Source of the DNA: Candidatus Omnitrophota bacterium | GTDB taxonomy: Bacteria; Omnitrophota; Gorgyraeia; Gygaellales; Profunditerraquicolaceae | NCBI GenBank assembly: GCA_016208765.1 | Contig: JACQXK010000038.1 | Coordinates: 14,955 to 78,954 of the forward strand | Length of the DNA: 64,000 bases | Direction of reading: 5' to 3' | Shown here: positions 1-64,000 of the stretch, piece by piece | Layout: the number at the start of each line of letters is the position of its first letter | Position numbering within the stretch: the first letter of the stretch is position 1 | Made by a program: the position numbers and the translations under genes | Notes under the pieces: generated by a model | What the model was told of the DNA's origin: nothing | What the model saw: only the letters and a program-made list of their open reading frames with translations | The model's database searches: none

Positions 1-3000
1 CATTTTTACATTATTCTCCACCTCAAGCTGGGAGAGTTGTTTATATACATCAGGGATCAGGATTGTTTCGTATTGATCAATAATACCTGTGTAATAGTTA
101 ACTAAAAACTGATTATGAGCCTGTTCTGCCTGCGTGCGTAATGCCTTATACTGATTTACCTCGGACTGATAAGTAGCAATTTGTGCTAAGAGCGCCGGCC
201 TCCATGAATTTCTGTCATCTATTTCTTTTTGCAGATCAACCATGGTTTTGTCCAGATTCTGGTCTAAATCAGCAAGGCTTACTGTCCTTTTTCCGCCCAT
301 TTCAATTTCTATCTGCCTTCTCCAAAACTCAAGGCCGTCAACTAAATCAGAATAAAATCTCAACCTATCCTCAGTAACAGCATCGGCAGCAATGGCCTGA
401 TAAATATCGCTAAACCCGCGCAGCTCGCGGCGCATCTGCATCAGCTTAAACACCTCATCCCAATACATATTAGTTAATCTTGTCAGATGATCTGCTTTTG
501 CATTTGGATCCCTTCTTGCCGCATCTTCAAACGGCTTATCTCCCTCTAAGACAGGAAGCATTTCTCCTTCTTTTACCCCAAAAGGCTGGGTGGCAAGCCT
601 GCTGAAATCATTTTCCACCACAGCTTCATTGCTTAAATAATCCTGGTCTTTGGCGAATTCTATAATACCGGCTCCCAAAGGACTGGCTTTTTCATCATAA
701 TACCAGCGCAGCGCTGTTCCTGTGGTAAGCTCAATCTTTAAACCGTTATCAAATCTGATTTCTTCCGGCTCGCCGACAATTTCAATATTAACCAATTCTT
801 TTTTATCATAAATAAACTGTGTGGGAATTCTTGGGCTGGTGCTGTAAACTATAGCTATAGGAACATTGATCTCTTTCTCAGCAATAACCAAAACTTTTTC
901 TCCGTCTATCTCAACATACCTTGTTCCGGCGGAAAACACAATTTCCCTTCTTCCTGACTTAAACTTAAATTCCTTACCGGCAACCTTAACCTGCAAGCCC
1001 TGATCCCCTGTCCTGATATCAACATTATCCCCGTCAAAAAGCACCGCGAATTTCTGCTTGCCGGTTTCTCCCATTTCCATCGCCCAGCGTATCAATGCCA
1101 AGTTAAGTGACGGCATCTTCACATTACCTGCATAAGGATCAAGCGGCAGGCCCTTGGCATCATAAACAACAGGAGGAATATCTTGTTCCCTTCTTACCTC
1201 GTAAACTTCTCCGGTGACCGGATTGACTTCCGCGCCAAACTTGCCTTCCTGTATGGAGTTAACGTAGTTACGCGCATAATTAAGCCTTAATATGGAAGGC
1301 AGGACAATTGCCTCACCGTCGTGCATATACCAGCCCACATCCTGAAGGAATTTCCTGGTTTCCTCTTCAAACATCAGGGTTTCGCTAATGATCTCATATT
1401 CCCTGGAGGAAAGATTGTGTTTAACAATATACTGATACTTGCCCTGACGGATGGCGAAATAAACGTCATCTGCGTTTTTATTAAAAAATGCCTGGCGATA
1501 CGCCAAAAGCTGCTGCGTCCCCAGGAAAACAATGGCTTTATAGTCCTTGCGTTCAAAAGGAGATTTTAAATGAAGCAGCCTGGATATTACATTGGTTACC
1601 TTTTCCCACGGGAAATCCACTTTTACAGGCGTAACTGTTTCTTCTTCTGAACCCTTGATTACCCTGCCTGTTTTAGGATCATAGCGCATATTCAGCAGTG
1701 CTTTTGGCCAGGCAGCGCTTAAAATACCCGCATTAAATTCCCTGCCGTCTAAATACATGATCCCGCCGCGCTCTTCAAGCTTTTCCATTTTTGGCGCTGA
1801 ATAAAGATCAATTATTGCATCTGCCGCAGCCAAAGTCCCGATAATGCTGATTCCATTCTTGCTTAACCCATAAACATTATTTAAAAGTGAAGGTATTGCC
1901 CCGTATTTACCGCCCAATTGCAGGCCTATGCCAAGGTTACAATCATCGCCAAAAAGCGGGAAGGAGCCAAAGTTAAAGGAAAACAGCGAATTAAATAATC
2001 CGCCCGGGCCGATCTTTATGATCGGAGCCAGATTTATAAGATCTTCTCTTTCTTTCTCAGTCATGGCCAATCTTTCCTGGATTTCTTTCACCCACGATTG
2101 AGCGCCATAAAGCGACCTGACCATATCAAATACCGCATATTCAGCCTGCTTTAAACGGTAGGTCTCCTCGCTAAAGCTAAAATTCTTAAGCATTGAATCT
2201 AAATTCCCTGCATTGATCTTCGCCCCGGAACAATGCGGGTCAAAAATGTTTGCGCCAGACTGCGCAAGCAAATTCCAAAGGCTTGAAACTAACGCTCTGC
2301 CTCTTGAGGTGCTCCAGCCAAAATATGTAGAAACATCCGGCTCAGTAGCATACTCCAACATACCATTTACTGCAGCCCTGTTTTGTGAATCAAGCAAGCG
2401 GCGGGAAAGTTTTACTCTGCCTGTTTTAGCTGCTGCCAATGCCGCAAAACTTGTCCATTCAAAAGTTACTACCTGTTTTTGATCTAACCTTGCCCTGCCA
2501 AAAGGAAGTCCTTCAACCTTAATTTTTTCCCCTTGTTTCCTATAGTCAACTTTAATTACCTGCCCCTCAACAAAATCCAGCATCTGTTCTTGAGCAGGCC
2601 CGGCAATACCCGCAAGTATCGCCCATGAATTAAGATCGTTGGCATAATCCGTGTCCCAAGTGTTAGTGTCAATACGATAGCCAACTTTGAAATAACCTTC
2701 CTGTGTAATATAAGCCGCAGTCAAGTAATCTTGCAGGCTGTTGCGCACAAGCTTATAATCAACATCGCCGGTTAAAGCATATAATTGATTAAATGCCGCA
2801 TAAGAGGAAATTTGATGCTCGGTAGAAACCACATTATAAAGATCAAGATAATCTTCTTTATTATTGGTGAATCTGAACATCGTCATTCCATTTGCGCTTG
2901 TTAATAAATTCTTCTGCATAAACCTTGCGATATTTTCTGCCACATGGCGGTATGTGCCGTCTCCGCTTGTTCTTTCATAATTACACAAAGCAATGATCAT

Positions 3001-6000
3001 ATGCGCAAGCGGGCCGGCACTCTTATTTTCTATGTGGCGCAGGTCGGAAAGGATATAGGCATTGTAAAAACCATTTTTCCCATCACCAAAGAAACGAGTA
3101 AAAAGCCTTAATAACTCTGCAGCTTTTTTATTCTCTCCGGCAAATGTCAGGGCATCAATCAGCACTGCAAAATCATACAGGTATGTTTTGCCGAATTCCG
3201 CCGGGTCGTCTGCAAATGAAACAGGCATTAACTCAAGAAATGCCTTGCGCTGCGCGTCATATCTGGAAATCTTCAGGTATTTCTCGTATTTGGCTGTTTT
3301 CTTCTTAAGTTCAAACTCGCCTTTTTCAACGCGGATATAAGAAGCTTTTCTGGCAATTGTGGTTTCTAAGCCCCTGATTTGCTCTAATACCTGTTCCTTT
3401 GCTGCTTCAAAAGCGCGGAAAGCCTTAATATAATCCCAAAAACCATTATATTTTTTGTCCCATGACTTCGGGCTTTTTAACAGATGGACCCTTGCCTTTA
3501 AAGCTTCAAGGTCTGTTGAGATTGTTTGTAATGGAATCAGGAGATCGTCTGCTTTCTTGGTAAGATCAAGCTCTCTTGGGATCCTGCGCCCTAAAGCAGC
3601 TAATGCCTGCGGCACGCTTCCTAAATCCCTGATACCTGAATAATCAAGAGGCTTATAAGGCGCTGGTTTTGGCTTTGGCGTAACTGCCGGTTCTGGGGAA
3701 GCTTTAGCGCCTGTTGTTGGCCCGGATTTAACAGCTTGGTCTGCTGGTTGAGGCTGAGCTGTCTGCGCAGGAGCTGCTGTCCTTGCTGATACAGGTATTT
3801 TAATTTGCCTTTCCGGGAATATACGATTAGGATTCGCTCCAATTACGCCCTTATTATAATCATACAAATCCTGCCACTTGATCCCATATCTTATGGCGAT
3901 TTTGGAAACAGTATCACCGGATTTAATTGTATAGATAATATCTGCGGGTGCGGCTGGTGCTTGACGAGGAACAGCTACTGGGTCAGGCCTTCTTGCTACC
4001 GGAGCAGGCGCAGGAACTGCCGCGGGAACTGCTGCGGCAAAAGCCTCGGTGGCGCCTAAAGAATTGAGGAATAATGCTGAAGCTAAAACAACTGCTTTAG
4101 CTTTCTGTCCAAAGGTATTGTTGGCTTGTTTTGCAGGTGGAGCGCGCGACATAGTGGTTTCTACCGGAACCTGTCCTGGAACTTTTACACCTTTATTTAT
4201 TACAACCTGGGCTGGAGCCTTAGGCGCAGCAACAATTTGCCTGTCTTGCGCCTTTGTGCCCTGCTCTTCTTGCTGCCTGATCTGATCGCGAATGTCAATG
4301 CTGTTTGCAGGCTCAGTTACAGGCACTGCAGGTTTCTTATCCTTAAGCTCTGCTAATTCATCATAAGCCTGCTGCAAAGCTGTTTCTCTGAACATCTCCG
4401 CTTCCTGCCCAGATACTCCGCCAAAACCCTGCGCGCTTAATTCTGCCATAAATTCTTCTGTAGTTGCTCTTTCCAATCTATAAACTTTTCTCTGCGCCAA
4501 AAACAACTCTAATGCATGCTTTTGTTTTCTTAACCCTTCAAGCTTAACTGCGCCTTTTTCATTATTTATTTCCAGCTCTAATAAAGCAATCCTGCGGCTG
4601 AGCTGATTATCTTCTGATTTTTCTTTTGCGCTATTATTCTCCCTGAGAACCTCATCCTGCAAGTCCAGATCTACAATGCGCGCCAAGATCATAAATCTCT
4701 CTTTTTGCACATCGTCTGCCTGGGCCAAAGCCTTAAATTTATACTCAACGCTCATAAGCATAAGCCGGCGCGCTCTTTCACTTATCCCCTCCTGAGCTTT
4801 AACTGCTCTCACAGAAAATGCATGACGGATATTTAATAAATTTTTAGAATCTTTACCCACCATGCCAAAACCAGAAATTATCTCATCTAAATTCGCGCTT
4901 CTTAACAGCCTTCTTAAATCATCTGCGGAATTAATACGCACGCGATAAACCCTATCAATTACCCTGATAATATTCGCCCGGCGAGAATGAGAGAAAATTC
5001 TGTCAAAATTAAACCTGCCTTTAAAAGACTCTAATAACTTAGCTGTTTCATTCCTGTCTAATTCTTTACTAAGAGGTTTTCTTCCCACATACAAAGCGTG
5101 GAAATCATCCAGATTTAAACCGCCGGGTAAAATATGGCCGTCTTTATTTTTTAATATTTGGCCATTCTGATACAAAGGATAAAAATTATACGCAGTAGCA
5201 AATATGCCGGGCTCTTTATTGCCGCTAACCAAAGAATATGCAAATTCTGTCAAATCTGCTCCGACAAACTGATTCACCGAATTTAAAGCGTGGCTGCCCC
5301 AGCTAATTGCGCCATTCTCGCCTTCAAGGCTTCTGCCGATAATATCCAGCTCCGTGCCGCCGAAATGCTTTAACACCGGATGTTCTGCCAAGAACCCGCC
5401 TGACGCAATTACAGCATTAATTTCTGCGCCAATGGTCCACATATAAAGCATGCTGGAGAAAAATTCCCCTGATAAGCTTACCCACAAATTCTTATAAGGA
5501 TCAGCAAAGAAAGCTTTTTTACGAATAGATTGGGCAACATACAACCCCAAACCTAATAATCCAAGCGGCAACAATACCGGGAATTTTAACATTAATACAA
5601 TCGGCGTAACTACTGCCAAGATAACTGCCAAAGCAACTATATCAGCCTTAAGATAAAGCCATTGCCTGCTGGAAATCCTGGCTACTTTTTTACCCAGCCC
5701 GTTCATTACTACCTTCTCAAATAAACTATTTCCCATTGCGCCCCGGGAAATTATATACTCTAGATCGGCCTTAGCCTTTTCACGTACCTGTTCTTTATCG
5801 CTGTTTAATGCCTGGTAATAACTCATCACATTAATGCTTCTTCCAAGCCAAAACTCAATAATCCTGTTACGGATATGTCCTAAATTAATTACCTTGAGCC
5901 CAAAAACAATGGCAAGAGTACCGAAAATATCTCCCGTATGATAACTTAAATGCAAGGCGCTAAGATACGGCTCAAGGAATTTGATTCCGTAAACTGCAGG

Positions 6001-9000
6001 CAATGAATTAATTACTGCATCACCCAGGATAACCGGTGCAAAAATATGTCCTAACAAAGAACTCAACAATATCAATTGTAACCTGCCAAAGAAGAACATT
6101 GTAGTTGCAGACAAAACAGGGAAAGCAACGTTTAACCTGACAAAGAAAAATGCAATATGTAATACGGCCTTGGCCGGCCAACTCAAGTTTGCATATTCAG
6201 CAGCCAATTTCTTTTCAAGATTATTAATAAATTCGGTTTGCGCTGCCTCAAGCTGGTTGTCATGATGCTTAAAAATTAAACCTGTTCTTTCCGCGTTATA
6301 CAACGCGCGGTCAAAAAAGAAGTTGCGTAAAACATTCCAAAGATAAGGCATGGTATACCCCAGCACAGCCGCGATGATGATAAGTTTTACGCTGGCTATT
6401 CCTGAGGTTAATACCACTGCCAAAGATAAACCGATATAAGCTGCGCGGGTCTTTAATGTAAAATGGCGGATACTAAACAGGTCGCGGAAAGAGTGCCTTT
6501 CACCTAAGGTCTTCTGAGTGTGGACAGCCTGATGTGCCAAGCGTAAAGCAATAAGCCTGGTTAATAGCATGCCGAATGCAAGTTTTAGAAATTTAACACC
6601 GCTATACTCTACACCGTGCTTGGTTAAGAAACTTGCAGTTAAAAGCATGCTTATGCCAAGCATAATAACTACTGAAGGCAGTAATTTGGCAAGTAAACCA
6701 GCGCTGATGATTAACGGTGTAATCTTGAGCCCGCCGATAATAAGCAAGGTACCGGCTGCCACATACAATGCCGCAGGCATGGCTTTTTTAAGTGCGGCGG
6801 CAGGAGTGATCTGGGTTTGCGGATTTAGCCGGATATTTTTGCGCGCAGTAAAAGAAGCATACAACAATCCAAAAGAGGCTGCCGATAAGACAACCGGCAA
6901 TAGCGGCAAAAATCCTTTTATGTTGACAAGCAAACCAAACAGAATAATTATAGTTGCAACTGATGCGATCTTTACCGTTTTAACAACTAAATTTCTGACA
7001 CTACTGGACGAACAAATAGTAACCAAACTCCCCACCGGCCCTGCGCGGATAAGGCCCTTGTTTGCAACATCGCTAAGATATTTTCCTGCTCCAAAATTAT
7101 TAAATAACGCCGATGAGCTCTTTGCCGCTTCCTGTGAAGCAATCGCCCCAACCACAGCGCCCACGGGTGAAGACGTGCCCGTCTTTGTCACCATCAGCGC
7201 TCCAACCGGAGAAGAAGACTTAACTATTGCATCAAATGGTTTAGAAAATACATTGCCATTTTTAGAGAAATTAAATGCTTTAAAGAATGCCCCGTCACCA
7301 ATCCTTGGATCCACTACGATGCTTACAGTAGGATTAAAATCTGTGCCATGATATTTTGCTATTTCTTTTTCTTGTTTCCAATCAACTAATATCAAGCTCA
7401 GGAATTTCAGTAATAAAATCGGAGAAAGATACTCATTACGCCTGCTATTTATAACTCCGAAGCAAAAAACAACTATATTATTATTGTTTTCGTCATATCT
7501 ATACACAACGGCTCCTATAGGATGGTCGCCATTGGATTCCTTCTTTCCAAAATCTCTTTCATGCGCAAAGAATACCTTTAATCCGCGCTTAGCCAATACA
7601 GCATGGATATAACTCCTCTCATATCCGATATCTAACAGGATTTTGAATAATACACTGTCTTCTACTATCTTAATATCTCTCTCTCCGGATATGCCATATG
7701 AGCCGCTATATTCTTTTAGCAGCATATGTGCGGAAAATATAGAAGTAAGGACTAAACCGGGTATCTCCACCATATCCCGATATTTATTTTCAAATTCCGC
7801 AACAGCATACCGCATTGTTTCTCCTGCTGTTCCAACAGTATTTCTTGCTTCATTATCTCCATCTATGGTATCAACGAAATTCAAGATGTACTTAACCTGG
7901 TTTTTGAGAAAATTCAGCCTTGGCAAAAGTATCTCTTTTTTAATCTCATCCCATGTGTTATCAGTTAATTTCACCGAAGCTGGAGCACCGGTGATATTCT
8001 TGATAGATTCAACAAATAGAACAGGATCCGGATCAAGATTAGAAGCAATTTCAGCAACAGAAGGTTGTTCCATGCTTAAAACCTCTTCAATAAATTTAAG
8101 CATACTCTGACACCCATCTATTATTTCGCTCTTTATCACATCGGGAGAAGCCAGATACGAAGCATAAGCCGGATCTTGCATAAGTTTAATATTACCAACA
8201 ATCGGCCCTATGGAATTGCCCATAAAATGGTTCAATGTCTTAAAAAATGCCCTAAACAATTCGCTCCAGCCCATCTCAACAACAGCCGAACTGGCTTGCG
8301 TGGTGTTAATTGCCACTACCGCCCCTACTGCAGATGAAGCGGTGACGGCTTTTTTCATCAGGTCAATTATAAAGGCTTCATTATCAGCAAATCTCTTTGT
8401 GAACATCTCAATAAACAAAATGCCTCTTTCTCTGAAAGTAGTCTGTTCCGGATCAACATTCTGATCCCTGGTAATAACCATTATGTAATCTTTCATAAAC
8501 TCCCGGACTACTTCTTCGGCTTTTCTTAGGTTGCGCCCGCGTAAAGTTTCTAAATTCAACAAGAATGTTCCTTTTATATCAATTAAAAGTTCGTTATTAT
8601 CCCTATGGGCCTTAACAAAGTTTGCACCAGCATTAATACTTGCTAACACAAACTCCATTTTCCCGATTTCGCTCTCTATCCAAGCAAAGGCCTCTTTTCT
8701 TTTCTCCGGCTCTGATACTTTTTTAAGACGATATAAAGCCCCATTGATCACGAACATCGCGGCGTTAAGGTCATACTCAGAAATCTTGGTTATTGTCTGG
8801 CACAACATACCAAAAATATCCTGCGCGTCTGTTTTTGTTCTCTTGCGTCCGCCCTCTATACTCTTGCTGAACCCTATGATCAGTTGCTCCAACGCGGTTA
8901 AACCCTTCTTATTATTTTTCTTATATTTAGACAAAGCATCCTTAAATTTATCAAGGGTAACGGTAAATTCGCTCAGGAACACTTTGATCATTTCTTTTGA

Positions 9001-12000
9001 TTCCTCTGAAACGGGCAATTCTCTTGTAACTTCGTCAACACTGGAAGAGGCAACCACCACAGCTCCTACGTTATTGGTTAACGCAGAAGAAGCATGCCCG
9101 GCGGTAACAGCTTCAATAGCCTGATTCCTTAAATTGTTTCTCTGTTTTTTAGTTGCGTTGATAAACCGGGCGTCAAACATCCTTTCAAATAACTCATTAA
9201 GGAATTTCTTTGTTATCTTTGCTCCGGTTTCTCGGGCTAACTTTACAACCTCTTCAAATTCATCTACAAACACATTAAACAACTCTACAACGCCGTCTGA
9301 TTCCTTAAACAATGTGTCACTTAAATCAATTACCGCGCTTGATGAGCCTTCTGTCCTTGCCACAGCTCCGAGATCATTATTCAGGGCGCTTGAGGCCGCT
9401 TTACCGGAGACAGGAGACAGGTGACTGGTGACTGGTGACACGTGACCGGCGACACGATTAGAGCGGCCTTTCTGCGTTGATCTTGTAGACCGGGATCTTG
9501 CCGCGGCAGGCAATGATGAGTCGTTTAAGGACCATATCACGGTCATTATCTGTGAGTATTTCCCAGGAATCTGCCCGGCCATTACGGCTATAGACATTAC
9601 CCGTGCGGTCGTTAATAAGGAAAAGCCGCAAATGACTGTTGTCTCTACCCGCGGCAAAGATAGTTGAGTCTTTAGTGAATTCCACCATGTGGTCAAAATC
9701 AATTTCTGAATAGTTAGGTCTACACATTTTGCACCTCCTGTTAATTTAAAATATGTGGTTAAATTTGATTGTGGCTCTACTGCCACGCTATAGTTTAATA
9801 TTTTAGTAACTGCGTTGGATGCAGATTTAGTTGTCACGCAGGCGCCGAAGGAGGTCAGTCCTTGGAGGGAGGCCTTCTGGCGGCCTGCGTAAACAACAAT
9901 AGCCTTAACTATCGTTCCTGCCACGGAAGGGATAGAATAAGGCTTGGTTAAATTTGTAATCGGGCTGGAAGTTGAACGAGAACGATTTCTTCTAACTGGC
10001 TTTTGATTTCTTAATAAACCCTGCAAACCAACATCTCTTTTACCCATGCTTTCTTTAGGCTCGGCAGTCCAGCGATTATAAAGAACCAAAAGTAACGTGC
10101 CTGCTGCATATGCCAAAATATCATATGGATCATAGGTAAGATTTTTCCAATAAAAGGCGTGAATAAAATTACGGGTAGATTCGTATTTAGTGAGAATCTC
10201 CTGCGCGCTAAGCAAGCTGAAGAAAACCGCCGCCGCAATATTTGCTCCTATAACGCTAATTTGGGTGATCGGTTTAGCCGCCAAACCATTTTCTAACTCG
10301 CTGTTATTTTCTTTAATATACCTTGATAACTCCACAAGCCCCAAAGCAAAACCCATATAAACTGACACATCAAGGAAATTATAGAACCAATTGTGGAAAA
10401 ACCAGTTAAGATTGGCAAAATTAAAAGCAAAATTAAATATTACTATGCTGGATGATAAAGCCGCAAAACGCATATTCTTCCTGATAAAACCATAGAAAGC
10501 TGCGGCAGAGAAACTCACACAGGTTAACGTCCAGAGAATTCCTGATAATGAAAAATCAGCAACAAAAATACTGGAAAGCCCTGAAGAAGCAGTTGTTTTA
10601 GTTGTCACGCAGGCGCCGAAGGAGGTCAGTCCTTGGAGGGAGGCCTTCTGGCGGCCTGCGTAAACAACAATAGCCTCATCTACCATTCCTGCCACGGAAG
10701 GAGTAAAATGAGGCTCGTTAGAAATAAAAGCCGAAATAATCTCTTTTAAATAGTATTTTAATAATTGGTAAATAGAAGACAGGGAAACAGAACTTGAACC
10801 AATCCTGACAACTGCTCCATAATTTACAGGTATTGCGGATGATACAGTTTGATTTAATGGATAATCTGCGGGCGGACCACGGGCACCATACTTTTCAACG
10901 AGAATTTGATTTCTTGTATGAATAGATGAAGACGCACTTTCTCCGATTAACGGAAGTTTATCATCTTCTCGCCTTAAACCAATAATTGCACTACTGGAAC
11001 CTCTGGATTTACCTACAGTTCTTGCTACTGCGCCAACATTTGCTGCAACAGGTAAGCCTGTTTCATTGCTCCTGCTTTCAGCTGCACCTCTGGCACCTAC
11101 GATTGCACCTACTGCACTGCTACCAACTAAAGCTCCTAATTTTCTGCCCGCTTGTCTGTTACCACGACCTGACATTGGGCTAATGCCAGTCGCCACGTTG
11201 ACACCGCCAGCTTGGCCAAACAGCTGCGTACCCGCGACTGTTGACATTATTGCTGACGAAGATACTACCAGTCCTTCCGTGGCGGGTTTAATTACTAAAG
11301 GTAAAGCCGGTGATGATCCAAGCATTTCCGCAAAAGTTCCTAATCCTCCCACTACCGCCCCAATGCTTGTCGGAACAGGCACTCGTGCCGGCGCAACTGG
11401 CAGATTTGCCGGTAATTGATTTTCTGCAGGGCTTTGAACTGGAGAAGAAGCCTGATCCAAAACAGCATCCACATCAATAACTTCTCGCGCAAGATAGCCA
11501 TCAGTAAAAGCAACTATGCGTAGAGGTAACTTAGGGTTATTATTATTGAATAAAGACAGGTCTAAAGACATTCTGCCTTCTAAATCAGACGCAGATTCAA
11601 ATATCATTTCAAGAACTTCTTTTTTCTCATTTTCCGAAGAACCGTTAAACAACTCCACATAACTTTGCAATCCGAATGCAGCGCTATACGAATCAAATGC
11701 GCTAAATTGTCTGCCGCCTTCTCTGCCATAATTATCACCGCTAGTCTTAAAGCTCAATCCTATTATAGCTAAAACAGGATCTGCATCTTTCTTCGCGATA
11801 GCTTCATTAATCCATTTCATCACTTCATTAGAGACGCTATCTAAAACACCTGCTAATTCACGTATTTTATCAACCGAAGCGCCCTCTGCCATCGCCTTAC
11901 CTATATTAGCCCTTGCCTCAACCAACTGCTCTTTTATCGCGGCAAATTTGGCAATTTCTGTTCTATGCTCTGGGGCAAGTTCAATAAACCTCTGGCCGTT

Positions 12001-15000
12001 CTCCACAACCACCGGCGACGCTGCAGCATTACCCTGCCTCTTCGCCGCTACCATTGCCTGGGCAAGGCTAGCGATAGCCTTAACTTCTTCATTTTCAACC
12101 AAAACACTACTGGCTGAAACATCTACCACAACAGGCTGTCTTGATTGTTGCGCCAATGTTTGCCAAGCCAAAGAAGCAACAGGTTTGCTGGAAAATTCTC
12201 CAGCAAAATAAGTTCTTCTGACGGCCGGATCTCGAAAAGAAAAATGTTGTTTATACTCAAGTTCTGAAGCTCTTGAGCTATAAAGAGGGTTGATTTTCTC
12301 AAAACGACGAGCTGATAATAATTCCCCTGCTTTAGAATAATAATCTATTCCATAGCTATACAAAAATTTGTTTATAAGCTTTACTTCAAACTTATTCCCG
12401 CCAGCTACCACTAGTGCACCTTCAGGTTTTAATGCTTGAGTCATTGCCCAAATAGCTGTTTTTTGTTGTTCTGGTTCCCAGTAGTGTCCAAGCACGTTAG
12501 CAGTTAAAATTAAATCTACACCATCTCTCAATGCTCTTATTCCTCTACCAGCAAAACTTCTAACATCAGGGAAAAGAAGAAAATTATCATTAATCCCAAA
12601 ATCCATTCTTATCCCAACAGGAACTTCTTCTCTTTCCAATCTATCCCGAGCCGATACAAGATGTTTAACAGTATTATCCACACCAATCAGGTCAACATTA
12701 CGATATCCAGCGTCAGATAAAACACGCGCAAATTCAAACACAGTCGGTGCTCCGCTATGGCCAATACCCAAATCAACAATTGTCAAATGCTGTTCAGGAG
12801 CCTTACCGGCGCTCTGTAAATATCCAACTACATCCTGATGCACTAGTCCAAGCCGGCCCGGATAAGTTACACTCTGTGTACGCTTGTTAAGAGTAAACCT
12901 TGTAGCTTGAGCAGTTGGCGAGGAAACTATTGCTGAAGAGGCACTGGCTTTTTTCTGAATATCCACAGCTACTGGCACAGCTTTAACTACTGCATGGTCA
13001 ACTTTAATAGTTCTTACTATATGATTATTTTCACCCCTTACAACAAGGTTGGATGGGTTGCCAACCTTCACAACTTCGCTTACTGCCTTAGGAGAAGCGC
13101 TTTTAACATTATCTGCTAGCGCTCCGGTAACAAGGCCAAATTTTACCCCGCCCGAAATTAAAGCAGCCACTACCACAGGAATAAGGAACTTCACCGGATT
13201 AAATTTAATCTTACCAACGGCATCGCGAGAAATCATTTCATCAACTGTTTCAGAAATAACACCACCGCTATCAATTCCTGACTTAGCGGGCCTTTCCAGA
13301 GTATGCCCTTGAACAATATCAAAAGCGTCAAACCCGATACCAATAACGTTTGCCCAACGAGCAAGTCCTTTTTCCTTAACAACAGAATAACTTGCTCCAG
13401 CAATCTGCATGGCGTTTCCTACCTGACTCACTGCTCCACCGAAGAAAACATCAAGCGGAGTGCCAAGAGTAATCGCCAACTGCGATAACCAAGCGCCTTT
13501 TGAGCTGTTATTTCCAGAAACTAAATCTATAGTTCTTACTGCAGTTCCCAAGCCGGCAACTGTTGTTAATAAACCACCCTGTACATACGAGAGAATTTCA
13601 ATAGATGGAGCATGATCAATAGCAAACATACTACCTAATACACCGACGGAAGTTAAAGATAAACCTGCAGCAGTCCATCTTAATCCCTTACGCAAATCAT
13701 TAGAATTAATTGCTGAAGAAGACTGGTTAATTATATTTCTTGGAGAGACATAAGCGGCAACAATAGATGTTACAACTGGTGTTGCAATAGGAGCCGATAA
13801 AACAACTTCTTTTTTACCAGTAAGTGCTGTTAATACAGCTGAGGAAACGATAATTTTCTTATCTACGGCCTGATTATTTTCTGGAGGCTGAACAAAGAAT
13901 GCTGCGCGTTTTAACAAATTAATTAAGCTTGAATCTTTAACCTCTTGCAGAGATCTTATTAATGGCACCAAAGGAGCATTGTCTTTTTGCTTGGTAAATT
14001 GGGTTGCTTTAACAACTGCCGGGCTGGCCTTAACAACTCTTTCTATCTGCTGATTTTCGTCATTTAAAATAAAGTTTGAAGGTCTGCTCACCTGCACAAC
14101 CCTGCTTACTGCTTTTGGAGTAGCACCAGAAACATTATTTGCCAATGTTCCGGTAACAGGACTTAATTTTACTCCACCAAAAATTATTACTGCTAATGCC
14201 AAAGGAATAAATAACTTTGCCAGATAAGACTTCATTCTTCCAACAGATGAAAAAGTTGCTCTTTGTGCGCTTGCAGGAGTTACTGATGGGATTACCACAG
14301 GGGTTACTACTGGAACAGTAATTGCTTGTTCCGGCGGGCTGCGTCCGCGGGAAGCTTCTATTGCTGCGCTAACTACCTTTTGTGCTTCAGGAATTCCCAC
14401 TTTGTCGGTGGCTGATAAAGGCACATCGGAAGACGCATTTTCTTTTGAATCAGAAAGCGCCGCTAATACAGATGAGGAAGCGATAATCTTTTTATCTTTA
14501 GCACTCTCTACTTCCGGAGGAAGGCCATAAACTGGCTTGCGTTTTAAATTCATAATAATAGGAGAACTTGTATCATCATCTTCCTCTGGCTGCTGGCCAT
14601 TAGTTTGAGCTGTTGGCGTAACAAACTTAATCTTATTTCCATTGGTACACTGCACAAAATCAATAATATAATCCATTGCTTCACCAGTATTTTCCATTTC
14701 AAGCATTCTTTCAGATAAGCTTAATAATGAATTCCCTCCCTGATTAATGGTTCGCTGGATTAAATCCTGAATATTATAGCTTCCCGGGCAGAATTTAGCT
14801 AAGTGCAAATTTTTATCTTGATCTAAAAAGTGCAATAAATCAACCATGCTATAATATTGAACCAAAGCTTCATTTAAACCCCACTCTGTAATACCTAAAT
14901 CTACACGTTGAAATTCTTCATTATCTAACCCCAATCTATTCTGAAATTGGTTTAAAAAGCCTTCGTATTGTAATCTGGTATTATTATCTATTATACGCCT

Positions 15001-18000
15001 CGTATCGTGCTGCACATAATCAATTACACTGTGATGCAACTCATGAGCTCCTCCGCCAACGTTATACTCGCCTACAACATTAGTCGTAACAGAAAGTCTT
15101 CCTCCTGAGGAAACCTTATAATTAAAATTCATTGCAGCATCAAGTCTAAAATCGCCAGTTTCCTTATCCACCTGTGCCGGGGTAACCGCATTAGTTTCTT
15201 CATTTCTGATACTATTTGCCGGCATCAAGTTTACCCTGCCTCTTTTACCCCTCATTGCTGCCTGCCACATTCCAACCCCCCATCTTTCATCAACTGCCGC
15301 CTGACCTCTTGCTATCAGAATCTCTGCTTTTCTCTGAAGAGATGGACGCATTGCCGCTGAAACTTCTTCTGGAGTAGAGGTAAAAAGTGCTAAACCGCGG
15401 ACATTATTTAAAGCTGCTCGATACTGAGTTATCATATCATTTAATGCTGCTTGTCTTGTTTGAACCATTTCTGTAGTTAATGCAATAGGTCTCCCATTTC
15501 GTAACCGATTTTCCGATCCCCTAGCATTAGAACCTTCTGTCAACCTCTTGTTTAGAACATTTTTTGCATTTTCAGCGTTGTATATTTTCTTCTTTAAATA
15601 ATCAATCGCTTGTCCCCTGCTAAACACATTCACCCTGCCTGCCATTCCATTAGGCGAAAGTATTTCCTGCAAAATTTCGCTTAATTGCGATGCTTTAGAT
15701 GGGGATAAAAATGCCCCAAATGGCAAGAAATTTAAAGCCGCCTGAATAAACTGTTCAGTTACTGTCTCTTCAACAGTTCCAGTTACCACCATGCTATAAA
15801 GCCGCTGCCCAATAATCTTTCCTGCTCCCAAAGAGCTTTCTCTTGGAGAAGATTTTAACAACATCCCGGCACCCAAAGTTTCTTCTACTCCTTTACCTAT
15901 TGCCTGAAATTTATATCCGAAGTTGCGCCACTTAATCGCCCCAAAAGCTGATTCTGCAAAAGGCTGTAACCCCGCTAAAGTTGCCGAGAAAATTAAATTA
16001 GTTCTATCTACCTTCTTAAAGAAACCGCTTAGTGTCTTTGGTGCCTGGTCAAATGAATCTACTTTTATATCACCAATCTTCTTCTTATTATCTTGAATAT
16101 TGTCACCCTCTGCGTAAGAACCAAATAACCCGGCAAAATATGCTCTCTCAGCAATCCTACCAGCAACCCTTAGCTTGCTTTCGAAACTCCCTGCTTTATC
16201 AAACGCACCCAACAAAACTGCATATTTATCTCTGCTTGCCGGGCCTTTGCCCTGTTTTGATTCTTCAGGCGTAATCCAGAAAGCTCCGTAAGTAAAATTC
16301 AACAGCGATTTTTCCCAATCTCCATATGCTGCAGGAGAAATGTATGTTTTAGTAAAAGCTGATAAAGACTCCACTACTCCTTGTAACGGAGCAATTACAG
16401 TAAACAAATTAATCATCGTTCCTCTTAAAGCAAAATCCCAAGCTATACCTTTAGTTCCTGCTAAACTAAGTCCGGCCACTTGCCGCGAAGTTTTATCAAG
16501 AAATGAATCCCTTAATCCCGGTATACGGGAAGCTACAGATGCAACCAAATTAACTGTTCCTAGCCATTTCATACCAGTACCAATTCGCCCAACAATTAAT
16601 CCTAAATCCGCTCCATTTTCACCAATTGTTGCACCTTTTAAACCGAATGTACCCTCTACAGCCCCCCAATGCTCTAATCCATAACCTGCGCCAATCATAA
16701 GGGTAGAAGAAATTATCGGATGCTCTACACCAAATAAATGTATATCACTTAATTTAAATTTACCAACCTTAGAAACAAAATAAAGAGCCGGCAAAATCAT
16801 CATTGCCTTGCCAATATTTTCCCCATATTTTGTACCAGAGAAGCCGTATGTCGCTAAACCAGTCAATGCTGTAGCAACAGGAATAACAAATTGCGGGCTA
16901 CTAACAGATTTCCAGAAAGTTGTGGCTCCGGCATTAACTCCTCCTACCGCGCTACTGGCATGTCCTTCTCCCGGAGGAACGCCGCCTTTTCTCCTCGAAC
17001 TAAATACCCAATCCCACATTTTTTCCCCGCCATTAATTACATTTTCTCTAATACCTTTTGCTGCGCCGCGTCCAAAACCTATCTGAGGCTCTAACGGGCC
17101 TTTAATATAAGTTTCGCGCGCAATAAGGCCAATTTTAGTTGCACCCAGCATATTAGCGCCTAAAAATAAAGCGTAGCGCCAATGATTCAACTTACCAGCT
17201 TCTTTATATTTATATGGGTAAACTTCTAATTTCTTACCATCTCTTTCTACCAATACTTTCTCTTTTGTTGTATCTAACTTTTTCTGGCCATATTCATCTT
17301 CCTCAATCATAAAAACTTTCTGCTCTTCAAAAAGATACGGCCGGGTTGCCTCAGCAAAGTCAGGTTTTCTTTTCTGTGGATCAAGCTTCCAAGCCCATTC
17401 CTCAAGCTTGCCATCAACCATTTTCTTTGTTCCATAAAATAGCGCAGCACCAGAAGCTAAATTGCCAGCTAATAATCCTGCTTGGCCAGCTAATCTTAAT
17501 ATTGGGAATACATTGCGCAAACCAACTCCAAATGCTGCACCAGCAATAACATCTGTTTTCCAACCATCGCCAAACAATTCTCCTGTAAGTTTATAATTCG
17601 CATAAATTCCACTTGCTACACCAAGAGATATATAAGGAGCATAATATGCTACACTGTGACCTAAAGCCTTCCATCCTTCTAATCCATTAGCCACAGTACC
17701 AAAATATTTTGCTTCAGTCCTCCCCAACAACGACCTCTCTAAAGCAGATTCAGTGGTACCAGGAAGACGTTCCTTCCTAGCAACAAAAGCTCTTGAGCTC
17801 AACACACCAGACAAACTTTTCATCATTAATAATCCACCGATACCAGCAAGCACTAATCCGGCGTCTGCCACATAATTCCATGACTCTGAGGGCTTATCTT
17901 TAGGACTATTACTCATTCCCCATCTATATAAACCATATCCTCCGACAATCATCCCAACTGAAGTACCAATAGCCCAGCCTCTTCTGCTGTTATATTTCGC

Positions 18001-21000
18001 TTCCTTTTCCCCTAAACTATTCCAGAATTTACCTGCCCTGGTTTTTCCTAATTCCCCGGAAACTAAACCTAAAGAATTAAATACCGCGCTCAACCCAAAA
18101 GCACCTTTAGCTACAGTATCCATACTATAAGCCATAGCAGTTACCTGACGGGAAACATCCTCCAGGCTAAACTGCCCGCCGCTCATAGCATTACCTACAA
18201 AAGTAGAAAATACCGTATTCCAGACTACTAAATTTGCTGCATCACTATGAGTCTTTACAAAAACAGCTCCTAACCGCTGCGTAAACTTATAGTTTGTTAT
18301 TCTTAGGCCGGTATCGGTACCAATAAGTTTATATGTCTGGCCTTTTAATAGTCCCTTTGGAATATTAAAATACTCCGATTCGCTTATTCTAGTAGCCATT
18401 GTTTTATATCCCTTAGTAGCCCCTATTAAACCACCCAAGAACATACCCCACTCTGCACCAGTTGCAGTAGGCACTTCGCCTGTTTGGTCAATCAACATCT
18501 GTTTTGCATGGTCCGCAAAAGAAATTAAACCATGTAAAGTATCCAAAGGATGTGCTGCTGCAGAAATAGAATAACTTCCGCTTGCTGCCTGCGCAAAAGT
18601 ATCTGCAAAAGAATAAAGATAAGCGCCTACAGCCGCGCGCATCCAGCCAAAACTGCTATTCTGCTGCACATCTCTTAAATAATCAGTTACCTGCTTTCTT
18701 TCTTGCATTTTCAATTGGTCAATTACTGCATTAGTTTTGCTGTAACTACGTTGCCCGGAAAATACGCCTATAAAATTTCTACCAGAATTAACTAATACAC
18801 CCCTTAATACTGGTCCCAAGAAATCCAAATTCCCGCCCTTAACAGACTCAGCAACTACCCTGCCGTTTGCATCCAAATCATATTTTACGCCGGCAAGATC
18901 ATATTTTGCAAGAGCAGTAGAAACAGTTAGAGGATGAGTAAGAAGACGCACCGCACCATTGCCAAACAAACGAAGCTTAGAAATCTCATTAGTTTTTTCA
19001 CTTACTTTTAAGAAAATGTTCCCTGTGGCAAAAGATGGCTTAAGCAATGCCACTCCGCCCCAGCGCGCAACTAAACCTAACCCTGCGCCTTTAAGCGCGT
19101 TAGACCAAGTGTGGCCTTCTTTTGTGAAAAACGGGTAAATCCCAGCGCCGGCAGCAGACCAACCAGCACTATAAATTAAATTACCTCTTAGAGGCGTTTT
19201 CCAAATCCATTGGAATGTCGCACTTTTTTCCGCCTCATTCAAACCTAAACCAAAAAGTCTTGCTGAAGACACATAAGATAAATACGCAATATTGCGCGCA
19301 ACGAAGCCAACAGCAGCGCCCTCAAGAAAGTTTCTTCCACTCCAGCCATTAACAGCGCTATTAATCAACCCGCCCGCACCTGCCCAACCTAAAGAATAAC
19401 CAATATGTGCAGCGCGGCTTGCTTTCTGCGCTCCAATAAGATAGCTCATTCCCTTGCCTAAAGCCCCAACTCCTCTTAATTGCCCAACCGCAGACGGAAT
19501 ATATCCCGAAGCTAAAGATACAGCTCCCTCACCAAAAGTCAGCGGTCTACCGGAGCTGGCAATACTTCCGGCATTACCAAGGGCGTATGAAGCATACGCA
19601 AAAGTTGCTCCACTTTCTAGCGTCCTGCCAGATGCAGCAATAATTTGTGTGGCAACTCCTGCCACTCTTGCAAGACGACTTGCCTGAACAACATTTACCG
19701 CTGCCTCAGTAAAATCCATTGCCCCAGCTCCAACACCAGCGCCACTAACAACCGAAGCAGATGCTCTGGCAAATTGAGCTGCTTTTCCTAAAGCAGCCGG
19801 AGCAGCACCCAAAACACCAGCAGTAACTCTTTCAGACCAAGTTAACGTTTCACCAGTAAGCCCGTATTTTAATATTTCCGCTCCGGCAATAGAATATGCT
19901 GCGGCTCCGGCAATCATAATTAAAGATACACCTGTAGGAGCGCCTACGCCAGTTGCAGACAAAACTGTCCCAGCGACATAAGCTGCTGCTGCTCCACCGT
20001 ATATTGCCGCAGATCTTGTTGTTACCGCATCATCCACTACCGCGATCGGTATATAACCGTGTTTTAATGCCCTTTCAGCAAATGCTCCCATAAATACCCG
20101 CTGCGCCTGCGCATAGGATGTCCTTAAAGCATAATTATTGAATACCCTAACTTCACCTGAGCTTACATCAATATCACTAAAACTTATATATTCCATTATC
20201 CCGGTTTGTGGGTTTATCACCAATAACTTGCGGCTTCTCTCAGAATCACTCCTCCAAAAAGCCATTTGGCCACGCCAGGAATCAGTAGTATTAAACAAAG
20301 CTACCATATTCTCTGCTGCCCTTGGATTATTAGATAACATTTCACGCAGAACTTTTCCCCGCGTCTGTACACTTAATGCCTCAGTAGACGCCAAAAGCGT
20401 GCCGCTATTAGCTTCTTTTCTTGTCTTTCTTTCAAGCCATTTCATTTTTCCGTCGGCAGAACGATAACAATCATAGGCAAAACCAAGCTGCTGAAGCCAC
20501 GGCTGCAGAGTATAACGAGTATCGCCTATCTGAATATACTGCTCAAATACACCTCTATTAAGACTACGAACCCATCGCCCTTTTTCTCCGGAAGCAAAAG
20601 CAACATCTTCTGACAACTGAGTGCCACTCGCATTTGCCAGGCTAACATAAAACAACTTATTTGAATATTGCGCGCCAGATAAACAAAGATACCTAACGCC
20701 GTCAATTTCTGTCTCTCCTTTTACATATACCCGCGCGCCATTAAACATATAAGCCATTTCGCCTTGCGGAGTTTTTACCTGCCTTAAACCAGTGCCCGGA
20801 AGCACTTCCAAGCCGTAAGGCATATAATCGGTCAAAAGCGGAGCGCCAACCTCTGTTTTCTTTCTTGTCTTGCCCTCTTGATAAGAAATGCTTAATTGAT
20901 TACCATCCTGAGTTACGATCACCTTATCTAAATCTCCAGCAGCTTGGGCTTTAACTACAATATTCATTATGCTGGTTAACCCTGCGCCTAATTGAATATT

Positions 21001-24000
21001 AAATTTATTTGCTATATTGGCATACTGTATTGCCCTAGCTTTGTTATCCACTCCGCCGGCAGCAAGATAACGCGAGACTAACATACAGGCAAGATCTGGG
21101 AATATATTGGTTGGGCCAAATTGCTCTGCTTTAGCAAGGTAAGCACTTCTTGTAACCGGATCAACTGTGCGTTTTGCCATTTCTGTGTAATACATCTGCA
21201 TTACATGAAATCCAGATAAGCTTTTTCCATTAGCCGCGTTAAACTCAGAGGTAGTCAAATGCAATAATTTTCCATCTTTATATACCACAATTCTCACAGT
21301 ACCCTTGTTACCCGGAAGCCCGTCGTACGCTTCAGGCCTCGTGATTAATTCTCGCACATCAACAATTCTACCCTTACTATCTACTGTAGTTTCTCTATGA
21401 GTTAAATCCACTGGTATCAATTTACCGTCTTTATTTCTAAACAATCCCGCCACATGCGGCTCTTCCAGGCCATCTATAATCCCCGAGGTAACCCTGCCTT
21501 TAAGCCCGGTTAACTCAGCCAATTGATAAAAAAGAGTAGTTGCAGCAACACAATTGACTTTTCCAGTACTTGGATCTTTGAGCTCTTTTGTTAAAGCAGT
21601 GTTAAGCAAAATAAATGCTTTTATAAAAGCGACCTTGTCTTCTTCTGTTTTCTTTAAACCTCTTAGAACACCATCAAGATCTTGCCAGCTTGCTTTAGCG
21701 CCATTCGTATCCAACCATTTCAACGTCAACATAACTAATCTATCAGCGCCTTCTTCTTTAGGGATCGGCCTCCCTCTATTTGCCTTTATAAAATTCCTTA
21801 GCCACTGATCAAGATTCTGTTCCTTTCCTAAAGCACCTAAAGCAGCTAACGGATCAAAAGCCCCCTGCTCAAATTCAGGCATGACTAATTGGCCGTCTCT
21901 AACTTTAAAAACTGCTCCACCTTGGCTAATCGCTCCACTTGATATTTGACCATTGGAATCAAAGGAAACTTTACTAGAACCATCAAAAACTAAATCATTA
22001 CTTCCAACTACCTTGCCATCTTTATCAAGAATTGCCTGATATTTCAAATTACCCTTAAAGCCATTACTAACAATTTCATAATTTCTTAAGTCTTGAGATA
22101 TTGATCCGCTAAAATTATAATTAAGACGAGTTAAGAAATTAGAGGAGGCTCCAGAGACCTTGCCATCAACACCTAAACTTAAAGTATTCAACCCCCTGTT
22201 TGCTGCAACAGGCTTTTCTACTTTGTCTTCACCCACACCAGTTTCCTGCTGACCACCAGTTGTTTGAGCATAAAGAGCCTGTTTTCCATTAGCTAAGGTC
22301 ACGCTTACCTGCTTAGTGCCATCTCCTTCAACTCCAGTAACCGCTCTCCATTTACCAGGTTCAGTCATGAATCTGGCTGATGTATCTATTCCTTTAATAT
22401 TACCTGCTGCATCCCAACTTACTCTCTTGGCAAATTCACCTAAAGCTCTTTTCTCATAAACATCAGTAAATAATGCTGTGTATTTCTTACCATCTAATGG
22501 CTGCCAGTAACCTGCATGTCCGCCTTTTATCTGCCCCTTTGCATCAAAAGATACTTGTTCTCCTTTTGTTCCAGTAAAGGTTAGACCGCCGTCGGCAGCA
22601 GCATAAGAAACAGCATCTTTATCTCTAAATTGTCTAACAAGATTTTTATCTCCTTTATACCCTTGATTAACTACTGTATAATTCCTTAAATCTTGGCTGA
22701 TAGAACCACCAAAGTTATAGCTTAATCCTGCGATATAGTTTGAAGATACACCGGATAGATTACCATCAACACCTAAATGCATTGTCTGCGCATGGCGGGC
22801 TGTAGCAGTAGCAGAACTCTCTTTATCTTGAGGAGAAGCGTTGGTTTCCTGGCCCTGAGATCTTTCGCCAAACCAGGCCTGTTTTCCATTAGCTAAGGTC
22901 ACGCTTACCTGCTTAGTGCCATCTCCTTCAACTCCAGTAACCGCTCTCCATTTACCAGGTTCAGTCATGAATCTGGCTGATGTATCTATTCCTTTAATCT
23001 TACCATCTAATGGCTGCCAGTAACCGCCAAGCTTGGTTTCAAGGGTACCATCTGCATTAAAAACAGCTTTATCTCCTGCCCTCACAAAAGCTAAGCCACC
23101 TTTTGCCAAAGAATCATTATTTCTGCTCAGCTGAACTGTCAAAGATGCATCCCCAGAAAAAGTTGAATGCAAAGTTGAATTTCTGAAATCTCCAGACAAA
23201 TTCATAGAGGCAGAATTAAGCTGAGACACAGAAATGTCTGCTATCTGCACACCAGAAGATCGAAGAACGCCAGAACGTTTGGATAATGTTAGCTCCCTAT
23301 GGCTATAACTTACCTTATTATTATCATTACCTGATTCGTCTTTCCTGAGTTCCGGCTGAGGTGTCTGTGCCAAAACCAATTCATTATCTCCGCCAAATTG
23401 CAAATATGGTTTCCCTGCGGCATTAACTCCAGCCACCAAATCCTGCACCGAACCACCAGGCATAGTTAAACTTCTTACTTTAAAATCAAGCCATTTCTTA
23501 CCACCATCCTCTACCCAGAAACTTACACCTTTAAGTGTTACATGCCTTAATGCCACATTATTTCTATCAGTCAAATCCACATAATAATTTCCCGACGCAT
23601 TAATTCCTCTCCACCCTGACTGGAATCCTCTATCTTTAACAAATCCATTTTCATTTAACGTAAATGTCTGCCCCTTTAAAGAACCGCCGTCTTTACGCGC
23701 GGCGGCAATAATTGTTCCTGTCCTACCTTGTTCTCCGGAAACAAACTCTCTAATATCACTTCCAATTGCATGCCTCGTATTCTCAAACATCGGCGAGAAG
23801 TTGATGTTGGTGCCGAGGTTAGCAGAATTAACTTCAAAGATTGCTGCACGCTGCAAGCCGCCAGAAGCGCCCTTTGAATGATATCTTTCTGTATCGCTCT
23901 TTGGATTAATTTCTTTGGTGGACCAAGATGTAATAGGTAAAGTTTTAATGTCGGCTTGCTTATTCTGCGCGCTGTCTTTTTCATCAAATTTAATTTCTTC

Positions 24001-26769
24001 AGGAATAACCATAGCTCCATAGCGCACTTCTTTAAAACGAAGATAATCTTTGCCCTGCTCGGTAACTAAATCTCCGACTTCAACTTCTTTCTTAACACCT
24101 GTCTGCCCATATTTATAAAAAGTAACGGTAGCCTTCTGGTTCTGCTTGGCAACACCGTTTCTTTTCCACTCACTACCTTGATAAGAATACGGAGTTCCAA
24201 CAGCAAGCTCGGTTAACCTCTGAGTACCGTCATTTGCCGAGACCAAATCCGCAAATACCATTGCACTTGCAGAACAACCGGCAGCAGGAGTTACTTTATC
24301 TTTACCAACGATAACTGCAGGATTCGCGCCTTTAACTGTATACTCAGCGCCATTCCAATTAAATTTTTCTCCTAAAATACGCGAATTAGAAAAATACGGA
24401 TTTAAATTTGCACCTTGGCCGGTAAGGCCCAAAATAATATTCCCAGTTGCCCGCATAGTGTAGCGGTCAAGAGTATGATTATTAAAAACAGACTGCACGC
24501 CATAAGCCGTGCTTGATTCGCTTCCTGTAGCAGGCTTAGGAGTTATCGTCGGCAGTGTTCCGGCGTTAATTCCCACTGCATCCACATAGCCATTTTTATC
24601 AGCGTAATAACCAATAACTCTTCCAACAGTATCCCAATCTTTTTTGTCGGCGACTCCGGAATAAGCAACTCCAGCGCCGCTTAGCGCTTTATCTAAAGCT
24701 ACCTTATTCGGCAAGCCAAACTCATTATGTCCAATATCCCATTTTGCACCAGATAACGGCGAATAAAAAGACTGCCAATAAGTTCTGTCGGCAATAGTCT
24801 GCGCGCCTTGGCCATTAAAACGCAAATCCGTCCGGCCCCCGCTATTTTCCATATTTAAACCCATCACCTGCCATGGCAAAGTGCCTCCGTCCCTAATCGG
24901 CTCAGGAAGAAAGTTTACCACCCTTTTATATTCCGGCACGGAATTTCCTTCGGGCGAATAAAATATAATCTCAGGTAAAATTTCTACTCTTTGTCCTGGC
25001 TTAAAACCAATTTGATTGAATCCCGGATTCCAACCAGCACGATTACAATAAAGAGTAAAGCCCGTGTCTCTACCATATTCATCAAGTACTCCCGAAACTT
25101 TAACCAACCCACTCTCCACAGAAAATCCATCATATTCTGAAAGCCTTACACGCGTCGGCGCAGTTACAGGCACATCACGCGGAGCGCTATCTCTATCTAA
25201 CGCATTTACTCCAGACGGATTCATTACCGCATTAGCCATAGTCCACAATGGAACAATTACCGACATCTTCCCATCTCTACCCTTATCAAAAGACTGCTCA
25301 TTTAAACTCACCCTAAAATCCAGTTCACTTCTCTGCTTGCTGATCCATACGTAACCAGTATCCTTGGCAGACCTGCTGCGGAAAGCGCTCTCAGCATGCG
25401 CCACTTGCCCATTAGCCTTTGTTTCAAAACCTTCAAATTTACCTTCCATAGGAGTGGCAAAAAACTGTCCAGTCTGCCCTTTTGCCGCCGGAACAATAGT
25501 CTTATTATTAAAACGCGCTTCCACTAATCTACTGTTGCTGTCAAAACGCTCCTGAATAGCCACAGGCTTTGCAGCAGCGGTGGTATCGCTAATAAATCCG
25601 TAAGTCGCCCTCCACTCAGCGGTCTTTGCCGGATTTGTAGAAGCCTGCGCAAAACCATAGGTGCTGCGCACGGTGTTTGCCGGCCTCTGATTAGGATCAT
25701 AAAAAGTAACGCTCATAGACATTGGCGAGCTGACTTGGCGGGTAATATTGACATTTGCATTGTTAGACCTGGCATCGTAGGCAACAAAACCTGAATTATA
25801 ATTATTTGTCGCCGGACTGCTATAACCTTGATAAGAATTGCTGAATATCTCATCTCTCTCACGCAGCCAATCTCCGGCCCCTCTTATTTCCTTAGCCTCT
25901 TTTTCAGATAAAATTATATCCGTGCCTTGCGGCTGGGCAATTAAAGCATAGCCGCTAAATTTTTCTGCGAATTTTTCGGTCGGCAGAAATTCTTCTTTAT
26001 GCTCGTCACTATAATAGATCTTATCCGGGGTAATCCGGGTTACTAAAACGAAATGGTCTTTTTTAAAATGCGCAATGAATGGCGCTGCATTTGCTGCATT
26101 AGCCGAATTGGTTGAACTAAAATCTAACTTAACCGGATAAAGCTTGTCCCCAAAAAATTCTGCTGATTTTGAAAGGGCAAATAAAGAATTCTTAATTTCA
26201 GTTGGATTTCCTTCAGGCTTAACAATGTCATTTAAAATATCAAAGGTTAAAGCCATAACCGCCACATCCTGCTCCTGAGCGCTTATTCCTTTGTAAACTA
26301 AATAATCAAATAATGCCTTTGCGCCGCAAGGCTTGCCAATTAACCAATTGTAAATTTCTTCAATGCGGCCCTTAGATAATTTTAATGGCTTGGCTAATTC
26401 AATACTCTGTGTGGGAGAAATCTTAATGCTTGTAACCGGCTTACCTGAAAGGTCAATAAGGACATTTTTAACTGCTGTGGGGACATTCAAATCTTGAGGA
26501 TTCCTGACAATTGAGGCAGGGCCCATATTAACTGAAGGAGCATAAGGTTTGTTCCAGAGTACACGCCAATCATATTCAATGGCGTGGGCAACCTGCTCCG
26601 GTAGAAAAACCGCTACCAGGATAAAAGCAACAACTCTGATCCAGCCTTTGAAATTTGAATGAAATGGTGTTTGTTCGGTTTGGATTGTAGGATTTGTAGA
26701 TTGTTCAGATGAGATTACAGTTTGTGGGACAGGCCTGCGCAATACTATATAAAAAATAATTGAGAGCAT
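1..26769 (-). CDS. Giant multidomain membrane-anchored/secreted protein A, partial (>8,900 codons in window; 3' end beyond window position 1)
   Basis: I translated minus frame 0 by hand at 1-60, 3900-3960, 6361-6480, 9400-9780, 12750-12780, 15018-15060, 17281-17340, 25920-26400 and 26581-26769. All are open and in the same frame. The ORF track shows no stop-delimited minus-strand ORF in this frame, consistent with an ORF running off the window edge. ATG at 26769 is preceded by AAGGGGAGG (SD) 4 nt upstream. N-terminus MLSIIFYIVLRRP...GWIRVVAFILVAVFLPEQVAHA is a signal anchor. Plus-strand ORFs here are antisense shadows. Confidence 0.8.
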   Translation of the reverse strand, partial: MLSIIFYIVLRRPVPQTVISSEQSTNPTIQTEQTPFHSNFKGWIRVVAFILVAVFLPEQVAHAIEYDWRVLWNKPYAPSVNMGPASIVRNPQDLNVPTAVKNVLIDLSGKPVTSIKISPTQSIELAKPLKLSKGRIEEIYNWLIGKPCGAKALFDYLVYKGISAQEQDVAVMALTFDILNDIVKPEGNPTEIKNSLFALSKSAEFFGDKLYPVKLDFSSTNSANAANAAPFIAHFKKDHFVLVTRITPDKIYYSDEHKEEFLPTEKFAEKFSGYALIAQPQGTDIILSEKEAKEIRGAGDWLRERDEIFSNSYQGYSSPATNNYNSGFVAYDARSNNANVNITRQVSSPMSMSVTFYDPNQRPANTVRSTYGFAQASTNPAKTAEWRATYGFISDTTAAAKPVAIQERFDSNSRLVEARFNNKTIVPAAKGQTGQFFATPMEGKFEGFETKANGQVAHAESAFRSRSAKDTGYVWISKQRSELDFRVSLNEQSFDKGRDGKMSVIVPLWTMANAVMNPSGVNALDRDSAPRDVPVTAPTRVRLSEYDGFSVESGLVKVSGVLDEYGRDTGFTLYCNRAGWNPGFNQIGFKPGQRVEILPEIIFYSPEGNSVPEYKRVVNFLPEPIRDGGTLPWQVMGLNMENSGGRTDLRFNGQGAQTIADRTYWQSFYSPLSGAKWDIGHNEFGLPNKVALDKALSGAGVAYSGVADKKDWDTVGRVIGYYADKNGYVDAVGINAGTLPTITPKPATGSESSTAYGVQSVFNNHTLDRYTMRATGNIILGLTGQGANLNPYFSNSRILGEKFNWNGAEYTVKGANPAVIVGKDKVTPAAGCSASAMVFADLVSANDGTQRLTELAVGTPYSYQGSEWKRNGVAKQNQKATVTFYKYGQTGVKKEVEVGDLVTEQGKDYLRFKEVRYGAMVIPEEIKFDEKDSAQNKQADIKTLPITSWSTKEINPKSDTERYHSKGASGGLQRAAIFEVNSANLGTNINFSPMFENTRHAIGSDIREFVSGEQGRTGTIIAAARKDGGSLKGQTFTLNENGFVKDRGFQSGWRGINASGNYYVDLTDRNNVALRHVTLKGVSFWVEDGGKKWLDFKVRSLTMPGGSVQDLVAGVNAAGKPYLQFGGDNELVLAQTPQPELRKDESGNDNNKVSYSHRELTLSKRSGVLRSSGVQIADISVSQLNSASMNLSGDFRNSTLHSTFSGDASLTVQLSRNNDSLAKGGLAFVRAGDKAVFNADGTLETKLGGYWQPLDGKIKGIDTSARFMTEPGKWRAVTGVEGDGTKQVSVTLANGKQAWFGERSQGQETNASPQDKESSATATARHAQTMHLGVDGNLSGVSSNYIAGLSYNFGGSISQDLRNYTVVNQGYKGDKNLVRQFRDKDAVSYAAADGGLTFTGTKGEQVSFDAKGQIKGGHAGYWQPLDGKKYTALFTDVYEKRALGEFAKRVSWDAAGNIKGIDTSARFMTEPGKWRAVTGVEGDGTKQVSVTLANGKQALYAQTTGGQQETGVGEDKVEKPVAANRGLNTLSLGVDGKVSGASSNFLTRLNYNFSGSISQDLRNYEIVSNGFKGNLKYQAILDKDGKVVGSNDLVFDGSSKVSFDSNGQISSGAISQGGAVFKVRDGQLVMPEFEQGAFDPLAALGALGKEQNLDQWLRNFIKANRGRPIPKEEGADRLVMLTLKWLDTNGAKASWQDLDGVLRGLKKTEEDKVAFIKAFILLNTALTKELKDPSTGKVNCVAATTLFYQLAELTGLKGRVTSGIIDGLEEPHVAGLFRNKDGKLIPVDLTHRETTVDSKGRIVDVRELITRPEAYDGLPGNKGTVRIVVYKDGKLLHLTTSEFNAANGKSLSGFHVMQMYYTEMAKRTVDPVTRSAYLAKAEQFGPTNIFPDLACMLVSRYLAAGGVDNKARAIQYANIANKFNIQLGAGLTSIMNIVVKAQAAGDLDKVIVTQDGNQLSISYQEGKTRKKTEVGAPLLTDYMPYGLEVLPGTGLRQVKTPQGEMAYMFNGARVYVKGETEIDGVRYLCLSGAQYSNKLFYVSLANASGTQLSEDVAFASGEKGRWVRSLNRGVFEQYIQIGDTRYTLQPWLQQLGFAYDCYRSADGKMKWLERKTRKEANSGTLLASTEALSVQTRGKVLREMLSNNPRAAENMVALFNTTDSWRGQMAFWRSDSERSRKLLVINPQTGIMEYISFSDIDVSSGEVRVFNNYALRTSYAQAQRVFMGAFAERALKHGYIPIAVVDDAVTTRSAAIYGGAAAAYVAGTVLSATGVGAPTGVSLIMIAGAAAYSIAGAEILKYGLTGETLTWSERVTAGVLGAAPAALGKAAQFARASASVVSGAGVGAGAMDFTEAAVNVVQASRLARVAGVATQIIAASGRTLESGATFAYASYALGNAGSIASSGRPLTFGEGAVSLASGYIPSAVGQLRGVGALGKGMSYLIGAQKASRAAHIGYSLGWAGAGGLINSAVNGWSGRNFLEGAAVGFVARNIAYLSYVSSARLFGLGLNEAEKSATFQWIWKTPLRGNLIYSAGWSAAGAGIYPFFTKEGHTWSNALKGAGLGLVARWGGVALLKPSFATGNIFLKVSEKTNEISKLRLFGNGAVRLLTHPLTVSTALAKYDLAGVKYDLDANGRVVAESVKGGNLDFLGPVLRGVLVNSGRNFIGVFSGQRSYSKTNAVIDQLKMQERKQVTDYLRDVQQNSSFGWMRAAVGAYLYSFADTFAQAASGSYSISAAAHPLDTLHGLISFADHAKQMLIDQTGEVPTATGAEWGMFLGGLIGATKGYKTMATRISESEYFNIPKGLLKGQTYKLIGTDTGLRITNYKFTQRLGAVFVKTHSDAANLVVWNTVFSTFVGNAMSGGQFSLEDVSRQVTAMAYSMDTVAKGAFGLSAVFNSLGLVSGELGKTRAGKFWNSLGEKEAKYNSRRGWAIGTSVGMIVGGYGLYRWGMSNSPKDKPSESWNYVADAGLVLAGIGGLLMMKSLSGVLSSRAFVARKERLPGTTESALERSLLGRTEAKYFGTVANGLEGWKALGHSVAYYAPYISLGVASGIYANYKLTGELFGDGWKTDVIAGAAFGVGLRNVFPILRLAGQAGLLAGNLASGAALFYGTKKMVDGKLEEWAWKLDPQKRKPDFAEATRPYLFEEQKVFMIEEDEYGQKKLDTTKEKVLVERDGKKLEVYPYKYKEAGKLNHWRYALFLGANMLGATKIGLIARETYIKGPLEPQIGFGRGAAKGIRENVINGGEKMWDWVFSSRRKGGVPPGEGHASSAVGGVNAGATTFWKSVSSPQFVIPVATALTGLATYGFSGTKYGENIGKAMMILPALYFVSKVGKFKLSDIHLFGVEHPIISSTLMIGAGYGLEHWGAVEGTFGLKGATIGENGADLGLIVGRIGTGMKWLGTVNLVASVASRIPGLRDSFLDKTSRQVAGLSLAGTKGIAWDFALRGTMINLFTVIAPLQGVVESLSAFTKTYISPAAYGDWEKSLLNFTYGAFWITPEESKQGKGPASRDKYAVLLGAFDKAGSFESKLRVAGRIAERAYFAGLFGSYAEGDNIQDNKKKIGDIKVDSFDQAPKTLSGFFKKVDRTNLIFSATLAGLQPFAESAFGAIKWRNFGYKFQAIGKGVEETLGAGMLLKSSPRESSLGAGKIIGQRLYSMVVTGTVEETVTEQFIQAALNFLPFGAFLSPSKASQLSEILQEILSPNGMAGRVNVFSRGQAIDYLKKKIYNAENAKNVLNKRLTEGSNARGSENRLRNGRPIALTTEMVQTRQAALNDMITQYRAALNNVRGLALFTSTPEEVSAAMRPSLQRKAEILIARGQAAVDERWGVGMWQAAMRGKRGRVNLMPANSIRNEETNAVTPAQVDKETGDFRLDAAMNFNYKVSSGGRLSVTTNVVGEYNVGGGAHELHHSVIDYVQHDTRRIIDNNTRLQYEGFLNQFQNRLGLDNEEFQRVDLGITEWGLNEALVQYYSMVDLLHFLDQDKNLHLAKFCPGSYNIQDLIQRTINQGGNSLLSLSERMLEMENTGEAMDYIIDFVQCTNGNKIKFVTPTAQTNGQQPEEDDDTSSPIIMNLKRKPVYGLPPEVESAKDKKIIASSSVLAALSDSKENASSDVPLSATDKVGIPEAQKVVSAAIEASRGRSPPEQAITVPVVTPVVIPSVTPASAQRATFSSVGRMKSYLAKLFIPLALAVIIFGGVKLSPVTGTLANNVSGATPKAVSRVVQVSRPSNFILNDENQQIERVVKASPAVVKATQFTKQKDNAPLVPLIRSLQEVKDSSLINLLKRAAFFVQPPENNQAVDKKIIVSSAVLTALTGKKEVVLSAPIATPVVTSIVAAYVSPRNIINQSSSAINSNDLRKGLRWTAAGLSLTSVGVLGSMFAIDHAPSIEILSYVQGGLLTTVAGLGTAVRTIDLVSGNNSSKGAWLSQLAITLGTPLDVFFGGAVSQVGNAMQIAGASYSVVKEKGLARWANVIGIGFDAFDIVQGHTLERPAKSGIDSGGVISETVDEMISRDAVGKIKFNPVKFLIPVVVAALISGGVKFGLVTGALADNVKSASPKAVSEVVKVGNPSNLVVRGENNHIVRTIKVDHAVVKAVPVAVDIQKKASASSAIVSSPTAQATRFTLNKRTQSVTYPGRLGLVHQDVVGYLQSAGKAPEQHLTIVDLGIGHSGAPTVFEFARVLSDAGYRNVDLIGVDNTVKHLVSARDRLEREEVPVGIRMDFGINDNFLLFPDVRSFAGRGIRALRDGVDLILTANVLGHYWEPEQQKTAIWAMTQALKPEGALVVAGGNKFEVKLINKFLYSYGIDYYSKAGELLSARRFEKINPLYSSRASELEYKQHFSFRDPAVRRTYFAGEFSSKPVASLAWQTLAQQSRQPVVVDVSASSVLVENEEVKAIASLAQAMVAAKRQGNAAASPVVVENGQRFIELAPEHRTEIAKFAAIKEQLVEARANIGKAMAEGASVDKIRELAGVLDSVSNEVMKWINEAIAKKDADPVLAIIGLSFKTSGDNYGREGGRQFSAFDSYSAAFGLQSYVELFNGSSENEKKEVLEMIFESASDLEGRMSLDLSLFNNNNPKLPLRIVAFTDGYLAREVIDVDAVLDQASSPVQSPAENQLPANLPVAPARVPVPTSIGAVVGGLGTFAEMLGSSPALPLVIKPATEGLVVSSSAIMSTVAGTQLFGQAGGVNVATGISPMSGRGNRQAGRKLGALVGSSAVGAIVGARGAAESRSNETGLPVAANVGAVARTVGKSRGSSSAIIGLRREDDKLPLIGESASSSIHTRNQILVEKYGARGPPADYPLNQTVSSAIPVNYGAVVRIGSSSVSLSSIYQLLKYYLKEIISAFISNEPHFTPSVAGMVDEAIVVYAGRQKASLQGLTSFGACVTTKTTASSGLSSIFVADFSLSGILWTLTCVSFSAAAFYGFIRKNMRFAALSSSIVIFNFAFNFANLNWFFHNWFYNFLDVSVYMGFALGLVELSRYIKENNSELENGLAAKPITQISVIGANIAAAVFFSLLSAQEILTKYESTRNFIHAFYWKNLTYDPYDILAYAAGTLLLVLYNRWTAEPKESMGKRDVGLQGLLRNQKPVRRNRSRSTSSPITNLTKPYSIPSVAGTIVKAIVVYAGRQKASLQGLTSFGACVTTKSASNAVTKILNYSVAVEPQSNLTTYFKLTGGAKCVDLTIQKLILTTWWNSLKTQLSLPRVETTVICGFSLLTTARVMSIAVMAGQIPGKYSQIMTVIWSLNDSSLPAAARSRSTRSTQKGRSNRVAGHVSPVTSHLSPVSGKAASSALNNDLGAVARTEGSSSAVIDLSDTLFKESDGVVELFNVFVDEFEEVVKLARETGAKITKKFLNELFERMFDARFINATKKQRNNLRNQAIEAVTAGHASSALTNNVGAVVVASSSVDEVTRELPVSEESKEMIKVFLSEFTVTLDKFKDALSKYKKNNKKGLTALEQLIIGFSKSIEGGRKRTKTDAQDIFGMLCQTITKISEYDLNAAMFVINGALYRLKKVSEPEKRKEAFAWIESEIGKMEFVLASINAGANFVKAHRDNNELLIDIKGTFLLNLETLRGRNLRKAEEVVREFMKDYIMVITRDQNVDPEQTTFRERGILFIEMFTKRFADNEAFIIDLMKKAVTASSAVGAVVAINTTQASSAVVEMGWSELFRAFFKTLNHFMGNSIGPIVGNIKLMQDPAYASYLASPDVIKSEIIDGCQSMLKFIEEVLSMEQPSVAEIASNLDPDPVLFVESIKNITGAPASVKLTDNTWDEIKKEILLPRLNFLKNQVKYILNFVDTIDGDNEARNTVGTAGETMRYAVAEFENKYRDMVEIPGLVLTSIFSAHMLLKEYSGSYGISGERDIKIVEDSVLFKILLDIGYERSYIHAVLAKRGLKVFFAHERDFGKKESNGDHPIGAVVYRYDENNNNIVVFCFGVINSRRNEYLSPILLLKFLSLILVDWKQEKEIAKYHGTDFNPTVSIVVDPRIGDGAFFKAFNFSKNGNVFSKPFDAIVKSSSPVGALMVTKTGTSSPVGAVVGAIASQEAAKSSSALFNNFGAGKYLSDVANKGLIRAGPVGSLVTICSSSSVRNLVVKTVKIASVATIIILFGLLVNIKGFLPLLPVVLSAASFGLLYASFTARKNIRLNPQTQITPAAALKKAMPAALYVAAGTLLIIGGLKITPLIISAGLLAKLLPSVVIMLGISMLLTASFLTKHGVEYSGVKFLKLAFGMLLTRLIALRLAHQAVHTQKTLGERHSFRDLFSIRHFTLKTRAAYIGLSLAVVLTSGIASVKLIIIAAVLGYTMPYLWNVLRNFFFDRALYNAERTGLIFKHHDNQLEAAQTEFINNLEKKLAAEYANLSWPAKAVLHIAFFFVRLNVAFPVLSATTMFFFGRLQLILLSSLLGHIFAPVILGDAVINSLPAVYGIKFLEPYLSALHLSYHTGDIFGTLAIVFGLKVINLGHIRNRIIEFWLGRSINVMSYYQALNSDKEQVREKAKADLEYIISRGAMGNSLFEKVVMNGLGKKVARISSRQWLYLKADIVALAVILAVVTPIVLMLKFPVLLPLGLLGLGLYVAQSIRKKAFFADPYKNLWVSLSGEFFSSMLYMWTIGAEINAVIASGGFLAEHPVLKHFGGTELDIIGRSLEGENGAISWGSHALNSVNQFVGADLTEFAYSLVSGNKEPGIFATAYNFYPLYQNGQILKNKDGHILPGGLNLDDFHALYVGRKPLSKELDRNETAKLLESFKGRFNFDRIFSHSRRANIIRVIDRVYRVRINSADDLRRLLRSANLDEIISGFGMVGKDSKNLLNIRHAFSVRAVKAQEGISERARRLMLMSVEYKFKALAQADDVQKERFMILARIVDLDLQDEVLRENNSAKEKSEDNQLSRRIALLELEINNEKGAVKLEGLRKQKHALELFLAQRKVYRLERATTEEFMAELSAQGFGGVSGQEAEMFRETALQQAYDELAELKDKKPAVPVTEPANSIDIRDQIRQQEEQGTKAQDRQIVAAPKAPAQVVINKGVKVPGQVPVETTMSRAPPAKQANNTFGQKAKAVVLASALFLNSLGATEAFAAAVPAAVPAPAPVARRPDPVAVPRQAPAAPADIIYTIKSGDTVSKIAIRYGIKWQDLYDYNKGVIGANPNRIFPERQIKIPVSARTAAPAQTAQPQPADQAVKSGPTTGAKASPEPAVTPKPKPAPYKPLDYSGIRDLGSVPQALAALGRRIPRELDLTKKADDLLIPLQTISTDLEALKARVHLLKSPKSWDKKYNGFWDYIKAFRAFEAAKEQVLEQIRGLETTIARKASYIRVEKGEFELKKKTAKYEKYLKISRYDAQRKAFLELMPVSFADDPAEFGKTYLYDFAVLIDALTFAGENKKAAELLRLFTRFFGDGKNGFYNAYILSDLRHIENKSAGPLAHMIIALCNYERTSGDGTYRHVAENIARFMQKNLLTSANGMTMFRFTNNKEDYLDLYNVVSTEHQISSYAAFNQLYALTGDVDYKLVRNSLQDYLTAAYITQEGYFKVGYRIDTNTWDTDYANDLNSWAILAGIAGPAQEQMLDFVEGQVIKVDYRKQGEKIKVEGLPFGRARLDQKQVVTFEWTSFAALAAAKTGRVKLSRRLLDSQNRAAVNGMLEYATEPDVSTYFGWSTSRGRALVSSLWNLLAQSGANIFDPHCSGAKINAGNLDSMLKNFSFSEETYRLKQAEYAVFDMVRSLYGAQSWVKEIQERLAMTEKEREDLINLAPIIKIGPGGLFNSLFSFNFGSFPLFGDDCNLGIGLQLGGKYGAIPSLLNNVYGLSKNGISIIGTLAAADAIIDLYSAPKMEKLEERGGIMYLDGREFNAGILSAAWPKALLNMRYDPKTGRVIKGSEEETVTPVKVDFPWEKVTNVISRLLHLKSPFERKDYKAIVFLGTQQLLAYRQAFFNKNADDVYFAIRQGKYQYIVKHNLSSREYEIISETLMFEEETRKFLQDVGWYMHDGEAIVLPSILRLNYARNYVNSIQEGKFGAEVNPVTGEVYEVRREQDIPPVVYDAKGLPLDPYAGNVKMPSLNLALIRWAMEMGETGKQKFAVLFDGDNVDIRTGDQGLQVKVAGKEFKFKSGRREIVFSAGTRYVEIDGEKVLVIAEKEINVPIAIVYSTSPRIPTQFIYDKKELVNIEIVGEPEEIRFDNGLKIELTTGTALRWYYDEKASPLGAGIIEFAKDQDYLSNEAVVENDFSRLATQPFGVKEGEMLPVLEGDKPFEDAARRDPNAKADHLTRLTNMYWDEVFKLMQMRRELRGFSDIYQAIAADAVTEDRLRFYSDLVDGLEFWRRQIEIEMGGKRTVSLADLDQNLDKTMVDLQKEIDDRNSWRPALLAQIATYQSEVNQYKALRTQAEQAHNQFLVNYYTGIIDQYETILIPDVYKQLSQLEVENNVKM
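3820..3960 (-). other. LysM domain in giant protein A, flanked by Pro/Ala-rich linkers
   Basis: Verified translation APAAPADIIYTIKSGDTVSKIAIRYGIKWQDLYDYNKGVIGANPNRIFPERQIKIP. Canonical LysM pattern YxVkxGDTlxxIAxxYgv...L...N.l....i.pGq.l.iP. Confidence 0.75.
5400..6480 (-). other. Polytopic membrane segment (8 or more predicted hydrophobic helices) embedded in giant protein A
   Basis: Translation of 6361-6480 verified (AAYIGLSLAVVLTSGIASVKLIIIAAVL). The adjacent stretch continues with several about 20-aa hydrophobic runs (approximate read). Confidence 0.4.
9403..9451. repeat. Heptanucleotide array (GGAGACA GGAGACA GGTGACT GGTGACT GGTGACA CGTGACC GGCGACA) inside gene A
   Basis: Seven imperfect 7-nt units. 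Verified to encode ...VAGHVSPVTSHLSPVSGK in frame. Confidence 0.85.
9826..9930. repeat. Internal direct repeat copy 1 in gene A (80-nt perfect identity with 10596-10675)
   Basis: ttagttgtcacgcaggcgccgaaggaggtcagtccttggagggaggccttctggcggcctgcgtaaacaacaatagcct is identical at both sites. It contains an imperfect internal palindrome (gcaggcgccgaagg...ccttctggcggcctgc). In frame; encodes VVYAGRQKASLQGLTSFGACVTTK. Confidence 0.9.
10596..10700. repeat. Internal direct repeat copy 2 in gene A
   Basis: See copy 1 at 9826-9930; 770 nt apart. Confidence 0.9.
12400..12900 (-). other. Class I SAM-dependent methyltransferase-like motif set within giant protein A
   Basis: Verified translation PEQHLTIVDLGIGHSGAPT (motif I hh(D/E)hGxGxG), followed by DLIGVD (post-I acidic), VDLILTANVLGHY (motif II) and KPEGALVVAG (motif III). 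Confidence 0.45.
15031..15045 (-). other. HExxH zinc-metallopeptidase-type motif (GGGAHELHHSVIDY) in giant protein A
   Basis: Verified codon by codon. The motif alone is not proof of a peptidase. Confidence 0.35.
22277..22398. repeat. 122-nt perfect direct repeat copy 1 in gene A (tandem ~200-aa domain repeats)
   Basis: gcctgttttccattagctaaggtcacgcttacctgcttagtgccatctcc...cctttaat is identical at 22877-22998. The surrounding about 600-nt units (21900-23100) are diverged copies of the same unit; copy 2 lacks an about 85-nt segment. Confidence 0.9.
22877..22998. repeat. 122-nt perfect direct repeat copy 2 in gene A
   Basis: See 22277-22398. Confidence 0.9.
25920..26340 (-). other. Peptidase C39-like (papain-fold Cys/His) domain within giant protein A
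   Basis: Hand-translated: IGKPCGAKALFDYLVYKGISAQEQDVAVMALTFDIL...NAAPFIAHFKKDHFVLVTRITPDKIYYSDEHKEEFLPTEKFAEKFSGYALIA. The Cys, His and Asp/Glu spacing and the HFVL...D..E..F..W/F.G motif match the C39 bacteriocin-processing peptidase pattern. Confidence 0.5.
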
Positions 26770-26885
26770 GCGCCTCCCCTTACCCCAAATTTCTTTAATC
26801 ATCGCGTTTATCTTCGCGCTCGTCATAATTTAATTAAAGAGAATTAAAATCTGTTTGTGAAACTGTTTAATAAGCAATTAAATAA

Positions 26886-27070
26886 AAAACCGGATTGTCA
26901 AAACCTTGTCTCGGTTCGGCAACCCGGCCATCCTTTGATAATACTCAATTTATCTTTTAGGACCCGTGGCTTTGCGCCCCCCGATTACTCGTCCCGTTCA
27001 ATAATCTTTCTAACGGGATCCCGCTTTTTTTGCGGGAGGGTTTGCCCTTCTCGTTCCAACCTCTAATTGC
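26886..27070 (-). promoter_or_regulatory. Conserved 5' leader L1 of giant gene A (structured RNA candidate ending in hairpin + U-tract)
   Basis: Homologous to 35088-35296 and partly to 45303-45489. Shared blocks: GCGGGAGGGTTT, CCCGTGGCTTTG(C/T)GCCCC, CGG(C/T)AACCCGGC, a hairpin, then AAAAATAAAA(A)CCG (U-tract on the sense strand). Confidence 0.5.
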
Positions 27071-27076
27071 ATATTA

Positions 27077-27105
27077 AGTATATATGATGCTTACAAGTGT
27101 GTCAA
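27077..27105 (-). promoter_or_regulatory. Sigma70-like promoter of giant gene A (TTGACA, 17 nt spacer, TATACT)
   Basis: Sense strand reads TTGACAcacttgtaagcatcataTATACT. An AT-rich UP-like region lies upstream. Confidence 0.5.
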
Positions 27106-27212
27106 GTATATTTTTAGTACTTTTTGAAAGTGTTTTCTTTCTACTCTTTTCTGCGGTTACCGCCCTATTTGCAAAGGGTTTAGTTGCTGATTAATTTTTG
27201 TTTCCTCTTTGT

Positions 27213-27279
27213 TGTCATTCCCGCGGACACGGGCATCCAGGCATTTAAACGGTTGGATTCCCGCTTTCGCGGGAATGAC
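27213..27279. repeat. Palindromic intergenic repeat, GTCATTCCCGCG...CGCGGGAATGAC family, copy A
   Basis: gtcattcccgcggacacgggcatccaggcatttaaacggttggattcccgctttcgcgggaatgac. The outer 12-nt arms are inverted repeats, and the inner gggcatccagg/ctggattccc arms are also inverted. ORF-track ORFs here (WIPAFAGMT / VIPAKAGIQ) are translation artefacts of the repeat. Confidence 0.85.
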
Positions 27280-27327
27280 AAACCTCCCCTACGATTTTCG
27301 TAGAGAGGTGTCCAATACTTCTCTATT

Positions 27328-27417
27328 GTCATGCCCGCGGACTCCAGCGGCCTTGCCGCTAGGCAGGCGGGCATCCAGGCGTTCCAATAGCTGGATTCCC
27401 GCTTTCGCGGGAATGAC
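27328..27417. repeat. Palindromic intergenic repeat copy B (with extra inner hairpin insertion)
   Basis: gtcatgcccgcggactccagcggccttgccgctaggcaggcgggcatccaggcgttccaatagctggattcccgctttcgcgggaatgac. Confidence 0.85.
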
Positions 27418-27423
27418 GAGCAT

Positions 27424-27460
27424 GACGTCATCCTGAACGAGCCACGCGAGTGAAGGATCC
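27424..27460. repeat. S-element short repeat (GACGTCATCCTGAACGAGC...GAAGGATCC), copy 1
   Basis: Related copies at 35532-35567 and, in reverse orientation, 47798-47823. Confidence 0.7.
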
Positions 27461-27469
27461 AATAAGCTC

Positions 27470-27536
27470 AGATTGGACAATTATATTGGACTTTATTTCA
27501 CTTTGGACATTTTACAGGCATTTAATAATGTCCAAA
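27470..27536. promoter_or_regulatory. Cluster of TTGGACA(T) motif sites just downstream of the gene B stop, including the inverted pair TTTGGACAT(17 nt)ATGTCCAAA
   Basis: cagattggacaa (27470-27480), attggac (27485-27491), tttggacattt (27503-27513), aatgtccaaa (27527-27536). Confidence 0.6.
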
Positions 27537-27545
27537 CTGAAACCT

Positions 27546-30500
27546 TTAAAATTCTTCACGGGTTTCTCCTGAAGTTGAGAAAGTAACAGACTTATTTGTT
27601 TCAGTTGAGCTGCTTAAATCAGGATCATTGGATGGCTTTGCTTTAATATAATCCCACCTATAACCAACAGTGTCATCTCCCATTAAAGGCTTAACAAAAG
27701 CCTGCGGCATACCGTTAGCATTCCATGCCGGAGGCAGCATAATTGAAGCACGGCCTTCATAGGCAGCTCCAAGAGTAAGATCCTCAGGATTATCCTGCAC
27801 CAAAGTAATACCATTGCCCATATCCACCAGTTGGATCTTAAGTAATCCATCTCGTGCCTCTTCCAAGCTGATAATAGATTGTGCGGGATCCTGCCAGCGG
27901 CCCAATTCTTCACTAAGTTTCTTTATTTCTTCCTGCACTTCCTTTAATTTCTTTTCAGCTTCTTTTTTCTGCTGGCTATCATCACTCATCGCTTCCAAAC
28001 CTTTATTAATATTTTCTTCTTGTAGAACTAACTCTTCAACACTGCTTTTCTTATCCCTCAGATAATTTATGTCTTGAGTATAAATATTATATGCTGTGCG
28101 AATATTTGCCTCAATAGAATCTCTATTGTACGCTCCGTTACGGGGCAGGGTAAATGCCGGCGCCAACTGCAGATTATTTTCTGCCCGATAACCGGAAGTA
28201 ACGCCCCATTGCAATAACGGCGCATTTTCTTCGGTATTAAAACGGGTATACTTATAAACACCCGACTGCCAAACCACATTTGCCGGAGCGCTAAGCTGCC
28301 CTATCTGTTTCACATATTCAGTCCTCTCAAATAATTCTCCCGAGGTATGCTTATCTGCCTTGGCTCTTTCAGCATTGAACCTGTCAAACACAACGCGCTT
28401 TGTAAGCGGCAGATCTTTCTGCTCTTGGGCATCATCACCTTGGATAGCCTCAAACTGTTTAAAGTCAAATACAACACTCTGCGCAATTTGCCATATCTGG
28501 TCGGTTAAGCTGCTTGGAATTGCTGAATCAAATTGAGGTTTATTGCCACCGGCGTAAGCCGCATTCAATGCCTCTTCAAACATACGCTTCCCCTTGTCTC
28601 TTAAAAATGCTGCTTCTCTGCCTGTGTTTAAATACATATAAGGCTGCAGTGCCGGGCCTGAGCGGGTTTCAGAAAGGCGCCATGAGTAAGACGGATTTCC
28701 ATAAGGGCTGTGCCCTTGGCCGATAGAATAGAAGTTATAATTGTAGTCTGTATTTGCCCCGACGGAAACTGGAGCGTAGCCAGATGGCTGTATTTCAACT
28801 GTAGGAACAACTTCCGGCTTCTTAGGCTCCGGATCCCTCATCATTACCTCAAGGCTGCGCGGCAACCATATCACGCTGGCAGCAAGCATGTTAGCAACAT
28901 GGTGGCGAGGAGCTTTGTCTGGATCATAATCCTGGATAACCGCAGTTGTTGCAGCATCTCTTTTCATATTATTGCTCGGATAATCTGAATTGGATTGCAT
29001 ATTCCAATCTTCTAAGACAGTTGCCCAGCCAACAAATTTAACGGTAAATCTTTCTTTGTCTTTAGCAGACATTTCATTCCAAGCATCATGATTATTGGCA
29101 ATATACCACAAAAGCATTGTATTATGCGAAGTTGGCTTGTCGCTCTTAAACCCGCGTCCAACCCTTCCTTGTTTTTTATACCAACGCCTCACAATGCCAT
29201 CAAGTTCTTTCACCAAATCCGGATTATCAGCAAACAATTTCTCTGCATCCCGGTAAGAAACTTTCACCACTTCCACATCTTTGTTTTCAACTGCAGCTAT
29301 AAGCCTTTTTGTGGCCACAGCTTTAGCGGCCCTTTGCACCGGATCATCCCTGCTAAACAGCTGTTCCGTCGCTGTAGGCAGTTTTGGAAAACGAATAACT
29401 ACCCGAGCCTCAACAGGAACAGGGCTCTGCCCTTGAGGAGCAGCTGCTTGATCTTGCTTGCCAACTACGCTTTGCTCTTGCACATACTCCGGAGGAGTAA
29501 TCGCGGTGTAATCCGTTGTCCTGGTCAATGCAGAACCAAACGGGCCGTAATAATATTCGGTTGTCTTGGGCAATTGCACCAAATTCCAATTACCATTGGC
29601 AAAATCCTGGCCATCCTCACTAACAAAATCCTGCCCGAAATATTCTGTGCTTCTTGCCCTGCCCCATAAATCAACTCTGGTGCGCGATAAAAGGCTGGTA
29701 ACCGGCGAGAAAAATACCGGCCGCGCAGAAGAAAATTTGCGGATAATTTCTTTTTTATCTTCAAGTGACAAAGCCAATAATTTTTCTTTTTCGGCATTAA
29801 ATTCCTGCACTGCTTTTTCATCCTGAGCATCAGGCAATTGCATACGTTTTACAAATTTATCAAACTGCTCTTGCATAAACTGATCCTGAGTAACAAGGTC
29901 ACTCTTTTGAGCCTTAAGCATATCTTGTGTCAACGCCTGCATTACCGGCTGGGCGATAACAGAACGCCCATAGGTCAACTGATCCAGAGGCAATCCGCCG
30001 GCAACTGACAAAGAATAAGTGCTGTTTACTACTCCGTCGCCAATATTAGGTAAAGATAAATATTTACCCAAAATACCTCTTTCCTGCGGCTTAAGCATTG
30101 TTGAACTGCTGGCGCTAAAATGCCGCATAAATAATGCTTCATTAGTATTTAGGGATGCGTCCATACCTGCGGCCTCATCTCTGCGCTGGTAATGATAAAT
30201 ACCGCCGATTTGCCCATGGCCAAGGCTTGAATCATACACGGAATATTCCATTTGCCTTGCCTCTGCCATCTGCCTTGCCACAGGCAGAGCTTGCTGCATC
30301 CAATTATCTTCACCTTCTCCGCCTTTCTTGCTAAAGAAATAAACCGACTTATCTCTAAGCGCCCAACCTTGAGTAATTTCTGCAGTAGTAACAGGAGCAG
30401 AATCAGGTAACTTAGCGCTATACACAGGTGTTAACCCTTGTGCCGCAACCACCCACTGGAATATTTCCTGGCGCGGAATTGATAAATCTTGAAGTTGTCT

Positions 30501-33500
30501 ATTTATTTCTGGTAAAGGCGCTTTTATTGCATCCATTTCATCTCTCAATCCATTAATGCGTGTCTCCTGGATACTAACAAAATCCTTAACCTTACCTTCA
30601 AAAACACTGATTTCTTCTGCACCAAGCGCATCACGATTCATAGATTGTCCAGCAAGCTTATTAATATTTTCTACTTGCTCTTCTTCCCCAGCAAAAACAC
30701 CAAACTGAGCATTTGTGGCAACCACAAGCGAAATTGTATTAACATCCGGATTTAAACCTTGCTCTTTTGCCTTCTGCAAATCTTGATATGCTGCGTAAAT
30801 CGGATCTGCTTCCAGCTCTTTTTTCTTTTTCTCTTTTTTATTCACTTGCTCTGCAATTTCAGTTTTCTTTACTTCTAAGCCAACTATTTGCTCAGCTGTA
30901 TCAGGCTTATATCTCTTCGCAGTATCAATAAATCTTTCTGCCTGCTCTCTTAAGGCCTTTCTTCTTTGCGTTTCCTCTTTTACTAACTCGCTTGTAGGCT
31001 TAAAACTTGCGTAGGTGCGGGAAGAGCGAGGCAATATTGGATTTGTAAAAACAGCAGAAACAGATGAAGCCAGCCTTGAATTTGCCTGCTGGCTCAATGA
31101 TTCAAGCATTAATGCCCTATTAGCTTGTAACGGGCTGTAACCCTTTGCCCGCATTTTCATATATTCAATAAAACGATCCTGCTCATTAAATCTTGCCTGC
31201 AAACCATTCATTCCGTTAATCGGCGTCCTTAAATTAACCGGGAACAATGTGGCATTAACCGTTGACAGGAATAAATTATCCCCTATATTTTCCAAGGTAG
31301 CAGGAATAAACCTGCCCAACACATCACGCATGCTGAAATTAATTCTTCCTTTGCTGATTGGATCCTCGCCCAGAGAAGGCATTCTCCTGGTTTCTCCGGA
31401 GTAATCAAACCCAGCTATATTTAATCCATAAACAGTCCTGGTAATTTCGCGTGTGCGCACGCGGAAATCCTCCGGAGCAAGCTCTACTTCTTTTCTTTCT
31501 TTGGAAGATAAAACAATTATACCGGTTTCTTTCTTACCAACAACAACACCTTTCTCATTTACTACATCCATTATCTTACGGGTATCTTGTGCTACCGAAT
31601 ACACCGTAGTAGTATCTGCATCCAATTCAAATTCTCCGGTGGATTCACTTCTTGCTGTCCCGCCTTGCGCTCTTATCTGGCTGACTGAAGCATAATGCAC
31701 ATCGCCAGTGGCAGACTTTAAAGAAATAAGCGGATCAGCGGTATTTTCTGTCCAAAATTTAGTCCCGTTAATCTCATATCCGGGGAGAGTAATCATTTTT
31801 AATGGAGAACGCTGAGACGGGCCGGCAAAAATAAATTCACCTTCTCCTAAAATATTATACACATCAACTATCTCAGTTTTCTGAACCGATTTGTTAAATT
31901 CTTCTCCGCTCATCTCTAAAATATTGCCATCGGTAGAGATAAAAGTGTGTTCCGGAGAAGCATTGCCTTCTTGGTCAGTAGCTCTAATATAAGTCCGTCC
32001 ATCTCCGGCAAACCGATAGTATTCTACGCTCCGTCTTGGACCCGACTGGGCAATCGCAGCCCACTGCTCTGAAGAAACTTCTTTATTTTGTCCATCACCT
32101 AATGAATGCAAAATAACACCAGCTGGCTTAGCCTGCTGGCTAAATTTCTCCGGCGTCATAAAAGTCCTCTGGCCACCTGGAGTTGATGCTCCCAAAAGCA
32201 CTCCAGTAACTGTACTCACGCCCTTTAATGCCTGTCCACTGCCATATTGGACAACATTTGCGGATAAATCTTCCAACGACACTGAGATCTTCTTTTTAGT
32301 CGTTCCTTCGCTTTCCAATTCAACACTATTGCTATCCTGGCTATAGCCAACAATATGATAATATTGTATCTCACCTGAACCAGAACTAAGGCCTACTCGC
32401 ATAGGAGCATTATTTGATGCTGAAGTTTCTGATGATTTCTGCTGCAAACTTACCGCCAACTCTCTGCCGAAGTCATTTTGAAATTCATCCATTGTCTTAA
32501 GTTTTTCACTGCCGGCAACTATGATCGGCTGTTGATCACTTTTTTTCTCGTCTTTGTTTTCTTCCGGTTTATTCGCCACAAAATCAACAACCATTATATT
32601 TCCAGTAGCTATTACTTGGCTGATATTACCATCTCTGACATAAACCTGAATATCTGTTTTCTTTGCTCCTTGCTTTTCTTTTACCTCATCCAATGTTTCA
32701 GAAGAAAAATCTATATACTGGCCATCGGGGGCATGAGCCCTTGTTATATCTTTTGCCGGTGCGCGCAAGACCAAAGCATCAACCACTGAACCAGCCACTA
32801 CACCACTGGCAAGATGTAATAATTCCTGCAATGCCTGCGGTTGGCGAATTTCATTCACCCGGCAATACTGCCCCCAGGCAATTTGCAAGCCGGCATCCAC
32901 AGCATTATCAATTAGCGACTTTGCTATATATTTAGAAAGAGATAAACTTCCTCTTGTTCGCCAATAATTATCCTGGACTTTATTACCTGTTTTATCATCT
33001 GTCCAAGTCGTTCCGGAATACCATGTGTTTAAAACATCTATATTAGAAAACACACCGCTAGAAAAACCGGCAATTGCTCCAGCACCTACGCGCTTAACCA
33101 AATTATCAAAAATCTTATCATCATCGTCGCCGTAATGAGTCTTATACCCCATTGCTGATAAGACTGCAAGCTTAACCCCCAAATTAACAAAGGGTGCCAG
33201 CCCCATATTCTGCACCGCCTTAAAAGACTGATTCAATATGCCAAAATCACTCATTGTGTTTCCTTGCACATCAGTCATCAATCCACCGGTTGCATTTAAC
33301 AAAGCAGCTGTGTTAACATGCGCTTGTGTTAATAAATTCAACGTACTCAGTTGTGCCTGAGCAAGCTCTCTTCCTGAAACCTGGAGCAAAACATTTTCCT
33401 TTTCACCTGTTGGAATAATAAGAATTACTTTTTCGGCAGATTGTAAAATACCAGCGAGCGCTTTATTTTGCGCAACATCAGAAAGGGCGATACTCCCAGC

Positions 33501-35045
33501 ATTATCTATGGACGCTGTTGCCCCATTTAACTGCGCAGCTGTAAAAGAATATTCTTTACCGCTAATATCTCTGATAGACACCGCAGCCTGCTGCGCCTGA
33601 TTAACCGCATTTAACATAATAGCATCTGCCTGATCCAACGCTCCACCTACTGCACTTAAGCTATACCCTCCCACATACTGCATTAACGACCTATAAACAG
33701 AACCCTTGTTCATATCAATATCAAGCGTATATGTGTCTTCACCAATTTTTAAAACTAGCGCCTTCTGCAACTCTCCAATTTCTCCCGTATTAATTCCTTC
33801 CTGCAATGATGTACCTTTAGTAGTTTTGCCTTGAGATAATTCCTGGATACTAATTTCTACAGTTTCAACCTTACCGTCTTTTGTTTGCCGCGTAACTTTA
33901 ACTTTGTCATTTGACGTAGCCTGATCAGAAACTGCATCTAATGCAGAAAATGCCAAGTTTGAAACAAATTGGTTTACAAAAATCCCGGAAACGCTGGCTC
34001 CAAACTGCGACACTAAATCAGCCAGCAACTCATCCCACCCGGCTTCTTCAAGCTTATCCTTTATTCCCTGCTGTGTCCAAAGCTTAAATGTGCCGACAAT
34101 CATATCGCTTGCCAAATGCACCAATGGCTTCTTTACAGATAATTCAATCCCATATTGAAAATAAGGGCTGCGCATACCGTAGCTTGGTGAGAACTTTTGC
34201 AGCAAAGCTTCAATCTTACCCATAACAACATCAAAGGTAGATAAATTACCTAACACACCCTTAATAATATTTTCTTTAATGAGCGCTAAACTTTCTTCAG
34301 TAACCTGCGCTGTTATCTCTTTTGGAAGAATTTTTACTGCCTCACTTGCTGCCTTTTCCAATGCCTCTGCTGTAGGCTTTCCGCCTGCCTTGGCTACACT
34401 GGCTACTGCCGTTACCACAGCATTTTTTATTGCAGCCTCACAAACAGAGCTTATTACTTCCTCAACTATCTGATCCACGCCTTCTTTGCCAAGCGTTTTC
34501 AATACTTCTTGAGGCAACTGTTCAATTGCTTCCCTTGCAGCGCTCTCCATCATTGCCAGCGAGGCTCCTTTTGGCAATTCTTCTATTGCCTTTTTAGCAG
34601 CGCTTTTAGCTGTTTCCTTTGCCATTTCTTTTGCTGACTGCGCCACGCCGGCACCATAAGCCACGCCTACAGAAACTACCATACCGGCAACCATAGAATA
34701 AAACTGCCCCTTAGTAACCGTAACCCCAGCCACCTCAAACATCGGCTTTGCATACTGATTATAATTGTAATAGTAAAGCGCGTAACCAGTTACATCAGAA
34801 GCAGCAGAGCCCGCCGCTGCTGCAGCAGCTCCCCATGGGCCCAGAGCGTAAGCTCCCAAAAGTATTCCCGCATCAGTTACTGCACCTGCCAAAGCGCCTC
34901 CGGCAAAAGACTCCAGAGAAGTAGTGTTGCCATAATTGCCTTCTCTTGCCCAAGCCGGAGAAAGGCTGCTAAATAGAAAAACACCCGCCAGAATTAAGTA
35001 TGGGATTTTAAATCTTTTTAGGTTAGAGAAAAAGTTACTTTTCAT
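27546..35045 (-). CDS. Giant secreted protein B (about 2,499 aa), function unknown
   Basis: ORF track 27546..35060. I prefer the ATG at 35045 (MKSNFFSNLKRFKIPYLILAGVFLFSSLSPAWA, signal peptide with AWA cleavage site). The N-terminus has Gly/Ala-rich hydrophobic stretches. Long coiled-coil and charged segments; contains LASSVSAV and SPVTS-like motifs. Confidence 0.85.
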   Translation of the reverse strand: MKSNFFSNLKRFKIPYLILAGVFLFSSLSPAWAREGNYGNTTSLESFAGGALAGAVTDAGILLGAYALGPWGAAAAAAGSAASDVTGYALYYYNYNQYAKPMFEVAGVTVTKGQFYSMVAGMVVSVGVAYGAGVAQSAKEMAKETAKSAAKKAIEELPKGASLAMMESAAREAIEQLPQEVLKTLGKEGVDQIVEEVISSVCEAAIKNAVVTAVASVAKAGGKPTAEALEKAASEAVKILPKEITAQVTEESLALIKENIIKGVLGNLSTFDVVMGKIEALLQKFSPSYGMRSPYFQYGIELSVKKPLVHLASDMIVGTFKLWTQQGIKDKLEEAGWDELLADLVSQFGASVSGIFVNQFVSNLAFSALDAVSDQATSNDKVKVTRQTKDGKVETVEISIQELSQGKTTKGTSLQEGINTGEIGELQKALVLKIGEDTYTLDIDMNKGSVYRSLMQYVGGYSLSAVGGALDQADAIMLNAVNQAQQAAVSIRDISGKEYSFTAAQLNGATASIDNAGSIALSDVAQNKALAGILQSAEKVILIIPTGEKENVLLQVSGRELAQAQLSTLNLLTQAHVNTAALLNATGGLMTDVQGNTMSDFGILNQSFKAVQNMGLAPFVNLGVKLAVLSAMGYKTHYGDDDDKIFDNLVKRVGAGAIAGFSSGVFSNIDVLNTWYSGTTWTDDKTGNKVQDNYWRTRGSLSLSKYIAKSLIDNAVDAGLQIAWGQYCRVNEIRQPQALQELLHLASGVVAGSVVDALVLRAPAKDITRAHAPDGQYIDFSSETLDEVKEKQGAKKTDIQVYVRDGNISQVIATGNIMVVDFVANKPEENKDEKKSDQQPIIVAGSEKLKTMDEFQNDFGRELAVSLQQKSSETSASNNAPMRVGLSSGSGEIQYYHIVGYSQDSNSVELESEGTTKKKISVSLEDLSANVVQYGSGQALKGVSTVTGVLLGASTPGGQRTFMTPEKFSQQAKPAGVILHSLGDGQNKEVSSEQWAAIAQSGPRRSVEYYRFAGDGRTYIRATDQEGNASPEHTFISTDGNILEMSGEEFNKSVQKTEIVDVYNILGEGEFIFAGPSQRSPLKMITLPGYEINGTKFWTENTADPLISLKSATGDVHYASVSQIRAQGGTARSESTGEFELDADTTTVYSVAQDTRKIMDVVNEKGVVVGKKETGIIVLSSKERKEVELAPEDFRVRTREITRTVYGLNIAGFDYSGETRRMPSLGEDPISKGRINFSMRDVLGRFIPATLENIGDNLFLSTVNATLFPVNLRTPINGMNGLQARFNEQDRFIEYMKMRAKGYSPLQANRALMLESLSQQANSRLASSVSAVFTNPILPRSSRTYASFKPTSELVKEETQRRKALREQAERFIDTAKRYKPDTAEQIVGLEVKKTEIAEQVNKKEKKKKELEADPIYAAYQDLQKAKEQGLNPDVNTISLVVATNAQFGVFAGEEEQVENINKLAGQSMNRDALGAEEISVFEGKVKDFVSIQETRINGLRDEMDAIKAPLPEINRQLQDLSIPRQEIFQWVVAAQGLTPVYSAKLPDSAPVTTAEITQGWALRDKSVYFFSKKGGEGEDNWMQQALPVARQMAEARQMEYSVYDSSLGHGQIGGIYHYQRRDEAAGMDASLNTNEALFMRHFSASSSTMLKPQERGILGKYLSLPNIGDGVVNSTYSLSVAGGLPLDQLTYGRSVIAQPVMQALTQDMLKAQKSDLVTQDQFMQEQFDKFVKRMQLPDAQDEKAVQEFNAEKEKLLALSLEDKKEIIRKFSSARPVFFSPVTSLLSRTRVDLWGRARSTEYFGQDFVSEDGQDFANGNWNLVQLPKTTEYYYGPFGSALTRTTDYTAITPPEYVQEQSVVGKQDQAAAPQGQSPVPVEARVVIRFPKLPTATEQLFSRDDPVQRAAKAVATKRLIAAVENKDVEVVKVSYRDAEKLFADNPDLVKELDGIVRRWYKKQGRVGRGFKSDKPTSHNTMLLWYIANNHDAWNEMSAKDKERFTVKFVGWATVLEDWNMQSNSDYPSNNMKRDAATTAVIQDYDPDKAPRHHVANMLAASVIWLPRSLEVMMRDPEPKKPEVVPTVEIQPSGYAPVSVGANTDYNYNFYSIGQGHSPYGNPSYSWRLSETRSGPALQPYMYLNTGREAAFLRDKGKRMFEEALNAAYAGGNKPQFDSAIPSSLTDQIWQIAQSVVFDFKQFEAIQGDDAQEQKDLPLTKRVVFDRFNAERAKADKHTSGELFERTEYVKQIGQLSAPANVVWQSGVYKYTRFNTEENAPLLQWGVTSGYRAENNLQLAPAFTLPRNGAYNRDSIEANIRTAYNIYTQDINYLRDKKSSVEELVLQEENINKGLEAMSDDSQQKKEAEKKLKEVQEEIKKLSEELGRWQDPAQSIISLEEARDGLLKIQLVDMGNGITLVQDNPEDLTLGAAYEGRASIMLPPAWNANGMPQAFVKPLMGDDTVGYRWDYIKAKPSNDPDLSSSTETNKSVTFSTSGETREEF

Positions 35046-35087
35046 ATTTTTAAGTGGCAAATACTTTTTGAAACTGTTTAGGATTTA

Positions 35088-35296
35088 AGCAAAAATAAAA
35101 CCGAGCTGCCTTTATTCAAACTCGGCAACCCGGCTACCCAAAAAATGATTCCAAATAAACTCGGTAAACTACATTTCTCCGAGGGGCCCGTGGCTTTGTG
35201 CCCCCTGATTACTCATCCCGCTCAATAATCTTTTTAACGGGATCCCGCTTTGCGGGAGGGTTTACTCTTATCGAACTGACCTTTATTATTTACTAC
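35088..35296 (-). promoter_or_regulatory. Conserved 5' leader L2 of giant gene B (paralog of L1) ending in hairpin CCGAG...CTCGG + UUUUAUUUUU, 45 nt before the ATG
   Basis: About 85-90% identical to L1 over the core cccgtggctttgtgccccctgattactcatcccgctcaataatctttttaacgggatcccgctttgcgggagggttt. Confidence 0.5.
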
Positions 35297-35302
35297 AATG
35301 CA

Positions 35303-35332
35303 AGTATAGCATTCATATATATATATTTCAAG
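35303..35332 (-). promoter_or_regulatory. Sigma70-like promoter of giant gene B (TTGAAA, 17 nt spacer, TATACT)
   Basis: Sense strand reads TTGAAAtatatatatatgaatgcTATACT. Confidence 0.5.
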
Positions 35333-35419
35333 GGTGTTTTTAACTCTTTTTGAAAACGCTTTCTTATGCATTAAGATTCTTCAGCCCCTTCGCGGTGAGG
35401 CATTCAACACTTTTCTATT

Positions 35420-35509
35420 GTCATGCCCGCGGACGCCAGCGACCTTGCCGCTAGGCAGACGGGCATCCAGGCGTTCCAACGGCTGGATTCCCGCTTTCGC
35501 GGGAATGAC
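35420..35509. repeat. Palindromic intergenic repeat copy C
   Basis: gtcatgcccgcggacgccagcgaccttgccgctaggcagacgggcatccaggcgttccaacggctggattcccgctttcgcgggaatgac. Nearly identical to copy B. Confidence 0.85.
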
Positions 35510-35531
35510 ACGAGCGCCAAGGAAGACCAAC

Positions 35532-35567
35532 CAAATGAATACGTCATCCTAAAGGAGCGCAAGCGAC
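35532..35567. repeat. S-element copy 2
   Basis: acgtcatcctaaaggagcgcaagcgactgaaggatc. Confidence 0.6.
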
Positions 35568-35586
35568 TGAAGGATCTAAGATACCC

Positions 35587-35622
35587 AGATTGGACATTAT
35601 CACAGCTATTAATGTCCAATCT
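35587..35622. promoter_or_regulatory. Near-perfect palindrome AGATTGGACATTA(9 nt)TAATGTCCAATCT, 6 nt after the lipoprotein gene stop; operator-like and/or terminator hairpin
   Basis: 13/14-bp arms. There is no U-tract afterwards on the sense strand. Confidence 0.55.
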
Positions 35623-35628
35623 GACAGA

Positions 35629-36135
35629 TTATTTAGCTCTAAAACTGGTGATTATTTTATTAAAGATAGGCTCATATTTCTTATCCTTACCTACCTCATA
35701 AGCATAGGTTAAGACATAAAAATACTTTCCCTTGCGGAAAACAACGCTGGTCATTCTTAAAGTAAATTCTTTTATCTTGGTGACAAATGAAAATTTCTTA
35801 CCTGGCAAAAAACCTGCGAATGCGCTTCCTTCCTGTTGATCATACGCTCCCGGCAAATTGCGTAAAAGTTCTTCACGATTTAACTCGTAAAATGTCCCCA
35901 AAGAAACCTGTTCCGGCAATTCTGTTACTACCACGTTAATATTTTCCGGATACACATCCCCTTTACCTTCAAGCGGCGCCTTGGCAATCAAAGCCACCTT
36001 ATCCATTCCTTCTTTACTCCAGGAATTTGGCAGTAGTAAAGAAAATTTATATTCTTCATTACTATATTTCTGCCAGAATAAATTACACCCTGCCAGAAAA
36101 AATGTGATCAAAAATATAATAAATAACTTACGCAT
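35629..36135 (-). CDS. Lipoprotein, unknown function (about 168 aa; lipobox FFLAGC)
   Basis: Track ORF 35629..36174. The internal ATG at 36135 gives MRKLFIIFLITFFLAGC. The N-terminal extension in the track overlaps a degenerate repeat copy. Confidence 0.7.
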   Translation of the reverse strand: MRKLFIIFLITFFLAGCNLFWQKYSNEEYKFSLLLPNSWSKEGMDKVALIAKAPLEGKGDVYPENINVVVTELPEQVSLGTFYELNREELLRNLPGAYDQQEGSAFAGFLPGKKFSFVTKIKEFTLRMTSVVFRKGKYFYVLTYAYEVGKDKKYEPIFNKIITSFRAK

Positions 36136-36143
36136 AGTATTGC

Positions 36144-36180
36144 GTCGTCCCCGCGCAAGCGGGGATCCAGGCATAATGAC
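36144..36180. repeat. Degenerate half-copy of the palindromic repeat family (reverse orientation)
   Basis: gtcgtccccgcgcaagcggggatccaggcataatgac versus the reverse complement of gtcattcccgcgaaagcgggaatccagc. Confidence 0.5.
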
Positions 36181-36186
36181 ATTTGT

Positions 36187-37074
36187 TTAGAACGCCCCCT
36201 TGGGAATTAATTCCCCCTCGGTAAATTTAATAATGATCGGCCCGGCAACCACAATCATAACCGCCGGCAAAATACAAAAAATCAAAGGAAAAAGTATTTT
36301 TAGGGATGCCTTGATTGCGTATCTTTCACCAGCCTCAAAACGCATAGTGCGCGTATCTTCAGAAAGGTTCTTAAATGTTTCCTCAATGGGAGTACCCATT
36401 CTTTCAGACTGCACTACCGAGCGCACAAAACTATTTACCTCGGGGATATTTAATCTTCTTGCCATATCCTTTAATGCCTCAGCGCGGGTTTTACCCACCT
36501 GGACCTCGCTTAACACCACGCCAAGCTGTTCAATAAAGGGATTATATTTACTTTTCTCAACCACCCATTTTATAGCCGAGAGAAAATCAGCTCCGGCGCT
36601 CACACACATATCCAAAAGGTCAATCGTCTCCGGGAAAATACGCACAATATCCTGTTTTTTCTTTTTGAATTTATTAAGCATGATCGCATCCGGCACAAAA
36701 AAACCAAAGAAAACCCCCAATAAGCCGTACAACACAGAAATAAACGTAGTGGCAATAACACCGCAAAGGATCGCTAATGCCAATTTAAAAAAAACTAATG
36801 CATACACGTTCATATCAATACGCAAAACCTCAGACTGCTGTTTTAATTTTTTAATGTACTGCAGATGAGAAAGCGGCTCAATAATAAAGTTAAGCGGCTT
36901 TAAGAAATTATCAAGCGAACCAGCCATGCTAAACGGCTTCTTCATGGCAGCTGCCATAGAATTCGGCTCGGTAATAAAATATGTGCGGCGCCTGCCCATA
37001 CCGGAAACAATGGATATAAGCAGGTAAAAAACTATAGCCAAAACCATAAAAATCACCACTAAATATATTGTCAT
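36187..37074 (-). CDS. tadC: Tad pilus inner-membrane platform protein TadC (GspF/T2SSF family)
   Basis: 295 aa, polytopic, T2SSF-like. Adjacent to tadB. Confidence 0.75.
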   Translation of the reverse strand: MTIYLVVIFMVLAIVFYLLISIVSGMGRRRTYFITEPNSMAAAMKKPFSMAGSLDNFLKPLNFIIEPLSHLQYIKKLKQQSEVLRIDMNVYALVFFKLALAILCGVIATTFISVLYGLLGVFFGFFVPDAIMLNKFKKKKQDIVRIFPETIDLLDMCVSAGADFLSAIKWVVEKSKYNPFIEQLGVVLSEVQVGKTRAEALKDMARRLNIPEVNSFVRSVVQSERMGTPIEETFKNLSEDTRTMRFEAGERYAIKASLKILFPLIFCILPAVMIVVAGPIIIKFTEGELIPKGAF

Positions 37075-37135
37075 ATCCTTCTTTCTATTGATCCTTAAGT
37101 CGGCCGAAGGCCTCCTTCAGATGACGGTAGCGCAA

Positions 37136-37993
37136 CTACATCTTAATCGTACTGATCTTTTTAATTAAGAACATTCCCACTATCTGCAGCCCAACCGCAG
37201 TCATCAAAAGTTTTTTCCCGGTTACAGTAGAAAGCATCACGTCAAAATGCTCAGGATTCTGCCGGTAAATAATGTAAGTAAAGACAAATGGCAAGAACAT
37301 CATGATTATACCCTGAAGCTTTCCCTGCAGCGTAAGGGTAGCGATTTTTTCCTTTAATTTAATATTGCTGCGGATAGTATCCACCAAGCGCGCTAAAACA
37401 TGAGGCAATTCTCCTCCTGATTCGCGAGCGATCAAAATTGAGGTTACCAGAAGATTGACTTCGTCTATCGGGACCCTCTCCCTGAGATTTTTTAAAGATT
37501 CCTCAAGGCTGACGCCGAGGCGGTTTTCTTTAAGGATCAGGTTAAATTCCTGCGAAACAGGCGCGGGCATTTCTTCGCACAATACTTCAATTGCCTGCAC
37601 AAAGCTTAATCCTGCGCGGATAGACGAGGAAAGTATGCGCAGGGTATCAATGAGTTGGCCGCGGAATTTCTTCAGTCGCTGTGCGCGGGCGATCCTTAAA
37701 ATTACCTGCGGAGCAATCAACCCTGCGACAAACCCTGCGGAAAGCACAATGGGGTTCCTGGCAATCAAAACAAAGGCAGCCCCGGCAAAAACCAAAGGCA
37801 GGAAAGAAATCAGGAAAATCTTGCGCTTCTCCCAAAAAAGAAATGATTCTTCAAGCTGGGCGGAGAATTGCTGGGTCCTGCGCTCATGCATTTTTTGGTA
37901 AAAGTCAAGCAGCATCGGGACGATGCTTTCAGATATAATATATGTGATGATAAAAACAGCGAAGAAAATAAACAGAAAAAGAAAAATTTCCAT
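37136..37993 (-). CDS. tadB: Tad pilus inner-membrane platform protein TadB (GspF/T2SSF family)
   Basis: 285 aa, T2SSF-like. Operon context with flp and tadC. Confidence 0.75.
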   Translation of the reverse strand: MEIFLFLFIFFAVFIITYIISESIVPMLLDFYQKMHERRTQQFSAQLEESFLFWEKRKIFLISFLPLVFAGAAFVLIARNPIVLSAGFVAGLIAPQVILRIARAQRLKKFRGQLIDTLRILSSSIRAGLSFVQAIEVLCEEMPAPVSQEFNLILKENRLGVSLEESLKNLRERVPIDEVNLLVTSILIARESGGELPHVLARLVDTIRSNIKLKEKIATLTLQGKLQGIIMMFLPFVFTYIIYRQNPEHFDVMLSTVTGKKLLMTAVGLQIVGMFLIKKISTIKM

Positions 37994-38002
37994 AACTATA
38001 GT

Positions 38003-38203
38003 TTATTCGTTTCCGACCTGCGAGTCAACTGTTGTTTTTTCCGGCTCATAAACTTCTCCCTGCCCGAAGGTATCGGCAGTATCGCGGATCTTTGAGGTAA
38101 GGGCGTTCTTGATATATTGCCCCATAATGATAATTGCCGCGATAATTACCGCGAAGACAACGGCAAACTCAATAATGGACTGGGCTTTATTTTTCCTGGA
38201 CAT
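38003..38203 (-). CDS. flp: Flp-family type IVb pilin (flp7), about 66 aa
   Basis: ATG at 38203 preceded by AGGTG. MSRKNKAQSIIEFAVVFAVIIAAIII carries the Flp motif (G/A)QS(I/V)(I/V)E(Y/F) plus a hydrophobic helix. The track ORF is extended N-terminally. Confidence 0.75.
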   Translation of the reverse strand: MSRKNKAQSIIEFAVVFAVIIAAIIIMGQYIKNALTSKIRDTADTFGQGEVYEPEKTTVDSQVGNE

Positions 38204-39029
38204 AAGACACCTGCACAAAAGAACCCTGGCCTTCCTGGCCATAGTTGTTATTAAACACAGAAACTTCCGCCTTACCGGAAGAAGATTTAAATTTTAATAT
38301 ATATCCTCCTTCTACCAATTGAGGAATTGTTATCCCGCTTAACGGCAGTTGCGGGGCATTCTTCATCGCAGGCAGCCTTTCTGCTTCACGATATGCTTCC
38401 TGCATATCTATAGGCTCTTCAGCTTCCCAACCCAAGGCCAGCATTTTATGCCGGTAAAAGTTCATCAAATCCTTGCTGGATTCTTTACTGGAATAAAATA
38501 TAAAGGTAAGCTGGTTGTTCTTATTGTAAAGAACCCTTATGCTTTCCGGAGGGCGGGGTATAAAATCAAGGTCCTCTCCGGCAACGTCTTCTTTGGGCAA
38601 ATACCCCTGCGCATTTTTCCAGTTGCGCAGCAATTCTTCCGGGCCGGGGGCGTTTTGCGGCTGGAGGTATTGCGCGATTACCACCTGATTTTTACCCTGC
38701 TTTGGGGTAATCACAATATTTACCACTAAATCTTCTTTTCTAAAACGCAGTAACCTGCCGATTTTTCCCGCCCTATCCTGCACAGGTTCAAATTTACTTT
38801 TCTTAAAATAATCTTCATAAAATTTATTAATGGTTTCTTCTTCAGCCTGCGACTCAAACAAGAATGACATGATTTTCATTCCCTCAAGCTGTGTTTGATG
38901 CGTATCCAACATAACACTTTGAGGAGGAACAGGAACAGACAGCTCATCCTGAGAAAAAACAGGGTCTGTAGCTGTAAATAATAAAAATAAACACACAGCT
39001 AAAAATCTAAAGACAGTTTTAATACGCAT
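38187..39029 (-). CDS. Secreted protein of unknown function (signal peptide MRIKTVFRFLAVCLFLLFTATDPVFSQ)
   Basis: ORF track entry. Lies in Tad locus context. Confidence 0.6.
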   Translation of the reverse strand: MRIKTVFRFLAVCLFLLFTATDPVFSQDELSVPVPPQSVMLDTHQTQLEGMKIMSFLFESQAEEETINKFYEDYFKKSKFEPVQDRAGKIGRLLRFRKEDLVVNIVITPKQGKNQVVIAQYLQPQNAPGPEELLRNWKNAQGYLPKEDVAGEDLDFIPRPPESIRVLYNKNNQLTFIFYSSKESSKDLMNFYRHKMLALGWEAEEPIDMQEAYREAERLPAMKNAPQLPLSGITIPQLVEGGYILKFKSSSGKAEVSVFNNNYGQEGQGSFVQVSYVQEK

Positions 39030-40293
39030 GTGTCAATTTAGTCTCAAACAGGTGGCGCTCCGTATCAAAGAAGCTCCAGTCACTGCCCTTGCAGCCGAAA
39101 ATATTAGTGATCAACTGCCCGGGATTGAACTGCGGCCTGATTGTTTCTTCATCATCTAAATCCGTATGCTCCCTGAAGGCAACGCCAACCCCCGAAGCTG
39201 AAACTTCTCCGTACCTTAATTTCCAAACTCCCAGGTCTTTTGGCTTTTTGTAACGAGTAACCTTGACCACCAGCGGATTATCATCTGTCTGCGCTTTGGT
39301 GCGGTCTTTTAACTCCAGCCCGGCAAAGTCTATACCGGTAGGCATAAACTCTGTCATACCCTTTACAATTGCCTTAGTAGTCTCAATAATAAATCCAAAC
39401 CCAAGCCATTCTAAATACCAGGGAATACTTAAATTTCCTGTTATGAAATTTAAAAGGCAATTCAAGATTTCTGCTATCCAACTATAGAAATTAATCGCAT
39501 AAGTACCGGCGCCTGTAACCTGCACTTCTATCCAATTTTCATAATTCTTATAACTGTCTCCATTACTATAACTATTTCCTCCTCCTGATGACTTATCATT
39601 CCATCCATAACCGGAATTAACCTCAGCCTCGCTATAATCACCCGGCTCTACCTTGCCAAAGCTATCGCGCCAATAACCATTATGTATATCTTGCATAAAA
39701 TTAGAAAACCCGCTTCTGGCATACCTGACTGCGCTTCCTGTTTCACCTTTCATATATTCATCATAATATATGCGCAATTGATCGTTAGTCAACTTTTCAG
39801 GCGTTGTTTTGTACGCGTTGGATAAAAAGCTTTCAAAAGTAGGCTGAGGCTCTTCAACACTAATATTATTAAATGCGTATTGAACTGCGGTTTTCTTGGC
39901 ATTAGTCCAGCCCATATTTGAATCACCCATCGCATGTAACAATTCAATGAACATGTTAATAAAAAACGCTACGGCCAATATAATTACTATTACCCATCCT
40001 AAAACAGGTATGCATGCGGAAATAATTATTGGGATAATTACCTCTGTTGCCCTACCGGACATCATGTCGCTTTTTAAGCCAAGCCCAAGGAGCGTACTGC
40101 TTAACACGCTCGCGCCTGAAAGCGCACCCGCATCAGCGGCATTTGATACCTCAGTCTTAAATATGCCTAACTGCCCCAGATTAAGCGTGATCATTGCCAT
40201 TACCAAAAACACCGCGATGACGGCCACAAGAAAAGGAAACACCTGCCCCTTTTCATAATGGTTTTTATTCTGGGAGAATTCCTTAAATATCAT
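39019..40293 (-). CDS. tadG: TadG-like Tad pilus assembly / minor pilin protein
   Basis: N-terminus ...GQVFPFLVAVIAVFLVMAMITLNLGQLGIFKTEVSNAADAGALSGASVL resembles the TadE/G N-terminal helix plus the NAADAAALAGA motif. Confidence 0.55.
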   Translation of the reverse strand: MIFKEFSQNKNHYEKGQVFPFLVAVIAVFLVMAMITLNLGQLGIFKTEVSNAADAGALSGASVLSSTLLGLGLKSDMMSGRATEVIIPIIISACIPVLGWVIVIILAVAFFINMFIELLHAMGDSNMGWTNAKKTAVQYAFNNISVEEPQPTFESFLSNAYKTTPEKLTNDQLRIYYDEYMKGETGSAVRYARSGFSNFMQDIHNGYWRDSFGKVEPGDYSEAEVNSGYGWNDKSSGGGNSYSNGDSYKNYENWIEVQVTGAGTYAINFYSWIAEILNCLLNFITGNLSIPWYLEWLGFGFIIETTKAIVKGMTEFMPTGIDFAGLELKDRTKAQTDDNPLVVKVTRYKKPKDLGVWKLRYGEVSASGVGVAFREHTDLDDEETIRPQFNPGQLITNIFGCKGSDWSFFDTERHLFETKLTHAY

Positions 40294-40329
40294 TTCAAGA
40301 CCTCTTCTTAGGCACTTAACCTATAGCGC

Positions 40330-42084
40330 TTATTGAGCAATAGGAGTTAAAGCCTGAATACACGCTGCGCGCTCAGCCTGTGTCGGCTTCAGGCAACATT
40401 TTCTATATTCTTCTTTTTGGTTAACAACTTTCTTGCCGGCCTCTTCAATTATATTTGCGCTTCTATACGACAAAAGGTATCCTAACATATAGTCTGCACC
40501 GACGAAAAATGGGTCTCCGGGGGGACAGGGTTGATACAGCCATTGCCAATCGCACCATTGATGGCATTGTGCTTCTGAATTAAATATGGGAGATGCGCCA
40601 AGAGCGGCGAAACACCACCGAAAACCAAACCAAGGATCTTCTATCCAGATTTTGCACCATTGATACCTGCCCCCGCCAACTTCTTTACAATTTTGTTTCG
40701 GATGATTTGCCCTCCACGGGATTGCGCATTGCGCTTCGGTAAAATTCTCATCTTGCCTGCCATCATTACAAAAGTCACAGGCCATGCCGCTGTTTTCTGC
40801 TGCGCAATTCAGGCATTTAGCCCTGTTTCCCGCGGCGAGCGCCCCGCATCTTTGACAGGAAACAATGTAAGCATTACAAGCTGCTGCATTACATCCGGCT
40901 TCAAATCCGGAAAAACAAGTTTTACAAGATACGGGGCTATTTGCACAAGTTTTACAATCATTATTCAACTGAACCTTGTTACAGTTTAAATCACTGCCGC
41001 AGTAAGTTGAAATCGCCCCGTCAAACGCAGCTGAAGATTGGGCGCCGCAAACACATTGGCCAAAGCACCCGCAATTAACGTTAAAAGTATTAACAGTTAA
41101 ACCGCATCCTTCTTTGCCCAAACAAGATTGTTTACAATCTTCACCGGGCTCAAAAGGAGTAATGCTATAAATCCTTTTATTTATGGAATCCTCGCATGCC
41201 TGTCGCAGCCCCTGATCAACAATGTGTGAGCACATACATTGGGCCTGTTCTTCAACCGACCGATAGCTGCTGCAACGGCACTCAAGCTGCTTCTGCGGGT
41301 TATCCTCTTTCACATTACAAAAACATCTTTGCTGATCCGCAAAAGTTGCCTGGCTGCAACAACCGACCATGCCGTCTCTTTTCTGTTTAAGTTTGGCGCC
41401 TTCAGTTTCAAACTTAGAGGCCAGATCCCAAAGCTTGTGTGCTGCCTTTTTCAATTCACTGGCGGTTTTACCCCAATTACCCCACCAACAGATTTCCCAC
41501 GGGTCATCGCATTGGCTTGCCTTATCCCACATACTATTGGCGTTTCGCCAAAAATTACAGGCCATCCCGTCTCCGCAGCGATTTCCCCCGATTTTTCCGC
41601 AATCCTCATTCTGCCCGCAATATTGTTTCACCTGATTAGTCAGGGCATTTACCATCGGCTGAACCCTTGACAGACAGATACAACGGGTATAACAAGGACA
41701 CTCCTTATTAAATTTTCCATCTTTATCAAAACAGGCTTGATCATTATTACATTGCTCAAGGCACTCTGAGGGGCTGAACCCGCCGCCCTCAAATAAACCT
41801 TTACTCCAGGCATCAACCTGTTGCCCGGGTTCTCCCTTAAAGACCCACTCCTCGGTTAATTCCAAAGGCCTAAAAGGCACAACACTAACAAGATCTGTTT
41901 TTTGTTCCTGAACGGCAGGTGTCCCTGCCTGAAGGCGGGTTTTTTGATAGATGACATCGCGCGCGGCATAATTGGCATTAAACCAAACCATGACCCTCGC
42001 TATGCCGATTACCAAAATAAGAATGCCGACAAAAGTAAAAACAAAATCCAGTATTGACTGGGATTTCTTTTTATTCATTGGCAT
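40330..42084 (-). CDS. Cysteine-rich (about 75 Cys) pseudopilin-like protein with a Flp/TadE-type N-terminus; candidate pilus tip adhesin
   Basis: N-terminus MPMNKKKSQSILDFVFTFVGILILVIGIARVMVW (pilin-like KSQSILDF + TM), followed by about 520 aa with dense C-x-x-C / C-x(3-6)-C spacing. Confidence 0.6.
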   Translation of the reverse strand: MPMNKKKSQSILDFVFTFVGILILVIGIARVMVWFNANYAARDVIYQKTRLQAGTPAVQEQKTDLVSVVPFRPLELTEEWVFKGEPGQQVDAWSKGLFEGGGFSPSECLEQCNNDQACFDKDGKFNKECPCYTRCICLSRVQPMVNALTNQVKQYCGQNEDCGKIGGNRCGDGMACNFWRNANSMWDKASQCDDPWEICWWGNWGKTASELKKAAHKLWDLASKFETEGAKLKQKRDGMVGCCSQATFADQQRCFCNVKEDNPQKQLECRCSSYRSVEEQAQCMCSHIVDQGLRQACEDSINKRIYSITPFEPGEDCKQSCLGKEGCGLTVNTFNVNCGCFGQCVCGAQSSAAFDGAISTYCGSDLNCNKVQLNNDCKTCANSPVSCKTCFSGFEAGCNAAACNAYIVSCQRCGALAAGNRAKCLNCAAENSGMACDFCNDGRQDENFTEAQCAIPWRANHPKQNCKEVGGGRYQWCKIWIEDPWFGFRWCFAALGASPIFNSEAQCHQWCDWQWLYQPCPPGDPFFVGADYMLGYLLSYRSANIIEEAGKKVVNQKEEYRKCCLKPTQAERAACIQALTPIAQ

Positions 42085-42110
42085 GAAAACATTATGAACA
42101 TGAAGTTGTT

Positions 42111-42176
42111 GTCATGCCCGCGGACGCGGGCATCCAGACGTTCCAATGGCTGGATTCCCGCATTCGCGGGAATGAC
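42111..42176. repeat. Palindromic intergenic repeat copy D (between the tadE-like gene and the Cys-rich pseudopilin gene)
   Basis: gtcatgcccgcggacgcgggcatccagacgttccaatggctggattcccgcattcgcgggaatgac. Confidence 0.85.
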
Positions 42177-42183
42177 GGTTAAG

Positions 42184-43008
42184 TTATTCCAAAGATGTTT
42201 CCCAAGTCTTCTGCCTGACAATTTTATTATCTACTTTGTCTTTGCTGTATTCCGCGGTAGTGCGGACCAAACGCCCGGTATCCGGGTCTCTCTCTTCTTT
42301 GCTGGATACGCCAAAACTATAAGCTGCAGGCTGAGCATTATATTCATACTCAGGAAGCTTTCCTTGCTCCCATGGTTGCTTATCATCCCACGGCTCTTCA
42401 TCTACAGCCTTATCAAAACGGGTATAAATCTTAGTTTCAATATTACTTGTCAGCTCGGATTTTTTACTGGTTCTAATCCCGTTACCAGCAGGAAGATTTT
42501 CCTCCCGCTTGGCATACGAATCATATTTCTCAACAACGCGTCTTTCTTCCTTCCAAATACTCTCCGGAGCTGTAATCTCGCGTTTGCTGCCGTCAAATCC
42601 TACAACTTCTTTCTTCTTACGGGCAAGGCCGGTATCAGCATTACCGAGCGGCTGGCCGTTGATTTCATAAAACGCGTAGGAAGCATCATTGTCAACACCC
42701 TGCGGCCCCGGCATTCCCTTTTGCCACATCAGGCTTGCTGATGCTCCTATTGTTGAAGGCTGCCCCTGGCCAAAACCACCTAAAAGATTAAAAAAACGTG
42801 CGTCCTTTTTTATTGTATATGAAACCGTGCCGTTTTTTTCGTAGGCTTTTTGCATTGCTATGCGAAAGGCGTCCATTTTAAGCTTCTGCTGCATTTCAAG
42901 CCTCTGGCCGAAACTTAATAAAAGCGAAGCGCCTAACAGCATCATGCTGCTAAGCACCGCTAATTCCACTACTGACTGTGCCTTCGCATTGCGAGAATAT
43001 ATTTTCAT
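42184..43008 (-). CDS. tadE: TadE-like pseudopilin
   Basis: MKIYSRNAKAQSVVELAVLSSMMLLGASLLLSF has the prepilin-like motif plus a hydrophobic helix. Confidence 0.6.
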   Translation of the reverse strand: MKIYSRNAKAQSVVELAVLSSMMLLGASLLLSFGQRLEMQQKLKMDAFRIAMQKAYEKNGTVSYTIKKDARFFNLLGGFGQGQPSTIGASASLMWQKGMPGPQGVDNDASYAFYEINGQPLGNADTGLARKKKEVVGFDGSKREITAPESIWKEERRVVEKYDSYAKREENLPAGNGIRTSKKSELTSNIETKIYTRFDKAVDEEPWDDKQPWEQGKLPEYEYNAQPAAYSFGVSSKEERDPDTGRLVRTTAEYSKDKVDNKIVRQKTWETSLE

Positions 43009-43050
43009 TTTAATTTATATCTCTTGCCGGGTCAACTATTATTTAAATAC

Positions 43051-43551
43051 TTACCCTCCTAATTTGTCATTAACATCGCTGCTTAAATTATTGCGCAGAG
43101 CGTCTACCTCATCCCCAAGATCTTTCTTCGCAGGAAGAGCGTGATTATCTACAGAATATGCTCTGAGCGCTGAACGAAAATCTTCTCCAACAGCAACGCT
43201 CAGGCTATGCTCAGTGTTTCCGACTGAGGAAGAAAAGCTGATATTCCGAGGAGAAGATGTCTCGGTTAATTGCGTATCCTGCTTATTCTGGCTCACAGAT
43301 TTAGTTACCACAGAATCATCGCCTTTATACTGCTGAGTGTCCTGCCCCCACCTGCCCCAGAAACAATAATCCGCGCTTGCTGCGACTTTTGCGCGCAGAG
43401 AGCGGGAAACTATCTTCTGGGTAAAAAGCCAACCCATTGACAATACCGCCAAAACCGCTACCCACATACTAAGGCTTTGGCCGCAACGGCTGTTAAATAA
43501 CTTATTTTTCGTCAGCAAAGGCATCCACCCCCTCTGTCTTACTAAAAGCAT
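43051..43551 (-). CDS. Minor pilin-like protein (weak prepilin motif RCGQSLSMWVAVLAVL); start uncertain (43551 or 43524)
   Basis: ORF track entry. Overlaps the 3' end of flp6 in another frame. Confidence 0.4.
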   Translation of the reverse strand: MLLVRQRGWMPLLTKNKLFNSRCGQSLSMWVAVLAVLSMGWLFTQKIVSRSLRAKVAASADYCFWGRWGQDTQQYKGDDSVVTKSVSQNKQDTQLTETSSPRNISFSSSVGNTEHSLSVAVGEDFRSALRAYSVDNHALPAKKDLGDEVDALRNNLSSDVNDKLGG

Positions 43552-43834
43552 TGGTGGTTTGGCTCTGAGTTACAGTCATCCCAAGAGGAATATTATCGCT
43601 CTCAACACCGGTCCTGGAATCAGAATAGGTAGAGGTTTTTGTAATTGTGGTAGAGGCAGTATGCCCGGGGGAATATTGCATCCCGACTTCATCTACCTCT
43701 CTTTTGATCCTGCCCTCATAACACCTCTTTACATAAAACTGCATGATCATCAGTGCGCTGAGGATCAGGCAGAACAATACCGTATATTCTACAATGCTCT
43801 GCCCGATCTTAGACTTTTTCAATGCGCGAAACAT
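43502..43834 (-). CDS. flp: Flp-family pilin with C-terminal extension (flp6, 110 aa)
   Basis: MFRALKKSKIGQSIVEYTVLFCLILSALMI. RBS TCAGGAGGC. Confidence 0.8.
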   Translation of the reverse strand: MFRALKKSKIGQSIVEYTVLFCLILSALMIMQFYVKRCYEGRIKREVDEVGMQYSPGHTASTTITKTSTYSDSRTGVESDNIPLGMTVTQSQTTNAFSKTEGVDAFADEK

Positions 43835-43860
43835 AACTCAGCCTCCTGATAAAAACGATA

Positions 43861-44298
43861 TTACTTGGCGTATTCGCCCGATAAATCTTCTGCGTTTTCC
43901 GCAGTATATTCAGACCAACGAGTCTTTTCCTGGTTAGCTGAATCAGTTGAAGACTTCGTAGCCATTGTCATTTCTCCGCCTGTCCTCTGATTAACAGAAT
44001 AAGTATCCTTCTCCAAAGTATTGACTGACGCATCTATTCCTTCGGGAAGAAAATCTCCGATCGCACCAGTTGTAGCAGAAGCATCAACTATTTCCTGAGG
44101 GCTATTCATTGTCCTTTTATTAAGGACAGTGGTCCCTCCTGCAGAAAACTGCTCGCCCATTTTATCCGCAGATTCCTTAAGGTTACCCTGGAACCCTCTT
44201 TTTACAAACACCTGCATGATCAAAACTGCAGCCACGACCACACCCAACAAAACTGCATATTCAAGTATTGACTGACCTCTATTACGTTTATTAAACAT
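43861..44298 (-). CDS. flp: Flp-family pilin with C-terminal extension (flp5, about 145 aa)
   Basis: MFNKRNRGQSILEYAVLLGVVVAAVLIM. GGGAGGTG lies upstream of the ATG at 44298. Confidence 0.8.
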   Translation of the reverse strand: MFNKRNRGQSILEYAVLLGVVVAAVLIMQVFVKRGFQGNLKESADKMGEQFSAGGTTVLNKRTMNSPQEIVDASATTGAIGDFLPEGIDASVNTLEKDTYSVNQRTGGEMTMATKSSTDSANQEKTRWSEYTAENAEDLSGEYAK

Positions 44299-44326
44299 CT
44301 TACCAATCACCTCCCTTTAAATAAAG

Positions 44327-44704
44327 TTATTCTGCCGCATCCAGAGTTTCAATGCTGACTGCGCTGGTTGTAGTAGTCTGGCTCTGTTCACGATCTTCCT
44401 TGCCGCCTTTATGCAGAATGCTCTTGTCTACAAAAGTCTTATCATCAACGGTTGTTTTACGCAAATCCTGGGTATACAAAGATTGATCGCTACCTGAAGT
44501 GCTGTAGCTGGACAAATCAAAATCTGAATCGTTCGCCTTATCTTCTTTTCCCCCGGCTTGCTGCAAGAAATTCAATGACTGCGTGCTCTTATCGCGTATG
44601 CCGCCTTTTAAGGCCACAGACAAAAATCCTGCCGCAACTGCCACCACCAATCCTAATGTAATCGCGTATTCTGCTGTTGATTGCGCTCTTTTACTTAAAA
44701 ACAT
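44327..44704 (-). CDS. flp: Flp-family pilin (flp4, 125 aa)
   Basis: MFLSKRAQSTAEYAITLGLVVAVAAGFL. RBS GAGGAGGTGAGC. Confidence 0.8.
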   Translation of the reverse strand: MFLSKRAQSTAEYAITLGLVVAVAAGFLSVALKGGIRDKSTQSLNFLQQAGGKEDKANDSDFDLSSYSTSGSDQSLYTQDLRKTTVDDKTFVDKSILHKGGKEDREQSQTTTTSAVSIETLDAAE

Positions 44705-44727
44705 TTTTGCTCACCTCCTCTTAAATT

Positions 44728-44916
44728 TTATTCTTTAAATATACCTGTTGTTAAATCATTGGTCGTGTTTTGAATGGCATCTCCCGCCTTATCATATGCG
44801 CCCTTTATTTTCGTTTTAACTCCTCCGAACAACGCCACAACAATTACAGTGATCACCGCGCCCAATAACAGAGTGTATTCCAAGATGCTCTGGCCTTTCT
44901 TAAAATCACGTCTCAT
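44728..44916 (-). CDS. flp: Flp-family pilin (flp3, about 62 aa)
   Basis: ATG at 44916 preceded by GAAGGAGGTGA. MRRDFKKGQSILEYTLLLGAVITVIVVALF. Confidence 0.8.
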   Translation of the reverse strand: MRRDFKKGQSILEYTLLLGAVITVIVVALFGGVKTKIKGAYDKAGDAIQNTTNDLTTGIFKE

Positions 44917-44975
44917 TTTCTCACCTCCTTCACAATAAGTGAACACTTGCCTATCCAATAAGGCAAGGTGCCTTT

Positions 44976-45119
44976 TTATTTTAATTCGTCCTGAATCTGT
45001 TTAATTCTTGCGTTCATTGAACGATATACATAACGCTGCGTAATTAACAGTGCCCCGGCCACTACGGTAAACAATAAAACAAACTCAATAATACTTTGTG
45101 CTCTTTTATTCCTAATCAA
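44976..45119 (-). CDS. flp: Flp-family pilin missing from the ORF track (flp2, 47 aa, TTG start)
   Basis: Hand translation: (M)IRNKRAQSIIEFVLLFTVVAGALLITQRYVYRSMNARIKQIQDELK*. GGGGGTG lies 5 nt upstream of the TTG. An upstream in-frame TAG rules out a longer ORF. Confidence 0.6.
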   Translation of the reverse strand: MIRNKRAQSIIEFVLLFTVVAGALLITQRYVYRSMNARIKQIQDELK

Positions 45120-45291
45120 CTTGCACCCCCATAAATGCTGCTATGGTCTGAAAATGATTCTCAAACACATTATTCTTTGTTTTTAGAAGAAAATCAGTGC
45201 TTACTAAGGCAATCACAGCTACTGCTGCCAAAAGCAGATATTCTACGAAAGATTGTCCAATCTGGTTTCTTAAAGACTTTTTAAATTTCAT
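45112..45291 (-). CDS. flp: Flp-family pilin (flp1, about 59 aa), first gene of the pilin array, under promoter/leader L3
   Basis: ATG at 45291 preceded by AAGGAG. MKFKKSLRNQIGQSFVEYLLLAAVAVIALV. The track ORF 45112..45444 reads through the leader. Confidence 0.75.
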   Translation of the reverse strand: MKFKKSLRNQIGQSFVEYLLLAAVAVIALVSTDFLLKTKNNVFENHFQTIAAFMGVQVD

Positions 45292-45302
45292 TAGTATCTC
45301 CT

Positions 45303-45489
45303 TAAATAAAAAACCGACGTCTCTTTTACTTTCAAAGAAACCTCGGCTTTCGGTAACCCGGCTAATGCTCTCGCTCTTGACCTTAAAGCTTAAAGCAATG
45401 AAGACAAATCTTGCGAGCGTCATCCCGTGGCTTTGCGCATCCACCCCTCCAAGAGTGGAATTGCCTTTTCGTTGCCGCCCTTCAACTAC
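45303..45489 (-). promoter_or_regulatory. Leader L3 upstream of the flp array, sharing the 3' half of the L1/L2 leader
   Basis: Sense strand: ...GCGCAAAGCCACGGG...GCCGGGTTACCGAAAGCCGAGG...GACGTCGGTTTTTTATTTAAGGAGatactaATG. aaataaaaaaccg matches L1 exactly over 13 nt. Confidence 0.45.
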
Positions 45490-45495
45490 ATCATA

Positions 45496-45524
45496 AATAT
45501 AACATGCACAAACATGGGTGTCAA
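45496..45524 (-). promoter_or_regulatory. Sigma70-like promoter of the flp array (TTGACA, 17 nt spacer, TATATT)
   Basis: Sense strand: TTGACAcccatgtttgtgcatgtTATATT. An ATGTCC half-site abuts the -35. Confidence 0.5.
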
Positions 45525-45555
45525 GGACATTTCAGCTCAAACAGGAAAGCGCTTT

Positions 45556-47370
45556 CTAAACCTGAAACCAAATTGACTTGTTGTCACAAGACTTAATCTC
45601 ACGCTCATTTAACCTCAGGCAGGCGTATTTGAGCTCCCTTAAATAGCGAAAACCCTGCGCAGGCTTAAAAATATAAATTAAATCATTGCCTTTGTGCTCA
45701 ACATGCACTTCCATGGAGTAAAACTGCTCTTTTACCGTCGGAAAATCAATATTTTCCGCGCCGGCAGGAAAAAAATACCTTTTAAAATATGCGTCTAATG
45801 CCAAAAGATACTGATTAAACAAGGTTAATGTGTCACTCTTCACATATTGCTGCAGGCTTAATGATTCTGCAGAAAAACCCTGCTGCGAACTTGCCGTGTA
45901 AGTAAAAAATTCTATTTTACGCTGAAAGTCCTGCAGGCCTTCTTCAAAATTTGGCCAATGCTCCAGATAAAGCACAGCCAGATCTTCAATTTTAATCTCT
46001 TCCGGAGCAATATTTGAAAGAATAAAAAGGCGAGGCTTATCCGAGAGGGAGTTTTGTAAAACGCACCCTCTTAATGTAACATTATGCGTTGCATGTGGTT
46101 GCGATAGGCTGACTTCAATTGGAGCAAGAAAATATTCCTTATTTAGGGTGCTAAAATAATATGGCCTAAATTCCCCTGTTTTCTTTATCTTTCTATAACC
46201 ACTGTATTGCCAAGGCCATAGCGCAAGAATAAGCCTTCTTTTTTGCGGTTTCATGGTGAAGATCTCCAGCTCATCCAAACGGTTGCCATAAAAAGTTAAT
46301 GAGCGGATTTGCTTTTGCTGGTTTTCTAAAGCCAAAAGAAAATTCAAGAATTCAACTGGTAAATCTTCCCCTCCAGGGCAAGAATAAAAAACAAGCGGCT
46401 CATTTTCAAAGAAATGCCTGTTTATGTAATTCTTTGCAGCCAAAAGAGTTGTGCCAAAATCATAAGGCACATATGCTGCCGACCAAACTGTGCGTAACTG
46501 CCCGTCTAAATACAGGCTCTGCCCGTCTGAAAGCACAACCTTGATACAACGCACAGGCTCAAAGGTATTAACGATCGTACGAAACACATCTATATTAATT
46601 TCTTTAACCGTTTGGATACTATCAAGATATGCGTTAATTTCCTCCTGGGAGAATTGCTTTCCGGTTAGATTTGCTGCTAAAGAAAGCCTTTCATAAGATA
46701 AATTTGCCAAACCTTCTAATTGCAAGTAAATTACGCTTTCAGTAATTAGCGAAAAATCACCTGAGACAAGTTTTATCCTGCGCTTGATCACCTCGGCAAT
46801 ATGTTTAGAGCCTTGCAGGAGATAATCCATGGCTTTCAACAAGATCAAACCATTCAACAGGATTTCTTTTTGCGGTTTTATTTCAGGCAGCACCTCTGGT
46901 ATTTCTGCCACGGGGGTTTGCTCAGTAACAGATTCTCCGACGGGAATCTTTTCTTTTTCACCGGTTATCTCTATGGGCAGGTTTATTTCTTCAACAGGCT
47001 TTAAAGGTACAGCTGCTTCGGGCATAATTACTGTTTCTTCTGGTTTTGCCTGCGCAGCAACCGGCATGATTTCTATTGCCGGCTCGGCTTTTACTTCATC
47101 GGGCTGTTTCAAAATGCCTTTTAAGTCATCCTGAGAGAGGGCATTGGCCGGCCGAAGGATCTTAACTCTGCGGCGCTTACAAGGCCTTCCTACCGGCATG
47201 CTTAAGCTGGCATTCTTAATGATAAAATTAATACTTGATTTGGAAAGCTTAATATTAAATTTGTGCTGAACCAAAGAGGTGAGGCCACGGCAGCTCAGAG
47301 AATGATCATTCTTTTTTTCCTCTAAGACGAAGCTGATTACCTCTGATTTAATTTTGTAGATTACGCCCAT
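45556..47370 (-). CDS. 604-aa protein with N-terminal helix-turn-helix (transposase-like HTH, ...SMPVGRPCKRRRVK), Pro/Glu-rich linker and a large C-terminal domain; candidate locus regulator
   Basis: ORF track entry. RBS GGAGAGAG. Its promoter is bracketed by AGATTGGACATTT sites. Confidence 0.5.
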   Translation of the reverse strand: MGVIYKIKSEVISFVLEEKKNDHSLSCRGLTSLVQHKFNIKLSKSSINFIIKNASLSMPVGRPCKRRRVKILRPANALSQDDLKGILKQPDEVKAEPAIEIMPVAAQAKPEETVIMPEAAVPLKPVEEINLPIEITGEKEKIPVGESVTEQTPVAEIPEVLPEIKPQKEILLNGLILLKAMDYLLQGSKHIAEVIKRRIKLVSGDFSLITESVIYLQLEGLANLSYERLSLAANLTGKQFSQEEINAYLDSIQTVKEINIDVFRTIVNTFEPVRCIKVVLSDGQSLYLDGQLRTVWSAAYVPYDFGTTLLAAKNYINRHFFENEPLVFYSCPGGEDLPVEFLNFLLALENQQKQIRSLTFYGNRLDELEIFTMKPQKRRLILALWPWQYSGYRKIKKTGEFRPYYFSTLNKEYFLAPIEVSLSQPHATHNVTLRGCVLQNSLSDKPRLFILSNIAPEEIKIEDLAVLYLEHWPNFEEGLQDFQRKIEFFTYTASSQQGFSAESLSLQQYVKSDTLTLFNQYLLALDAYFKRYFFPAGAENIDFPTVKEQFYSMEVHVEHKGNDLIYIFKPAQGFRYLRELKYACLRLNEREIKSCDNKSIWFQV

Positions 47371-47379
47371 GCTCTCTCC

Positions 47380-47450
47380 AGATTGGACATTTCCTCTACA
47401 ATATTACCATTTTTATGCGGCGTGTCAAGCTCTTTATAGATTGGACATTT
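47380..47450 (-). promoter_or_regulatory. Promoter of the HTH-protein gene (TTGACA, 16 nt spacer, TAATAT) flanked by two direct AGATTGGACATTT sites
   Basis: Sites at 47380-47392 and 47438-47450. -35 at 47423-47428, -10 at 47401-47406. Confidence 0.5.
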
Positions 47451-47793
47451 ATTCTTGAACAGCTAAGATATCACCAACTTGGGCTTGAGATGCGGAAATA
47501 CTGCCTGCGGAAAATTCTACAACATAGCGCGCCTGCCAGAAAATCGAGCTAAACTTAAACGGCTTAAGCGCAAAAAGCATAGCAACAACTTTGTAATTTT
47601 TGTCTAAAAAGAGCGCATCAATAGAGAAGCGCATAAAAAAGGTGTGAATTGAATTGCAGGGTTTAATTAATAACGCTGTATCTTGCGCCAAACTGCTTCT
47701 ACCCAGCAATCCCCTGGTCCTTGACCAAAAATTATCTGCAATAATCAGCTTCTGGGCAAGCACAATATTCTTAGTTTGATTTAGTAAGCGCAT
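47449..47793 (-). CDS. DUF192 (COG1430) family protein
   Basis: ...LIKPCNSIHTFFMRFSIDALFLDKNYKVVAM... matches the DUF192 core. Confidence 0.55.
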   Translation of the reverse strand: MRLLNQTKNIVLAQKLIIADNFWSRTRGLLGRSSLAQDTALLIKPCNSIHTFFMRFSIDALFLDKNYKVVAMLFALKPFKFSSIFWQARYVVEFSAGSISASQAQVGDILAVQE

Positions 47794-47797
47794 TTAG

Positions 47798-47823
47798 ATC
47801 CTTCGCTCGTTCAGGATGACGTC
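47798..47823. repeat. S-element copy 3 (reverse orientation) spanning the tadZ-tadA stop codon
   Basis: gatccttcgctcgttcaggatgacgtc. Confidence 0.6.
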
Positions 47824-49967
47824 TTAAAGACATCATCGGACAAAGCAATGCCTTTAATTTTAAGCTCTTGCACAAATGGAGGGATGTAACCGGTAGCCGT
47901 AAAATTTCCTAAAACCTTGCCCTGATTGTCAACGCCGGTCTGACGAAAATTAAAAACGTCTTTTAAGCCGATATGTACTTCGTCTTTCATGCCGCTCAAC
48001 TCTGATATTTGTATTATTTTACGCGTCCCGTCGCTAAGGCGGGCAGTGTGCACAATAATATGCAATGCAGAAGCAATCATCTCACGAATAGCCCTGATCG
48101 GAAGCTCTACTCCTGACATAAGGATCATAGAATCAAGCCTGACTAAAACATCCTGCGTAGAATTAGCATGCACAGTCGTCATAGAGCCGTCGTGGCCTGT
48201 GTTCATTGCCTGAAGCATGTCCAGGGTTTCTGCGCCGCGGCACTCTCCTATAACAATTCTATCGGGGCGCATACGCAGAGTGTTACGAAAGAGTTCACGG
48301 ATAGAAATCATCCCTTTCCCTTCAATGTTAGGCGGACGCGACTCTAACCTGATCCAATGCTCCTGGCTTAATTTAAGTTCAGCCGCATCTTCAATAGTAA
48401 CAATTCGCTCGGTATTTGGGATAAAAGCTGAGAGGATATTTAAAACCGTAGTCTTACCCGAACCCGTCCCACCGGAAACAATAACATTCTTTCTGGCGAC
48501 AACACACGCCCTGATAAAATCTGCCATTGCCTTACTAACAGAGTTCATGGCGATTAATTCTTCTATCTTAAATTTTTCTTTTCTAAATTTACGGATCGTC
48601 AGCGTCGGCCCGGTAAGCGCCAAAGGCGGGATAATCGCGTTTACGCGCGAGCCGTCGGCAAGGCGGCTATCCACCATCGGCACAGATTCATCAATGCGCC
48701 GGCCGGTAGGAGCAATGATACGCTCAATAATCGTTTTTACCTGATCATTAGAAATAAACTTTTTGCTGGTCAGCTCTATTTTTCCATGACGCTCAATATA
48801 CACTTCATCTTTGTTATTAACCATGATGTCGGTAATGCCGGGGTCTGCCAAAAGGTCTTCTAAAGGGCCCAACCCAAGCGCCTCATCAACTATTTCCTTG
48901 ATAAATTTGTTGCGCACCTCCATAGAAGAAATAAAACTGCCGGCCTCATCGGTGAGTAAGTTAGAAACAATTACTTCTGCTTTCTTCCTAAGCTCATGTT
49001 TTTTCACCGCGTCGCTAAAGATCTTGACGTCTAGCCTTTTAATATTCATTTCATCAATCAGGCGGTTATGGATCCGGCGTTTGATCAAAAGCACCTGATC
49101 GGTTTCTGCTGCCACCTCTTCCTCTTGCCCGGCAACGCTAACACCGAATTCTTTCCAAAATGCCGCAGGCTTCTCCAACTGCTCCTTACCTGCCTCAAGA
49201 GCCCCGATCTCTCTGTGAGAAGTATATAATCTTTCTTCAACGATAAGTTTGTGCGCGAATTTCTTGATTGCCTGAGAGATGCCGGATTTAGGCACATCTA
49301 CCACTACCGGAACGCGGCGGTTAATAGAAAGCCCGACGATTTTACCCTCTGAGGGCAGTGCCGCAATAATCTCGCTGGACAAATTAACCTGCAACTCTTC
49401 AAGGCTGATACTTGAAACAGATTCTGAACGGTTAATCACCACCTTGATCATCGTCAAAGGAAAATGCATTGACTGCAAAGTATCCACAACCCACTTCGTC
49501 TGGTATACAGATAAAATATCCGGAGTTACCAAAAGAAGGATCAAGTTTGACTGATTAATTGAACGCATAAATATTTCATTAAAACTCTTACCGGCATCAA
49601 TTACAACATAATCATAATCGCTGGCATATAATTTAAAAATTGTATCAATGCACTCAGGAGGCAAAATCGCGGCCTGTTGCGGTTTTAAAACCGCAGGAAG
49701 GAAATCAAAACCAAAAGCAGTATGCGTAATAAATGCCTGCTTTTCCGCATCAGCCTTTTGTCTTTTAATGGCTCCGGAGATATCAATCATTGATTTTTGC
49801 GGGCCAAGATTAAGCATCCTTGACAGATCCCCTACACCCTGCAAATCAAAATCCATTAACAAGACGCGTTTTTTCTCGTCGCGGGAAAGGCTCGCGGCAA
49901 GATTAGAGGCGACAAAGGTTTTACCCACTCCACCTTTTGTGCTGAATATTGATATTACCTTAGACAT
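47811..49967 (-). CDS. tadA: Fused TadZ/CpaE-like (MinD/ParA-type) N-terminal domain + TadA/CpaF secretion ATPase
   Basis: N-terminus MSKVISIFSTKGGVGKTFVASNLA (deviant Walker A). C-terminal part VSGGTGSGKTT...DRIVIGECRG...TGHDGSMTTVHANS (VirB11/CpaF Walker A, Walker B, His box). Confidence 0.8.
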   Translation of the reverse strand: MSKVISIFSTKGGVGKTFVASNLAASLSRDEKKRVLLMDFDLQGVGDLSRMLNLGPQKSMIDISGAIKRQKADAEKQAFITHTAFGFDFLPAVLKPQQAAILPPECIDTIFKLYASDYDYVVIDAGKSFNEIFMRSINQSNLILLLVTPDILSVYQTKWVVDTLQSMHFPLTMIKVVINRSESVSSISLEELQVNLSSEIIAALPSEGKIVGLSINRRVPVVVDVPKSGISQAIKKFAHKLIVEERLYTSHREIGALEAGKEQLEKPAAFWKEFGVSVAGQEEEVAAETDQVLLIKRRIHNRLIDEMNIKRLDVKIFSDAVKKHELRKKAEVIVSNLLTDEAGSFISSMEVRNKFIKEIVDEALGLGPLEDLLADPGITDIMVNNKDEVYIERHGKIELTSKKFISNDQVKTIIERIIAPTGRRIDESVPMVDSRLADGSRVNAIIPPLALTGPTLTIRKFRKEKFKIEELIAMNSVSKAMADFIRACVVARKNVIVSGGTGSGKTTVLNILSAFIPNTERIVTIEDAAELKLSQEHWIRLESRPPNIEGKGMISIRELFRNTLRMRPDRIVIGECRGAETLDMLQAMNTGHDGSMTTVHANSTQDVLVRLDSMILMSGVELPIRAIREMIASALHIIVHTARLSDGTRKIIQISELSGMKDEVHIGLKDVFNFRQTGVDNQGKVLGNFTATGYIPPFVQELKIKGIALSDDVFKTSS

Positions 49968-49970
49968 AAT

Positions 49971-51647
49971 TTACTCTAACTGATAGGAAATCGGGATATC
50001 CACCCATAATTCTTTAGTGCCGATTGTCGTAGGAAACGGAGGATACTGAGAAATCTGTTTTGCAACTTTTAAAGCGTTATCGTCAAGTATTTTATAGTTT
50101 GAGGAATTCTTAACCACGGCATCCAGCAAATCACCTTTGTAAGAAATAAGCAGGCTCAGTTGCACTGTCCCTTCAAACCCGGATTGCTTTGCTTGGGCAG
50201 GATAGGCTAAATTCTTCATAATCTTTTGTTTGATTATGCCTGTGTATTTTGCAACAGGGTCTAACGCATACTCGTCTGCAACTTCAACTGTAGAAGCAGC
50301 TTTTTTTGCCTGCTCCATGCTAATATCCATTTGTTTTGCATCTGGGGTTAACGGTTGTTGAGGTTTTTCGGCATCTGCAGGCTGCTCCTCGGTTTTCTTT
50401 TCCAAATAAGGAGTTTCCCTGCTGACAATCGTCGGGGTAATGATAATATATAATTCGGTATCTGCTTTCTGCCCTGTGCCGCCGCCGGTCTTGGTTACTC
50501 TTTTTCTAAAAGCTCCCCCAACCAAAGGAAGGTCCCCGAACCAGGGAACCTTGGTTACCTGTTCCTCGGTTTTCCTGCGCATCAGGCCGCCGATGGATAA
50601 TGTCTGCCCGTTCAACAGGAATAGCTCTGTTGAGGCATTGCGCTTGGTTAATGGGAATGCCTTTGCAGTAATGTTGGTCGCTGTGCCAAGAGTTTCCGCC
50701 TCGCCGTAATCGCTAACCTCCATTTTCACTCCCAACTTAATACGGTCATCGGGCATTACTGTTGGTTTCATCTTAAGCTTAATCCCAAATTCTTTATACT
50801 CAACTTCTGTGCCGGAAGAACCTGCTGTCGCCGCCACAGAAGTAGTGAGCACGGGCTTTTCTCCTCCGACGAGCAATTCAGCTTCTTTGCCGCTTTGACA
50901 GGCAAGCCGCGGACGGGAAAGAATCTTTGCCTTACCCTCCTCTATTAAAGCATCCAGCTTTAAGGTAAATGCGCTGTCTCGCTTAACATTTAAAAGCCTG
51001 AATACATTAGAAAATGCCGTACCACCAGCAGCCAAACCCGGAGAGCCTACTTCAGTAAGACTGACAGAACTCGGCCAGGTAACTCCGAGAGTTTTGCTTG
51101 CATCCTGATCAAGTTCTAAAACCTGCACATCAATTTCTACCACAGATTCTTCTTCGCGGACAGTAGTCAAATTTATTGTTTTTGCCATTAAAGGGCCGAG
51201 CGCCAAAGAAATTTTTTTAATGTCATCGTCGCTTTTTACCCTGCCTAAAAGCATTACCTTGCCTTCCTCATCAGAATCCTTTGTATATACCTCGGGAAGA
51301 TCTAAAGTTTCGAGCATGCTGTCTATTCTACGTTTAATATCCTTCATATCTTCTGTATAGACCCTTATTTCCTGTGACTTTTCTCCGGAAGCATCCCAAT
51401 AAAAAAGAGTAGTTGTGCCTCGGCCTTTGGCAGCAACAATGATAGTATCTTTGCTGACCTCTACCACATCAATTACCTGAGGGTTAGAAATTACTATTCT
51501 CGTCGGGTTAGAAGCAGAAATAGGCCGCGTGTCTCCGACATACATAACAAATTCCTCGCCTGATTTATCCGCAGCGCCCAAAACGCCAAAACAACATAAA
51601 ATTGCAAACCCCGACACAATAAAACTCTGCAAGATTCTTTTTGTCAT
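49971..51647 (-). CDS. cpaC: Tad secretin (RcpA/CpaC family) with C-terminal TonB-C-like domain
   Basis: Secretin core ...TLSIGGLMRRKTEEQVTKVPWFGDLPLVGGAFR...ELYIIITPTIV. C-terminus YPAQAKQSGFEGTVQLSLLISYKGDLLDAVVKNSS...LDDNALKVAKQISQYPPFP matches the TonB_C pattern. Confidence 0.75.
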   Translation of the reverse strand: MTKRILQSFIVSGFAILCCFGVLGAADKSGEEFVMYVGDTRPISASNPTRIVISNPQVIDVVEVSKDTIIVAAKGRGTTTLFYWDASGEKSQEIRVYTEDMKDIKRRIDSMLETLDLPEVYTKDSDEEGKVMLLGRVKSDDDIKKISLALGPLMAKTINLTTVREEESVVEIDVQVLELDQDASKTLGVTWPSSVSLTEVGSPGLAAGGTAFSNVFRLLNVKRDSAFTLKLDALIEEGKAKILSRPRLACQSGKEAELLVGGEKPVLTTSVAATAGSSGTEVEYKEFGIKLKMKPTVMPDDRIKLGVKMEVSDYGEAETLGTATNITAKAFPLTKRNASTELFLLNGQTLSIGGLMRRKTEEQVTKVPWFGDLPLVGGAFRKRVTKTGGGTGQKADTELYIIITPTIVSRETPYLEKKTEEQPADAEKPQQPLTPDAKQMDISMEQAKKAASTVEVADEYALDPVAKYTGIIKQKIMKNLAYPAQAKQSGFEGTVQLSLLISYKGDLLDAVVKNSSNYKILDDNALKVAKQISQYPPFPTTIGTKELWVDIPISYQLE

Positions 51648-51657
51648 TATTTTTCCT

Positions 51658-52611
51658 CTATTTATTGGATAAAGGCATTCTTTCTTTGTTTAAGCCCCGA
51701 TAAATCTCTACGAAACCTTTTTCTTCCCGCGGCTTTTCAGCTTCCACGTTAGAAGGAGTTATATAATTTAACAAGGTATCCCAATCAGCCGGCTTGGTTT
51801 TGTCAATCTGGGTATCTCCCGGAGAGCGCAGCACCAGCCTGATTTTTCCTTGTTCGTTAACAAACGATATTAAGTTCGCCTCTTCCGGAGAAAGCGCCAA
51901 TGTAATTAAAGGTGAAATGTCTTTCTTTTTGTCGCTGCCTTTGGATTTAAAAATCATTCCTGCTTGCGGAGATAAAATTTCATCTCCAACTGCCAGCACT
52001 AAAACGTTTTGAAATAAAGGCACAGTGCTTTTATCTTTTTGCTTTTCATTATCTTTTACGCCCATTGGCCCGCTGTTAGGCAGGGCAATAATAGCAATCA
52101 AATCCACAAAATCACCCGGCTTAATCATTCCTGCCAAAGAAGAGATATTGTCTACCGAAATCGTGATCGCCCTTTTCCCTGCGGGAGTAACTTCGGCTAA
52201 TCCGCTTTCTTTTTGGGTATATTTTTGCTTTCCGCCACCTTCTATCTGCGTGACCTTATTTGCAGTGATCTGTTCCCCTTTTAAAATATCTTCAATAACA
52301 CCCATTCCCGCTACTGCATCCATAGCTGTTGCCGCATTAGGACGGACATATTTTTCAGGGATTACTTGCGCAACAACCATAGAAGGATCTATAACTGTGC
52401 CGCGCGGAAGATCCTTATTTGCCACCAACACTGCCACCATAGAAGATTGTAAACGCTTAAATTCTTCTTTAGCGTTCTCTGTAACTTTTTTCTTTTCAGT
52501 CTCTATTAGATACTTGACCGTAAAGACAGTAACCACTGCCAAGACGATACTGATCAACACCATCGGGATTTTTTTCTGCATATTCTGCATATTATTTAAT
52601 TTCTCCCTCAA
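51658..52611 (-). CDS. cpaB: Flp pilus assembly protein CpaB/RcpC
   Basis: N-terminal TM followed by ...DLPRGTVIDPSMV... (SAF/CpaB). Operon position. Confidence 0.65.
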   Translation of the reverse strand: MREKLNNMQNMQKKIPMVLISIVLAVVTVFTVKYLIETEKKKVTENAKEEFKRLQSSMVAVLVANKDLPRGTVIDPSMVVAQVIPEKYVRPNAATAMDAVAGMGVIEDILKGEQITANKVTQIEGGGKQKYTQKESGLAEVTPAGKRAITISVDNISSLAGMIKPGDFVDLIAIIALPNSGPMGVKDNEKQKDKSTVPLFQNVLVLAVGDEILSPQAGMIFKSKGSDKKKDISPLITLALSPEEANLISFVNEQGKIRLVLRSPGDTQIDKTKPADWDTLLNYITPSNVEAEKPREEKGFVEIYRGLNKERMPLSNK

Positions 52612-53509
52612 TAATTTCTATTTTTGCTCCGCGGTTTAGCTGATCAATCATATTTTCCATTTTCTGCTGCTGCTTTAAAAATACGAGCGCGCGCTTAATA
52701 TCATCCCACATTTCAGACAATGTCTTTTGCTTACCCCCACGCTTACCTTCTAATTTAACAATATAATAACCGTCGGGGCCTTTAAATATGCTGCTGACCT
52801 TGCCGACTTCCAGCGAATCGGAGAAAGCCACTGTATCAAACTGTTCCGACTTTTTACCTCTCTGCAAATATCCAAGGTCGCCTCCGGATGCCGCGCTCTT
52901 TGCCCTTGAGCGATCTTTTGCAATAGTGGCAAAATCTGCTCCCTGCAAAAGCTGGATCATAATATCTTTTGCATCCTGCTCGCTGGGAACCATAATCTCC
53001 CTGATCTGCCGCTCTTCGGGTTCCTTCAGCTTATCTTTATACAAGTTATAATATTCTTCAATTTCTCCTGAAGTAACATCCACATTTTCGGTTTCTTTAC
53101 GCACAAGCTCTAAGACAAGCAGATTCTGTTTTGTTTTTTCAAGCGCCAAAAGAATGTCTTCTTTTTTATCAAGCCCTTGCTTTAATGCCTCCTGATATAA
53201 AAGTATCTGGCGGACCTTGTCATTTTTCAAATACTCAATTTTTTTATCACGGGTGGTGATTTTTAATTCCGGCTTATCTGCCGGGACGGAAGCATTGTAG
53301 GCCTCTATATCCTGATTCAGATCTTCAAGTGTAACCGCTGTGCCGTTAACCTTAGCTACTATCGGCCCCTTTCCCACAAAAGCCGTAGAAACAGAAGCAG
53401 ATTTTTTCGCCGGGCTCTTTTTTTGCTGCAACATCGGGAGCTTATCGCAACCTATTATTACCATGATAGCACAAAATAAAACTAAAAGGATCCTTCTGTT
53501 CATCTTCAT
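52592..53509 (-). CDS. PpiC-type peptidyl-prolyl isomerase lipoprotein (SurA/PrsA-like)
   Basis: Lipobox VIIGC. Parvulin motif ...QGADFATIAKDRSRAKSAASGGDLGYLQRGK...SSIFKGPDGYYIVKLEG. Confidence 0.65.
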   Translation of the reverse strand: MKMNRRILLVLFCAIMVIIGCDKLPMLQQKKSPAKKSASVSTAFVGKGPIVAKVNGTAVTLEDLNQDIEAYNASVPADKPELKITTRDKKIEYLKNDKVRQILLYQEALKQGLDKKEDILLALEKTKQNLLVLELVRKETENVDVTSGEIEEYYNLYKDKLKEPEERQIREIMVPSEQDAKDIMIQLLQGADFATIAKDRSRAKSAASGGDLGYLQRGKKSEQFDTVAFSDSLEVGKVSSIFKGPDGYYIVKLEGKRGGKQKTLSEMWDDIKRALVFLKQQQKMENMIDQLNRGAKIEIIEGEIK

Positions 53510-53521
53510 CCTCCTTTAAAA

Positions 53522-53764
53522 CTACTCTTTTTTTATCTCGTTAATAATCTTGATCAACAATTCCGCAATCTTGGCGATAATATATAGGAAAAAGAACAGG
53601 AACCCGTATACAGCCAAAACCACAAGGCCCATCCAGCGCGGATACGTGCTGGCAAAACCCAGCATGATCGCAGCTCCCCCTACCGCTCCAAAAAACAAAA
53701 AAATCCAGGCAGCAGCTTTCACCACCACACTGGCAAATTTAAGAAACTCTAAATGTTCGCGCAT
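53522..53764 (-). CDS. Small membrane protein (about 80 aa), unknown function
   Basis: ATG at 53764 preceded by AAGGAGG. Two hydrophobic helices. Confidence 0.5.
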   Translation of the reverse strand: MREHLEFLKFASVVVKAAAWIFLFFGAVGGAAIMLGFASTYPRWMGLVVLAVYGFLFFFLYIIAKIAELLIKIINEIKKE

Positions 53765-53799
53765 CAAACCTCCTTGTTCAATATATTACTTGATTATTA

Positions 53800-53860
53800 T
53801 CATAAAGAAATTAAGAATGCAAGATATTTTTTAAATATTCTAATTTCAATGGGGAAAACT
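53800..53860 (-). promoter_or_regulatory. Possible promoter of the Tad operon (TTGCAT, 17 nt spacer, TAATAA, or TTGAAA, 17 nt spacer, TATCTT)
   Basis: AT-rich region upstream of the 53764 start; weak hexamer matches only. Confidence 0.2.
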
Positions 53861-54007
53861 GCTGCTATCTTAGTATTTTTACGTAGATTTTTTCGTTACG
53901 GACATGCTCTTGGTGGCAAGAGTTATATTGTGCCTATACTCTGAGATTTACAACTATTCGGTGGTGCAATCTCACCCAGCTATTTATTTGGTAACGGGAG
54001 AATTTAG

Positions 54008-54082
54008 TAGCCCCAACCGGATTTGAACCGGTGTTTAGTGGCTGAGAACCACGCGTCCTAGACCAGGCTAGACGATGGGGCC
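54008..54082 (-). tRNA. tRNA-Glu (anticodon CUC), 75 nt, no encoded CCA
   Basis: I folded it by hand. Acceptor GGCCCCA/TGGGGCT (7 bp, one G-U); D-stem GTCT/GGAC with an 11-nt D-loop containing GG; anticodon stem 4 bp plus one mismatch; loop TTCTCAG; T-stem ACCGG/CCGGT; T-loop TTCAAAT; discriminator A. Confidence 0.7.
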
Positions 54083-54137
54083 AAAAGCAGAATTCTTATT
54101 TTAGTTTAACAACATCATCTCGTCAATTAGTTTCTCC

Positions 54138-54210
54138 AATGAAAAGGGGGCACTGGCGTTCGGCATGATCATTTCGGCTGATAAGCCTACAGGCGGGCAG
54201 CGCCCCCTAA
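54138..54210 (-). terminator. Intrinsic-terminator-like structure after gene C (10-bp GC-rich stem GGGGGCGCUG/CAGUGCCCCC with structured loop, then UUUUCAUU)
   Basis: Lies immediately downstream of the gene C stop codon at 54216-54218. Confidence 0.5.
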
Positions 54211-54215
54211 TTTAT

Positions 54216-57200
54216 TTATTTAGATACAAAGTTTATACCGGCTAAACTTGATTGAAATTCTTCTCCTGTTTTTTCCGACTCAAGCGCAACTAAAAATTGT
54301 TTTAAACCGGTGTCTGTCGCGCAACATTCTTCTTCCTGCTTTCTTAATATATCTGCCATCAGGCTGATTACTTTATCTATTTCCTGATCAAAATTATTTA
54401 CAGCGCAACAATTAGATAAATACTCTTTAATTCTTTGCGCTGAAGGAGTAATTCCTCCATTGAACATCCTCTCAATTGCTTGCCATTCTTTGGCTAAAGA
54501 GCCATCCGTAGAGTAGAGGAGGTTTAAACCTCCTCTACTAACTGGTGACTGGTGACTGGTGACTGGTGACAGCATCCCCGGCTGTGTCACAATCGGCAAA
54601 ACGCGCATATCAATACCACCTTTTTTGTCCGCTGATGATGAAACAGGATACTCAGTATTAACCATCGCAATATTTTCAGCTTCCTTCTTTTTTCTAGCGT
54701 CAACTAAACTAACTACCTTAGGCGGACTTTGTAATGTCAAATTAACACCTAATATCTTTGCTGATTTTTCCCTGATAAGATTAATCTCATCTGTAATAAG
54801 CCCATAATCGGATTGAGAAATAATCTCTTCACCTCTAACCTCTTTTGCATATTTTGATATTATCGTAATAAAACGGTTTACTGCATTCCAAGCATCTTCA
54901 TTGCTTCCGGAAATATTAATCTCGTAGCGCGGTTGTCCAAAAATCTCGTTAAGCTCATCACGAAGCTCTTTAACATTATCCGAACTCAAAGTCGTGTTCT
55001 GCAATATATAATCCCCCAGATGCATTCTTAAAAGCAACAGCAAATCTTTTACCTGTTTTTTATCTACGTTCAATCTGACATCTTCTTGTCCCGCGCTTAA
55101 CGAATAATCCCGGTTTATATTTATCACAGGAGGATATTTTTCCACCGCCGAGGAGGCTGTCGCACCGGCTCCCGCATTAACGTTATCTCTTTCGGTTTTT
55201 ATATTACCTCTCGTGGCATTGAGAATCTGTGATAACAATAATACTGCAGAAGTATCCGCTGCCTGCTGATTATATTTATTCTTAAAACCTATATATGTAT
55301 TAAACGCTCTTGCACCAGCTGCCGCAGGGTCAGCCATGAGTTTCTTAAAATTTTGAAGACTAAATTTCAAAGCTCCTTTTCTTCTGGAAATAAAATCCTT
55401 AGCCGATAAATTAAACAACCAATCCCCAGGAAAATATAAAATTGGTTTTACAAGGCCTGCCGGCTCAAATATATTTCTATCTTCACCGACAATACACAAA
55501 TCTGCGATTGCAAACATTTTTAACAATTCTCCTGTTGTATAGAGAATCAAAACATCCTTTTCCGACATGTCTACAAACTTTTCCGTAGTTGTTCCCCGGA
55601 TTTCAACGATTTTGCTTGCGACCGTTTCAGGTAAACCACCGGGCCATTTTTCTCTTGGCGCAAAAATTAATAGCGGCCTATCCTGACGGGGTAGATTACC
55701 ATATAATTCATCAAATGCCTTAGCCACAGCATTTGCTTCGTGATAATAAGGAGAGCCCACAACAATAATTTTTCTCTTACCGACATTTAATTCTTTTTTT
55801 ATCCGGGCTGCTTCCTCAGAAGCCACAAATTCCTGCATACTGTGTTTAAAAGGAAAGTAGGGCAATGAAACAGAGGCGCCCACCTCTTTATCAACTCCGC
55901 GATGATCATGAAATTCTATCCAGATATACCTCCCATCATCCTGAACCTTGTTGGGCGCAACGAGCTTTTCTGCACGATAACCTGGAAATTCTTTTTCTAC
56001 AACTTCTTTTTCTTGGATATCCCCAAGAAAACTAAATTCGGCTGTGCCGCTATCCAAACCTAATGCTTCAATAAAACCTCTGGCGGCACGAAGCGAAGCA
56101 AACTCATAGGCGACAAACTTAATTTTTTTTCCGCTTAATTTTAAAGCATTTTTAAAAATACGGCCGATTGCGATGATTTGATCGCGGCCGACAGCCTCAT
56201 CTGGCCTGCCCAATTTATCAACTAACTTATTAAATAAAATTAACGCGAGATTCTCAAGTTCTGCCTGAGCATTTTCTTTGCCTATTCTTTCAGCGCCAAA
56301 AAAGACATTGCTGATTCGTAACAAATTTGCTTTGGTTTGCACAGAATTACCGACAACAACTATTTCATCTTTTAAGACAGGAAAGGCAGTCTCAAATAAA
56401 TCCACTGCGTTTTCTTTCGCCAATACACCGGCTTCTACAAGGGTCTCAAAATACCTATCAAAAAACTCCATCCCAAACTCTTTAACAAAAACCTGTAGGC
56501 TATCAATAAACAAGTTATTAGATTCTCTGCCGCTAGCCATAAGCAGAGAAACAAGGCCATTGCCAATTCTTTGCAGATTCTTGGTAGTTTTTTCTGCATC
56601 ATCTTTTACGACAATTAACTCTTTAAATATTACCAAACCCAACTCACACAGAACCCATGCTTCCTCGCCTGAAGATTTAAAAAGCTCAACAAGAACATTC
56701 CAATTTGTTTCCATAAAATGCTCTCCGTATGCTTTATAGAAAACTGGCAGGCTATTTGCAAATAAGAGAATGGCGTTTTCTCCGGAGCTCTGGGCAATCT
56801 CTACCAAGCTATCCCAATGTTTAGTGACAAAGGCCATGCCGACTTCTTTTGTTAACCTGGGTAAAGCAATACGGAATAGAGGGCTTGCTATTTTTTTATT
56901 AGCCCCACAGAACTCAACCAGTCTTTCAGAAATTCCTGTCAAAGAAAGAATTTGCTGAGTCTCTTCAGGAAGGTCATTAAATGAAATTTTTGTAAAAGTA
57001 AAGATTTCTTTATTATAATCTTCCCTGATTGAGCCTCCCACCGCCGATGAGGAAACGTTGGATAACTTAGGCTTAAATGCGATCGCCGCAGGAGAATTGT
57101 CTTTTTCATTTTCAAAAATAATTCTCTCAACTTCTTTCTTTCTATTTTTATAAATGTCAGCTATCAGTTCATCAACATAGGGAACCCTTTTTTCAATCCT

Positions 57201-60200
57201 CGCGCCAATATCGGGAAGCATAAAATCCACAAATAATATATAGCCGTTATCACCCAAAATTTCTTGCGCTTGGGCAATGTATTGCCATACATTCCAATTT
57301 TCATTCCCTATGCCAAGATTAACAGGAGCATATAAATTCATAAATTGCCACATGTTATAAAACACTACCACTACAGGGCCTTTTTGCAGTCCGAATCTTT
57401 CTTTTAAACTATCCTGAAAGTCATCTTCAAAAAAATCTTTTTTGAATATTTCACAGCCTTCTACAGCAGGAAGCGATGCGTTAGCGTCCACATTAATTAC
57501 CCGCCAACCTTTCGTAATAAGCGGGTTCCGGCCACTTCCAATATTTAAAATCACGCTACCCTTAGGAATCTTTAATTTCTCAAGAAATATTTCCAGGTTT
57601 TTTGAAGCCGCTTCCCTGTAATGGCCATTTAAATCATTGAGATGGGGCATTAGAGATACGCGTACGCACGAAGACACATCCTCCACCGCAGAGGAAGCGA
57701 CAGTATCTATATCCTTAGGAGCGAGCGAAGAATCAAGAGGCAGCTCAATAATCTTAGGCTCAACAGAAAGAACTTGGTTATTCAAAATATTAATCATTCT
57801 CCGGCATTCTTTTGTAAGAGCACCCTGAGCGTCATAATATGGCCTCAAACAATAAAGCTCGTCTCCTTTTTGCGAAATCGCTACCTGCCCACCAAGAGGT
57901 TCAAGATAATTTACCAGGGTATCTTCCTTATCTCTAAACCAAGCGGCAAATTCTCTTATTAACAAGTCTTCATTACCCGTATCATAATAAAGACTGAAAA
58001 ATGTTTTAATAAATTCTCTATTGGCTTCTGAAAGACTTAACCATAATTTTTTTAATTCAAGGCGGTAATCAGGATTAATAAAGTATTCCGCGTGATTTAA
58101 TTCATGTTCAACTGTAGCTTTTCCTGCGCCTTGATAGTAAGTTACAATAGCTATGTCAGGAGCGCCAATATATGTATGGCCTGTTCTCACAAGCAACCCC
58201 AGCTTTATTAATTCTTCTTTCATTCTTTCCTCTATGACGTTTAAAGACATGCCCTGTTGCGCTGCCAATGTAAAGAAATTTGCCATATCCTCCAACTTGA
58301 AATCATGGCCCAATGCTCCTTCACACCCAGTTTCTGCCAACTCTTGGTCAAGCCGGCTATCCGAAAGCAAGCCATTTTTCTGTTCTACAAAAAAACTAAG
58401 CCGGTCAAAGGCTAATCCTTGAAACGTAGACTTGTTAAATACGAAAAAGAATACCGGCTTAGAACCATACTTTAATAATCTGTAAAACTCACTTTCCCGC
58501 AGGTTAACATTCAAAATATCCTCTGCTTGCATAAAACTGGATAATACTTCAGAGGCCTGAAGAGGATATCCAGACAAAGATGTTTTTAACTCTTCCAATC
58601 TCCCCTCTTTAAAATACCTGTACCGGAAAGCTGGATCATATTTCAAACTCCTTGCCATCATGTCTCTGTAATAAATACTAGATTCCATGTTTTCTTTTAT
58701 AATTAATCTAAATTCTTTTGAATCAAGAAAATGTTTCAAAATATCTGCTACGGGTTTTACACTACCGTCTCCCTGTAGGATAGCCGGTGCAATAACGAGC
58801 ATTGCCCATAAAAGAATTCTTTTAATAACCCTATTAAAATTAATCATCTTATGATTTCCTGAAAGAATATTGGTTATTGTTGCCGATTCTGTTCCTTCCG
58901 CTACTGAAGAGTTAGCAGATTGCTTAATCGCCGAGGAGGCGACAGTGCTTTTGGCATGAGGCGTAAGCGAAGAATCAAGAGGCAGCTCAATAATTCTTTC
59001 TTCAACAGCAGGCGGGTTAACTTGCGGGCCTGGAAAAACACTTTCTTCCTCTTGCGGTTTTTTTGTTCCGCTAATCATGCCTTCAACGACATTCACCGAA
59101 ATTTTCTTTTCTTTGCCTTTGCCGTCGCCAAGAGTAGCCACCACTAAAACAATCGTATTCCCTTGGTGGATGAGAACAGTATTAGAGCAAGTTACATCTT
59201 TAAAATCATCCTCGGCAATGCCTAAACGCCTGCAGACCTCTTCTTTGCTCTTGATTAAAATATCTAAAGCATCAACTACGGCTTTTTGGGAAACTATATC
59301 CAAATTGCTATTATTCGTGCTCTTGAGCAATTCTAAACTTAGATTATGCGCCTGATATTCCACCTCAAGACGCGGTTTGCTATCAGGGCTTCCTGAATAG
59401 ATAACCATATAGGCAATATGCTGAGCCAGGGCCATAGCTCTTTCTTTCCTTCCCCCTTGCAGCCGGCTGAACCATTCCCACCCAACCACTATAATTGTAG
59501 TAAAAGAAGTTTTGCCGGAATTATACGTAGTTTTCGTCTGAAGAAAAGCCGTGCCATCCCCCATGCCTATTCCTTTCATAAAAAGAACCTGAAAATGATT
59601 ATTTTCATTTCTTAAAAAAGGTTCTTCCGGTAACTTATCCGCCAAATATTTGATGCTTTCCTCAACTAGCCCTGCGTGCTCATTAGATATTCTTATGGAT
59701 TGTTGCAGCCGTTCTTTTGTAACTCTGCCCGGGGCATACCTTTGCACAAAACCTAACAGCCTGTCTGAATAAACAATATCCTCTTGCTCATTGTTGTCAA
59801 AATCTTGCTGGCCTACCACTTCTCCCACTGTCTTTTTTATGCCCTCCAATGCCGTTGCGTTCATAGGCATAATGCCCAAGGCTGCTACAAAAGCAACCAA
59901 AGAAAGCAAGCCCGTCGCTGCTAACTTTTTCTTCACCGCCGAGGAGGCGAAGGATCCAGAGTAAGTAGCCCGATAGGCTTTTTCAAAAGAGCGCAATGCA
60001 ATATCAGAATACTTACCGAGAGACCTATACAGCTCAAAATACTCAGTCTCAATATTATCCTCTGAGACTTCGTTCAAGCTGTATACATTATTAAGATCAA
60101 CTCTCAACACTTCAGAGACCTTGTCATTTTCAACCCTGACAACAAATTGGCCAAGATGGGTATCCCCGGCGATTATTTCTTGATTATGAAGCGTGGCTAA

Positions 60201-63200
60201 AGTTATACCCAAAAACGCTCCCATCTCGCGCAGGAGATTCTCGCTATGCTGATGAACGGATATAAATTCTTTTACGTTTGGCCCGACCCAGTCAGAAACA
60301 AAAATAATCTTGCTTGATTGTGTCATCACTTCAAAAAACTGCTCTTTGTTTAATCCTAATTCACCTGCTACAGCATTATATTCATCCTCAGTACGCATCT
60401 CTACTAATTGCAACATATTTTCTTGTTGGGCGTTGCGTAAAATAGATAGCGTTTCAGAAGGCAAAAGTTGCTCATTCTTTTCTGAGAATGTAATTTTCTT
60501 CTGGGCTATCGTTGCTTCAACATCTAATCTTATCATCGGCAGGTAAACACGCAAAACCCGCGGCACAACCCTTTTACCTCCCGGAGTCCGTATTTGCAAA
60601 CTTAAACAATAGTTCTTAATACTTCTTGGATCAGGCGTTATGCCTCGCACATGCGCCTGTTTGTTATCCACAACCGCCTTAAAACCACTTTCTAATAACA
60701 ACGAATCAACTACTCTGCCTTTTGTTTCATTCACCGCCGAAGAAGCAAAATTTCTTTCACCTATAATTATCTTATCTCCCGGCCGTATATCGGGTATTTT
60801 TGAAAAAAGATTGAATCTGCCCTCGTCATTAACAACGGCATTTAATGCTCTTATTTTACCCGTACTTATTCTATACCTACGCCCAATCCCCCAAAGAGTG
60901 TCTCCTTTTCTCACCACGTGCCGAATCTCGAGAGGCAATCTCAGTTGCTGGCCTGCTTTAATTCTATGCATGCTGCGTAAACGGTTAATCCGGGCTAACT
61001 GCCCTGCAAGTTTTGCATTGCCATAATATTTAATTGCGATATGTCCCAAAGTATCGCGCGGCTTAACATCAATATATACATCTCCACGCTGCGGAGGTGG
61101 CTGAGCAAACTCTGGCGGCGGAATTTCAATGAACTTTTTAATCTCCATATCTAACAATCCCGGGAACCCGGCTGTGATAATTCCGAAAATTAAACCGGCT
61201 GCGATAATTCTAAAAATAGAGACAAGCCCTGATGTTTTTTCTTTATTCAAATGCTTTATCAAATTTATTCTTGGCGTTAAAAATAATTGGCTTGTAGGAA
61301 CCCTGTTATAATTAATAGGTTGAATATTATCTGATTCATCAAATTCAGGTACATTAAATTCAGGCCCATCATTATACGGCCCAGTAATTTCCTGATCCGT
61401 GATAGCTTCCACTGGCTGAGGCATCTTTGCATTGTAATAACCTAATTTTTGTAAAACTTTTTCTAAATCCCTGCGAACCGCCTCAGGTTTGCGGGTAACC
61501 CCCGATTCCCTATTTTCTAATGCTAATGCGCGCAATACTGCGTTAATTGTTTGTTGGTCTCTAAACAGCACCGGCAAGGTTAATTCCCTAAAAGCAGCAG
61601 AACGCACAGAATAGTCCTTATCTCTAATTAAGATTTCAACTAAAATTGGAGTTGAAAAACGATAATCAATCTTAGTAATTATTTTAATTATATCCTTTCG
61701 GACAGGAGATTTCTGGTCTTTTAGTCTATCGCGAAGCAGCTCTAAAGCAGGGTTACCTATGCGAATTAAAACATTTCCTATATTTTCATACCCAGAATCC
61801 CTATTCTCTAAAGCTGAAATAAGCTCAGGCACAGCAGCCTCTCCAATGCTGACCAAAATTTCAGCTGCGTCTTCCTTAATCGGACTGGACACTCCTTTTA
61901 GTAACGCGTCAATCAACGGCTTAACCGCCGGCTTACCAAAATTGGTTAAATCTTTGACAATAACTGTTCTTTCCTGAAAACCAAGTTTTTGGTTTAATCT
62001 GTCAATAAGCAACGAAATTACATAATCAACCCCGCCGTACTTAATTAAACCTTCAAGCGCGGCTTGGTGAACTCCCGGGTCATCATCTCTTAATAAGTTA
62101 AGTAAAATTAACACCGCAGGCTGAGGTACAATGTTTTTTAAAATATTATTACCGGCAAAAAATCCGTTCTTTTCTGAATATTCACGGACAGACCTGTCCC
62201 GCATAGCATTTTCTCTCAATGCCTGGCGCAAACCTTTGATTGAATATGGAGAACGCACCCAGCCAATCTGAACTGCTGCCCGGGCGACCTCCTCCCGGAC
62301 ACTCTTGTTTTCATCCCCGCTTAAATCAATTAAAACAGGAAATGCGGCAGGGTCTTTCATTTGAGCTAATGTTTGGACAACCTTTACGCGAATATCGGGA
62401 TTGGGATCATCGGCTAATCTCAGCAATGAATGTACTGCAATCCTGATTATTCCATCACGAAGAGGGGGGTCAGCCAGTTGAAGCAAAATATTCGTTATTG
62501 CTGAATAAACAGTTAAGCCGTGGTCAGGAAAATATTCTTCTGGAAACATTCTTTCTAAATCACGCAGTATCGTCAACAGATAATCTGTATTATTTCTTCC
62601 TCGCACAATTAATTCAATACGCGCAGACTCACGAGGAAGCAAACCTGCATATAAATCTTTAAGCAAAGGCCCGATGCTTGGATCGTCCGTTGCTGATAAT
62701 ATTGGAGAAGAGGAATTTACATAATTTCCAACCGCCGAGGAGGCGCTGGTACCTTTGACAGGTGCAATCGCGGAGCTTGCATTTTGTTTAGTTAGGGACG
62801 GTTCTGAAACATGCTTAAAAGTATCCCCCAGCGATGGCGCGGCTGCCGAAGAAGCACTATTTCTTCCCGCAAAAATAATTCCGCTATGTGCTTCAGCCTC
62901 TTTTGAACCTTCTCCATAGGCCTTAATAAACTCGTCCATCTCAGCAATGACTTCGTTTTCTAACGGAACCCCCTGAGAAAATAACCTTGCTTTAATTTTC
63001 TCTTTCTCTTGATAGGCTAAATTAAAATCAAAATGCGATAGTGCATCTGCAAAACTATCTATCAACGAAAGGTATTCTTTTCTTGAAGACGCCGCGTCAA
63101 AACTCCTTAACAAGAGAATCAGTTCATTAAAAATGTGCTCTCTAATCCTCTCCTTTTTAACAAATAATTCCACATAACCCTTGTCTTTTTCCTCCAGGCA

Positions 63201-64000
63201 AGCTTTTAAGTCCGGACGTTCATTTATAGCTATAAAAATACACCGTTTAAATTGACGTTTTAATTCTTCCAAAGATTTATCTAAGGTATCAACAGATTCC
63301 ATACGCCCATATTTATTTCCAAATTCAAGTTTATAATGGTCGGGGTATCCAGTAATAAGAACTTCTCGTCCTGCAAAAGCTATCGTTTCAAGTTCTTTAT
63401 CCACTGATGGCGAAGGCATTGTCGCAAGATCAAGATGAGTCTTGTTTCCTCGTTTCTTCATTAGCCAATCTATCTCGGATAATACAGAAGGGTCATTTTT
63501 ATAAGCCACTCTTAACGATAAGAGCGCTTCTTTGTCTCCTTCGTTTTGCAAAGTCTCCAAAGTTTTAGTCCAGTGATCAGAATGAGGATTAAAACAATTG
63601 ATTCCTTTCTTTCTCAGGGCTTCTTTATAGGCAATTTGCATATGCGGATTGTTTTCCCACCCCCAAAATTTATAATCAGGCAAATTATTTAACCCTGTTA
63701 AAGCCTTAAGATAGTCTTCAATGCTTGTTAAATCATTGTTCTCAACATAAAAAATTCTAGCTGTATCTGGTAGCGTAACATCGCCTAAGAAAAATGTATC
63801 GGTTTCATTAGCGCTTAAAAGATTGTTTTCTGTATTAGCCAAAACATCCCCAGCTGGAACAACAATAACATAGTTCATACCTGTCCAATCTCCTCCCATA
63901 GACAAAGTATTAACGTAATTATTAACTGAAAAATGTATTGTTTCTCTCCCCGGCTCACGATTAGGTATTAATTTCCCATTCTTTGGAAGCGCCTCGGCAT
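54216..64000 (-). CDS. Giant multidomain protein C, N-terminally partial (at least 3,260 aa; ORF is open to the window end)
   Basis: Track ORF 54216..63905 starts at an internal TTG. I translated 63906-64000 in frame (…EALPKNGKLIPNREPGRETIHFSVNNYVNTLSMGGDW) and found no stop, so the N-terminus lies beyond the window. Confidence 0.85.
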   Translation of the reverse strand, partial: AEALPKNGKLIPNREPGRETIHFSVNNYVNTLSMGGDWTGMNYVIVVPAGDVLANTENNLLSANETDTFFLGDVTLPDTARIFYVENNDLTSIEDYLKALTGLNNLPDYKFWGWENNPHMQIAYKEALRKKGINCFNPHSDHWTKTLETLQNEGDKEALLSLRVAYKNDPSVLSEIDWLMKKRGNKTHLDLATMPSPSVDKELETIAFAGREVLITGYPDHYKLEFGNKYGRMESVDTLDKSLEELKRQFKRCIFIAINERPDLKACLEEKDKGYVELFVKKERIREHIFNELILLLRSFDAASSRKEYLSLIDSFADALSHFDFNLAYQEKEKIKARLFSQGVPLENEVIAEMDEFIKAYGEGSKEAEAHSGIIFAGRNSASSAAAPSLGDTFKHVSEPSLTKQNASSAIAPVKGTSASSAVGNYVNSSSPILSATDDPSIGPLLKDLYAGLLPRESARIELIVRGRNNTDYLLTILRDLERMFPEEYFPDHGLTVYSAITNILLQLADPPLRDGIIRIAVHSLLRLADDPNPDIRVKVVQTLAQMKDPAAFPVLIDLSGDENKSVREEVARAAVQIGWVRSPYSIKGLRQALRENAMRDRSVREYSEKNGFFAGNNILKNIVPQPAVLILLNLLRDDDPGVHQAALEGLIKYGGVDYVISLLIDRLNQKLGFQERTVIVKDLTNFGKPAVKPLIDALLKGVSSPIKEDAAEILVSIGEAAVPELISALENRDSGYENIGNVLIRIGNPALELLRDRLKDQKSPVRKDIIKIITKIDYRFSTPILVEILIRDKDYSVRSAAFRELTLPVLFRDQQTINAVLRALALENRESGVTRKPEAVRRDLEKVLQKLGYYNAKMPQPVEAITDQEITGPYNDGPEFNVPEFDESDNIQPINYNRVPTSQLFLTPRINLIKHLNKEKTSGLVSIFRIIAAGLIFGIITAGFPGLLDMEIKKFIEIPPPEFAQPPPQRGDVYIDVKPRDTLGHIAIKYYGNAKLAGQLARINRLRSMHRIKAGQQLRLPLEIRHVVRKGDTLWGIGRRYRISTGKIRALNAVVNDEGRFNLFSKIPDIRPGDKIIIGERNFASSAVNETKGRVVDSLLLESGFKAVVDNKQAHVRGITPDPRSIKNYCLSLQIRTPGGKRVVPRVLRVYLPMIRLDVEATIAQKKITFSEKNEQLLPSETLSILRNAQQENMLQLVEMRTEDEYNAVAGELGLNKEQFFEVMTQSSKIIFVSDWVGPNVKEFISVHQHSENLLREMGAFLGITLATLHNQEIIAGDTHLGQFVVRVENDKVSEVLRVDLNNVYSLNEVSEDNIETEYFELYRSLGKYSDIALRSFEKAYRATYSGSFASSAVKKKLAATGLLSLVAFVAALGIMPMNATALEGIKKTVGEVVGQQDFDNNEQEDIVYSDRLLGFVQRYAPGRVTKERLQQSIRISNEHAGLVEESIKYLADKLPEEPFLRNENNHFQVLFMKGIGMGDGTAFLQTKTTYNSGKTSFTTIIVVGWEWFSRLQGGRKERAMALAQHIAYMVIYSGSPDSKPRLEVEYQAHNLSLELLKSTNNSNLDIVSQKAVVDALDILIKSKEEVCRRLGIAEDDFKDVTCSNTVLIHQGNTIVLVVATLGDGKGKEKKISVNVVEGMISGTKKPQEEESVFPGPQVNPPAVEERIIELPLDSSLTPHAKSTVASSAIKQSANSSVAEGTESATITNILSGNHKMINFNRVIKRILLWAMLVIAPAILQGDGSVKPVADILKHFLDSKEFRLIIKENMESSIYYRDMMARSLKYDPAFRYRYFKEGRLEELKTSLSGYPLQASEVLSSFMQAEDILNVNLRESEFYRLLKYGSKPVFFFVFNKSTFQGLAFDRLSFFVEQKNGLLSDSRLDQELAETGCEGALGHDFKLEDMANFFTLAAQQGMSLNVIEERMKEELIKLGLLVRTGHTYIGAPDIAIVTYYQGAGKATVEHELNHAEYFINPDYRLELKKLWLSLSEANREFIKTFFSLYYDTGNEDLLIREFAAWFRDKEDTLVNYLEPLGGQVAISQKGDELYCLRPYYDAQGALTKECRRMINILNNQVLSVEPKIIELPLDSSLAPKDIDTVASSAVEDVSSCVRVSLMPHLNDLNGHYREAASKNLEIFLEKLKIPKGSVILNIGSGRNPLITKGWRVINVDANASLPAVEGCEIFKKDFFEDDFQDSLKERFGLQKGPVVVVFYNMWQFMNLYAPVNLGIGNENWNVWQYIAQAQEILGDNGYILFVDFMLPDIGARIEKRVPYVDELIADIYKNRKKEVERIIFENEKDNSPAAIAFKPKLSNVSSSAVGGSIREDYNKEIFTFTKISFNDLPEETQQILSLTGISERLVEFCGANKKIASPLFRIALPRLTKEVGMAFVTKHWDSLVEIAQSSGENAILLFANSLPVFYKAYGEHFMETNWNVLVELFKSSGEEAWVLCELGLVIFKELIVVKDDAEKTTKNLQRIGNGLVSLLMASGRESNNLFIDSLQVFVKEFGMEFFDRYFETLVEAGVLAKENAVDLFETAFPVLKDEIVVVGNSVQTKANLLRISNVFFGAERIGKENAQAELENLALILFNKLVDKLGRPDEAVGRDQIIAIGRIFKNALKLSGKKIKFVAYEFASLRAARGFIEALGLDSGTAEFSFLGDIQEKEVVEKEFPGYRAEKLVAPNKVQDDGRYIWIEFHDHRGVDKEVGASVSLPYFPFKHSMQEFVASEEAARIKKELNVGKRKIIVVGSPYYHEANAVAKAFDELYGNLPRQDRPLLIFAPREKWPGGLPETVASKIVEIRGTTTEKFVDMSEKDVLILYTTGELLKMFAIADLCIVGEDRNIFEPAGLVKPILYFPGDWLFNLSAKDFISRRKGALKFSLQNFKKLMADPAAAGARAFNTYIGFKNKYNQQAADTSAVLLLSQILNATRGNIKTERDNVNAGAGATASSAVEKYPPVININRDYSLSAGQEDVRLNVDKKQVKDLLLLLRMHLGDYILQNTTLSSDNVKELRDELNEIFGQPRYEINISGSNEDAWNAVNRFITIISKYAKEVRGEEIISQSDYGLITDEINLIREKSAKILGVNLTLQSPPKVVSLVDARKKKEAENIAMVNTEYPVSSSADKKGGIDMRVLPIVTQPGMLSPVTSHQSPVSRGGLNLLYSTDGSLAKEWQAIERMFNGGITPSAQRIKEYLSNCCAVNNFDQEIDKVISLMADILRKQEEECCATDTGLKQFLVALESEKTGEEFQSSLAGINFVSK
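54540..54568. repeat. (ACTGGTG)x4 perfect heptanucleotide tandem repeat inside gene C
   Basis: Encodes LSPVTSHQSPVS; paralogous to the array at 9403-9451 in gene A. Confidence 0.85.
55500..56000 (-). other. KdtA/WaaA-like (GT30) glycosyltransferase domain in protein C
   Basis: KRKIIVVGSPYYHEANAV...LPRQDRPLLIFAPREKWP (compare THEGEE...LILVPRHPERF) and ...IVGEDRNIFEPAGLVKPILYFP (compare GGHNPLEPAALGKPVIFGPH). First segment verified from nucleotides. Confidence 0.45.
57480..57580 (-). other. Methyltransferase-like motif I in protein C (KGSVILNIGSGRNPL...VINVD)
   Basis: Verified PKGSVILNIGS from nucleotides. Weaker than the motif set in protein A. Confidence 0.3.
58082..58140 (-). other. HExxH motif in protein C (KATVEHELNHAEYF)
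   Basis: Verified from nucleotides. Confidence 0.35.
60750..61080 (-). other. Two tandem LysM domains in protein C
   Basis: Verified YIDVKPRDTLGHIAIKYYG...AGQQLRLP and HVVRKGDTLWGIGRRYRISTGKIRALN...PGDKIIIG. Confidence 0.7.
61600..62500 (-). other. HEAT / PBS-lyase-like repeats in protein C
   Basis: ...DPNPDIRVKVVQTLAQMKDPAAFPVLIDLSGDENKSVREEVARAAVQIG... and further similar repeats. Confidence 0.5.

Follow-up and report, generated by a model that had tools for sequence, protein, structure and literature searches.

Tad (type IVc) pilus machines of Aggregatibacter, Caulobacter and Pseudomonas use two separate proteins, the localisation ATPase TadZ/CpaE and the secretion ATPase TadA/CpaF. The role of TadZ/CpaE as localiser and assembly hub is known from experiments in Aggregatibacter, Caulobacter and Bdellovibrio (PMC6668835, PMC12637624, 10.64898/2026.07.08.737194). 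Canonical TadZ is reported to bind ATP but to be low in ATPase activity, and the protein has been linked to archaeal T4P components by profile comparison (PMC6668835). Caulobacter CpaE is needed early in polar assembly, and it has been speculated that the protein contributes to a ring that surrounds CpaF in the cytoplasm (PMC12637624).

A fusion of the two ATPases, TadZA of Bdellovibrio bacteriovorus, was described and characterised in July 2026 (bioRxiv 10.64898/2026.07.08.737194). It is missing the receiver-like domain (ARD) of TadZ, its linker is flexible, and the TadZ-plus-linker region has the polar hub RomR as its binding partner. In the same study, no dedicated prepilin peptidase was reported for the tad loci of B. 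bacteriovorus, and tadC was found at a separate locus (10.64898/2026.07.08.737194). Beside this preprint, a literature search for CpaE/CpaF or TadZ/TadA fusions returned only fluorescent-protein fusions and operon names, and no Tad system was found in the literature for Velamenicoccus archaeovorus. The statement in an earlier note on the DNA studied here, that TadZ and TadA are separate in all described Tad systems, is thus outdated.

The TadZA gene and the surrounding Tad locus

The window, a stretch of 64,000 nucleotides from a Candidatus Omnitrophota bacterium, contains one gene that joins the TadZ positioning ATPase and the TadA motor ATPase of a Tad pilus. This gene (tadZA; positions 47811..49967, minus strand) consists of 718 codons and a stop codon, begins with ATG, and has no internal stops; the N-terminus of the product is MSKVISIFSTKGGVGKT. 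Pfam families CbiA/AAA_31/ParA were matched at residues 2–188 (E ~1e-14) and T2SSE at residues 364–643 (211 bits, E 2.6e-62), and the AF2 model of the monomer includes two confident modules with a disordered linker between them. The earlier note, in which the strand was not given, had described one 718-aa ORF with an N-terminal KGGVGKT motif and C-terminal GSGKTT, Asp, Walker B and His boxes; the sequence, the conserved residues and the Pfam scan that it proposed bear this out. Its assignment of the ORF as TadZ(CpaE)-TadA(CpaF) agrees with the CpaF match and the stand-alone TadZ scores given below, and with the position of the gene in a Tad locus.

The locus is read from the minus strand throughout. 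At its head is a gene for a SurA-like PPIase (52592..53509; Pfam Rotamase families), which is kept in loci L001 and L004, followed by genes for RcpC/CpaB (51658..52611; Pfam RcpC and SAF) and the secretin RcpA/CpaC (49971..51647; Pfam Secretin, T2SS-T3SS_pil_N and a C-terminal TonB_C domain). The secretin gene is directly upstream of tadZA, with 3 nt between its stop codon and the tadZA start, and a gene for a DUF192 protein (47449..47793; Pfam DUF192; kept in loci L002 and L004) is directly downstream. Further on, a run of small and medium ORFs (42184..45444) encodes Flp-type prepilin N-termini (GQSI[LV]EY-like), recognised in the translations and by a weak Class_IIIsignal match. These are followed by genes for a TadE/TadG-like pseudopilin (39019..40293; Pfam Tad, PF13400) and two platform proteins of the TadB/TadC type (37136..37993, T2SSF, E 4.9e-21; 36187..37074, T2SSF, E 1.4e-15).

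The Tad locus is therefore complete, with RcpC, secretin, TadZA, pilins, TadB and TadC, and the TadZ domain lies between the secretin gene and the tadA part as the 5' end of the tadA ORF. Neither a second ParA-like gene or separate TadZ among the window ORFs, nor a dedicated prepilin peptidase among those scanned, was found. The idea that a downstream ORF of 604 aa encodes a TadB/TadC fusion was rejected, as this ORF has no T2SSF match and no TM-like segments; the true platform genes are those at 36187-37993.

The order RcpC-secretin-TadZA is common to the window, Bdellovibrionales and other Omnitrophota. In B. bacteriovorus HD100, TadZA of tad locus 1 likewise directly follows rcpC-rcpA and, like the window protein, is a single ORF in which an ARD-less TadZ is joined to TadA via a flexible linker. 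The Bdellovibrio and window fusions also fall in the same clade in domain trees. The window protein is thus a further member of the Bdellovibrio TadZA family, and represents neither a new type of protein nor a new class of machine. No dedicated prepilin peptidase was found in the tad loci of B. bacteriovorus or among the window ORFs scanned, whereas a related Bdellovibrionales locus encodes one. The window differs from B. bacteriovorus in phylum and in keeping both TadB/TadC-type platform genes together, in contrast to the tadC gene that stands apart there. It further differs from B. bacteriovorus in the TonB_C domain of the secretin, and in the additional PPIase, DUF192 protein and conserved, uncharacterised 604-aa protein. 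As compared with the canonical split systems of Aggregatibacter, Caulobacter and Pseudomonas, the two ATPase modules, the order after the secretin gene and the locus components are the same, but a single ORF takes the place of two and the ARD of ~130–180 aa is absent.

The two ATPase modules and the linker

Residues 1–250 (49218..49967, minus strand) form a predicted ATPase domain of ParA/MinD fold and TadZ type, modelled by AF2 with pLDDT 80–95. No ARD was found at its N-terminus, where the ParA fold starts from residue 2 and the DNA further upstream belongs to the secretin gene. The best solved structure for the domain is PDB 3EA0 (sequence E 1e-19; Foldseek TM 0.89–0.91, rmsd 2.3 Å), a ParA-family ATPase of 245 aa from Chlorobium tepidum that is also a bare ParA fold without a receiver domain, though it is a stand-alone protein with an atypical KGGDGGS Walker A motif. 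In fold, the N-domain resembles 3EA0, FleN and MinD with TM 0.8–0.9. The N-domain was compared with stand-alone TadZ proteins whose genes directly precede tadA in Firmicutes, Actinomycetota, Chloroflexota and other phyla, and at least 30 loci gave scores of 80–161 bits over the whole domain, the top match being from Firmicutes (161 bits, 38% identity). In contrast, the MinD, ParA and BcsQ models all scored at most 85 bits. The N-domain is thus closer to TadZ than to MinD, and is identified by these comparisons as a genuine TadZ ATPase domain. Of the TadZ half claimed in the earlier note, the assignment to the TadZ type stands; the half is incomplete, however, since canonical TadZ has an atypical receiver domain that is missing here.

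The deviant Walker A motif of the N-domain, STKGGVGKT (residues 8–16; 49920..49946, minus strand), retains both lysines. Its KGGVGKT core matches the TadZ consensus K/R-G-G-x-G-x-S/T and yet keeps the P-loop lysine that is usually absent from the atypical motif of canonical TadZ; the defining features of TadZ were drawn here from secondary descriptions. In the alignment of Omnitrophota and Bdellovibrionales, K10, G11, G12, G14, D38 and D123 do not vary, and at least 90% of sequences have the P-loop K15.

The presence of a canonical MinD-like Walker A, unlike the lysine-less TadZ form, raises the question of whether the N-domain could be a generic ATPase of the MinD/ParA/FlhG type, as used in division, flagellar placement or plasmid partition, that was recruited independently and is not orthologous to TadZ. 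In agreement with such an origin, the top NCBIfam models for the domain are those of MinD (82–85 bits), and the solved TadZ structure from E. rectale is absent from both the sequence matches (E < 1e-3) and the top 50 Foldseek matches. The MinD scores are, however, far below the equivalog cut-offs of 202–213, and the gene occupies the tadZ slot of a Tad locus that has no second TadZ in the window, rather than a minCDE context. As for the Walker A motif, KGGVGK[ST] occurs also in several of the stand-alone TadZ proteins upstream of tadA, the best solved match itself bears the atypical KGGDGGS, and within the fusion family the motif ranges in a gradient from canonical to degenerate. Independent recruitment of a generic ATPase is accordingly very improbable. 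The degenerate motifs of many family members, together with the low ATPase activity of canonical TadZ (PMC6668835), would fit a TadZ domain that has become a non-catalytic tether, i.e. a pseudo-ATPase scaffold with no nucleotide-dependent role. The conservation of the Walker A and Asp residues listed above argues against this alternative, which is considered improbable, and points to a TadZ domain that retains nucleotide binding and probably also hydrolysis.

The TadZ domain is followed by a flexible linker (residues 251–288, ~38 aa; 49104..49217, minus strand) with AF2 pLDDT <40. Length and sequence of the linker differ between clades. An Omnitrophota-specific motif, FWKEFG (residues 269–274; 49146..49163, minus strand), was recognised in the alignment of Omnitrophota sequences, in which W270 is invariant (38/38) and G274 is 97% conserved. 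This FW-x3-G motif is absent from Bdellovibrionales linkers, which instead have the unrelated motif LQKLKxLSRPK. As the linker is not conserved between the two groups, the RomR mechanism is not simply transferable to Omnitrophota.

The C-terminal part (residues ~289–718) is identified by homology as a complete CpaF/TadA secretion ATPase. It begins with the N-terminal helical region of TadA/CpaF (residues 289–363; 48879..49103, minus strand), for which AF2 gives helices at 285–363 and in which K295 and H299 are invariant between clades. The N-terminal lobe (residues 364–465; 48573..48878, minus strand) was delimited by the start of the T2SSE match and by alignment to CpaF structures. The catalytic C-terminal lobe (residues 466–718; 47814..48572, minus strand) contains the Walker A motif SGGTGSGKTT (residues 497–506; 48450-48479, minus strand), as well as Asp, Walker B and His boxes, which were located from the sequence, Pfam and the CpaF alignment. 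Residues E525, D526 and E529, R566-P567, R569 and G573-E574, and H591 and H599 of these three boxes are invariant or nearly so in 34–50 homologues.

Against Caulobacter CpaF structures, the C-terminal part scored 384 bits (E 6e-114; 45% identity in the Foldseek alignment), whereas FlaI reached 137 bits and VirB11 115 bits, and the top four Foldseek matches are all CpaF. Among characterised proteins, its nearest relatives are CpaF/TadA rather than PilB, PilT, GspE or VirB11. The best NCBIfam model is TIGR03819 of the TadA family, with 345 bits, under the equivalog cut-off of 373. FlaI is the next-best structural match after CpaF. In the archaellum and Epd systems of archaea, this secretion-type ATPase also has a second P-loop ATP-binding partner, FlaH; the likeness is one of analogy only, as FlaH is a separate protein of RecA/KaiC-like fold and the window TadZ domain is ParA-like and fused.

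Distribution and origin of the fusion

Full-length TadZA was found in at least 120 Omnitrophota protein clusters with 64–91% identity. Of the best 150 representatives at the 50% identity level, roughly half are also full-length fusions (39–57% identity), and the named fusion representatives among these divergent proteins are from Bdellovibrionota. At least 120 further full-length fusion clusters belong to Bdellovibrionales. Hence, the survey of related genomes suggested in the earlier note shows the fusion to recur, and both Omnitrophota and Bdellovibrionales have it as their standard form.

The taxonomic spread was assessed by a scan of GTDB species representatives led by a consensus sequence, and the sample, limited to 80 loci, was chosen by similarity to this consensus, which had been built from fused proteins. 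The first impression from the scan, of fusions in ~70 loci of many phyla, was not upheld by a check at the level of ORFs: in 59 loci, adjacent separate genes had been joined by tblastn, and only 12 true fusions were left among the 80 loci examined. How prevalent the fusion is among Omnitrophota and some other phyla has not been reported so far, nor has the lineage-specific linker motif.

Adjacent but separate tadZ and tadA genes, seen in those 59 of 80 loci and in most phyla, could be merged by a sequencing or assembly error, and a single-base error that removes a stop codon or shifts the frame is able to yield an apparent fusion. The same neighbouring, co-oriented arrangement makes repeated genuine fusion easy, so that the Omnitrophota protein could have arisen separately from Bdellovibrio TadZA and share its architecture without common ancestry and, possibly, without its mechanism. 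The error is contradicted by the Logan assemblies SRR12113402 and SRR12113406, which are from different runs and contain the same TadZA protein on contigs with 100% identity to the window DNA over 6963 and 4025 bp, respectively, so that the DNA at tadZA is identical in three assemblies. In addition, one frame is kept by hundreds of orthologues with 39–91% identity, the invariant Trp in the linker is under selection, and the N-domain begins at residue 2, whereas stand-alone TadZ has 130–180 extra N-terminal residues. With concordant assemblies and diverged single-frame orthologues, the hidden stop or frameshift of which the earlier note had warned is effectively refuted.

Several points favour a separate origin. 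The linkers of Omnitrophota and Bdellovibrionales have no common motif, and the window N-domain scored higher against one split Firmicutes TadZ (161 bits) than against fused N-domains of Bdellovibrionota (~100–111 bits). A crude NJ tree of the CpaF domain, built without bootstraps, placed 38 of 49 fusions in one clade and 11 outside; it gave way to bootstrapped trees of the N-domain and the C-domain, in which split systems were sampled as well. In the concatenated NJ tree, fused and split proteins form a perfect bipartition that corresponds to one inferred event, which was recovered in 61 of 100 bootstraps; at most two events were needed in 97 of 100, as compared with ~29 when the labels were shuffled. 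The N-domain tree gave a perfect bipartition too, and that of the C-domain was broken by P0149 alone. Bootstraps of the single domains returned the perfect bipartition in only 4% (N-domain) and 15% (C-domain), and deep NJ nodes are weakly supported. Beside the trees, the ARD is missing from all fused members, and the window protein aligns with the fusion of the cultured Bdellovibrio sp. HCB288 in one 700-aa HSP that spans the junction, with 41% identity. Omnitrophota TadB and TadC group with those of Bdellovibrionales in a published phylogeny (PMC10066038), which fits common ancestry or transfer of the whole locus. Convergence is therefore rather unlikely, and the grouping of fused proteins apart from split systems suggests a single origin of the family. 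Most likely, a single read-through of the neighbouring tadZ and tadA genes, together with loss of the receiver-like domain, would have given rise to the fusion.

Proposed function of TadZA

The window protein is very probably a genuine TadZA motor of the Tad pilus and a fusion of the Bdellovibrio family, and would work as follows. The hexamer, the dimerisation of TadZ, the localisation and the partner of Omnitrophota TadZA are inferred from the comparisons above. The TadA part would form a hexameric motor that lies beneath the TadB/TadC platform and drives the extension, and possibly the retraction, of Flp pili. ATP-dependent dimers of the six tethered TadZ domains are conceivable, as the residues for ATP binding and dimerisation (K10, K15, D38 and D123) are kept. 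Through the TadZ domains and the short conserved linker motif, the motor may be anchored to the membrane or a landmark protein. Assembly of the machine would thereby start from a defined position, in the way that RomR acts on the TadZ-plus-linker region in Bdellovibrio. The fusion would also fix a 1:1 stoichiometry and guarantee co-localisation of the two ATPases. In ultra-small, probably host-attached Omnitrophota, the pilus could be used to attach to a host or to prey.

A natural fusion gives strong "Rosetta-stone" support to the view that TadZ/CpaE and the TadA/CpaF motor touch each other directly when at work. In Caulobacter, CpaE could not be placed by cryo-ET. A feature called "atypical" in one predator thus reaches entire phyla of uncultured bacteria that are probably host-dependent, and the fusion links the Tad machines of Omnitrophota and Bdellovibrionales evolutionarily. 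Annotation pipelines name such fusions "TadA" or "MinD", so that one half of every protein is overlooked, and any Tad detection model in which a separate TadZ is mandatory will under-call fused systems. The conserved linker motif is a handle for finding the partner in Omnitrophota.

More tentatively, the fusion may mark one dispersed Tad lineage (Omnitrophota, Bdellovibrionota/Oligoflexia, Elusimicrobiota, WOR-3 and some Planctomycetota) that lost the ARD and in which a short linear motif of the disordered linker, evolved separately in each phylum, connects the motor to the membrane or to a landmark protein that differs from phylum to phylum. If this speculative reading were true, the FW-x3-G motif of Omnitrophota would point to a new polarity or host-contact factor of uncultured nanobacteria. 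Several of the phyla in the proposed lineage are predatory or host-attached.

The TadZ-TadA reading frame

The sequence at 47811-49967 is a single ORF on the minus strand, with an ATG start, 718 codons and no internal stops. Its product begins with MSKVISIFSTKGGVGKT. The earlier note had recognised a single 718-aa ORF here, which is borne out, though it did not state the strand. The motifs that it had read are present in the sequence: a MinD-type Walker A lies in the N-terminal part, and SGGTGSGKTT, together with the residues that make up the Asp box, Walker B and His box of secretion ATPases, in the C-terminal half. The Pfam families that it had named were found in the one ORF, with matches to CbiA/AAA_31/ParA at residues 2-188 (E ~1e-14) and T2SSE at residues 364-643 (E 2.6e-62).

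The C-terminal 427 residues matched Caulobacter CpaF structures with 384 bits (E 6e-114), whereas FlaI (137 bits) and VirB11 (115 bits) scored well below. CpaF structures were also the top Foldseek matches to the AlphaFold model, and the best NCBIfam model for this part was TIGR03819 (TadA-family; 345 bits). For the N-terminal part, NCBIfam returned MinD models only, all sub-threshold. The best solved match to this domain was 3EA0 (E 1e-19; TM 0.89-0.91), a ParA-family protein of 245 aa with an atypical KGGDGGS motif, followed by MinD, FleN and FlhG.

The identity of the N-terminal domain was examined by position, using a scan of GTDB species-representative genomes and ORF-level analysis of the best 80 loci. 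A separate ORF of ~400 aa lies directly upstream of tadA in 59 of these 80, in Firmicutes, Chloroflexota, Actinomycetota, Acidobacteriota, Planctomycetota, Proteobacteria and others. These ORFs carry the homologous ParA-fold domain at residues ~130-420 and are canonical TadZ with a receiver-like N-terminal domain (ARD). The fusion N-domain aligned to the positional TadZ orthologues across its whole length with 80-161 bits (38% identity over 240 aa in one example), but to MinD models with at most 85 bits against model cut-offs above 200. Thus, it is the ATPase domain of TadZ, from which the ARD has been lost. Together with the matches to CpaF structures, this makes the TadZ(CpaE)-TadA(CpaF) assignment in the earlier note correct. 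Its premise that TadZ and TadA are separate proteins holds for most of these loci and agrees with a TFF-superfamily study in which TadZ is a separate gene beside TadA (PMC6668835), but a fusion had already been described in Bdellovibrio bacteriovorus (10.64898/2026.07.08.737194).

A missed stop codon or frameshift between two genes could produce such an ORF artificially. However, two independent assemblies, from SRR12113402 and SRR12113406, each have a contig that encodes the exact 718-aa protein, and the DNA of these contigs is 100% identical to that of the window over 6963 and 4025 bp, respectively. A search of 5.8 billion proteins gave at least 120 clusters, 714-730 aa long and with 99-100% query coverage and 64-91% identity, and all named members among those listed are Candidatus Omnitrophota. 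An exhaustive search of 1.84 billion 50%-identity cluster representatives added dozens of end-to-end, single-stretch matches at 39-57% identity. The identical contigs and the diverged full-length homologues argue against an artefact, and retention of the frame through such divergence, linker indels included, indicates that it is under selection. The TadZ-TadA fusion is therefore real, as the earlier note had interpreted it.

Homologues are annotated as 'TadA / T2SS-T4P-T4SS ATPase' (NCBI) or as 'septum site-determining protein MinD' / 'CpaF' (JGI), each name covering just one half of the protein.

The surrounding Tad locus

The fusion gene is part of a complete minus-strand Tad locus. The locus is headed by a SurA-like PPIase (52592-53509), followed by RcpC/CpaB and an RcpA/CpaC secretin (49971-51647) that has a C-terminal TonB_C domain and the stop codon of which lies 3 nt ahead of the fusion ATG. 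Directly after the fusion gene are a DUF192 protein (47449-47793) and a conserved 604-aa protein (45556-47370), then the prepilin-type ORFs, a TadE/G-like protein, two T2SSF platform proteins of the TadB/TadC type and a lipoprotein. No second ParA-like or T2SSE-like ORF was found in the whole 64 kb, and hence the locus has no separate TadZ.

DUF192 and the SurA-like PPIase, unlike in canonical Tad loci, are both present here, and both are kept in other Omnitrophota loci, the PPIase in L001 and L004 and DUF192 in L002 and L004. The secretin with TonB_C also occurs in L001 and L004 and is absent from the Bdellovibrionales locus L003; this is another case of domain fusion in the machine, and it might anchor the secretin to peptidoglycan. 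No Pfam or NCBIfam family matches the 604-aa protein, and TM segments are not obvious in it. A 526-aa counterpart (34% identity over 425 aa) occupies the same position after DUF192 in the distant L004, and no homologue was found in six other fused loci tested (L007 and L012 from Omnitrophota, L003 and L015 from Bdellovibrionales, L039 from Elusimicrobiales and L045 from WOR-3). It appears to be an accessory gene in some Omnitrophota Tad loci.

Eight ORFs within 38003-45444, all on the minus strand, have Flp-type prepilin N-termini ([GAS]-Q-S-[IVT]-[LVIA]-[ED]-[YFL] followed by a hydrophobic helix), an unusually large pilin/pseudopilin repertoire. Their lengths are 76-584 aa, one being of 274 aa, and the 584-aa product (40330-42084) is extremely cysteine-rich. 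No prepilin peptidase (Peptidase_A24/TadV) was detected among the locus ORFs scanned (35629-53767); none is reported for the tad loci of B. bacteriovorus either (10.64898/2026.07.08.737194), whereas the Bdellovibrionales locus L003 encodes one.

Giant ORFs, a known Omnitrophota hallmark reported beside pilus and secretion loci, flank the Tad locus on the same strand. One of at least 8943 codons (1-26829) runs past the left window end and has a Peptidase_C39-like match near its N-terminus. A 2504-aa ORF (27546-35060) has no Pfam match, and a 3229-aa ORF (54216-63905) includes HEAT repeats and two LysM domains.

Predicted structure and a proposed mechanism

In the AlphaFold2 model, built with a 50-sequence alignment (mean pLDDT 74), the N-domain (1-250) is confident at pLDDT 80-95, and residues 251-288 form a disordered linker (pLDDT < 40); the rest consists of a helical region (285-363) and the two CpaF lobes. 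In alignments of Omnitrophota and Bdellovibrionales proteins, K10, G11, G12, G14, D38 and D123 never vary, and at least 90% of the sequences conserve K15; as judged from these alignments, the catalytic and dimerisation residues of the N-domain are conserved. Other branches of the fusion family have a degenerate Walker A. Omnitrophota linkers share a short motif, [F/L]W-x3-G-[LMV]-x-E, with W270 invariant (38/38), whereas Bdellovibrionales linkers lack it and have another conserved motif that is basic.

The mechanism proposed for TadZA, whose architecture, conservation, homology to both parents and Tad context are direct observations, draws on what is established for CpaF and TadZ and on the Bdellovibrio work. 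By analogy, the TadA part would form a hexameric motor under TadB/TadC. In Caulobacter, cryo-ET placed CpaF in an inner cytoplasmic ring; an outer ring is lost on cpaF deletion, and inclusion of CpaE in it is speculation (PMC12637624). The six tethered TadZ domains could probably form ATP-dependent dimers, given that the MinD-type nucleotide-sandwich residues are retained. Together with the linker motif they may attach the motor to the membrane or to a landmark protein and thereby set the site at which the machine is built, and fusion would enforce 1:1 stoichiometry and co-localisation.

In B. bacteriovorus, binding to the polar hub RomR requires the TadZ-plus-linker region, which also suffices for it; TadZA is dynamic, with enrichment at the invasive pole, and the Tad machine is essential in prey invasion (10.64898/2026.07.08.737194). 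With the ARD lost, landmark recognition would have moved to the ParA-fold domain and linker, as with RomR. Given their different linker motif, Omnitrophota probably use a partner other than that of Bdellovibrio.

Distribution and origin of the fusion

The survey of related genomes suggested in the earlier note found the same fusion across Omnitrophota, Bdellovibrionota and others. Full-length representatives that have diverged to 41-43% identity carry the names Bacteriovoracia, Bdellovibrionales and Bdellovibrionota, and a search seeded with one of these proteins gave at least 120 more full-length fusion clusters in Bdellovibrionales. The protein in the complete genome of a cultured Bdellovibrio (L015) aligns with the window protein in one 700-residue HSP (41% identity) spanning the junction. 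In the genome scan, true single-ORF fusions were found in Omnitrophota, Bdellovibrionota/Oligoflexia, Elusimicrobiales and WOR-3, and also in one Planctomycetales MAG and unclassified MAGs. The order RcpC-secretin-TadZA is common to the window, other Omnitrophota and Bdellovibrionales loci.

Bootstrapped NJ trees (simple distances) of both domains were built from 36 fused and 54 split systems, a sample biased to fused-like sequences and capped at 80 loci of the scan. The N-domain tree gave a perfect fused/split bipartition, and in the TadA-domain tree the fused group stood apart with one protein, P0149, outside; support for the division in single-domain trees is weak. The concatenated alignment also gave a perfect bipartition with one inferred event; bootstraps were perfect in 61/100 and required at most two events in 97/100, against ~29 events with shuffled labels. 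One split Firmicutes TadZ outscores the Bdellovibrionota fused N-domains in comparison with the window N-domain. The division in the trees favours one origin for the fusion, which would then have spread both vertically and horizontally.

As a fusion of this kind was already described, the fusion itself is not new. The Bdellovibrio study includes no survey outside B. bacteriovorus (10.64898/2026.07.08.737194). Tad complexes are reported in Omnitrophota, with TadB and TadC grouping with Bdellovibrionales (PMC10066038), and the fusion is not mentioned in the Omnitrophota literature searched, that paper included. New relative to the literature searched are the fusion as the standard form throughout Omnitrophota, its apparent place in one multi-phylum lineage, and the linker motif specific to Omnitrophota.

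Six database proteins from outside the window (P0121, P0122, P0124-P0126 and P0129; 830-1605 aa) include two to four tandem CpaF modules each, and may represent either genuine fusions of tandem motors or genes merged by gene calling.

What the first reader, a model, noticed from the sequence alone, without database searches (positions are those of the whole stretch)
49971..51647. Tad secretin carrying a C-terminal TonB-C-like domain
The C-terminal roughly 90 aa (YPAQAKQSGFEGTVQLSLLISYKGDLLDAVVKNSS...LDDNALKVAKQI) matches the TonB C-terminal fold signature. This would make it an outer-membrane secretin with a periplasmic energy-transducer-like or peptidoglycan-contacting module, possibly linking the secretin to the cell wall or to a TonB-box partner.
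Basis: partly seen in the sequence, partly recalled or inferred. Interest (0 to 1): 0.55.

Follow-up and report, generated by a model that had tools for sequence, protein, structure and literature searches.

The report
Tad secretin with fused TonB_C domain
The outer-membrane pore protein of this Omnitrophota pilus machine really does end in a TonB-type C-terminal domain on a flexible tether, a fusion conserved across the phylum but not described in the papers searched, and it most likely docks the pore to something in the periplasm rather than transducing energy.

Summary
**Observation:** confirmed. ORF 49971-51647 (minus strand, 558 aa) has four parts:
- a signal peptide;
- Tad-type secretin domains (Pfam pil_N 49.5 bits, Secretin 135.5 bits);
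- a disordered K/E/A/P-rich linker;
- a full-length TonB_C domain (61.1 bits against a 24.6-bit cut-off).

**Fold:** AlphaFold models the C-terminal module at pLDDT 96. Its 26 best PDB fold matches are all TonB, TolA, FusB or HasB C-terminal domains.

**Distribution:** the fusion is not an artefact.
- All 120 listed homologues carry it.
- All 80 related loci from GTDB species representatives carry it. Nearly all are Omnitrophota.
- Gene order around it is fixed.
- TonB_C is about as conserved as the secretin N-domains, while the linker is hypervariable.
- Some relatives carry two tandem TonB_C domains.
- An Omnitrophota TolC-like channel carries six.

**What it is not:** it has no TonB membrane anchor, and the window holds no ExbB/ExbD, so it is not an energy transducer.

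**Likely role (inferred, untested):** the domain sits where *P. aeruginosa* RcpA carries its pilotin-binding tail, and no TadD pilotin is in the window. It is most likely a periplasmic docking or anchoring module whose ligand is unknown.

**Prior work:** the papers searched describe the locus but not this fusion, and databases label the protein only "TonB family protein". It is a new variant of a known kind, of moderate interest.

The parts
49971..51647 (-). Whole gene: Tad-type secretin with a C-terminal TonB_C domain (558 aa plus stop codon at 49971-49973)
   Evidence: ORF. Identical to public protein P0001, 'TonB family protein [Candidatus Omnitrophica bacterium]'.
51570..51647 (-). N-terminal signal peptide, residues about 1-26 (hydrophobic helix, then ...GAADK)
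   Evidence: Sequence. The model has a helix at 2-23 followed by a low-confidence break at 25-28. The cleavage site is inferred, not predicted by a dedicated tool.
51360..51554 (-). T2SS-T3SS_pil_N domain (residues 32-96), the N-terminal periplasmic domain typical of CpaC/RcpA secretins
   Evidence: Pfam PF13629, 49.5 bits. pLDDT 91-96.
51153..51359 (-). Second periplasmic N-domain (residues 97-165, alpha/beta)
   Evidence: The model gives H101-115, E120-137, H140-156, E157-163 at pLDDT above 90. Mean column identity 0.69.
50424..50951 (-). Secretin core domain (residues 233-408)
   Evidence: Pfam PF00263, 135.5 bits. Foldseek ranks 1-40 are secretins, including RcpA 8odn at E 2.2e-14.
50259..50423 (-). 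Disordered K/E/A/P/S-rich linker (residues 409-463)
   Evidence: pLDDT below 50 over 417-461. Across 120 homologues the length is 26-80 aa (median 33) and mean column identity is 0.19.
49974..50258 (-). TonB_C module (residues 464-558): leading helix plus the alpha-beta-beta-alpha-beta TonB C-terminal fold. The protein ends at the end of the domain.
   Evidence: Pfam PF03544 at 479-557, 61.1 bits. TIGR01352. Model pLDDT 96. Fold hits to TonB CTDs. No residues follow the domain in 76 of 80 orthologues.
51658..52611 (-). RcpC/CpaB gene immediately upstream (317 aa)
   Evidence: TIGR03177 pilus_cpaB, 152 bits against a cut-off of 71. Pfam RcpC plus SAF. Present in 76 of 80 related loci.
52592..53509 (-). 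Lipoprotein parvulin-type peptidyl-prolyl isomerase (305 aa). Its end overlaps the rcpC start by 20 nt.
   Evidence: Pfam Rotamase_2, Rotamase and Rotamase_3, with a weak SurA_N_2 match. Lipobox-like ...IIGC. Present in 73 of 80 loci.
47811..49967 (-). Fused TadZ/CpaE-like (ParA/MinD) and TadA/CpaF-like ATPase (718 aa). It starts 3 nt after the secretin stop codon.
   Evidence: Pfam T2SSE 211 bits plus CbiA, AAA_31 and ParA. TIGR03819 at 345 bits. Present in 77 of 80 loci.
47449..47793 (-). DUF192 protein (114 aa), a conserved operon member
   Evidence: Pfam PF02643, 67 bits. Present in 58 of 80 loci.
36187..37993 (-). Two TadB/TadC-like platform genes (T2SSF domain)
   Evidence: Pfam PF00482, 75 and 58 bits.
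38003..45444 (-). Cluster of about nine Flp/TadE/TadG-like pilin genes and unknown genes
   Evidence: N-terminal G/QS-x-x-E-Y/F pilin motifs in the translations. Pfam Tad PF13400 on the 424-aa protein.

Best explanation
The gene encodes the outer-membrane secretin (RcpA/CpaC type) of an Omnitrophota Tad-like pilus or secretion machine.

Shown:
- After the secretin core, a disordered linker rich in Lys, Glu, Ala and Pro tethers a canonical TonB C-terminal domain, which forms the very C-terminus.
- The linker is 26-80 residues long across the family.
- The protein has no TonB membrane anchor, and no ExbB/ExbD lies nearby. It is therefore not an energy transducer.

Inferred from known secretin structures:
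- The C-terminus of a secretin core emerges on the periplasmic face of the barrel.
- An assembled ring would therefore dangle roughly 13-14 TonB_C domains into the periplasm just under the outer membrane.

Inferred function:
- The domains act as a built-in docking or anchoring module.
- They would use the family's established binding mode, which is addition of a partner beta-strand to the edge of the domain's sheet. Less certainly, they contact the cell wall directly.
- In this way they fasten or brace the secretin to a periplasmic ligand.
- This would take the place of separate accessory factors used by other systems: the TadD pilotin bound by the RcpA tail, the CpaD OmpA-like lipoprotein, TsaP, or the PilQ AMIN domains.

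The ligand is unknown.
For: **Identity:** HMM, model and fold evidence agree.

**Selection:**
- TonB_C mean column identity is 0.70. The N-domains score 0.66-0.69, the secretin core 0.79 and the linker 0.19.
- The canonical YP motif (Y482, P483) and the S516-G517, L521-D522 and P552/Y555 positions are at least 90% conserved.

**Ubiquity:**
- All 120 listed homologues have PF13629, PF00263 and PF03544 together.
- All 80 examined GTDB loci have the domain: 79 single, 1 double.
- Three MAGs carry two such loci.

**Position:**
- The domain replaces the free C-terminal tail. In P. aeruginosa RcpA the last four residues of that tail bind the TadD pilotin and are essential for assembly (PMC10499894).
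- No TPR or TadD-like protein was found among the locus ORFs scanned, nor in the double-domain locus L081.

**Precedent for separate anchors:** Caulobacter CpaC needs the OmpA-like lipoprotein CpaD and the bridging protein CpaI (PMC13170226).

**Generic use of the module on outer-membrane channels:**
- 13 of 61 secretin representatives carry two tandem TonB_C domains.
- An Omnitrophota-cluster protein joins six TonB_C domains to a TolC-like OEP domain.
- Tandem copies suggest avidity-type anchoring.

**Not a transducer:** the N-terminus is a signal peptide followed by secretin domains, and no ExbB/ExbD Pfam hit occurs in the window.
Against: - No ligand was identified and no binding was tested.
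- Peptidoglycan binding by TonB_C is not an established property. The established activity is beta-strand addition to a short peptide (PMC12204202).
- E. coli-type TonB-box patterns are absent from every protein in the window.
- The conserved C-terminal strand of RcpC, which looked like a candidate partner, is part of the canonical CpaB model (TIGR03177 aligned to position 260 of 262). It is therefore not specific to TonB_C-bearing systems.
- A pilotin could be encoded elsewhere in the genome.
- The full-length model has pTM 0.50 and gives no information on docking.
Confidence: 0.5

Rival explanations
1. Built-in pilotin or assembly aid only. The tethered TonB_C acts transiently during targeting and oligomerisation of the secretin, for example by pairing with a strand of a neighbouring subunit or of the co-encoded lipoprotein PPIase. 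It would replace TadD and would have no role as a steady-state anchor.
For: - The domain occupies the position of the RcpA pilotin-binding tail.
- No TadD is in the window.
- A lipoprotein PPIase chaperone is conserved two genes upstream in 73 of 80 loci.
- TonB C-terminal domains are known from my own knowledge to form strand-exchanged dimers.
Against: - Nothing in the data separates this from steady-state anchoring.
- Tandem duplication, and six copies on a TolC-like protein, fit avidity anchoring better than a chaperone step.
Confidence: 0.2
2. Coupling to a motor or to TonB-dependent partners. The outer-membrane-tethered TonB_C captures a TonB-box-like strand of a PMF-driven complex of the ExbBD, PocAB or TolQR type, or of a TonB-dependent transporter. 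The secretin would thereby be linked to energy input, gating or polar placement. This would be a cis version of the PocAB-TonB3 requirement for type IVa pili.
For: - The domain keeps all canonical TonB_C features and superposes on TonB domains solved in complex with transporters: 9dc4_T, 2gsk_B, 2grx_C and 6i97_D.
- PocAB-TonB3 is required for T4aP assembly and localisation in P. aeruginosa, and a TonB3-PilQ N0 contact has been proposed (PMC5285504).
- A. baumannii tonB2 deletion impairs T4P-dependent transformation (PMC8811193).
- A natural fusion is classical Rosetta-stone evidence for a functional link.
Against: - No membrane anchor, and no ExbB/ExbD or TonB-dependent receptor gene in the 64-kb window.
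- No TonB-box-like motif in the window's proteins.
- The median 33-residue linker is too short to reach the inner membrane. This is my inference from the linker length.
- The rest of the genome could not be examined.
Confidence: 0.12
3. Cargo or pilin receptor. The TonB_C domains recruit substrates to the periplasmic mouth of the secretin. Candidates are the neighbouring giant proteins or the many Flp-like pilins.
For: - The locus lies between giant genes in this window.
- Preprints link this secretion locus to Omnitrophota giant genes (10.1101/2023.11.21.568195; 10.64898/2026.06.07.730766).
Against: - None of the 80 related loci has an ORF above 1500 aa within 8 kb, and none has a homologue of the three giants, yet all keep TonB_C.
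- No TonB-box motif is found in giants or pilins.
- The same module sits on a TolC-like channel, which argues for a generic rather than cargo-specific role.
Confidence: 0.08
4. Artefact or decaying fusion. A mis-assembly, a read-through of two adjacent genes, or a functionless remnant.
For: None beyond the unusual architecture.
Against: - The same continuous ORF is present in hundreds of independent assemblies.
- The domain is conserved as strongly as the secretin N-domains, while the linker drifts freely.
- The fold is predicted at pLDDT 96.
Confidence: 0.01

Closest known systems
RcpA/CpaC secretins of Tad (tight adherence) pilus systems, such as P. aeruginosa RcpA (PDB 8odn) and C. crescentus CpaC
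   Same: - pil_N N-terminal domain and secretin core.
- Structural match to 8odn.
- Operon with CpaB/RcpC, a TadA-type ATPase, TadB/C-like platform proteins and Flp/TadE-type pilins.
   Different: - RcpA ends in a short tail whose last four residues bind the TPR pilotin TadD.
- CpaC relies on the separate CpaD and CpaI proteins.
- Here the C-terminus is extended by a disordered linker and a TonB_C domain, and no TadD is found in the window.
- TadZ and TadA are fused, and a PPIase is part of the operon.
TonB, TolA and HasB C-terminal domains (Pfam PF03544 TonB_C; PDB 6sly, 9ddz, 2gsk, 3qdr)
   Same: - Sequence family membership above the curated cut-offs.
- YP motif.
- Alpha-beta-beta-alpha-beta fold with a terminal edge strand, TM 0.7-0.8.
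- Preceded by a Pro/Lys/Glu-rich spacer reminiscent of TonB domain II.
   Different: - TonB is anchored in the inner membrane by an N-terminal helix that engages ExbB/ExbD, and it reaches up to the outer membrane.
- Here the domain hangs down from an outer-membrane protein, with no anchor helix and no motor genes nearby.
Cell-wall or envelope anchoring modules of other secretins: PilQ AMIN domains, TsaP (LysM) around PilQ, CpaD (OmpA-like) around CpaC
   Same: - Proposed role: fixing a secretin ring in the envelope.
- Like AMIN domains, which occur two or three times per PilQ (my own knowledge), the module can occur in tandem copies. Two copies are found on 13 of 61 secretin representatives.
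   Different: - No sequence or fold relationship.
- The AMIN domains sit at the N-terminus of PilQ, while TsaP and CpaD are separate proteins.
- Peptidoglycan binding is documented for those modules but not for TonB_C.
PocAB-TonB3 of P. aeruginosa and TonB2 of A. baumannii, TonB paralogues needed for type IV pilus function
   Same: A TonB-family C-terminal domain functionally associated with a type IV filament secretin machine.
   Different: - There the TonB protein is separate, inner-membrane anchored and motor-coupled, and its target is unknown.
- Here the domain is covalently joined to the secretin and has no motor.
Other multi-domain TonB_C proteins: M56/BlaR1-type peptidases with tandem TonB_C, and myxobacterial GltG/GltJ (the latter from my own knowledge)
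   Same: TonB_C used as a modular periplasmic binding domain outside classical TonB, often in tandem.
   Different: Different carrier proteins. None of those found here is a secretin.

Membership tests
Secretin superfamily, Tad (RcpA/CpaC) type | Secretin core domain (PF00263) above the curated threshold | tested here: met
   135.5 bits against 27.5, residues 233-408.
Secretin superfamily, Tad (RcpA/CpaC) type | N-terminal T2SS-T3SS_pil_N domain characteristic of CpaC/RcpA | tested here: met
   PF13629, 49.5 bits against 23.
Secretin superfamily, Tad (RcpA/CpaC) type | Fold similarity to solved secretins, including RcpA | tested here: met
   Foldseek ranks 1-40 are secretins. RcpA 8odn scores E 2.2e-14 and TM (target) 0.53.
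Secretin superfamily, Tad (RcpA/CpaC) type | Encoded with CpaB/RcpC, a TadA/CpaF ATPase, TadB/C and Flp-type pilins | tested here: met
   The gene order is conserved across the 80 related loci.
Secretin superfamily, Tad (RcpA/CpaC) type | Free C-terminal tail that binds a TadD TPR pilotin (P. aeruginosa paradigm) | tested here: not met
   The C-terminus is a TonB_C domain, with no residues after it in 76 of 80 orthologues. No TPR protein is in the window locus. This feature is not universal among Tad systems.
Secretin superfamily, Tad (RcpA/CpaC) type | Forms a 13-14-mer SDS-resistant outer-membrane channel | not testable with these tools
   Requires biochemistry or cryo-EM.
TonB_C domain family (PF03544 / TIGR01352) | HMM match above the curated threshold over the full domain | tested here: met
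   61.1 bits against 24.6, profile positions 2-79 of 79. 51.5 bits against 27.1.
TonB_C domain family (PF03544 / TIGR01352) | Alpha-beta-beta-alpha-beta fold superposable on solved TonB C-terminal domains | tested here: met
   pLDDT 96.2. TM 0.70-0.81 and rmsd 1.5-2.0 A to 6sly, 9dc4_T and 9ddz.
TonB_C domain family (PF03544 / TIGR01352) | Conserved YP motif at the start of the domain | tested here: met
   Y482 and P483 are at least 90% conserved in 120 homologues.
TonB_C domain family (PF03544 / TIGR01352) | Binds a partner strand (TonB box) by beta-strand addition | not testable with these tools
   No multimer prediction was available. The motif search was negative but has low power.
TonB energy-transducer proteins (TonB/ExbB/ExbD system) | N-terminal inner-membrane anchor helix that engages ExbB/ExbD | tested here: not met
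   The N-terminus is a signal peptide followed by secretin domains.
TonB energy-transducer proteins (TonB/ExbB/ExbD system) | Genetic association with exbB/exbD | tested here: not met
   No ExbB/ExbD family hit in any scanned ORF of the 64-kb window. The rest of the genome was not examined.
TonB energy-transducer proteins (TonB/ExbB/ExbD system) | Extended Pro-rich periplasmic spacer before the C-terminal domain | tested here: inconclusive
   The linker is rich in K, E, A and P and is disordered, but short (median 33 aa) and without clear (EP)n/(KP)n repeats.
Peptidoglycan-binding secretin accessories (AMIN, LysM/TsaP, OmpA-like/CpaD) | Recognised peptidoglycan-binding domain | tested here: not met
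   No AMIN or OmpA hit on the secretin, and only a sub-threshold NCBIfam LysM-protein hit at residues 87-152 (16.3 bits against 134). The resemblance is functional and hypothetical only.

The most novel reading that the evidence does not exclude
The fusion is a natural Rosetta stone showing that TonB-type C-terminal domains and type IV filament secretins are direct physical partners in general. In Omnitrophota the outer-membrane-tethered TonB_C would capture a box-like strand from a periplasmic or motor-linked component, or from exported giant proteins. It would thereby couple gating, placement or cargo delivery to the secretin. This would also explain the long-unexplained requirement for PocAB-TonB3 in Pseudomonas pilus assembly.
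Probability: 0.12. Interest if true: 0.75.

Novelty: new variant of a known kind. Interest (0 to 1): 0.5.

Why it matters
**Accessory factors differ between secretins.** Secretins need them to be targeted, assembled and fixed in the envelope, and these factors vary widely between systems. Tad systems alone use TadD in Pseudomonas and CpaD/CpaI in Caulobacter. Omnitrophota are a phylum of ultra-small, probably predatory or parasitic bacteria whose Tad-like loci are thought to drive host attachment and perhaps export of giant proteins. They appear to have solved the problem by attaching a TonB_C domain to the secretin itself, and also to a TolC-like channel. That would be a new, genetically compact way of docking outer-membrane channels.

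**It bears on an open question.** The fusion is independent, comparative evidence for a functional link between TonB-type domains and pilus secretins. The only precedent found is the unexplained PocAB-TonB3 phenotype.

**It affects annotation.** These genes are labelled 'TonB family protein' in NCBI records. At least one survey apparently counted such genes as 'TonB-domain content' without recognising a secretin. As a result, the secretin of the locus can be missed and TonB-dependent uptake can be over-called.

Tried and rejected
1. **TonB-box motif search.** I searched all 25 window proteins, including the three giants and the pilins, with strict and loose E. coli-type patterns. There were 0 hits against 0.01-0.17 expected. 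This is uninformative because TonB boxes are short and diverse.
2. **RcpC C-terminal motif as a dedicated partner.** The conserved (F)VEIYRG strand follows a variable linker. I rejected it as a specific partner because the canonical CpaB model TIGR03177 aligns through it, to profile position 260 of 262. Systems without TonB_C therefore have it too.
3. **Search for a TadD or TPR pilotin.** None was found by Pfam in any locus ORF or in the precomputed annotations of L081. A copy elsewhere in the genome cannot be excluded.
4. **Giant genes as conserved neighbours.** There are no homologues and no ORF above 1500 aa within 8 kb in the 80 related loci. The giant-gene adjacency is therefore not what maintains TonB_C.
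5. **Taxonomic names for the divergent and double-domain variants.** Labels were mostly absent or generic ('bacterium'), and one was a probably mis-binned archaeal MAG label. I could not establish whether the fusion occurs outside Omnitrophota.
6. **Genomic context of the 6xTonB_C-OEP protein.** The contig was too short to be informative.
7. **Literature searches.** I looked for a described secretin-TonB_C fusion. None was found. The library is incomplete, so absence is not proof.
8. **Inter-domain docking.** It could not be assessed from the full-length model (pTM 0.50, no PAE or coordinates returned).
Full report
**1.
- A 558-codon ORF occupies exactly 49971-51647 on the minus strand and contains the quoted peptide.
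- Pfam gives three matches above threshold. T2SS-T3SS_pil_N covers residues 32-96 at 49.5 bits. Secretin covers 233-408 at 135.5 bits. TonB_C covers 479-557 at 61.1 bits against a cut-off of 24.6, spanning profile positions 2-79 of 79, E 1.4e-16.
- NCBIfam's tonB_Cterm model agrees, at 51.5 bits against 27.1.
- The exact protein exists in NCBI as 'TonB family protein [Candidatus Omnitrophica bacterium]'. JGI labels close relatives 'pilus assembly protein CpaC'.

**2. Anatomy and structure.**
- I built an AlphaFold2 model from 120 homologues (mean pLDDT 80.6). It shows a signal-peptide helix, two confident periplasmic N-domains, the secretin sheet region, a disordered stretch at 417-461 (pLDDT below 50), and a very confident C-terminal module (pLDDT 95-98 over 470-558).
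- The C-terminal module has helix 464-479, helix 484-489, strands 493-502 and 507-514, helix 519-531 and strand 546-555.
- Foldseek against the PDB returns secretins at ranks 1-40, with RcpA 8odn among them. TonB C-terminal domains follow immediately.
- Modelled alone, residues 462-558 reach pLDDT 96.2 and pTM 0.84.
- The first 26 structural neighbours of that model are all TonB, TolA, FusB or HasB C-terminal domains. H. pylori 6sly gives TM 0.79 and rmsd 2.0 A. N. meningitidis 9ddz gives TM 0.81 and rmsd 1.5 A. Several hits were solved bound to transporter TonB boxes: 9dc4_T, 2gsk_B, 2grx_C and 6i97_D.
- A sequence profile of the module hits nothing in the PDB except TonB, TonB2 and HasB.

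**3. It is a conserved feature, not an accident.**
- All 120 listed homologues (48-84% identical) have the same three Pfam domains.
- A scan of one genome per GTDB species found 275 loci encoding a relative. In all 80 that were kept, the match runs to residue 553-558. My own HMMs find TonB_C in all 80: 79 single, 1 double. The protein ends exactly at the domain's end in 76 of them.
- Almost all records are Omnitrophota MAGs. A few carry other MAG labels (Planctomycetales, Patescibacteria, Deltaproteobacteria) that I could not verify.
- Three MAGs have two such loci.
- Column conservation is 0.70 for TonB_C, against 0.66-0.69 for the N-domains and 0.79 for the secretin core.
- The linker scores 0.19 and varies from 26 to 80 residues (median 33). 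Its composition is K 13%, E 12.5%, A 12%, P 11% and S 10%.
- The TonB hallmark YP motif and the S516-G517, L521-D522 and P552/Y555 positions are at least 90% conserved.
- This is the signature of a functional domain on a flexible tether.

**4. Context.**
- Every gene in the window is on the minus strand.
- The order tm81, PPIase, RcpC/CpaB, secretin-TonB_C, TadZ-TadA fusion, DUF192, 604-aa unknown, pilins, TadB/TadC recurs across the related loci. RcpC is present in 76 of 80, the ATPase fusion in 77 and the PPIase in 73.
- The secretin gene is tightly packed. Its start lies 10 nt after the rcpC stop, and the ATPase gene starts 3 nt after its own stop.
- No TPR or TadD-like protein, no ExbB/ExbD and no TonB-dependent receptor was detected among the window's ORFs.
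- The window's Tad locus is flanked by three giant ORFs. The 80 related loci have no ORF above 1500 aa within 8 kb and no homologue of these giants. TonB_C is therefore not maintained by giant-gene adjacency.

**5. Variants.**
- I ran an exhaustive profile search of 1.84 billion cluster representatives with the C-terminal module. It found 4113 proteins at E below 1e-10.
- Of the best 149, 61 are secretin-TonB_C proteins or fragments of them, and 13 of these carry two tandem TonB_C domains.
- One double-domain secretin (P0131, 797 aa) lies in the same PPIase, RcpC, secretin, TadZ-TadA, DUF192, pilin context.
- Most other top hits are secretin-less proteins with two to six tandem TonB_C domains.
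- Some of these are M56/BlaR1-type peptidases. One, from a cluster whose named member is an Omnitrophica MAG protein, joins six TonB_C domains to a TolC-like OEP channel domain.
- In this lineage TonB_C has therefore been attached to two unrelated kinds of outer-membrane channel.

**6. What is known.**
- Three studies of Omnitrophota discuss the Tad or 'type II secretion-like' locus.
- Seymour et al. 2023 analyse RcpA, TadB and TadC and never mention TonB (PMC10066038).
- West-Roberts et al. 2023 describe the conserved gspD/E/F, rcpC and Rotamase_2 locus next to giant genes, with no occurrence of 'TonB' or 'secretin' (10.1101/2023.11.21.568195).
- A 2026 preprint lists two 'TonB C-terminal domain' genes flanking giants without mentioning a secretin. 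These are probably this protein (10.64898/2026.06.07.730766).
- Further searches found no description of a secretin-TonB_C fusion. The library is incomplete.
- In P. aeruginosa, the last four residues of RcpA bind the TadD pilotin and are essential for secretin assembly (PMC10499894).
- In Caulobacter, CpaC instead uses the OmpA-like lipoprotein CpaD as a probable peptidoglycan anchor and CpaI as a bridge to CpaB (PMC13170226).
- TonB and TolA C-terminal domains bind their targets by beta-strand addition (PMC12204202).
- The TonB paralogue TonB3, with PocAB, is needed for type IVa pilus assembly in P. aeruginosa by an unknown mechanism, and a TonB3-PilQ N0 contact has been suggested (PMC5285504).
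- A related phenotype exists in A. baumannii (PMC8811193).

**7. Most likely mechanism (inference).**
- In solved secretins the C-terminal end of the core lies on the periplasmic face of the barrel near the inner leaflet. That is where the S-domain and the pilotin-binding tail sit (established knowledge).
- An assembled ring would thus carry about 13-14 TonB_C domains, or twice that in the double variants, on tethers of a few nanometres.
- They could reach the secretin's own N-domain ring, nearby periplasmic proteins or the cell wall. They could not reach the inner membrane.
- The protein lacks TonB's anchor helix and any adjacent motor genes, so it cannot transduce energy itself.
- I therefore read the module as a built-in docking or anchoring device. 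It would replace the separate accessory proteins of other systems.
- Tandem duplication and reuse on a TolC-like channel favour a generic envelope ligand and avidity binding.
- I put about 0.5 on this reading overall. Within it, I cannot decide between a protein strand and peptidoglycan as the ligand.

**8. Rivals.**
- A purely assembly-stage 'self-pilotin' role: 0.2.
- Coupling to a Poc/Exb/Tol-type motor or to TonB-dependent partners: 0.12. The canonical fold and the TonB3 precedent support it. The absence of motor, receptor or box motifs in the window argues against it.
- A cargo or pilin receptor: 0.08. The lack of conserved giant neighbours weakens it.
- An artefact: about 0.01, refuted by conservation.

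**9. Verdict.**
- It is a member of the secretin family and of the TonB_C domain family. It is not a TonB energy transducer, because the membrane anchor and the motor association were tested and not met.
- The architecture is a new variant of a known kind: a Tad secretin with an accessory domain not described in the papers I could search. It is conserved across many Omnitrophota species.
- Interest is moderate. Function is inferred only, and TonB_C is a promiscuous module.
- Two things raise the interest. The fusion points to a different solution to secretin docking, and it offers comparative support for a TonB-secretin link that has been an open puzzle since the tonB3 twitching phenotype.

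Noticed in passing
window 26915-27056, 35121-35276 and 45349-45475 (all minus strand): Three c-di-GMP-I riboswitch aptamers score above Rfam gathering (46.6, 35.6 and 40.2 bits against 35). Two lie directly upstream of giant ORFs (the one over 8943 aa ending at 26829, and the 2504-aa ORF starting at 35060). One lies at the head of the Flp-like pilin cluster. This suggests c-di-GMP control of giant-protein and pilin expression.
   Followed up: no
window 47811-49967 (-): TadZ/CpaE-like ParA/MinD ATPase and TadA/CpaF-like secretion ATPase are fused into one 718-aa protein. The fusion is conserved in 77 of 80 related loci.
   Followed up: partly
window 52592-53509 (-): A lipoprotein parvulin-type peptidyl-prolyl isomerase has a weak, sub-threshold SurA_N_2-like N-terminal match, and its end overlaps the rcpC start by 20 nt. 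It is conserved in 73 of 80 loci and is an unusual member of a Tad operon. West-Roberts et al. had already noted it.
   Followed up: partly
window 1-26829, 27546-35060 and 54216-63905 (all minus strand): Three giant ORFs flank the locus.
- The first is over 8943 aa and runs off the window. It has a Peptidase_C39-like match about 215-301 aa into the translated stretch that begins at 26829.
- The second is 2504 aa and has no Pfam hit.
- The third is 3229 aa, with HEAT repeats near residues 495-567 and two LysM domains near residue 1000.
   Followed up: partly
P0277 (locus L082 3320-6871); also P0121, P0122, P0124, P0152 and P0158: Some secretin-less proteins carry 2-6 or more tandem TonB_C domains. 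One, from a cluster whose named member is an Omnitrophica MAG protein, joins six TonB_C domains to a TolC-like OEP outer-membrane channel domain. Others are M56/BlaR1-type peptidases.
   Followed up: partly
P0126, P0128, P0129, P0131 (locus L081 10001-12394), P0133, P0135, P0137 and P0145: Secretin orthologues of 640-800 aa carry two tandem TonB_C domains. P0131 sits in the same gene context as the window's secretin. P0160 and P0174 (about 1050-1090 aa) have longer inserts between or after the domains.
   Followed up: partly
window 35460-35509 and 42127-42176: A 50-nt direct repeat (94% identical) lies in two intergenic regions of the locus. On the minus strand it translates into similar pseudo-peptides (...AGIQPLERLDAR...RGHDN). 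It is probably a dispersed intergenic repeat element.
   Followed up: no
window 45556-47370 (-) and 53522-53767 (-): Two conserved operon members have no family assignment. One is a 604-aa protein, present in 54 of 80 loci, with a conserved N-terminal segment that to my eye resembles a DNA-binding helix-turn-helix. The other is an 81-aa predicted membrane protein, present in 45 of 80 loci.
   Followed up: no
public records of this protein family (P0001 and relatives): NCBI names these secretins 'TonB family protein', while JGI names some 'pilus assembly protein CpaC'. A 2026 survey lists 'TonB C-terminal domain' genes beside giant genes without mentioning a secretin. The label can hide the secretin and inflate apparent TonB content.
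   Followed up: yes
window 54007-54082 (-): A tRNA-Glu (CUC) gene sits between the Tad operon and the upstream giant gene.
   Followed up: no

Follow-up and report, generated by a model that had tools for sequence, protein, structure and literature searches.

To our knowledge, family GT30 of the CAZy classification is essentially a single-function family, comprising the Kdo transferases of LPS biosynthesis. Its members, WaaA/KdtA (PDB 2XCI/2XCU from Aquifex aeolicus; 4BFC from Acinetobacter baumannii), are membrane-associated enzymes of ~425 aa. Their N-terminal domain (Glycos_transf_N, PF04413, ~180 aa) has an SxGE motif (G30, E31), and E98/E100/W102 lie in a segment of the lipid IVA pocket. 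As far as PMC6286764 summarises Schmidt et al. (2012), an arginine and an asparagine of WaaA contact the phosphate of the donor, a glycine contributes to the cytosine pocket, and a glutamate contacts the ribose.

A second group of described systems is found in Omnitrophota, namely the Archaeovorin-type giant proteins (West-Roberts et al., bioRxiv 10.1101/2023.11.21.568195) and a class of long proteins termed 'multi-enzyme metabolic cluster' (bioRxiv 10.64898/2026.06.07.730766). Giant Omnitrophota proteins carry glycosyltransferase, methyltransferase, peptidase and HEAT modules (10.1101/2023.11.21.568195; 10.64898/2026.06.07.730766), and a role in predation has been proposed for them (10.1101/2023.11.21.568195). 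A third comparison is offered by O-GlcNAc transferase (GT41), in which a TPR superhelix is followed by a GT-B catalytic domain. Here we describe a multi-module Omnitrophota protein containing a glycosyltransferase module that is derived from GT30 and differs from WaaA in its acceptor-side half.

A multi-module protein beside a Tad pilus locus

The protein is encoded by ORF C, at one edge of the window (the whole 64,000-nucleotide stretch of DNA that was analysed). Its frame continues to the window edge without meeting an in-frame stop as far as 63998; the TTG at 63905 is merely the first start-like codon. By exhaustive search, ORF C is NCBI MBI4707624.1 (P0001), which is 100% identical, extends 179 residues further upstream and is recorded, under the name "HEAT repeat domain-containing protein", as a partial protein of 3439 aa encoded by a Candidatus Omnitrophica MAG. 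P0001 itself begins without a methionine at the contig end, and the N-terminus of ORF C thus lies beyond both the window and the contig end. Apart from the glycosyltransferase module, the following parts are discernible:

54216..63998, minus strand: ORF C, with 3260 or more codons inside the window and the stop codon
61419..62471, minus strand: HEAT repeat array, residues ~510-860 (Pfam HEAT_2, E 6.4e-26, five stretches)
60825..61088, minus strand: two LysM domains, residues ~971-1058 (Pfam PF01476, E 1.5e-15)
59955..60407, minus strand: weak Bud32/RIO-type kinase-like region, residues ~1198-1348
58092..58106, minus strand: HELNH (HExxH) motif, residue 1965
57054..57683, minus strand: class I SAM-methyltransferase-like module, residues ~2106-2315, with motif I VILNIGSGRN
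56169..57032, minus strand: alpha-helical repeat module, residues ~2323-2610, immediately preceding the glycosyltransferase (GT) module
54219..54641, minus strand: C-terminal module C2, residues 3120-3260, starting SSSAD-KKGGIDMRVLPIVTQ
54541..54570, minus strand: perfect heptanucleotide tandem repeat of 4.3 copies inside C2, encoding SPVTSHQSPV

The earlier note's description of a protein of more than 3,200 aa with HEAT repeats and two LysM domains is borne out, LysM scoring 57.3 bits in two stretches against a gathering cut-off of 20.9. Its remaining motifs vary in how well they are supported. The HExxH motif is present once, versus 0.047 copies expected by composition; the module around it has no relatives in Pfam, NCBIfam or a phmmer search against the PDB, and we treat it as a bare motif without family or fold support. 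The methyltransferase-like module has an acidic residue after beta-2, in VINVD. It is matched by Pfam Methyltransf_23 only at E 0.027, below that model's cut-off, and single-sequence phmmer against the PDB returned no match for it. With a low-confidence single-sequence model (pLDDT 60.7, pTM 0.63), the 50 best Foldseek matches are all class I SAM methyltransferases (best E 7e-5). The model points, at low confidence, to a methyltransferase fold at residues 2106-2315. In the kinase-like region, three NCBIfam Bud32 models match residues ~1198-1348 far below their cut-offs (E 5e-4 to 3e-3), and phmmer with the module 1085-1350 against the PDB yielded chance-level matches only (E 0.42). The alpha-helical repeat module is an independent module that is present in many other large proteins, and six other proteins end in a conserved copy of C2, three of them also carrying the GT module.

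In its lineage and composition, ORF C resembles the Archaeovorin-type and multi-enzyme-cluster proteins: it belongs to Omnitrophota and combines HEAT, glycosyltransferase, methyltransferase-like and HExxH elements with hydrophobic helices. As with the Archaeovorin type, pilus/secretion genes are adjacent, here a Tad pilus/secretin locus whose Tad ATPase is closest to proteins of Omnitrophota MAGs (54% and 52% identity). A tblastn search of ORF C against two files of loci around Tad ATPase homologues (80 returned) found only its own contig, so that no conserved synteny emerged in the searched loci. The giant-gene threshold is at least 20 kb (~7000 aa); ORF C, broken off at the contig end, is shorter than this in its known part, with at least 3439 aa. 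The peptidase feature of the Archaeovorin type is represented by the bare HExxH motif in ORF C and by a C39 peptidase domain in ORF A next to it (8943 aa or more). The GT module has no paralogue in ORFs A and B, nor did BLAST reveal any module that they have in common with ORF C. The likeness to the described giant proteins has its limits. LysM domains are present in ORF C and absent from the text of 10.1101/2023.11.21.568195. Lastly, the glycosyltransferases in the giant-protein preprints are of types GT5, GT1 and group 1, while that of ORF C is GT30-like. The earlier note had considered a lipid-A-core-type glycosyltransferase fold in a LysM-bearing protein of this length undescribed, which claims too much: preprints on giant Omnitrophota proteins already report modules of the glycosyltransferase, methyltransferase, peptidase and HEAT kinds, and it is only the GT30-derived type of which neither 10.1101/2023.11.21.568195 nor 10.64898/2026.06.07.730766 makes mention.

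A GT-B module derived from GT30

The GT module and its two halves occupy the following positions:

55254..56156, minus strand: GT30-derived GT-B glycosyltransferase-like module, residues ~2615-2915
55824..56132, minus strand: reduced N-terminal (acceptor-side) Rossmann-like half, residues ~2623-2725, with E2632, D2660, D2698 and K2718
55314..55823, minus strand: predicted C-terminal nucleotide-sugar-binding half, residues ~2726-2895 (from NCBIfam, the PDB profile alignment and column counts)

Four NCBIfam WaaA models (PRK05749) match residues 2728-2865 with E-values from 2.5e-8 to 0.018; the PRK05749 match spans only profile positions 220-357 of 425, and its best score, 32.9 bits, is far below the curated cut-off of 438. 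An exhaustive phmmer search of 1.84 billion proteins gave 165 matches. Canonical KdtA proteins are among them (E 4e-6 to 6e-5): four of the matches carry a PF04413 domain at E ~1e-55 and are thus true KdtA. When a family profile of 72 sequences was compared with the KdtA profile, the two aligned over their whole length (probability 99.9%, E 4.9e-31), and a 16-sequence family profile retrieved only the WaaA entries 4bfc and 2xci from the PDB sequences. An AlphaFold model of the module (pLDDT 89.7, pTM 0.84) has a GT-B fold of two Rossmann-like lobes; Foldseek places 2xci first (E 1.2e-8), followed by other GT-B enzymes, such that the solved structures nearest to the predicted model are those of WaaA.

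Searches of other kinds found nothing or very little. A Pfam scan of the whole ORF C and of the GT segment alone found no glycosyltransferase family, including the PF04413 and Glycos_transf_1 that the earlier note had proposed as a check, and PF04413 is not matched by the module even at E<=10. Single-sequence phmmer against the PDB gave no match for the module. A word-indexed homologue search returned nothing with a 632-aa segment and only 4 proteins with the family profile, and no relative of the module was detected in a scan of the GTDB representative genomes. The Pfam and single-sequence phmmer results are what speaks for a chance match of two short segments to GT30 with no glycosyltransferase fold behind it, an explanation that is contradicted by every profile-based and structure-based test and that we regard as refuted: the predicted structure is a GT-B fold that matches WaaA best, and the similarity extends over ~300 residues. 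The absence of a Pfam glycosyltransferase match reflects the coverage of the models rather than the lack of a fold. We conclude that residues ~2615-2915 are a genuine two-lobed GT-B domain descended from GT30 WaaA/KdtA, with WaaA as the nearest known structure.

Together with its homologues, the domain makes up a sister family of the GT30 Kdo transferases that has so far gone unannotated. This family comprises at least 108 cluster representatives at 50% identity; it has no Pfam model, and NCBI names its members "hypothetical" or only "HEAT repeat". Most of them lie within multi-module proteins of Omnitrophota, some are stand-alone proteins of ~330 aa (e.g. P0055), and at least one Margulisbacteria MAG also has a member. 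In P0008, P0020 and P0022 the GT module is immediately preceded by HEAT repeats, and P0004, P0008 and P0047 combine the GT and C2 modules. The gene neighbourhoods of P0055 and P0151 consist of housekeeping genes, with no sugar-nucleotide genes and no clue to a pathway. The arrangement of a solenoid before a GT-B domain recalls O-GlcNAc transferase, to which ORF C has no specific sequence relationship; unlike in that enzyme, a solenoid does not regularly accompany the GT module in the homologues of ORF C, and the donor site is predicted to be of the CMP type rather than the UDP type.

Residues kept and lost relative to WaaA

The GT module was aligned to 2xci and 4bfc by the PDB profile search, and conservation was counted over 72 family members, which otherwise share 25-40% identity. 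Two segments that the earlier note had likened to GT30 signature regions, LIFAPREKWP (residues 2777-2786, 55641-55670) and EDRNIFEPAGLVKPILYFP (residues 2839-2857, 55428-55484), both lie in the C-terminal half and are true counterparts of the WaaA regions around P211-R212 and N273/E276. R2782, G2823, N2842 and E2845 correspond to WaaA R212, G248, N273 and E276 (A. aeolicus numbering), and they are kept in 62, 71, 69 and 71 of the 72 members, respectively. K2718, the counterpart of WaaA K162, is kept in 71. Judged from this alignment, the C-terminal lobe retains the residues with which WaaA holds CMP.

The N-terminal lobe is a different matter. It measures ~100 aa versus ~180 aa in WaaA, and ~95 KdtA residues (~105-200), including the E98/W102 pocket, are without a counterpart. 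In the SxGE motif, the column of the catalytic E31 has serine in ORF C and, across the family, S in 34 sequences, A in 12, D in 9, G in 6, T in 4 and E in 3; it is acidic in just 12 of 72. The N-terminal lobe is thus devoid of both the lipid IVA-binding features and the catalytic Glu31, and the loss of the pocket argues against a lipid A-type acceptor. The module also has a 6-residue deletion relative to WaaA in the GGSLVxxGGHN loop, where its sequence is GxDRN. These differences also bear on whether the module could be a true WaaA/KdtA that transfers Kdo to lipid IVA for the cell's own LPS and was fused by chance into a long protein. WaaA is the best match in sequence and in structure, and the CMP-binding residues are conserved; however, the missing pocket, the replaced E31, the shortened loop, a score of 33 bits where 438 is the cut-off, and the failure to detect a PF04413 domain that real KdtA proteins show at E ~1e-55 together render this highly improbable. 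The KdtA/GT30-like domain of the earlier note is accordingly a GT30-derived GT-B domain, but no member of the KdtA family proper.

Does the module catalyze a transfer at all? Three acidic columns remain in the N-terminal lobe, namely E2632 (45/72), D2660 (52/72) and D2698 (47/72), located where strands beta-1, beta-2 and beta-4 end, and ORF C has all three. Given that E31 is lost and that these candidate bases are merely 60-70% conserved, a non-catalytic binding role is conceivable, in which a GT30-derived fold has been retained for binding CMP, a CMP-sugar or another nucleotide, for sensing, or for scaffolding. The Ser, Ala or Gly in the E31 column of most members, an acceptor lobe that is short by ~95 residues, and the lack of any invariant acidic residue in the N-lobe are in keeping with such a role. 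Nevertheless, K2718 and the residues of the donor site hardly vary among sequences that are otherwise so divergent, and the three acidic residues sit at strand ends that are predicted to face the cleft. Furthermore, inverting GT-B enzymes carry their catalytic base at varying positions. On balance, we consider a non-catalytic role rather unlikely and favor a transferase.

Hydrophobic helices and a recurring motif

A crude hydropathy scan, rather than a trained predictor, located three hydrophobic helices in ORF C, at residues 925-943, 1359-1377 and 1724-1742, each with a positive flank on its N side. The segments concerned are as follows:

61170..61226, minus strand: hydrophobic helix 1, residues 925-943, separating the HEAT array from LysM (hydropathy scan)
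59844..59948, minus strand: ASSAV motif (residue 1351), followed by KKK, a 19-aa hydrophobic core and PMNATALEG
58773..58940, minus strand: ASSAI motif (residue 1687), with helix 3 beginning 37 residues on

In an uncleaved chain, three hydrophobic helices would leave the GT and methyltransferase-like modules on the LysM side of the membrane. LysM domains are normally extracytoplasmic, where CMP-sugars and SAM are absent, which tells against the cytoplasmic setting proposed below. This topology is one of the points in favor of an exported or injected effector, in line with the earlier note's idea that host or prey envelope glycans might be modified; its uncleaved GT, methyltransferase and HExxH modules would lie outside together with LysM and act on the envelope of a prey or host or inside the prey. 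The adjoining Tad pilus/secretin locus and the predation role proposed for giant Omnitrophota proteins (10.1101/2023.11.21.568195) fit in with it. Yet CMP-sugars and SAM would be unavailable to such an effector, its N-side positive flanks on all three helices misfit the consecutive helices of a single chain, and the lipid A-type acceptor pocket is missing; we therefore hold it to be distinctly unlikely.

A motif, [AS]SSA[VI], recurs at the module borders, and some of its copies are followed by signal-peptide-like segments. In its SSAV form there are 6 copies versus 0.08 expected, and the segment after the ASSAV at 1351 looks like a Sec signal peptide in sequence. An origin of the motif at the nucleotide level, from a recurring DNA element or from a GTG start inside the frame, was set aside, because ORF A varies the motif codons and mostly uses GTA for Val.

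The position of the motif at module borders, together with the signal-like segments, suggests polyprotein processing. No cleavage motif has been reported in the giant-protein preprints. We tentatively propose, as a possibility on the doubtful side, that ORF C is a polyprotein, as is the giant ORF A beside it, and that [AS]SSA[VI] marks the sites at which modules are released, each with its own targeting. Fragments with a Sec or Tat signal, namely the module after 1351, the HExxH module and the Tat-signal module of the homologue P0014, would then be exported, whereas the methyltransferase-like and GT modules would be cytoplasmic, where SAM and CMP-sugars are available.

Proposed function and significance

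With a probability of roughly 55%, we favor the reading that the GT module is a GT30-derived CMP-sugar transferase whose acceptor is not lipid A and which works as part of a multi-enzyme protein of the Archaeovorin-like kind. The module would bind a CMP-activated acidic sugar, Kdo or a related ulosonic acid, and would move it to a different acceptor, most plausibly a protein or a soluble glycan, that may be presented by the neighbouring alpha-solenoid (HEAT-like) modules. One of E2632, D2660 and D2698 would serve as the base. The reaction would take place on the cytoplasmic side, within the multi-enzyme protein beside the Tad pilus locus, and cleavage at the flanking [AS]SSA[VI] motifs perhaps frees the module as a polypeptide of its own.

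The finding adds a new branch to GT30, a sizeable sister family in which the CMP-sugar site is kept and the lipid A-binding lobe is changed. Going by these sequence features, the family would imply that Omnitrophota, and at least one Margulisbacteria MAG, carry out CMP-ulosonic-acid chemistry on another acceptor. Exhaustive profile search combined with structure prediction also assigns part of the "dark" sequence of giant proteins. Moreover, the motif and the signal-like segments bear on a question that the giant-gene literature itself states, namely whether giant proteins are cleaved, and where. If the polyprotein proposal is true, [AS]SSA[VI] would be the first sequence rule for dividing giant Omnitrophota proteins into functional units, and the GT module would be a free enzyme of ~630 aa, possibly a protein glycosyltransferase.

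A GT30-derived domain in ORF C

ORF C, the long multi-module ORF at 54216-63998 on the minus strand, had been read in an earlier note as containing a KdtA/GT30-like domain on the strength of two peptides. Both occur in ORF C, LIFAPREKWP spanning residues 2777-2786 and EDRNIFEPAGLVKPILYFP spanning residues 2839-2857. They fall in the following module.

55254-56156, minus strand: GT module, residues ~2615-2915 of ORF C

The Pfam search proposed in that note returns no glycosyltransferase family, either for the whole of ORF C or for the GT segment alone, and single-sequence phmmer of the GT module against PDB sequences gives no match. Four NCBIfam sub-models of lipid IV(A) Kdo transferase (PRK05749.1-4, -5, -1 and -2) match residues ~2728-2865; the best match (E 2.5e-8, 32.9 bits) covers profile positions 220-357 of 425 only, which is the C-terminal lobe. 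With residues 2317-2948 as query, an exhaustive search of 1.84 billion representatives yielded 165 matches at E<=1e-3. Among them are four canonical KdtA proteins of ~420-430 aa (P0138, P0145, P0147 and P0150; E 4e-6 to 6e-5), which carry PF04413 at E ~1e-55 and to whose C-terminal lobes the GT module aligns. A family alignment was made from the GT module cut from 71 matches. Compared profile to profile with the four KdtA proteins, the GT family aligns over its full length with a probability of 99.9% (E 4.9e-31). Furthermore, a 16-member GT profile searched against all PDB sequences retrieves exactly two entries, both WaaA: 4BFC (E 1.7e-4) and 2XCI (E 2.7e-4).

The AlphaFold2 model of residues 2606-2915, computed from a 16-sequence alignment (mean pLDDT 89.7, pTM 0.84), shows a pair of beta/alpha lobes together with a long helix at the C-terminus. 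In a Foldseek search of the PDB, its best match is A. aeolicus WaaA (2xci, E 1.2e-8) and its second the CMP-Kdo-binding domain of A. baumannii WaaA (4bfc), ahead of other GT-B enzymes, among them TagF, WaaG, HepE, GT9, MurG, OtsA and EarP. A GT-B fold is predicted for the GT module, and the similarity covers the whole domain, not only the two short segments to which, as the earlier note cautioned, it might have been confined.

Donor and acceptor sites compared with WaaA

In A. aeolicus WaaA, the CMP site is formed by R212 and N273 at the phosphate, E276 at the ribose and G248 in the cytosine pocket, while E31 is the proposed base and W102 an acyl-chain contact (PMC6286764, citing Schmidt et al. 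2012).

WaaA residues, their counterparts in ORF C, and retention in the GT family
R212: R2782, kept in 62 of 72 members
G248: G2823, kept in 71 of 72 members
N273: N2842, kept in 69 of 72 members
E276: E2845, kept in 71 of 72 members
K162: K2718, kept in 71 of 72 members

Given that these residues are kept although the members are otherwise only 25-40% identical, the donor site is under strong selection. In contrast, the GGSLVxxGGHN loop of WaaA is 6 residues shorter in the GT module and reads G-x-D-R-N, and ~95 residues of KdtA (roughly 105-200, with the E98/W102 segment) have no counterpart. The E31 column holds Ser in ORF C, the family counts being S34, A12, D9, G6, T4 and E3. This lack of conservation of the WaaA base favours the main rival reading, in which the GT module has a non-catalytic, nucleotide-binding role. 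The family does have acidic residues at the ends of beta-1 (E2632 column, 45/72), beta-2 (D2660 column, 52/72) and beta-4 (D2698 column, 47/72), all three of which are present in ORF C; which of them points to the cleft we infer rather than observe. The module has the fold and the donor site of WaaA; as a candidate for WaaA itself it was rejected because of its N-terminal domain, the loss of the catalytic Glu and its family score. Taken together, our results show that the GT module is a GT-B domain derived from GT30 whose CMP-type donor site is intact and whose acceptor lobe has been remodelled and shortened.

The GT family and its module neighbours

When the GT module alone was compared by local phmmer with the 150 proteins listed by the exhaustive search, it was found in 108 proteins besides P0001, the fuller version of ORF C itself. 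Most members are large proteins, up to about 5100 aa, and the large ones with a named source are entered as "hypothetical protein [Candidatus Omnitrophota bacterium]". Eleven members, ~315-365 aa long, stand alone and lack a Pfam domain; one of them, P0055, is annotated as hypothetical in a Candidatus Margulisbacteria MAG. The gene neighbourhoods of P0055 and of another homologue, P0151, consist of housekeeping genes and point to no pathway. In three of the nine larger members tested, the GT module is immediately preceded by Pfam HEAT repeats. The upstream neighbour in ORF C is a different helical-repeat module (residues ~2323-2610), found in 42 other proteins and in just one of those alongside the GT module.

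A further module closes the protein.

54219-54641, minus strand: C2, residues 3120-3260 of ORF C, GGIDxRxLPIVTQ and then a helical part

C2 has no match in Pfam or NCBIfam. Six other large proteins have a conserved C2 at their very end (P0004, P0008, P0040, P0047, P0088 and P0146), and three of them (P0004, P0008 and P0047) also carry the GT module. The consensus of C2 is GGID[FLM]-x-x-LPIVTQ ... EW..I...GI.PS..RIKEYL ... DILR.EEE; its role may be that of a signal for sorting, secretion or assembly. P0008 (794 aa) consists of HEAT, GT and C2, so the last ~950 residues of ORF C match an arrangement that exists as a smaller protein. Several homologues have an [AS]SS[AP][VIL] motif ahead of a GGID[LF] segment near the C-terminus.

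A tandem repeat of CACCAGT (coding strand) is present in ORF C at 54541-54570 (4.3 copies, 100% identity) and in ORF A, another large ORF, at 9409-9454 (6.6 copies, 79% identity), encoding SPVTSH[QL]SPV in both; C2 homologues are without this stretch. Since a 7-nt unit does not make up whole codons, a change in copy number would shift the frame, and the repeats could reflect slippage or phase variation, or a recent insertion.

The earlier note took a lipid-A-core-type glycosyltransferase fold inside a LysM-bearing protein of this length to be undescribed. A glycosyltransferase inside a protein of this kind is not new: in the Archaeovorins, giant proteins of Omnitrophota that adjoin secretion or pilus genes, HEAT repeats occur together with glycosyltransferases (GT5, GT1), methyltransferases, hydrolases and peptidases (10.1101/2023.11.21.568195), and proteins of the same kind have been called "multi-enzyme metabolic clusters" (10.64898/2026.06.07.730766). 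A GT30-derived family with a truncated acceptor lobe was not found in these two papers, in Pfam or among NCBI names.

Extent and surroundings of ORF C

From its stop at 54216-54218, the frame of ORF C is open to the window edge (3260 codons, no in-frame stop up to 63998); the TTG at 63905 is merely the first start-like codon. P0001 (NCBI MBI4707624.1, 3439 aa, encoded on a 79,490-bp contig), retrieved by exhaustive HMMER search, is 100% identical and 179 residues longer. It begins GTVPD... without Met; hence the true N-terminus is absent from the public record as well. Every large gene of the window is on the minus strand.

1-26829, minus strand: ORF A, at least 8943 aa, continuing past the left window edge
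27549-35084, minus strand: ORF B, 2512 aa
~35600-53515, minus strand: Tad/Flp pilus cluster, between the giant ORFs

At E<=1e-5, Pfam finds only Peptidase_C39 (residues 215-301) and one LysM (about residue 7630) in ORF A, in which ~8 hydrophobic helices cluster at residues 6619-7081. The Tad/Flp products, scanned over 38.2-53.5 kb, include a SurA-like PPIase, CpaB/RcpC, a fusion of secretin with a TonB C-terminal domain, which is unusual to our knowledge, a TadE/G-like pilin, and a fused TadZ(ParA-like)-TadA(T2SSE) ATPase of 718 aa; for several ORFs of 166-604 aa, a Pfam match was not found. The ATPase, a neighbour of ORF C, shares 54% and 52% identity with proteins from two Candidatus Omnitrophota MAGs, which fits the assignment of the sequence to that phylum.

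Other modules of ORF C

Of the other modules named in the earlier note, the HEAT repeats (residues ~510-860; five stretches in Pfam HEAT_2, E 6.4e-26) and the two LysM domains (residues ~971-1058; Pfam, E 1.5e-15) are borne out. The HExxH motif occurs once, as HELNH at residue 1965, against 0.047 expected by composition; no relatives of the surrounding module turn up in Pfam, NCBIfam or the PDB, and a metalloprotease is therefore not established. The methyltransferase-like module (residues 2106-2315) is supported at low confidence: its sequence shows motif I (VILNIGSGRN) and, past the following strand, an acidic residue (VINVD), and matches Pfam Methyltransf_23 at E 0.027 only. Its low-confidence single-sequence model (pLDDT 60.7, pTM 0.63) has the expected strand order, and the best 50 Foldseek matches are all class I SAM methyltransferases (best E 7e-5). 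Residues ~1198-1348 (59955-60407, minus strand) give three weak Bud32/RIO-type kinase matches in NCBIfam (E 5e-4 to 3e-3), and their AGDTHLGQF...RVDLNN is reminiscent of the HGD...N / DFG pattern at the catalytic site of small protein-kinase-like ATPases; we treat this putative kinase as a lead only.

Membrane topology and the [AS]SSA[VI] motif

A simple hydropathy scan of ORF C finds three membrane-helix-like segments (residues 925-943, 1359-1377 and 1724-1742). In all three, the positively charged flank is the N-terminal one, an orientation that consecutive helices in a single chain cannot share. In an uncleaved ORF C, the LysM domains and the MTase/GT modules would fall on the same side of the membrane, an awkward arrangement, given that the normal place of action of LysM domains is outside the cytoplasm and that SAM and CMP-sugars are inside it.

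The motif [AS]SSA[VI] occurs ten times in ORF C (residues 382, 407, 419, 1085, 1351, 1687, 2101, 2316, 2948 and 3120), with SSAV alone seen 6 times against 0.08 expected. ORF A has 12 to 15 matches, by strictness of the pattern, at residues 3291-6571; ORF B, with one weak hydrophobic segment only, has none. The motif codons are unusually uniform and GC-rich in ORF C (GCC TCC TCG GCG GTG) and variable in ORF A. Copies lie at the borders of independently recurring modules: 1085 after LysM, 2316 just ahead of the helical module, 2948 after GT and 3120 ahead of C2. Two copies precede hydrophobic segments.

59844-59948, minus strand: ASSAV at residue 1351, then KKK, a 19-residue hydrophobic core and PMNATALEG
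58773-58940, minus strand: ASSAI at residue 1687, with the third helix 37 residues on

The former segment looks like a Sec signal peptide with an AxA-like site. The homologue P0014 (5094 aa) has nine motif copies; behind SSSAV at 1400 follows NNEGI-SRRKFLK-TMGVATAGVVAS, a mid-protein twin-arginine signal consensus (residues 1400-1430). Internal Tat-like signals are also present in P0109 (residue 2098) and P0119 (residue 1177), the consensus reading SRRKFLK, SRRDFLK or NRRDFLK across these homologues, with hydrophobic stretches after it. For giant genes, peptidase domains such as the C39 domain found near the start of ORF A have been proposed to process the products, with the cleavage points noted as unknown (10.1101/2023.11.21.568195). 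Judged by sequence, [AS]SSA[VI] is a candidate for processing sites or linker signals. That cleavage at the motif would supply the exported modules with signals of their own and keep MTase and GT in the cytoplasm is a tentative idea, which we think less likely than not: signal-like segments stand behind two of the ten copies in ORF C, which is weak statistics, and the motif is present in just 8 of 45 close GT-module homologues.

Possible role of the GT module

As a glycosyltransferase, the GT module would bind an acidic sugar activated with CMP (Kdo or a related ulosonic acid) and pass it to an acceptor other than lipid A. The R/H ahead of the conserved Asn (DRN in ORF C, GHN in WaaA) would retain the positive charge of the donor site. 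The adjoining alpha-solenoid modules suggest that this acceptor may be a protein or otherwise scaffolded, much as O-GlcNAc transferase combines TPR repeats with GT-B, a likeness of arrangement by analogy and not by relationship.
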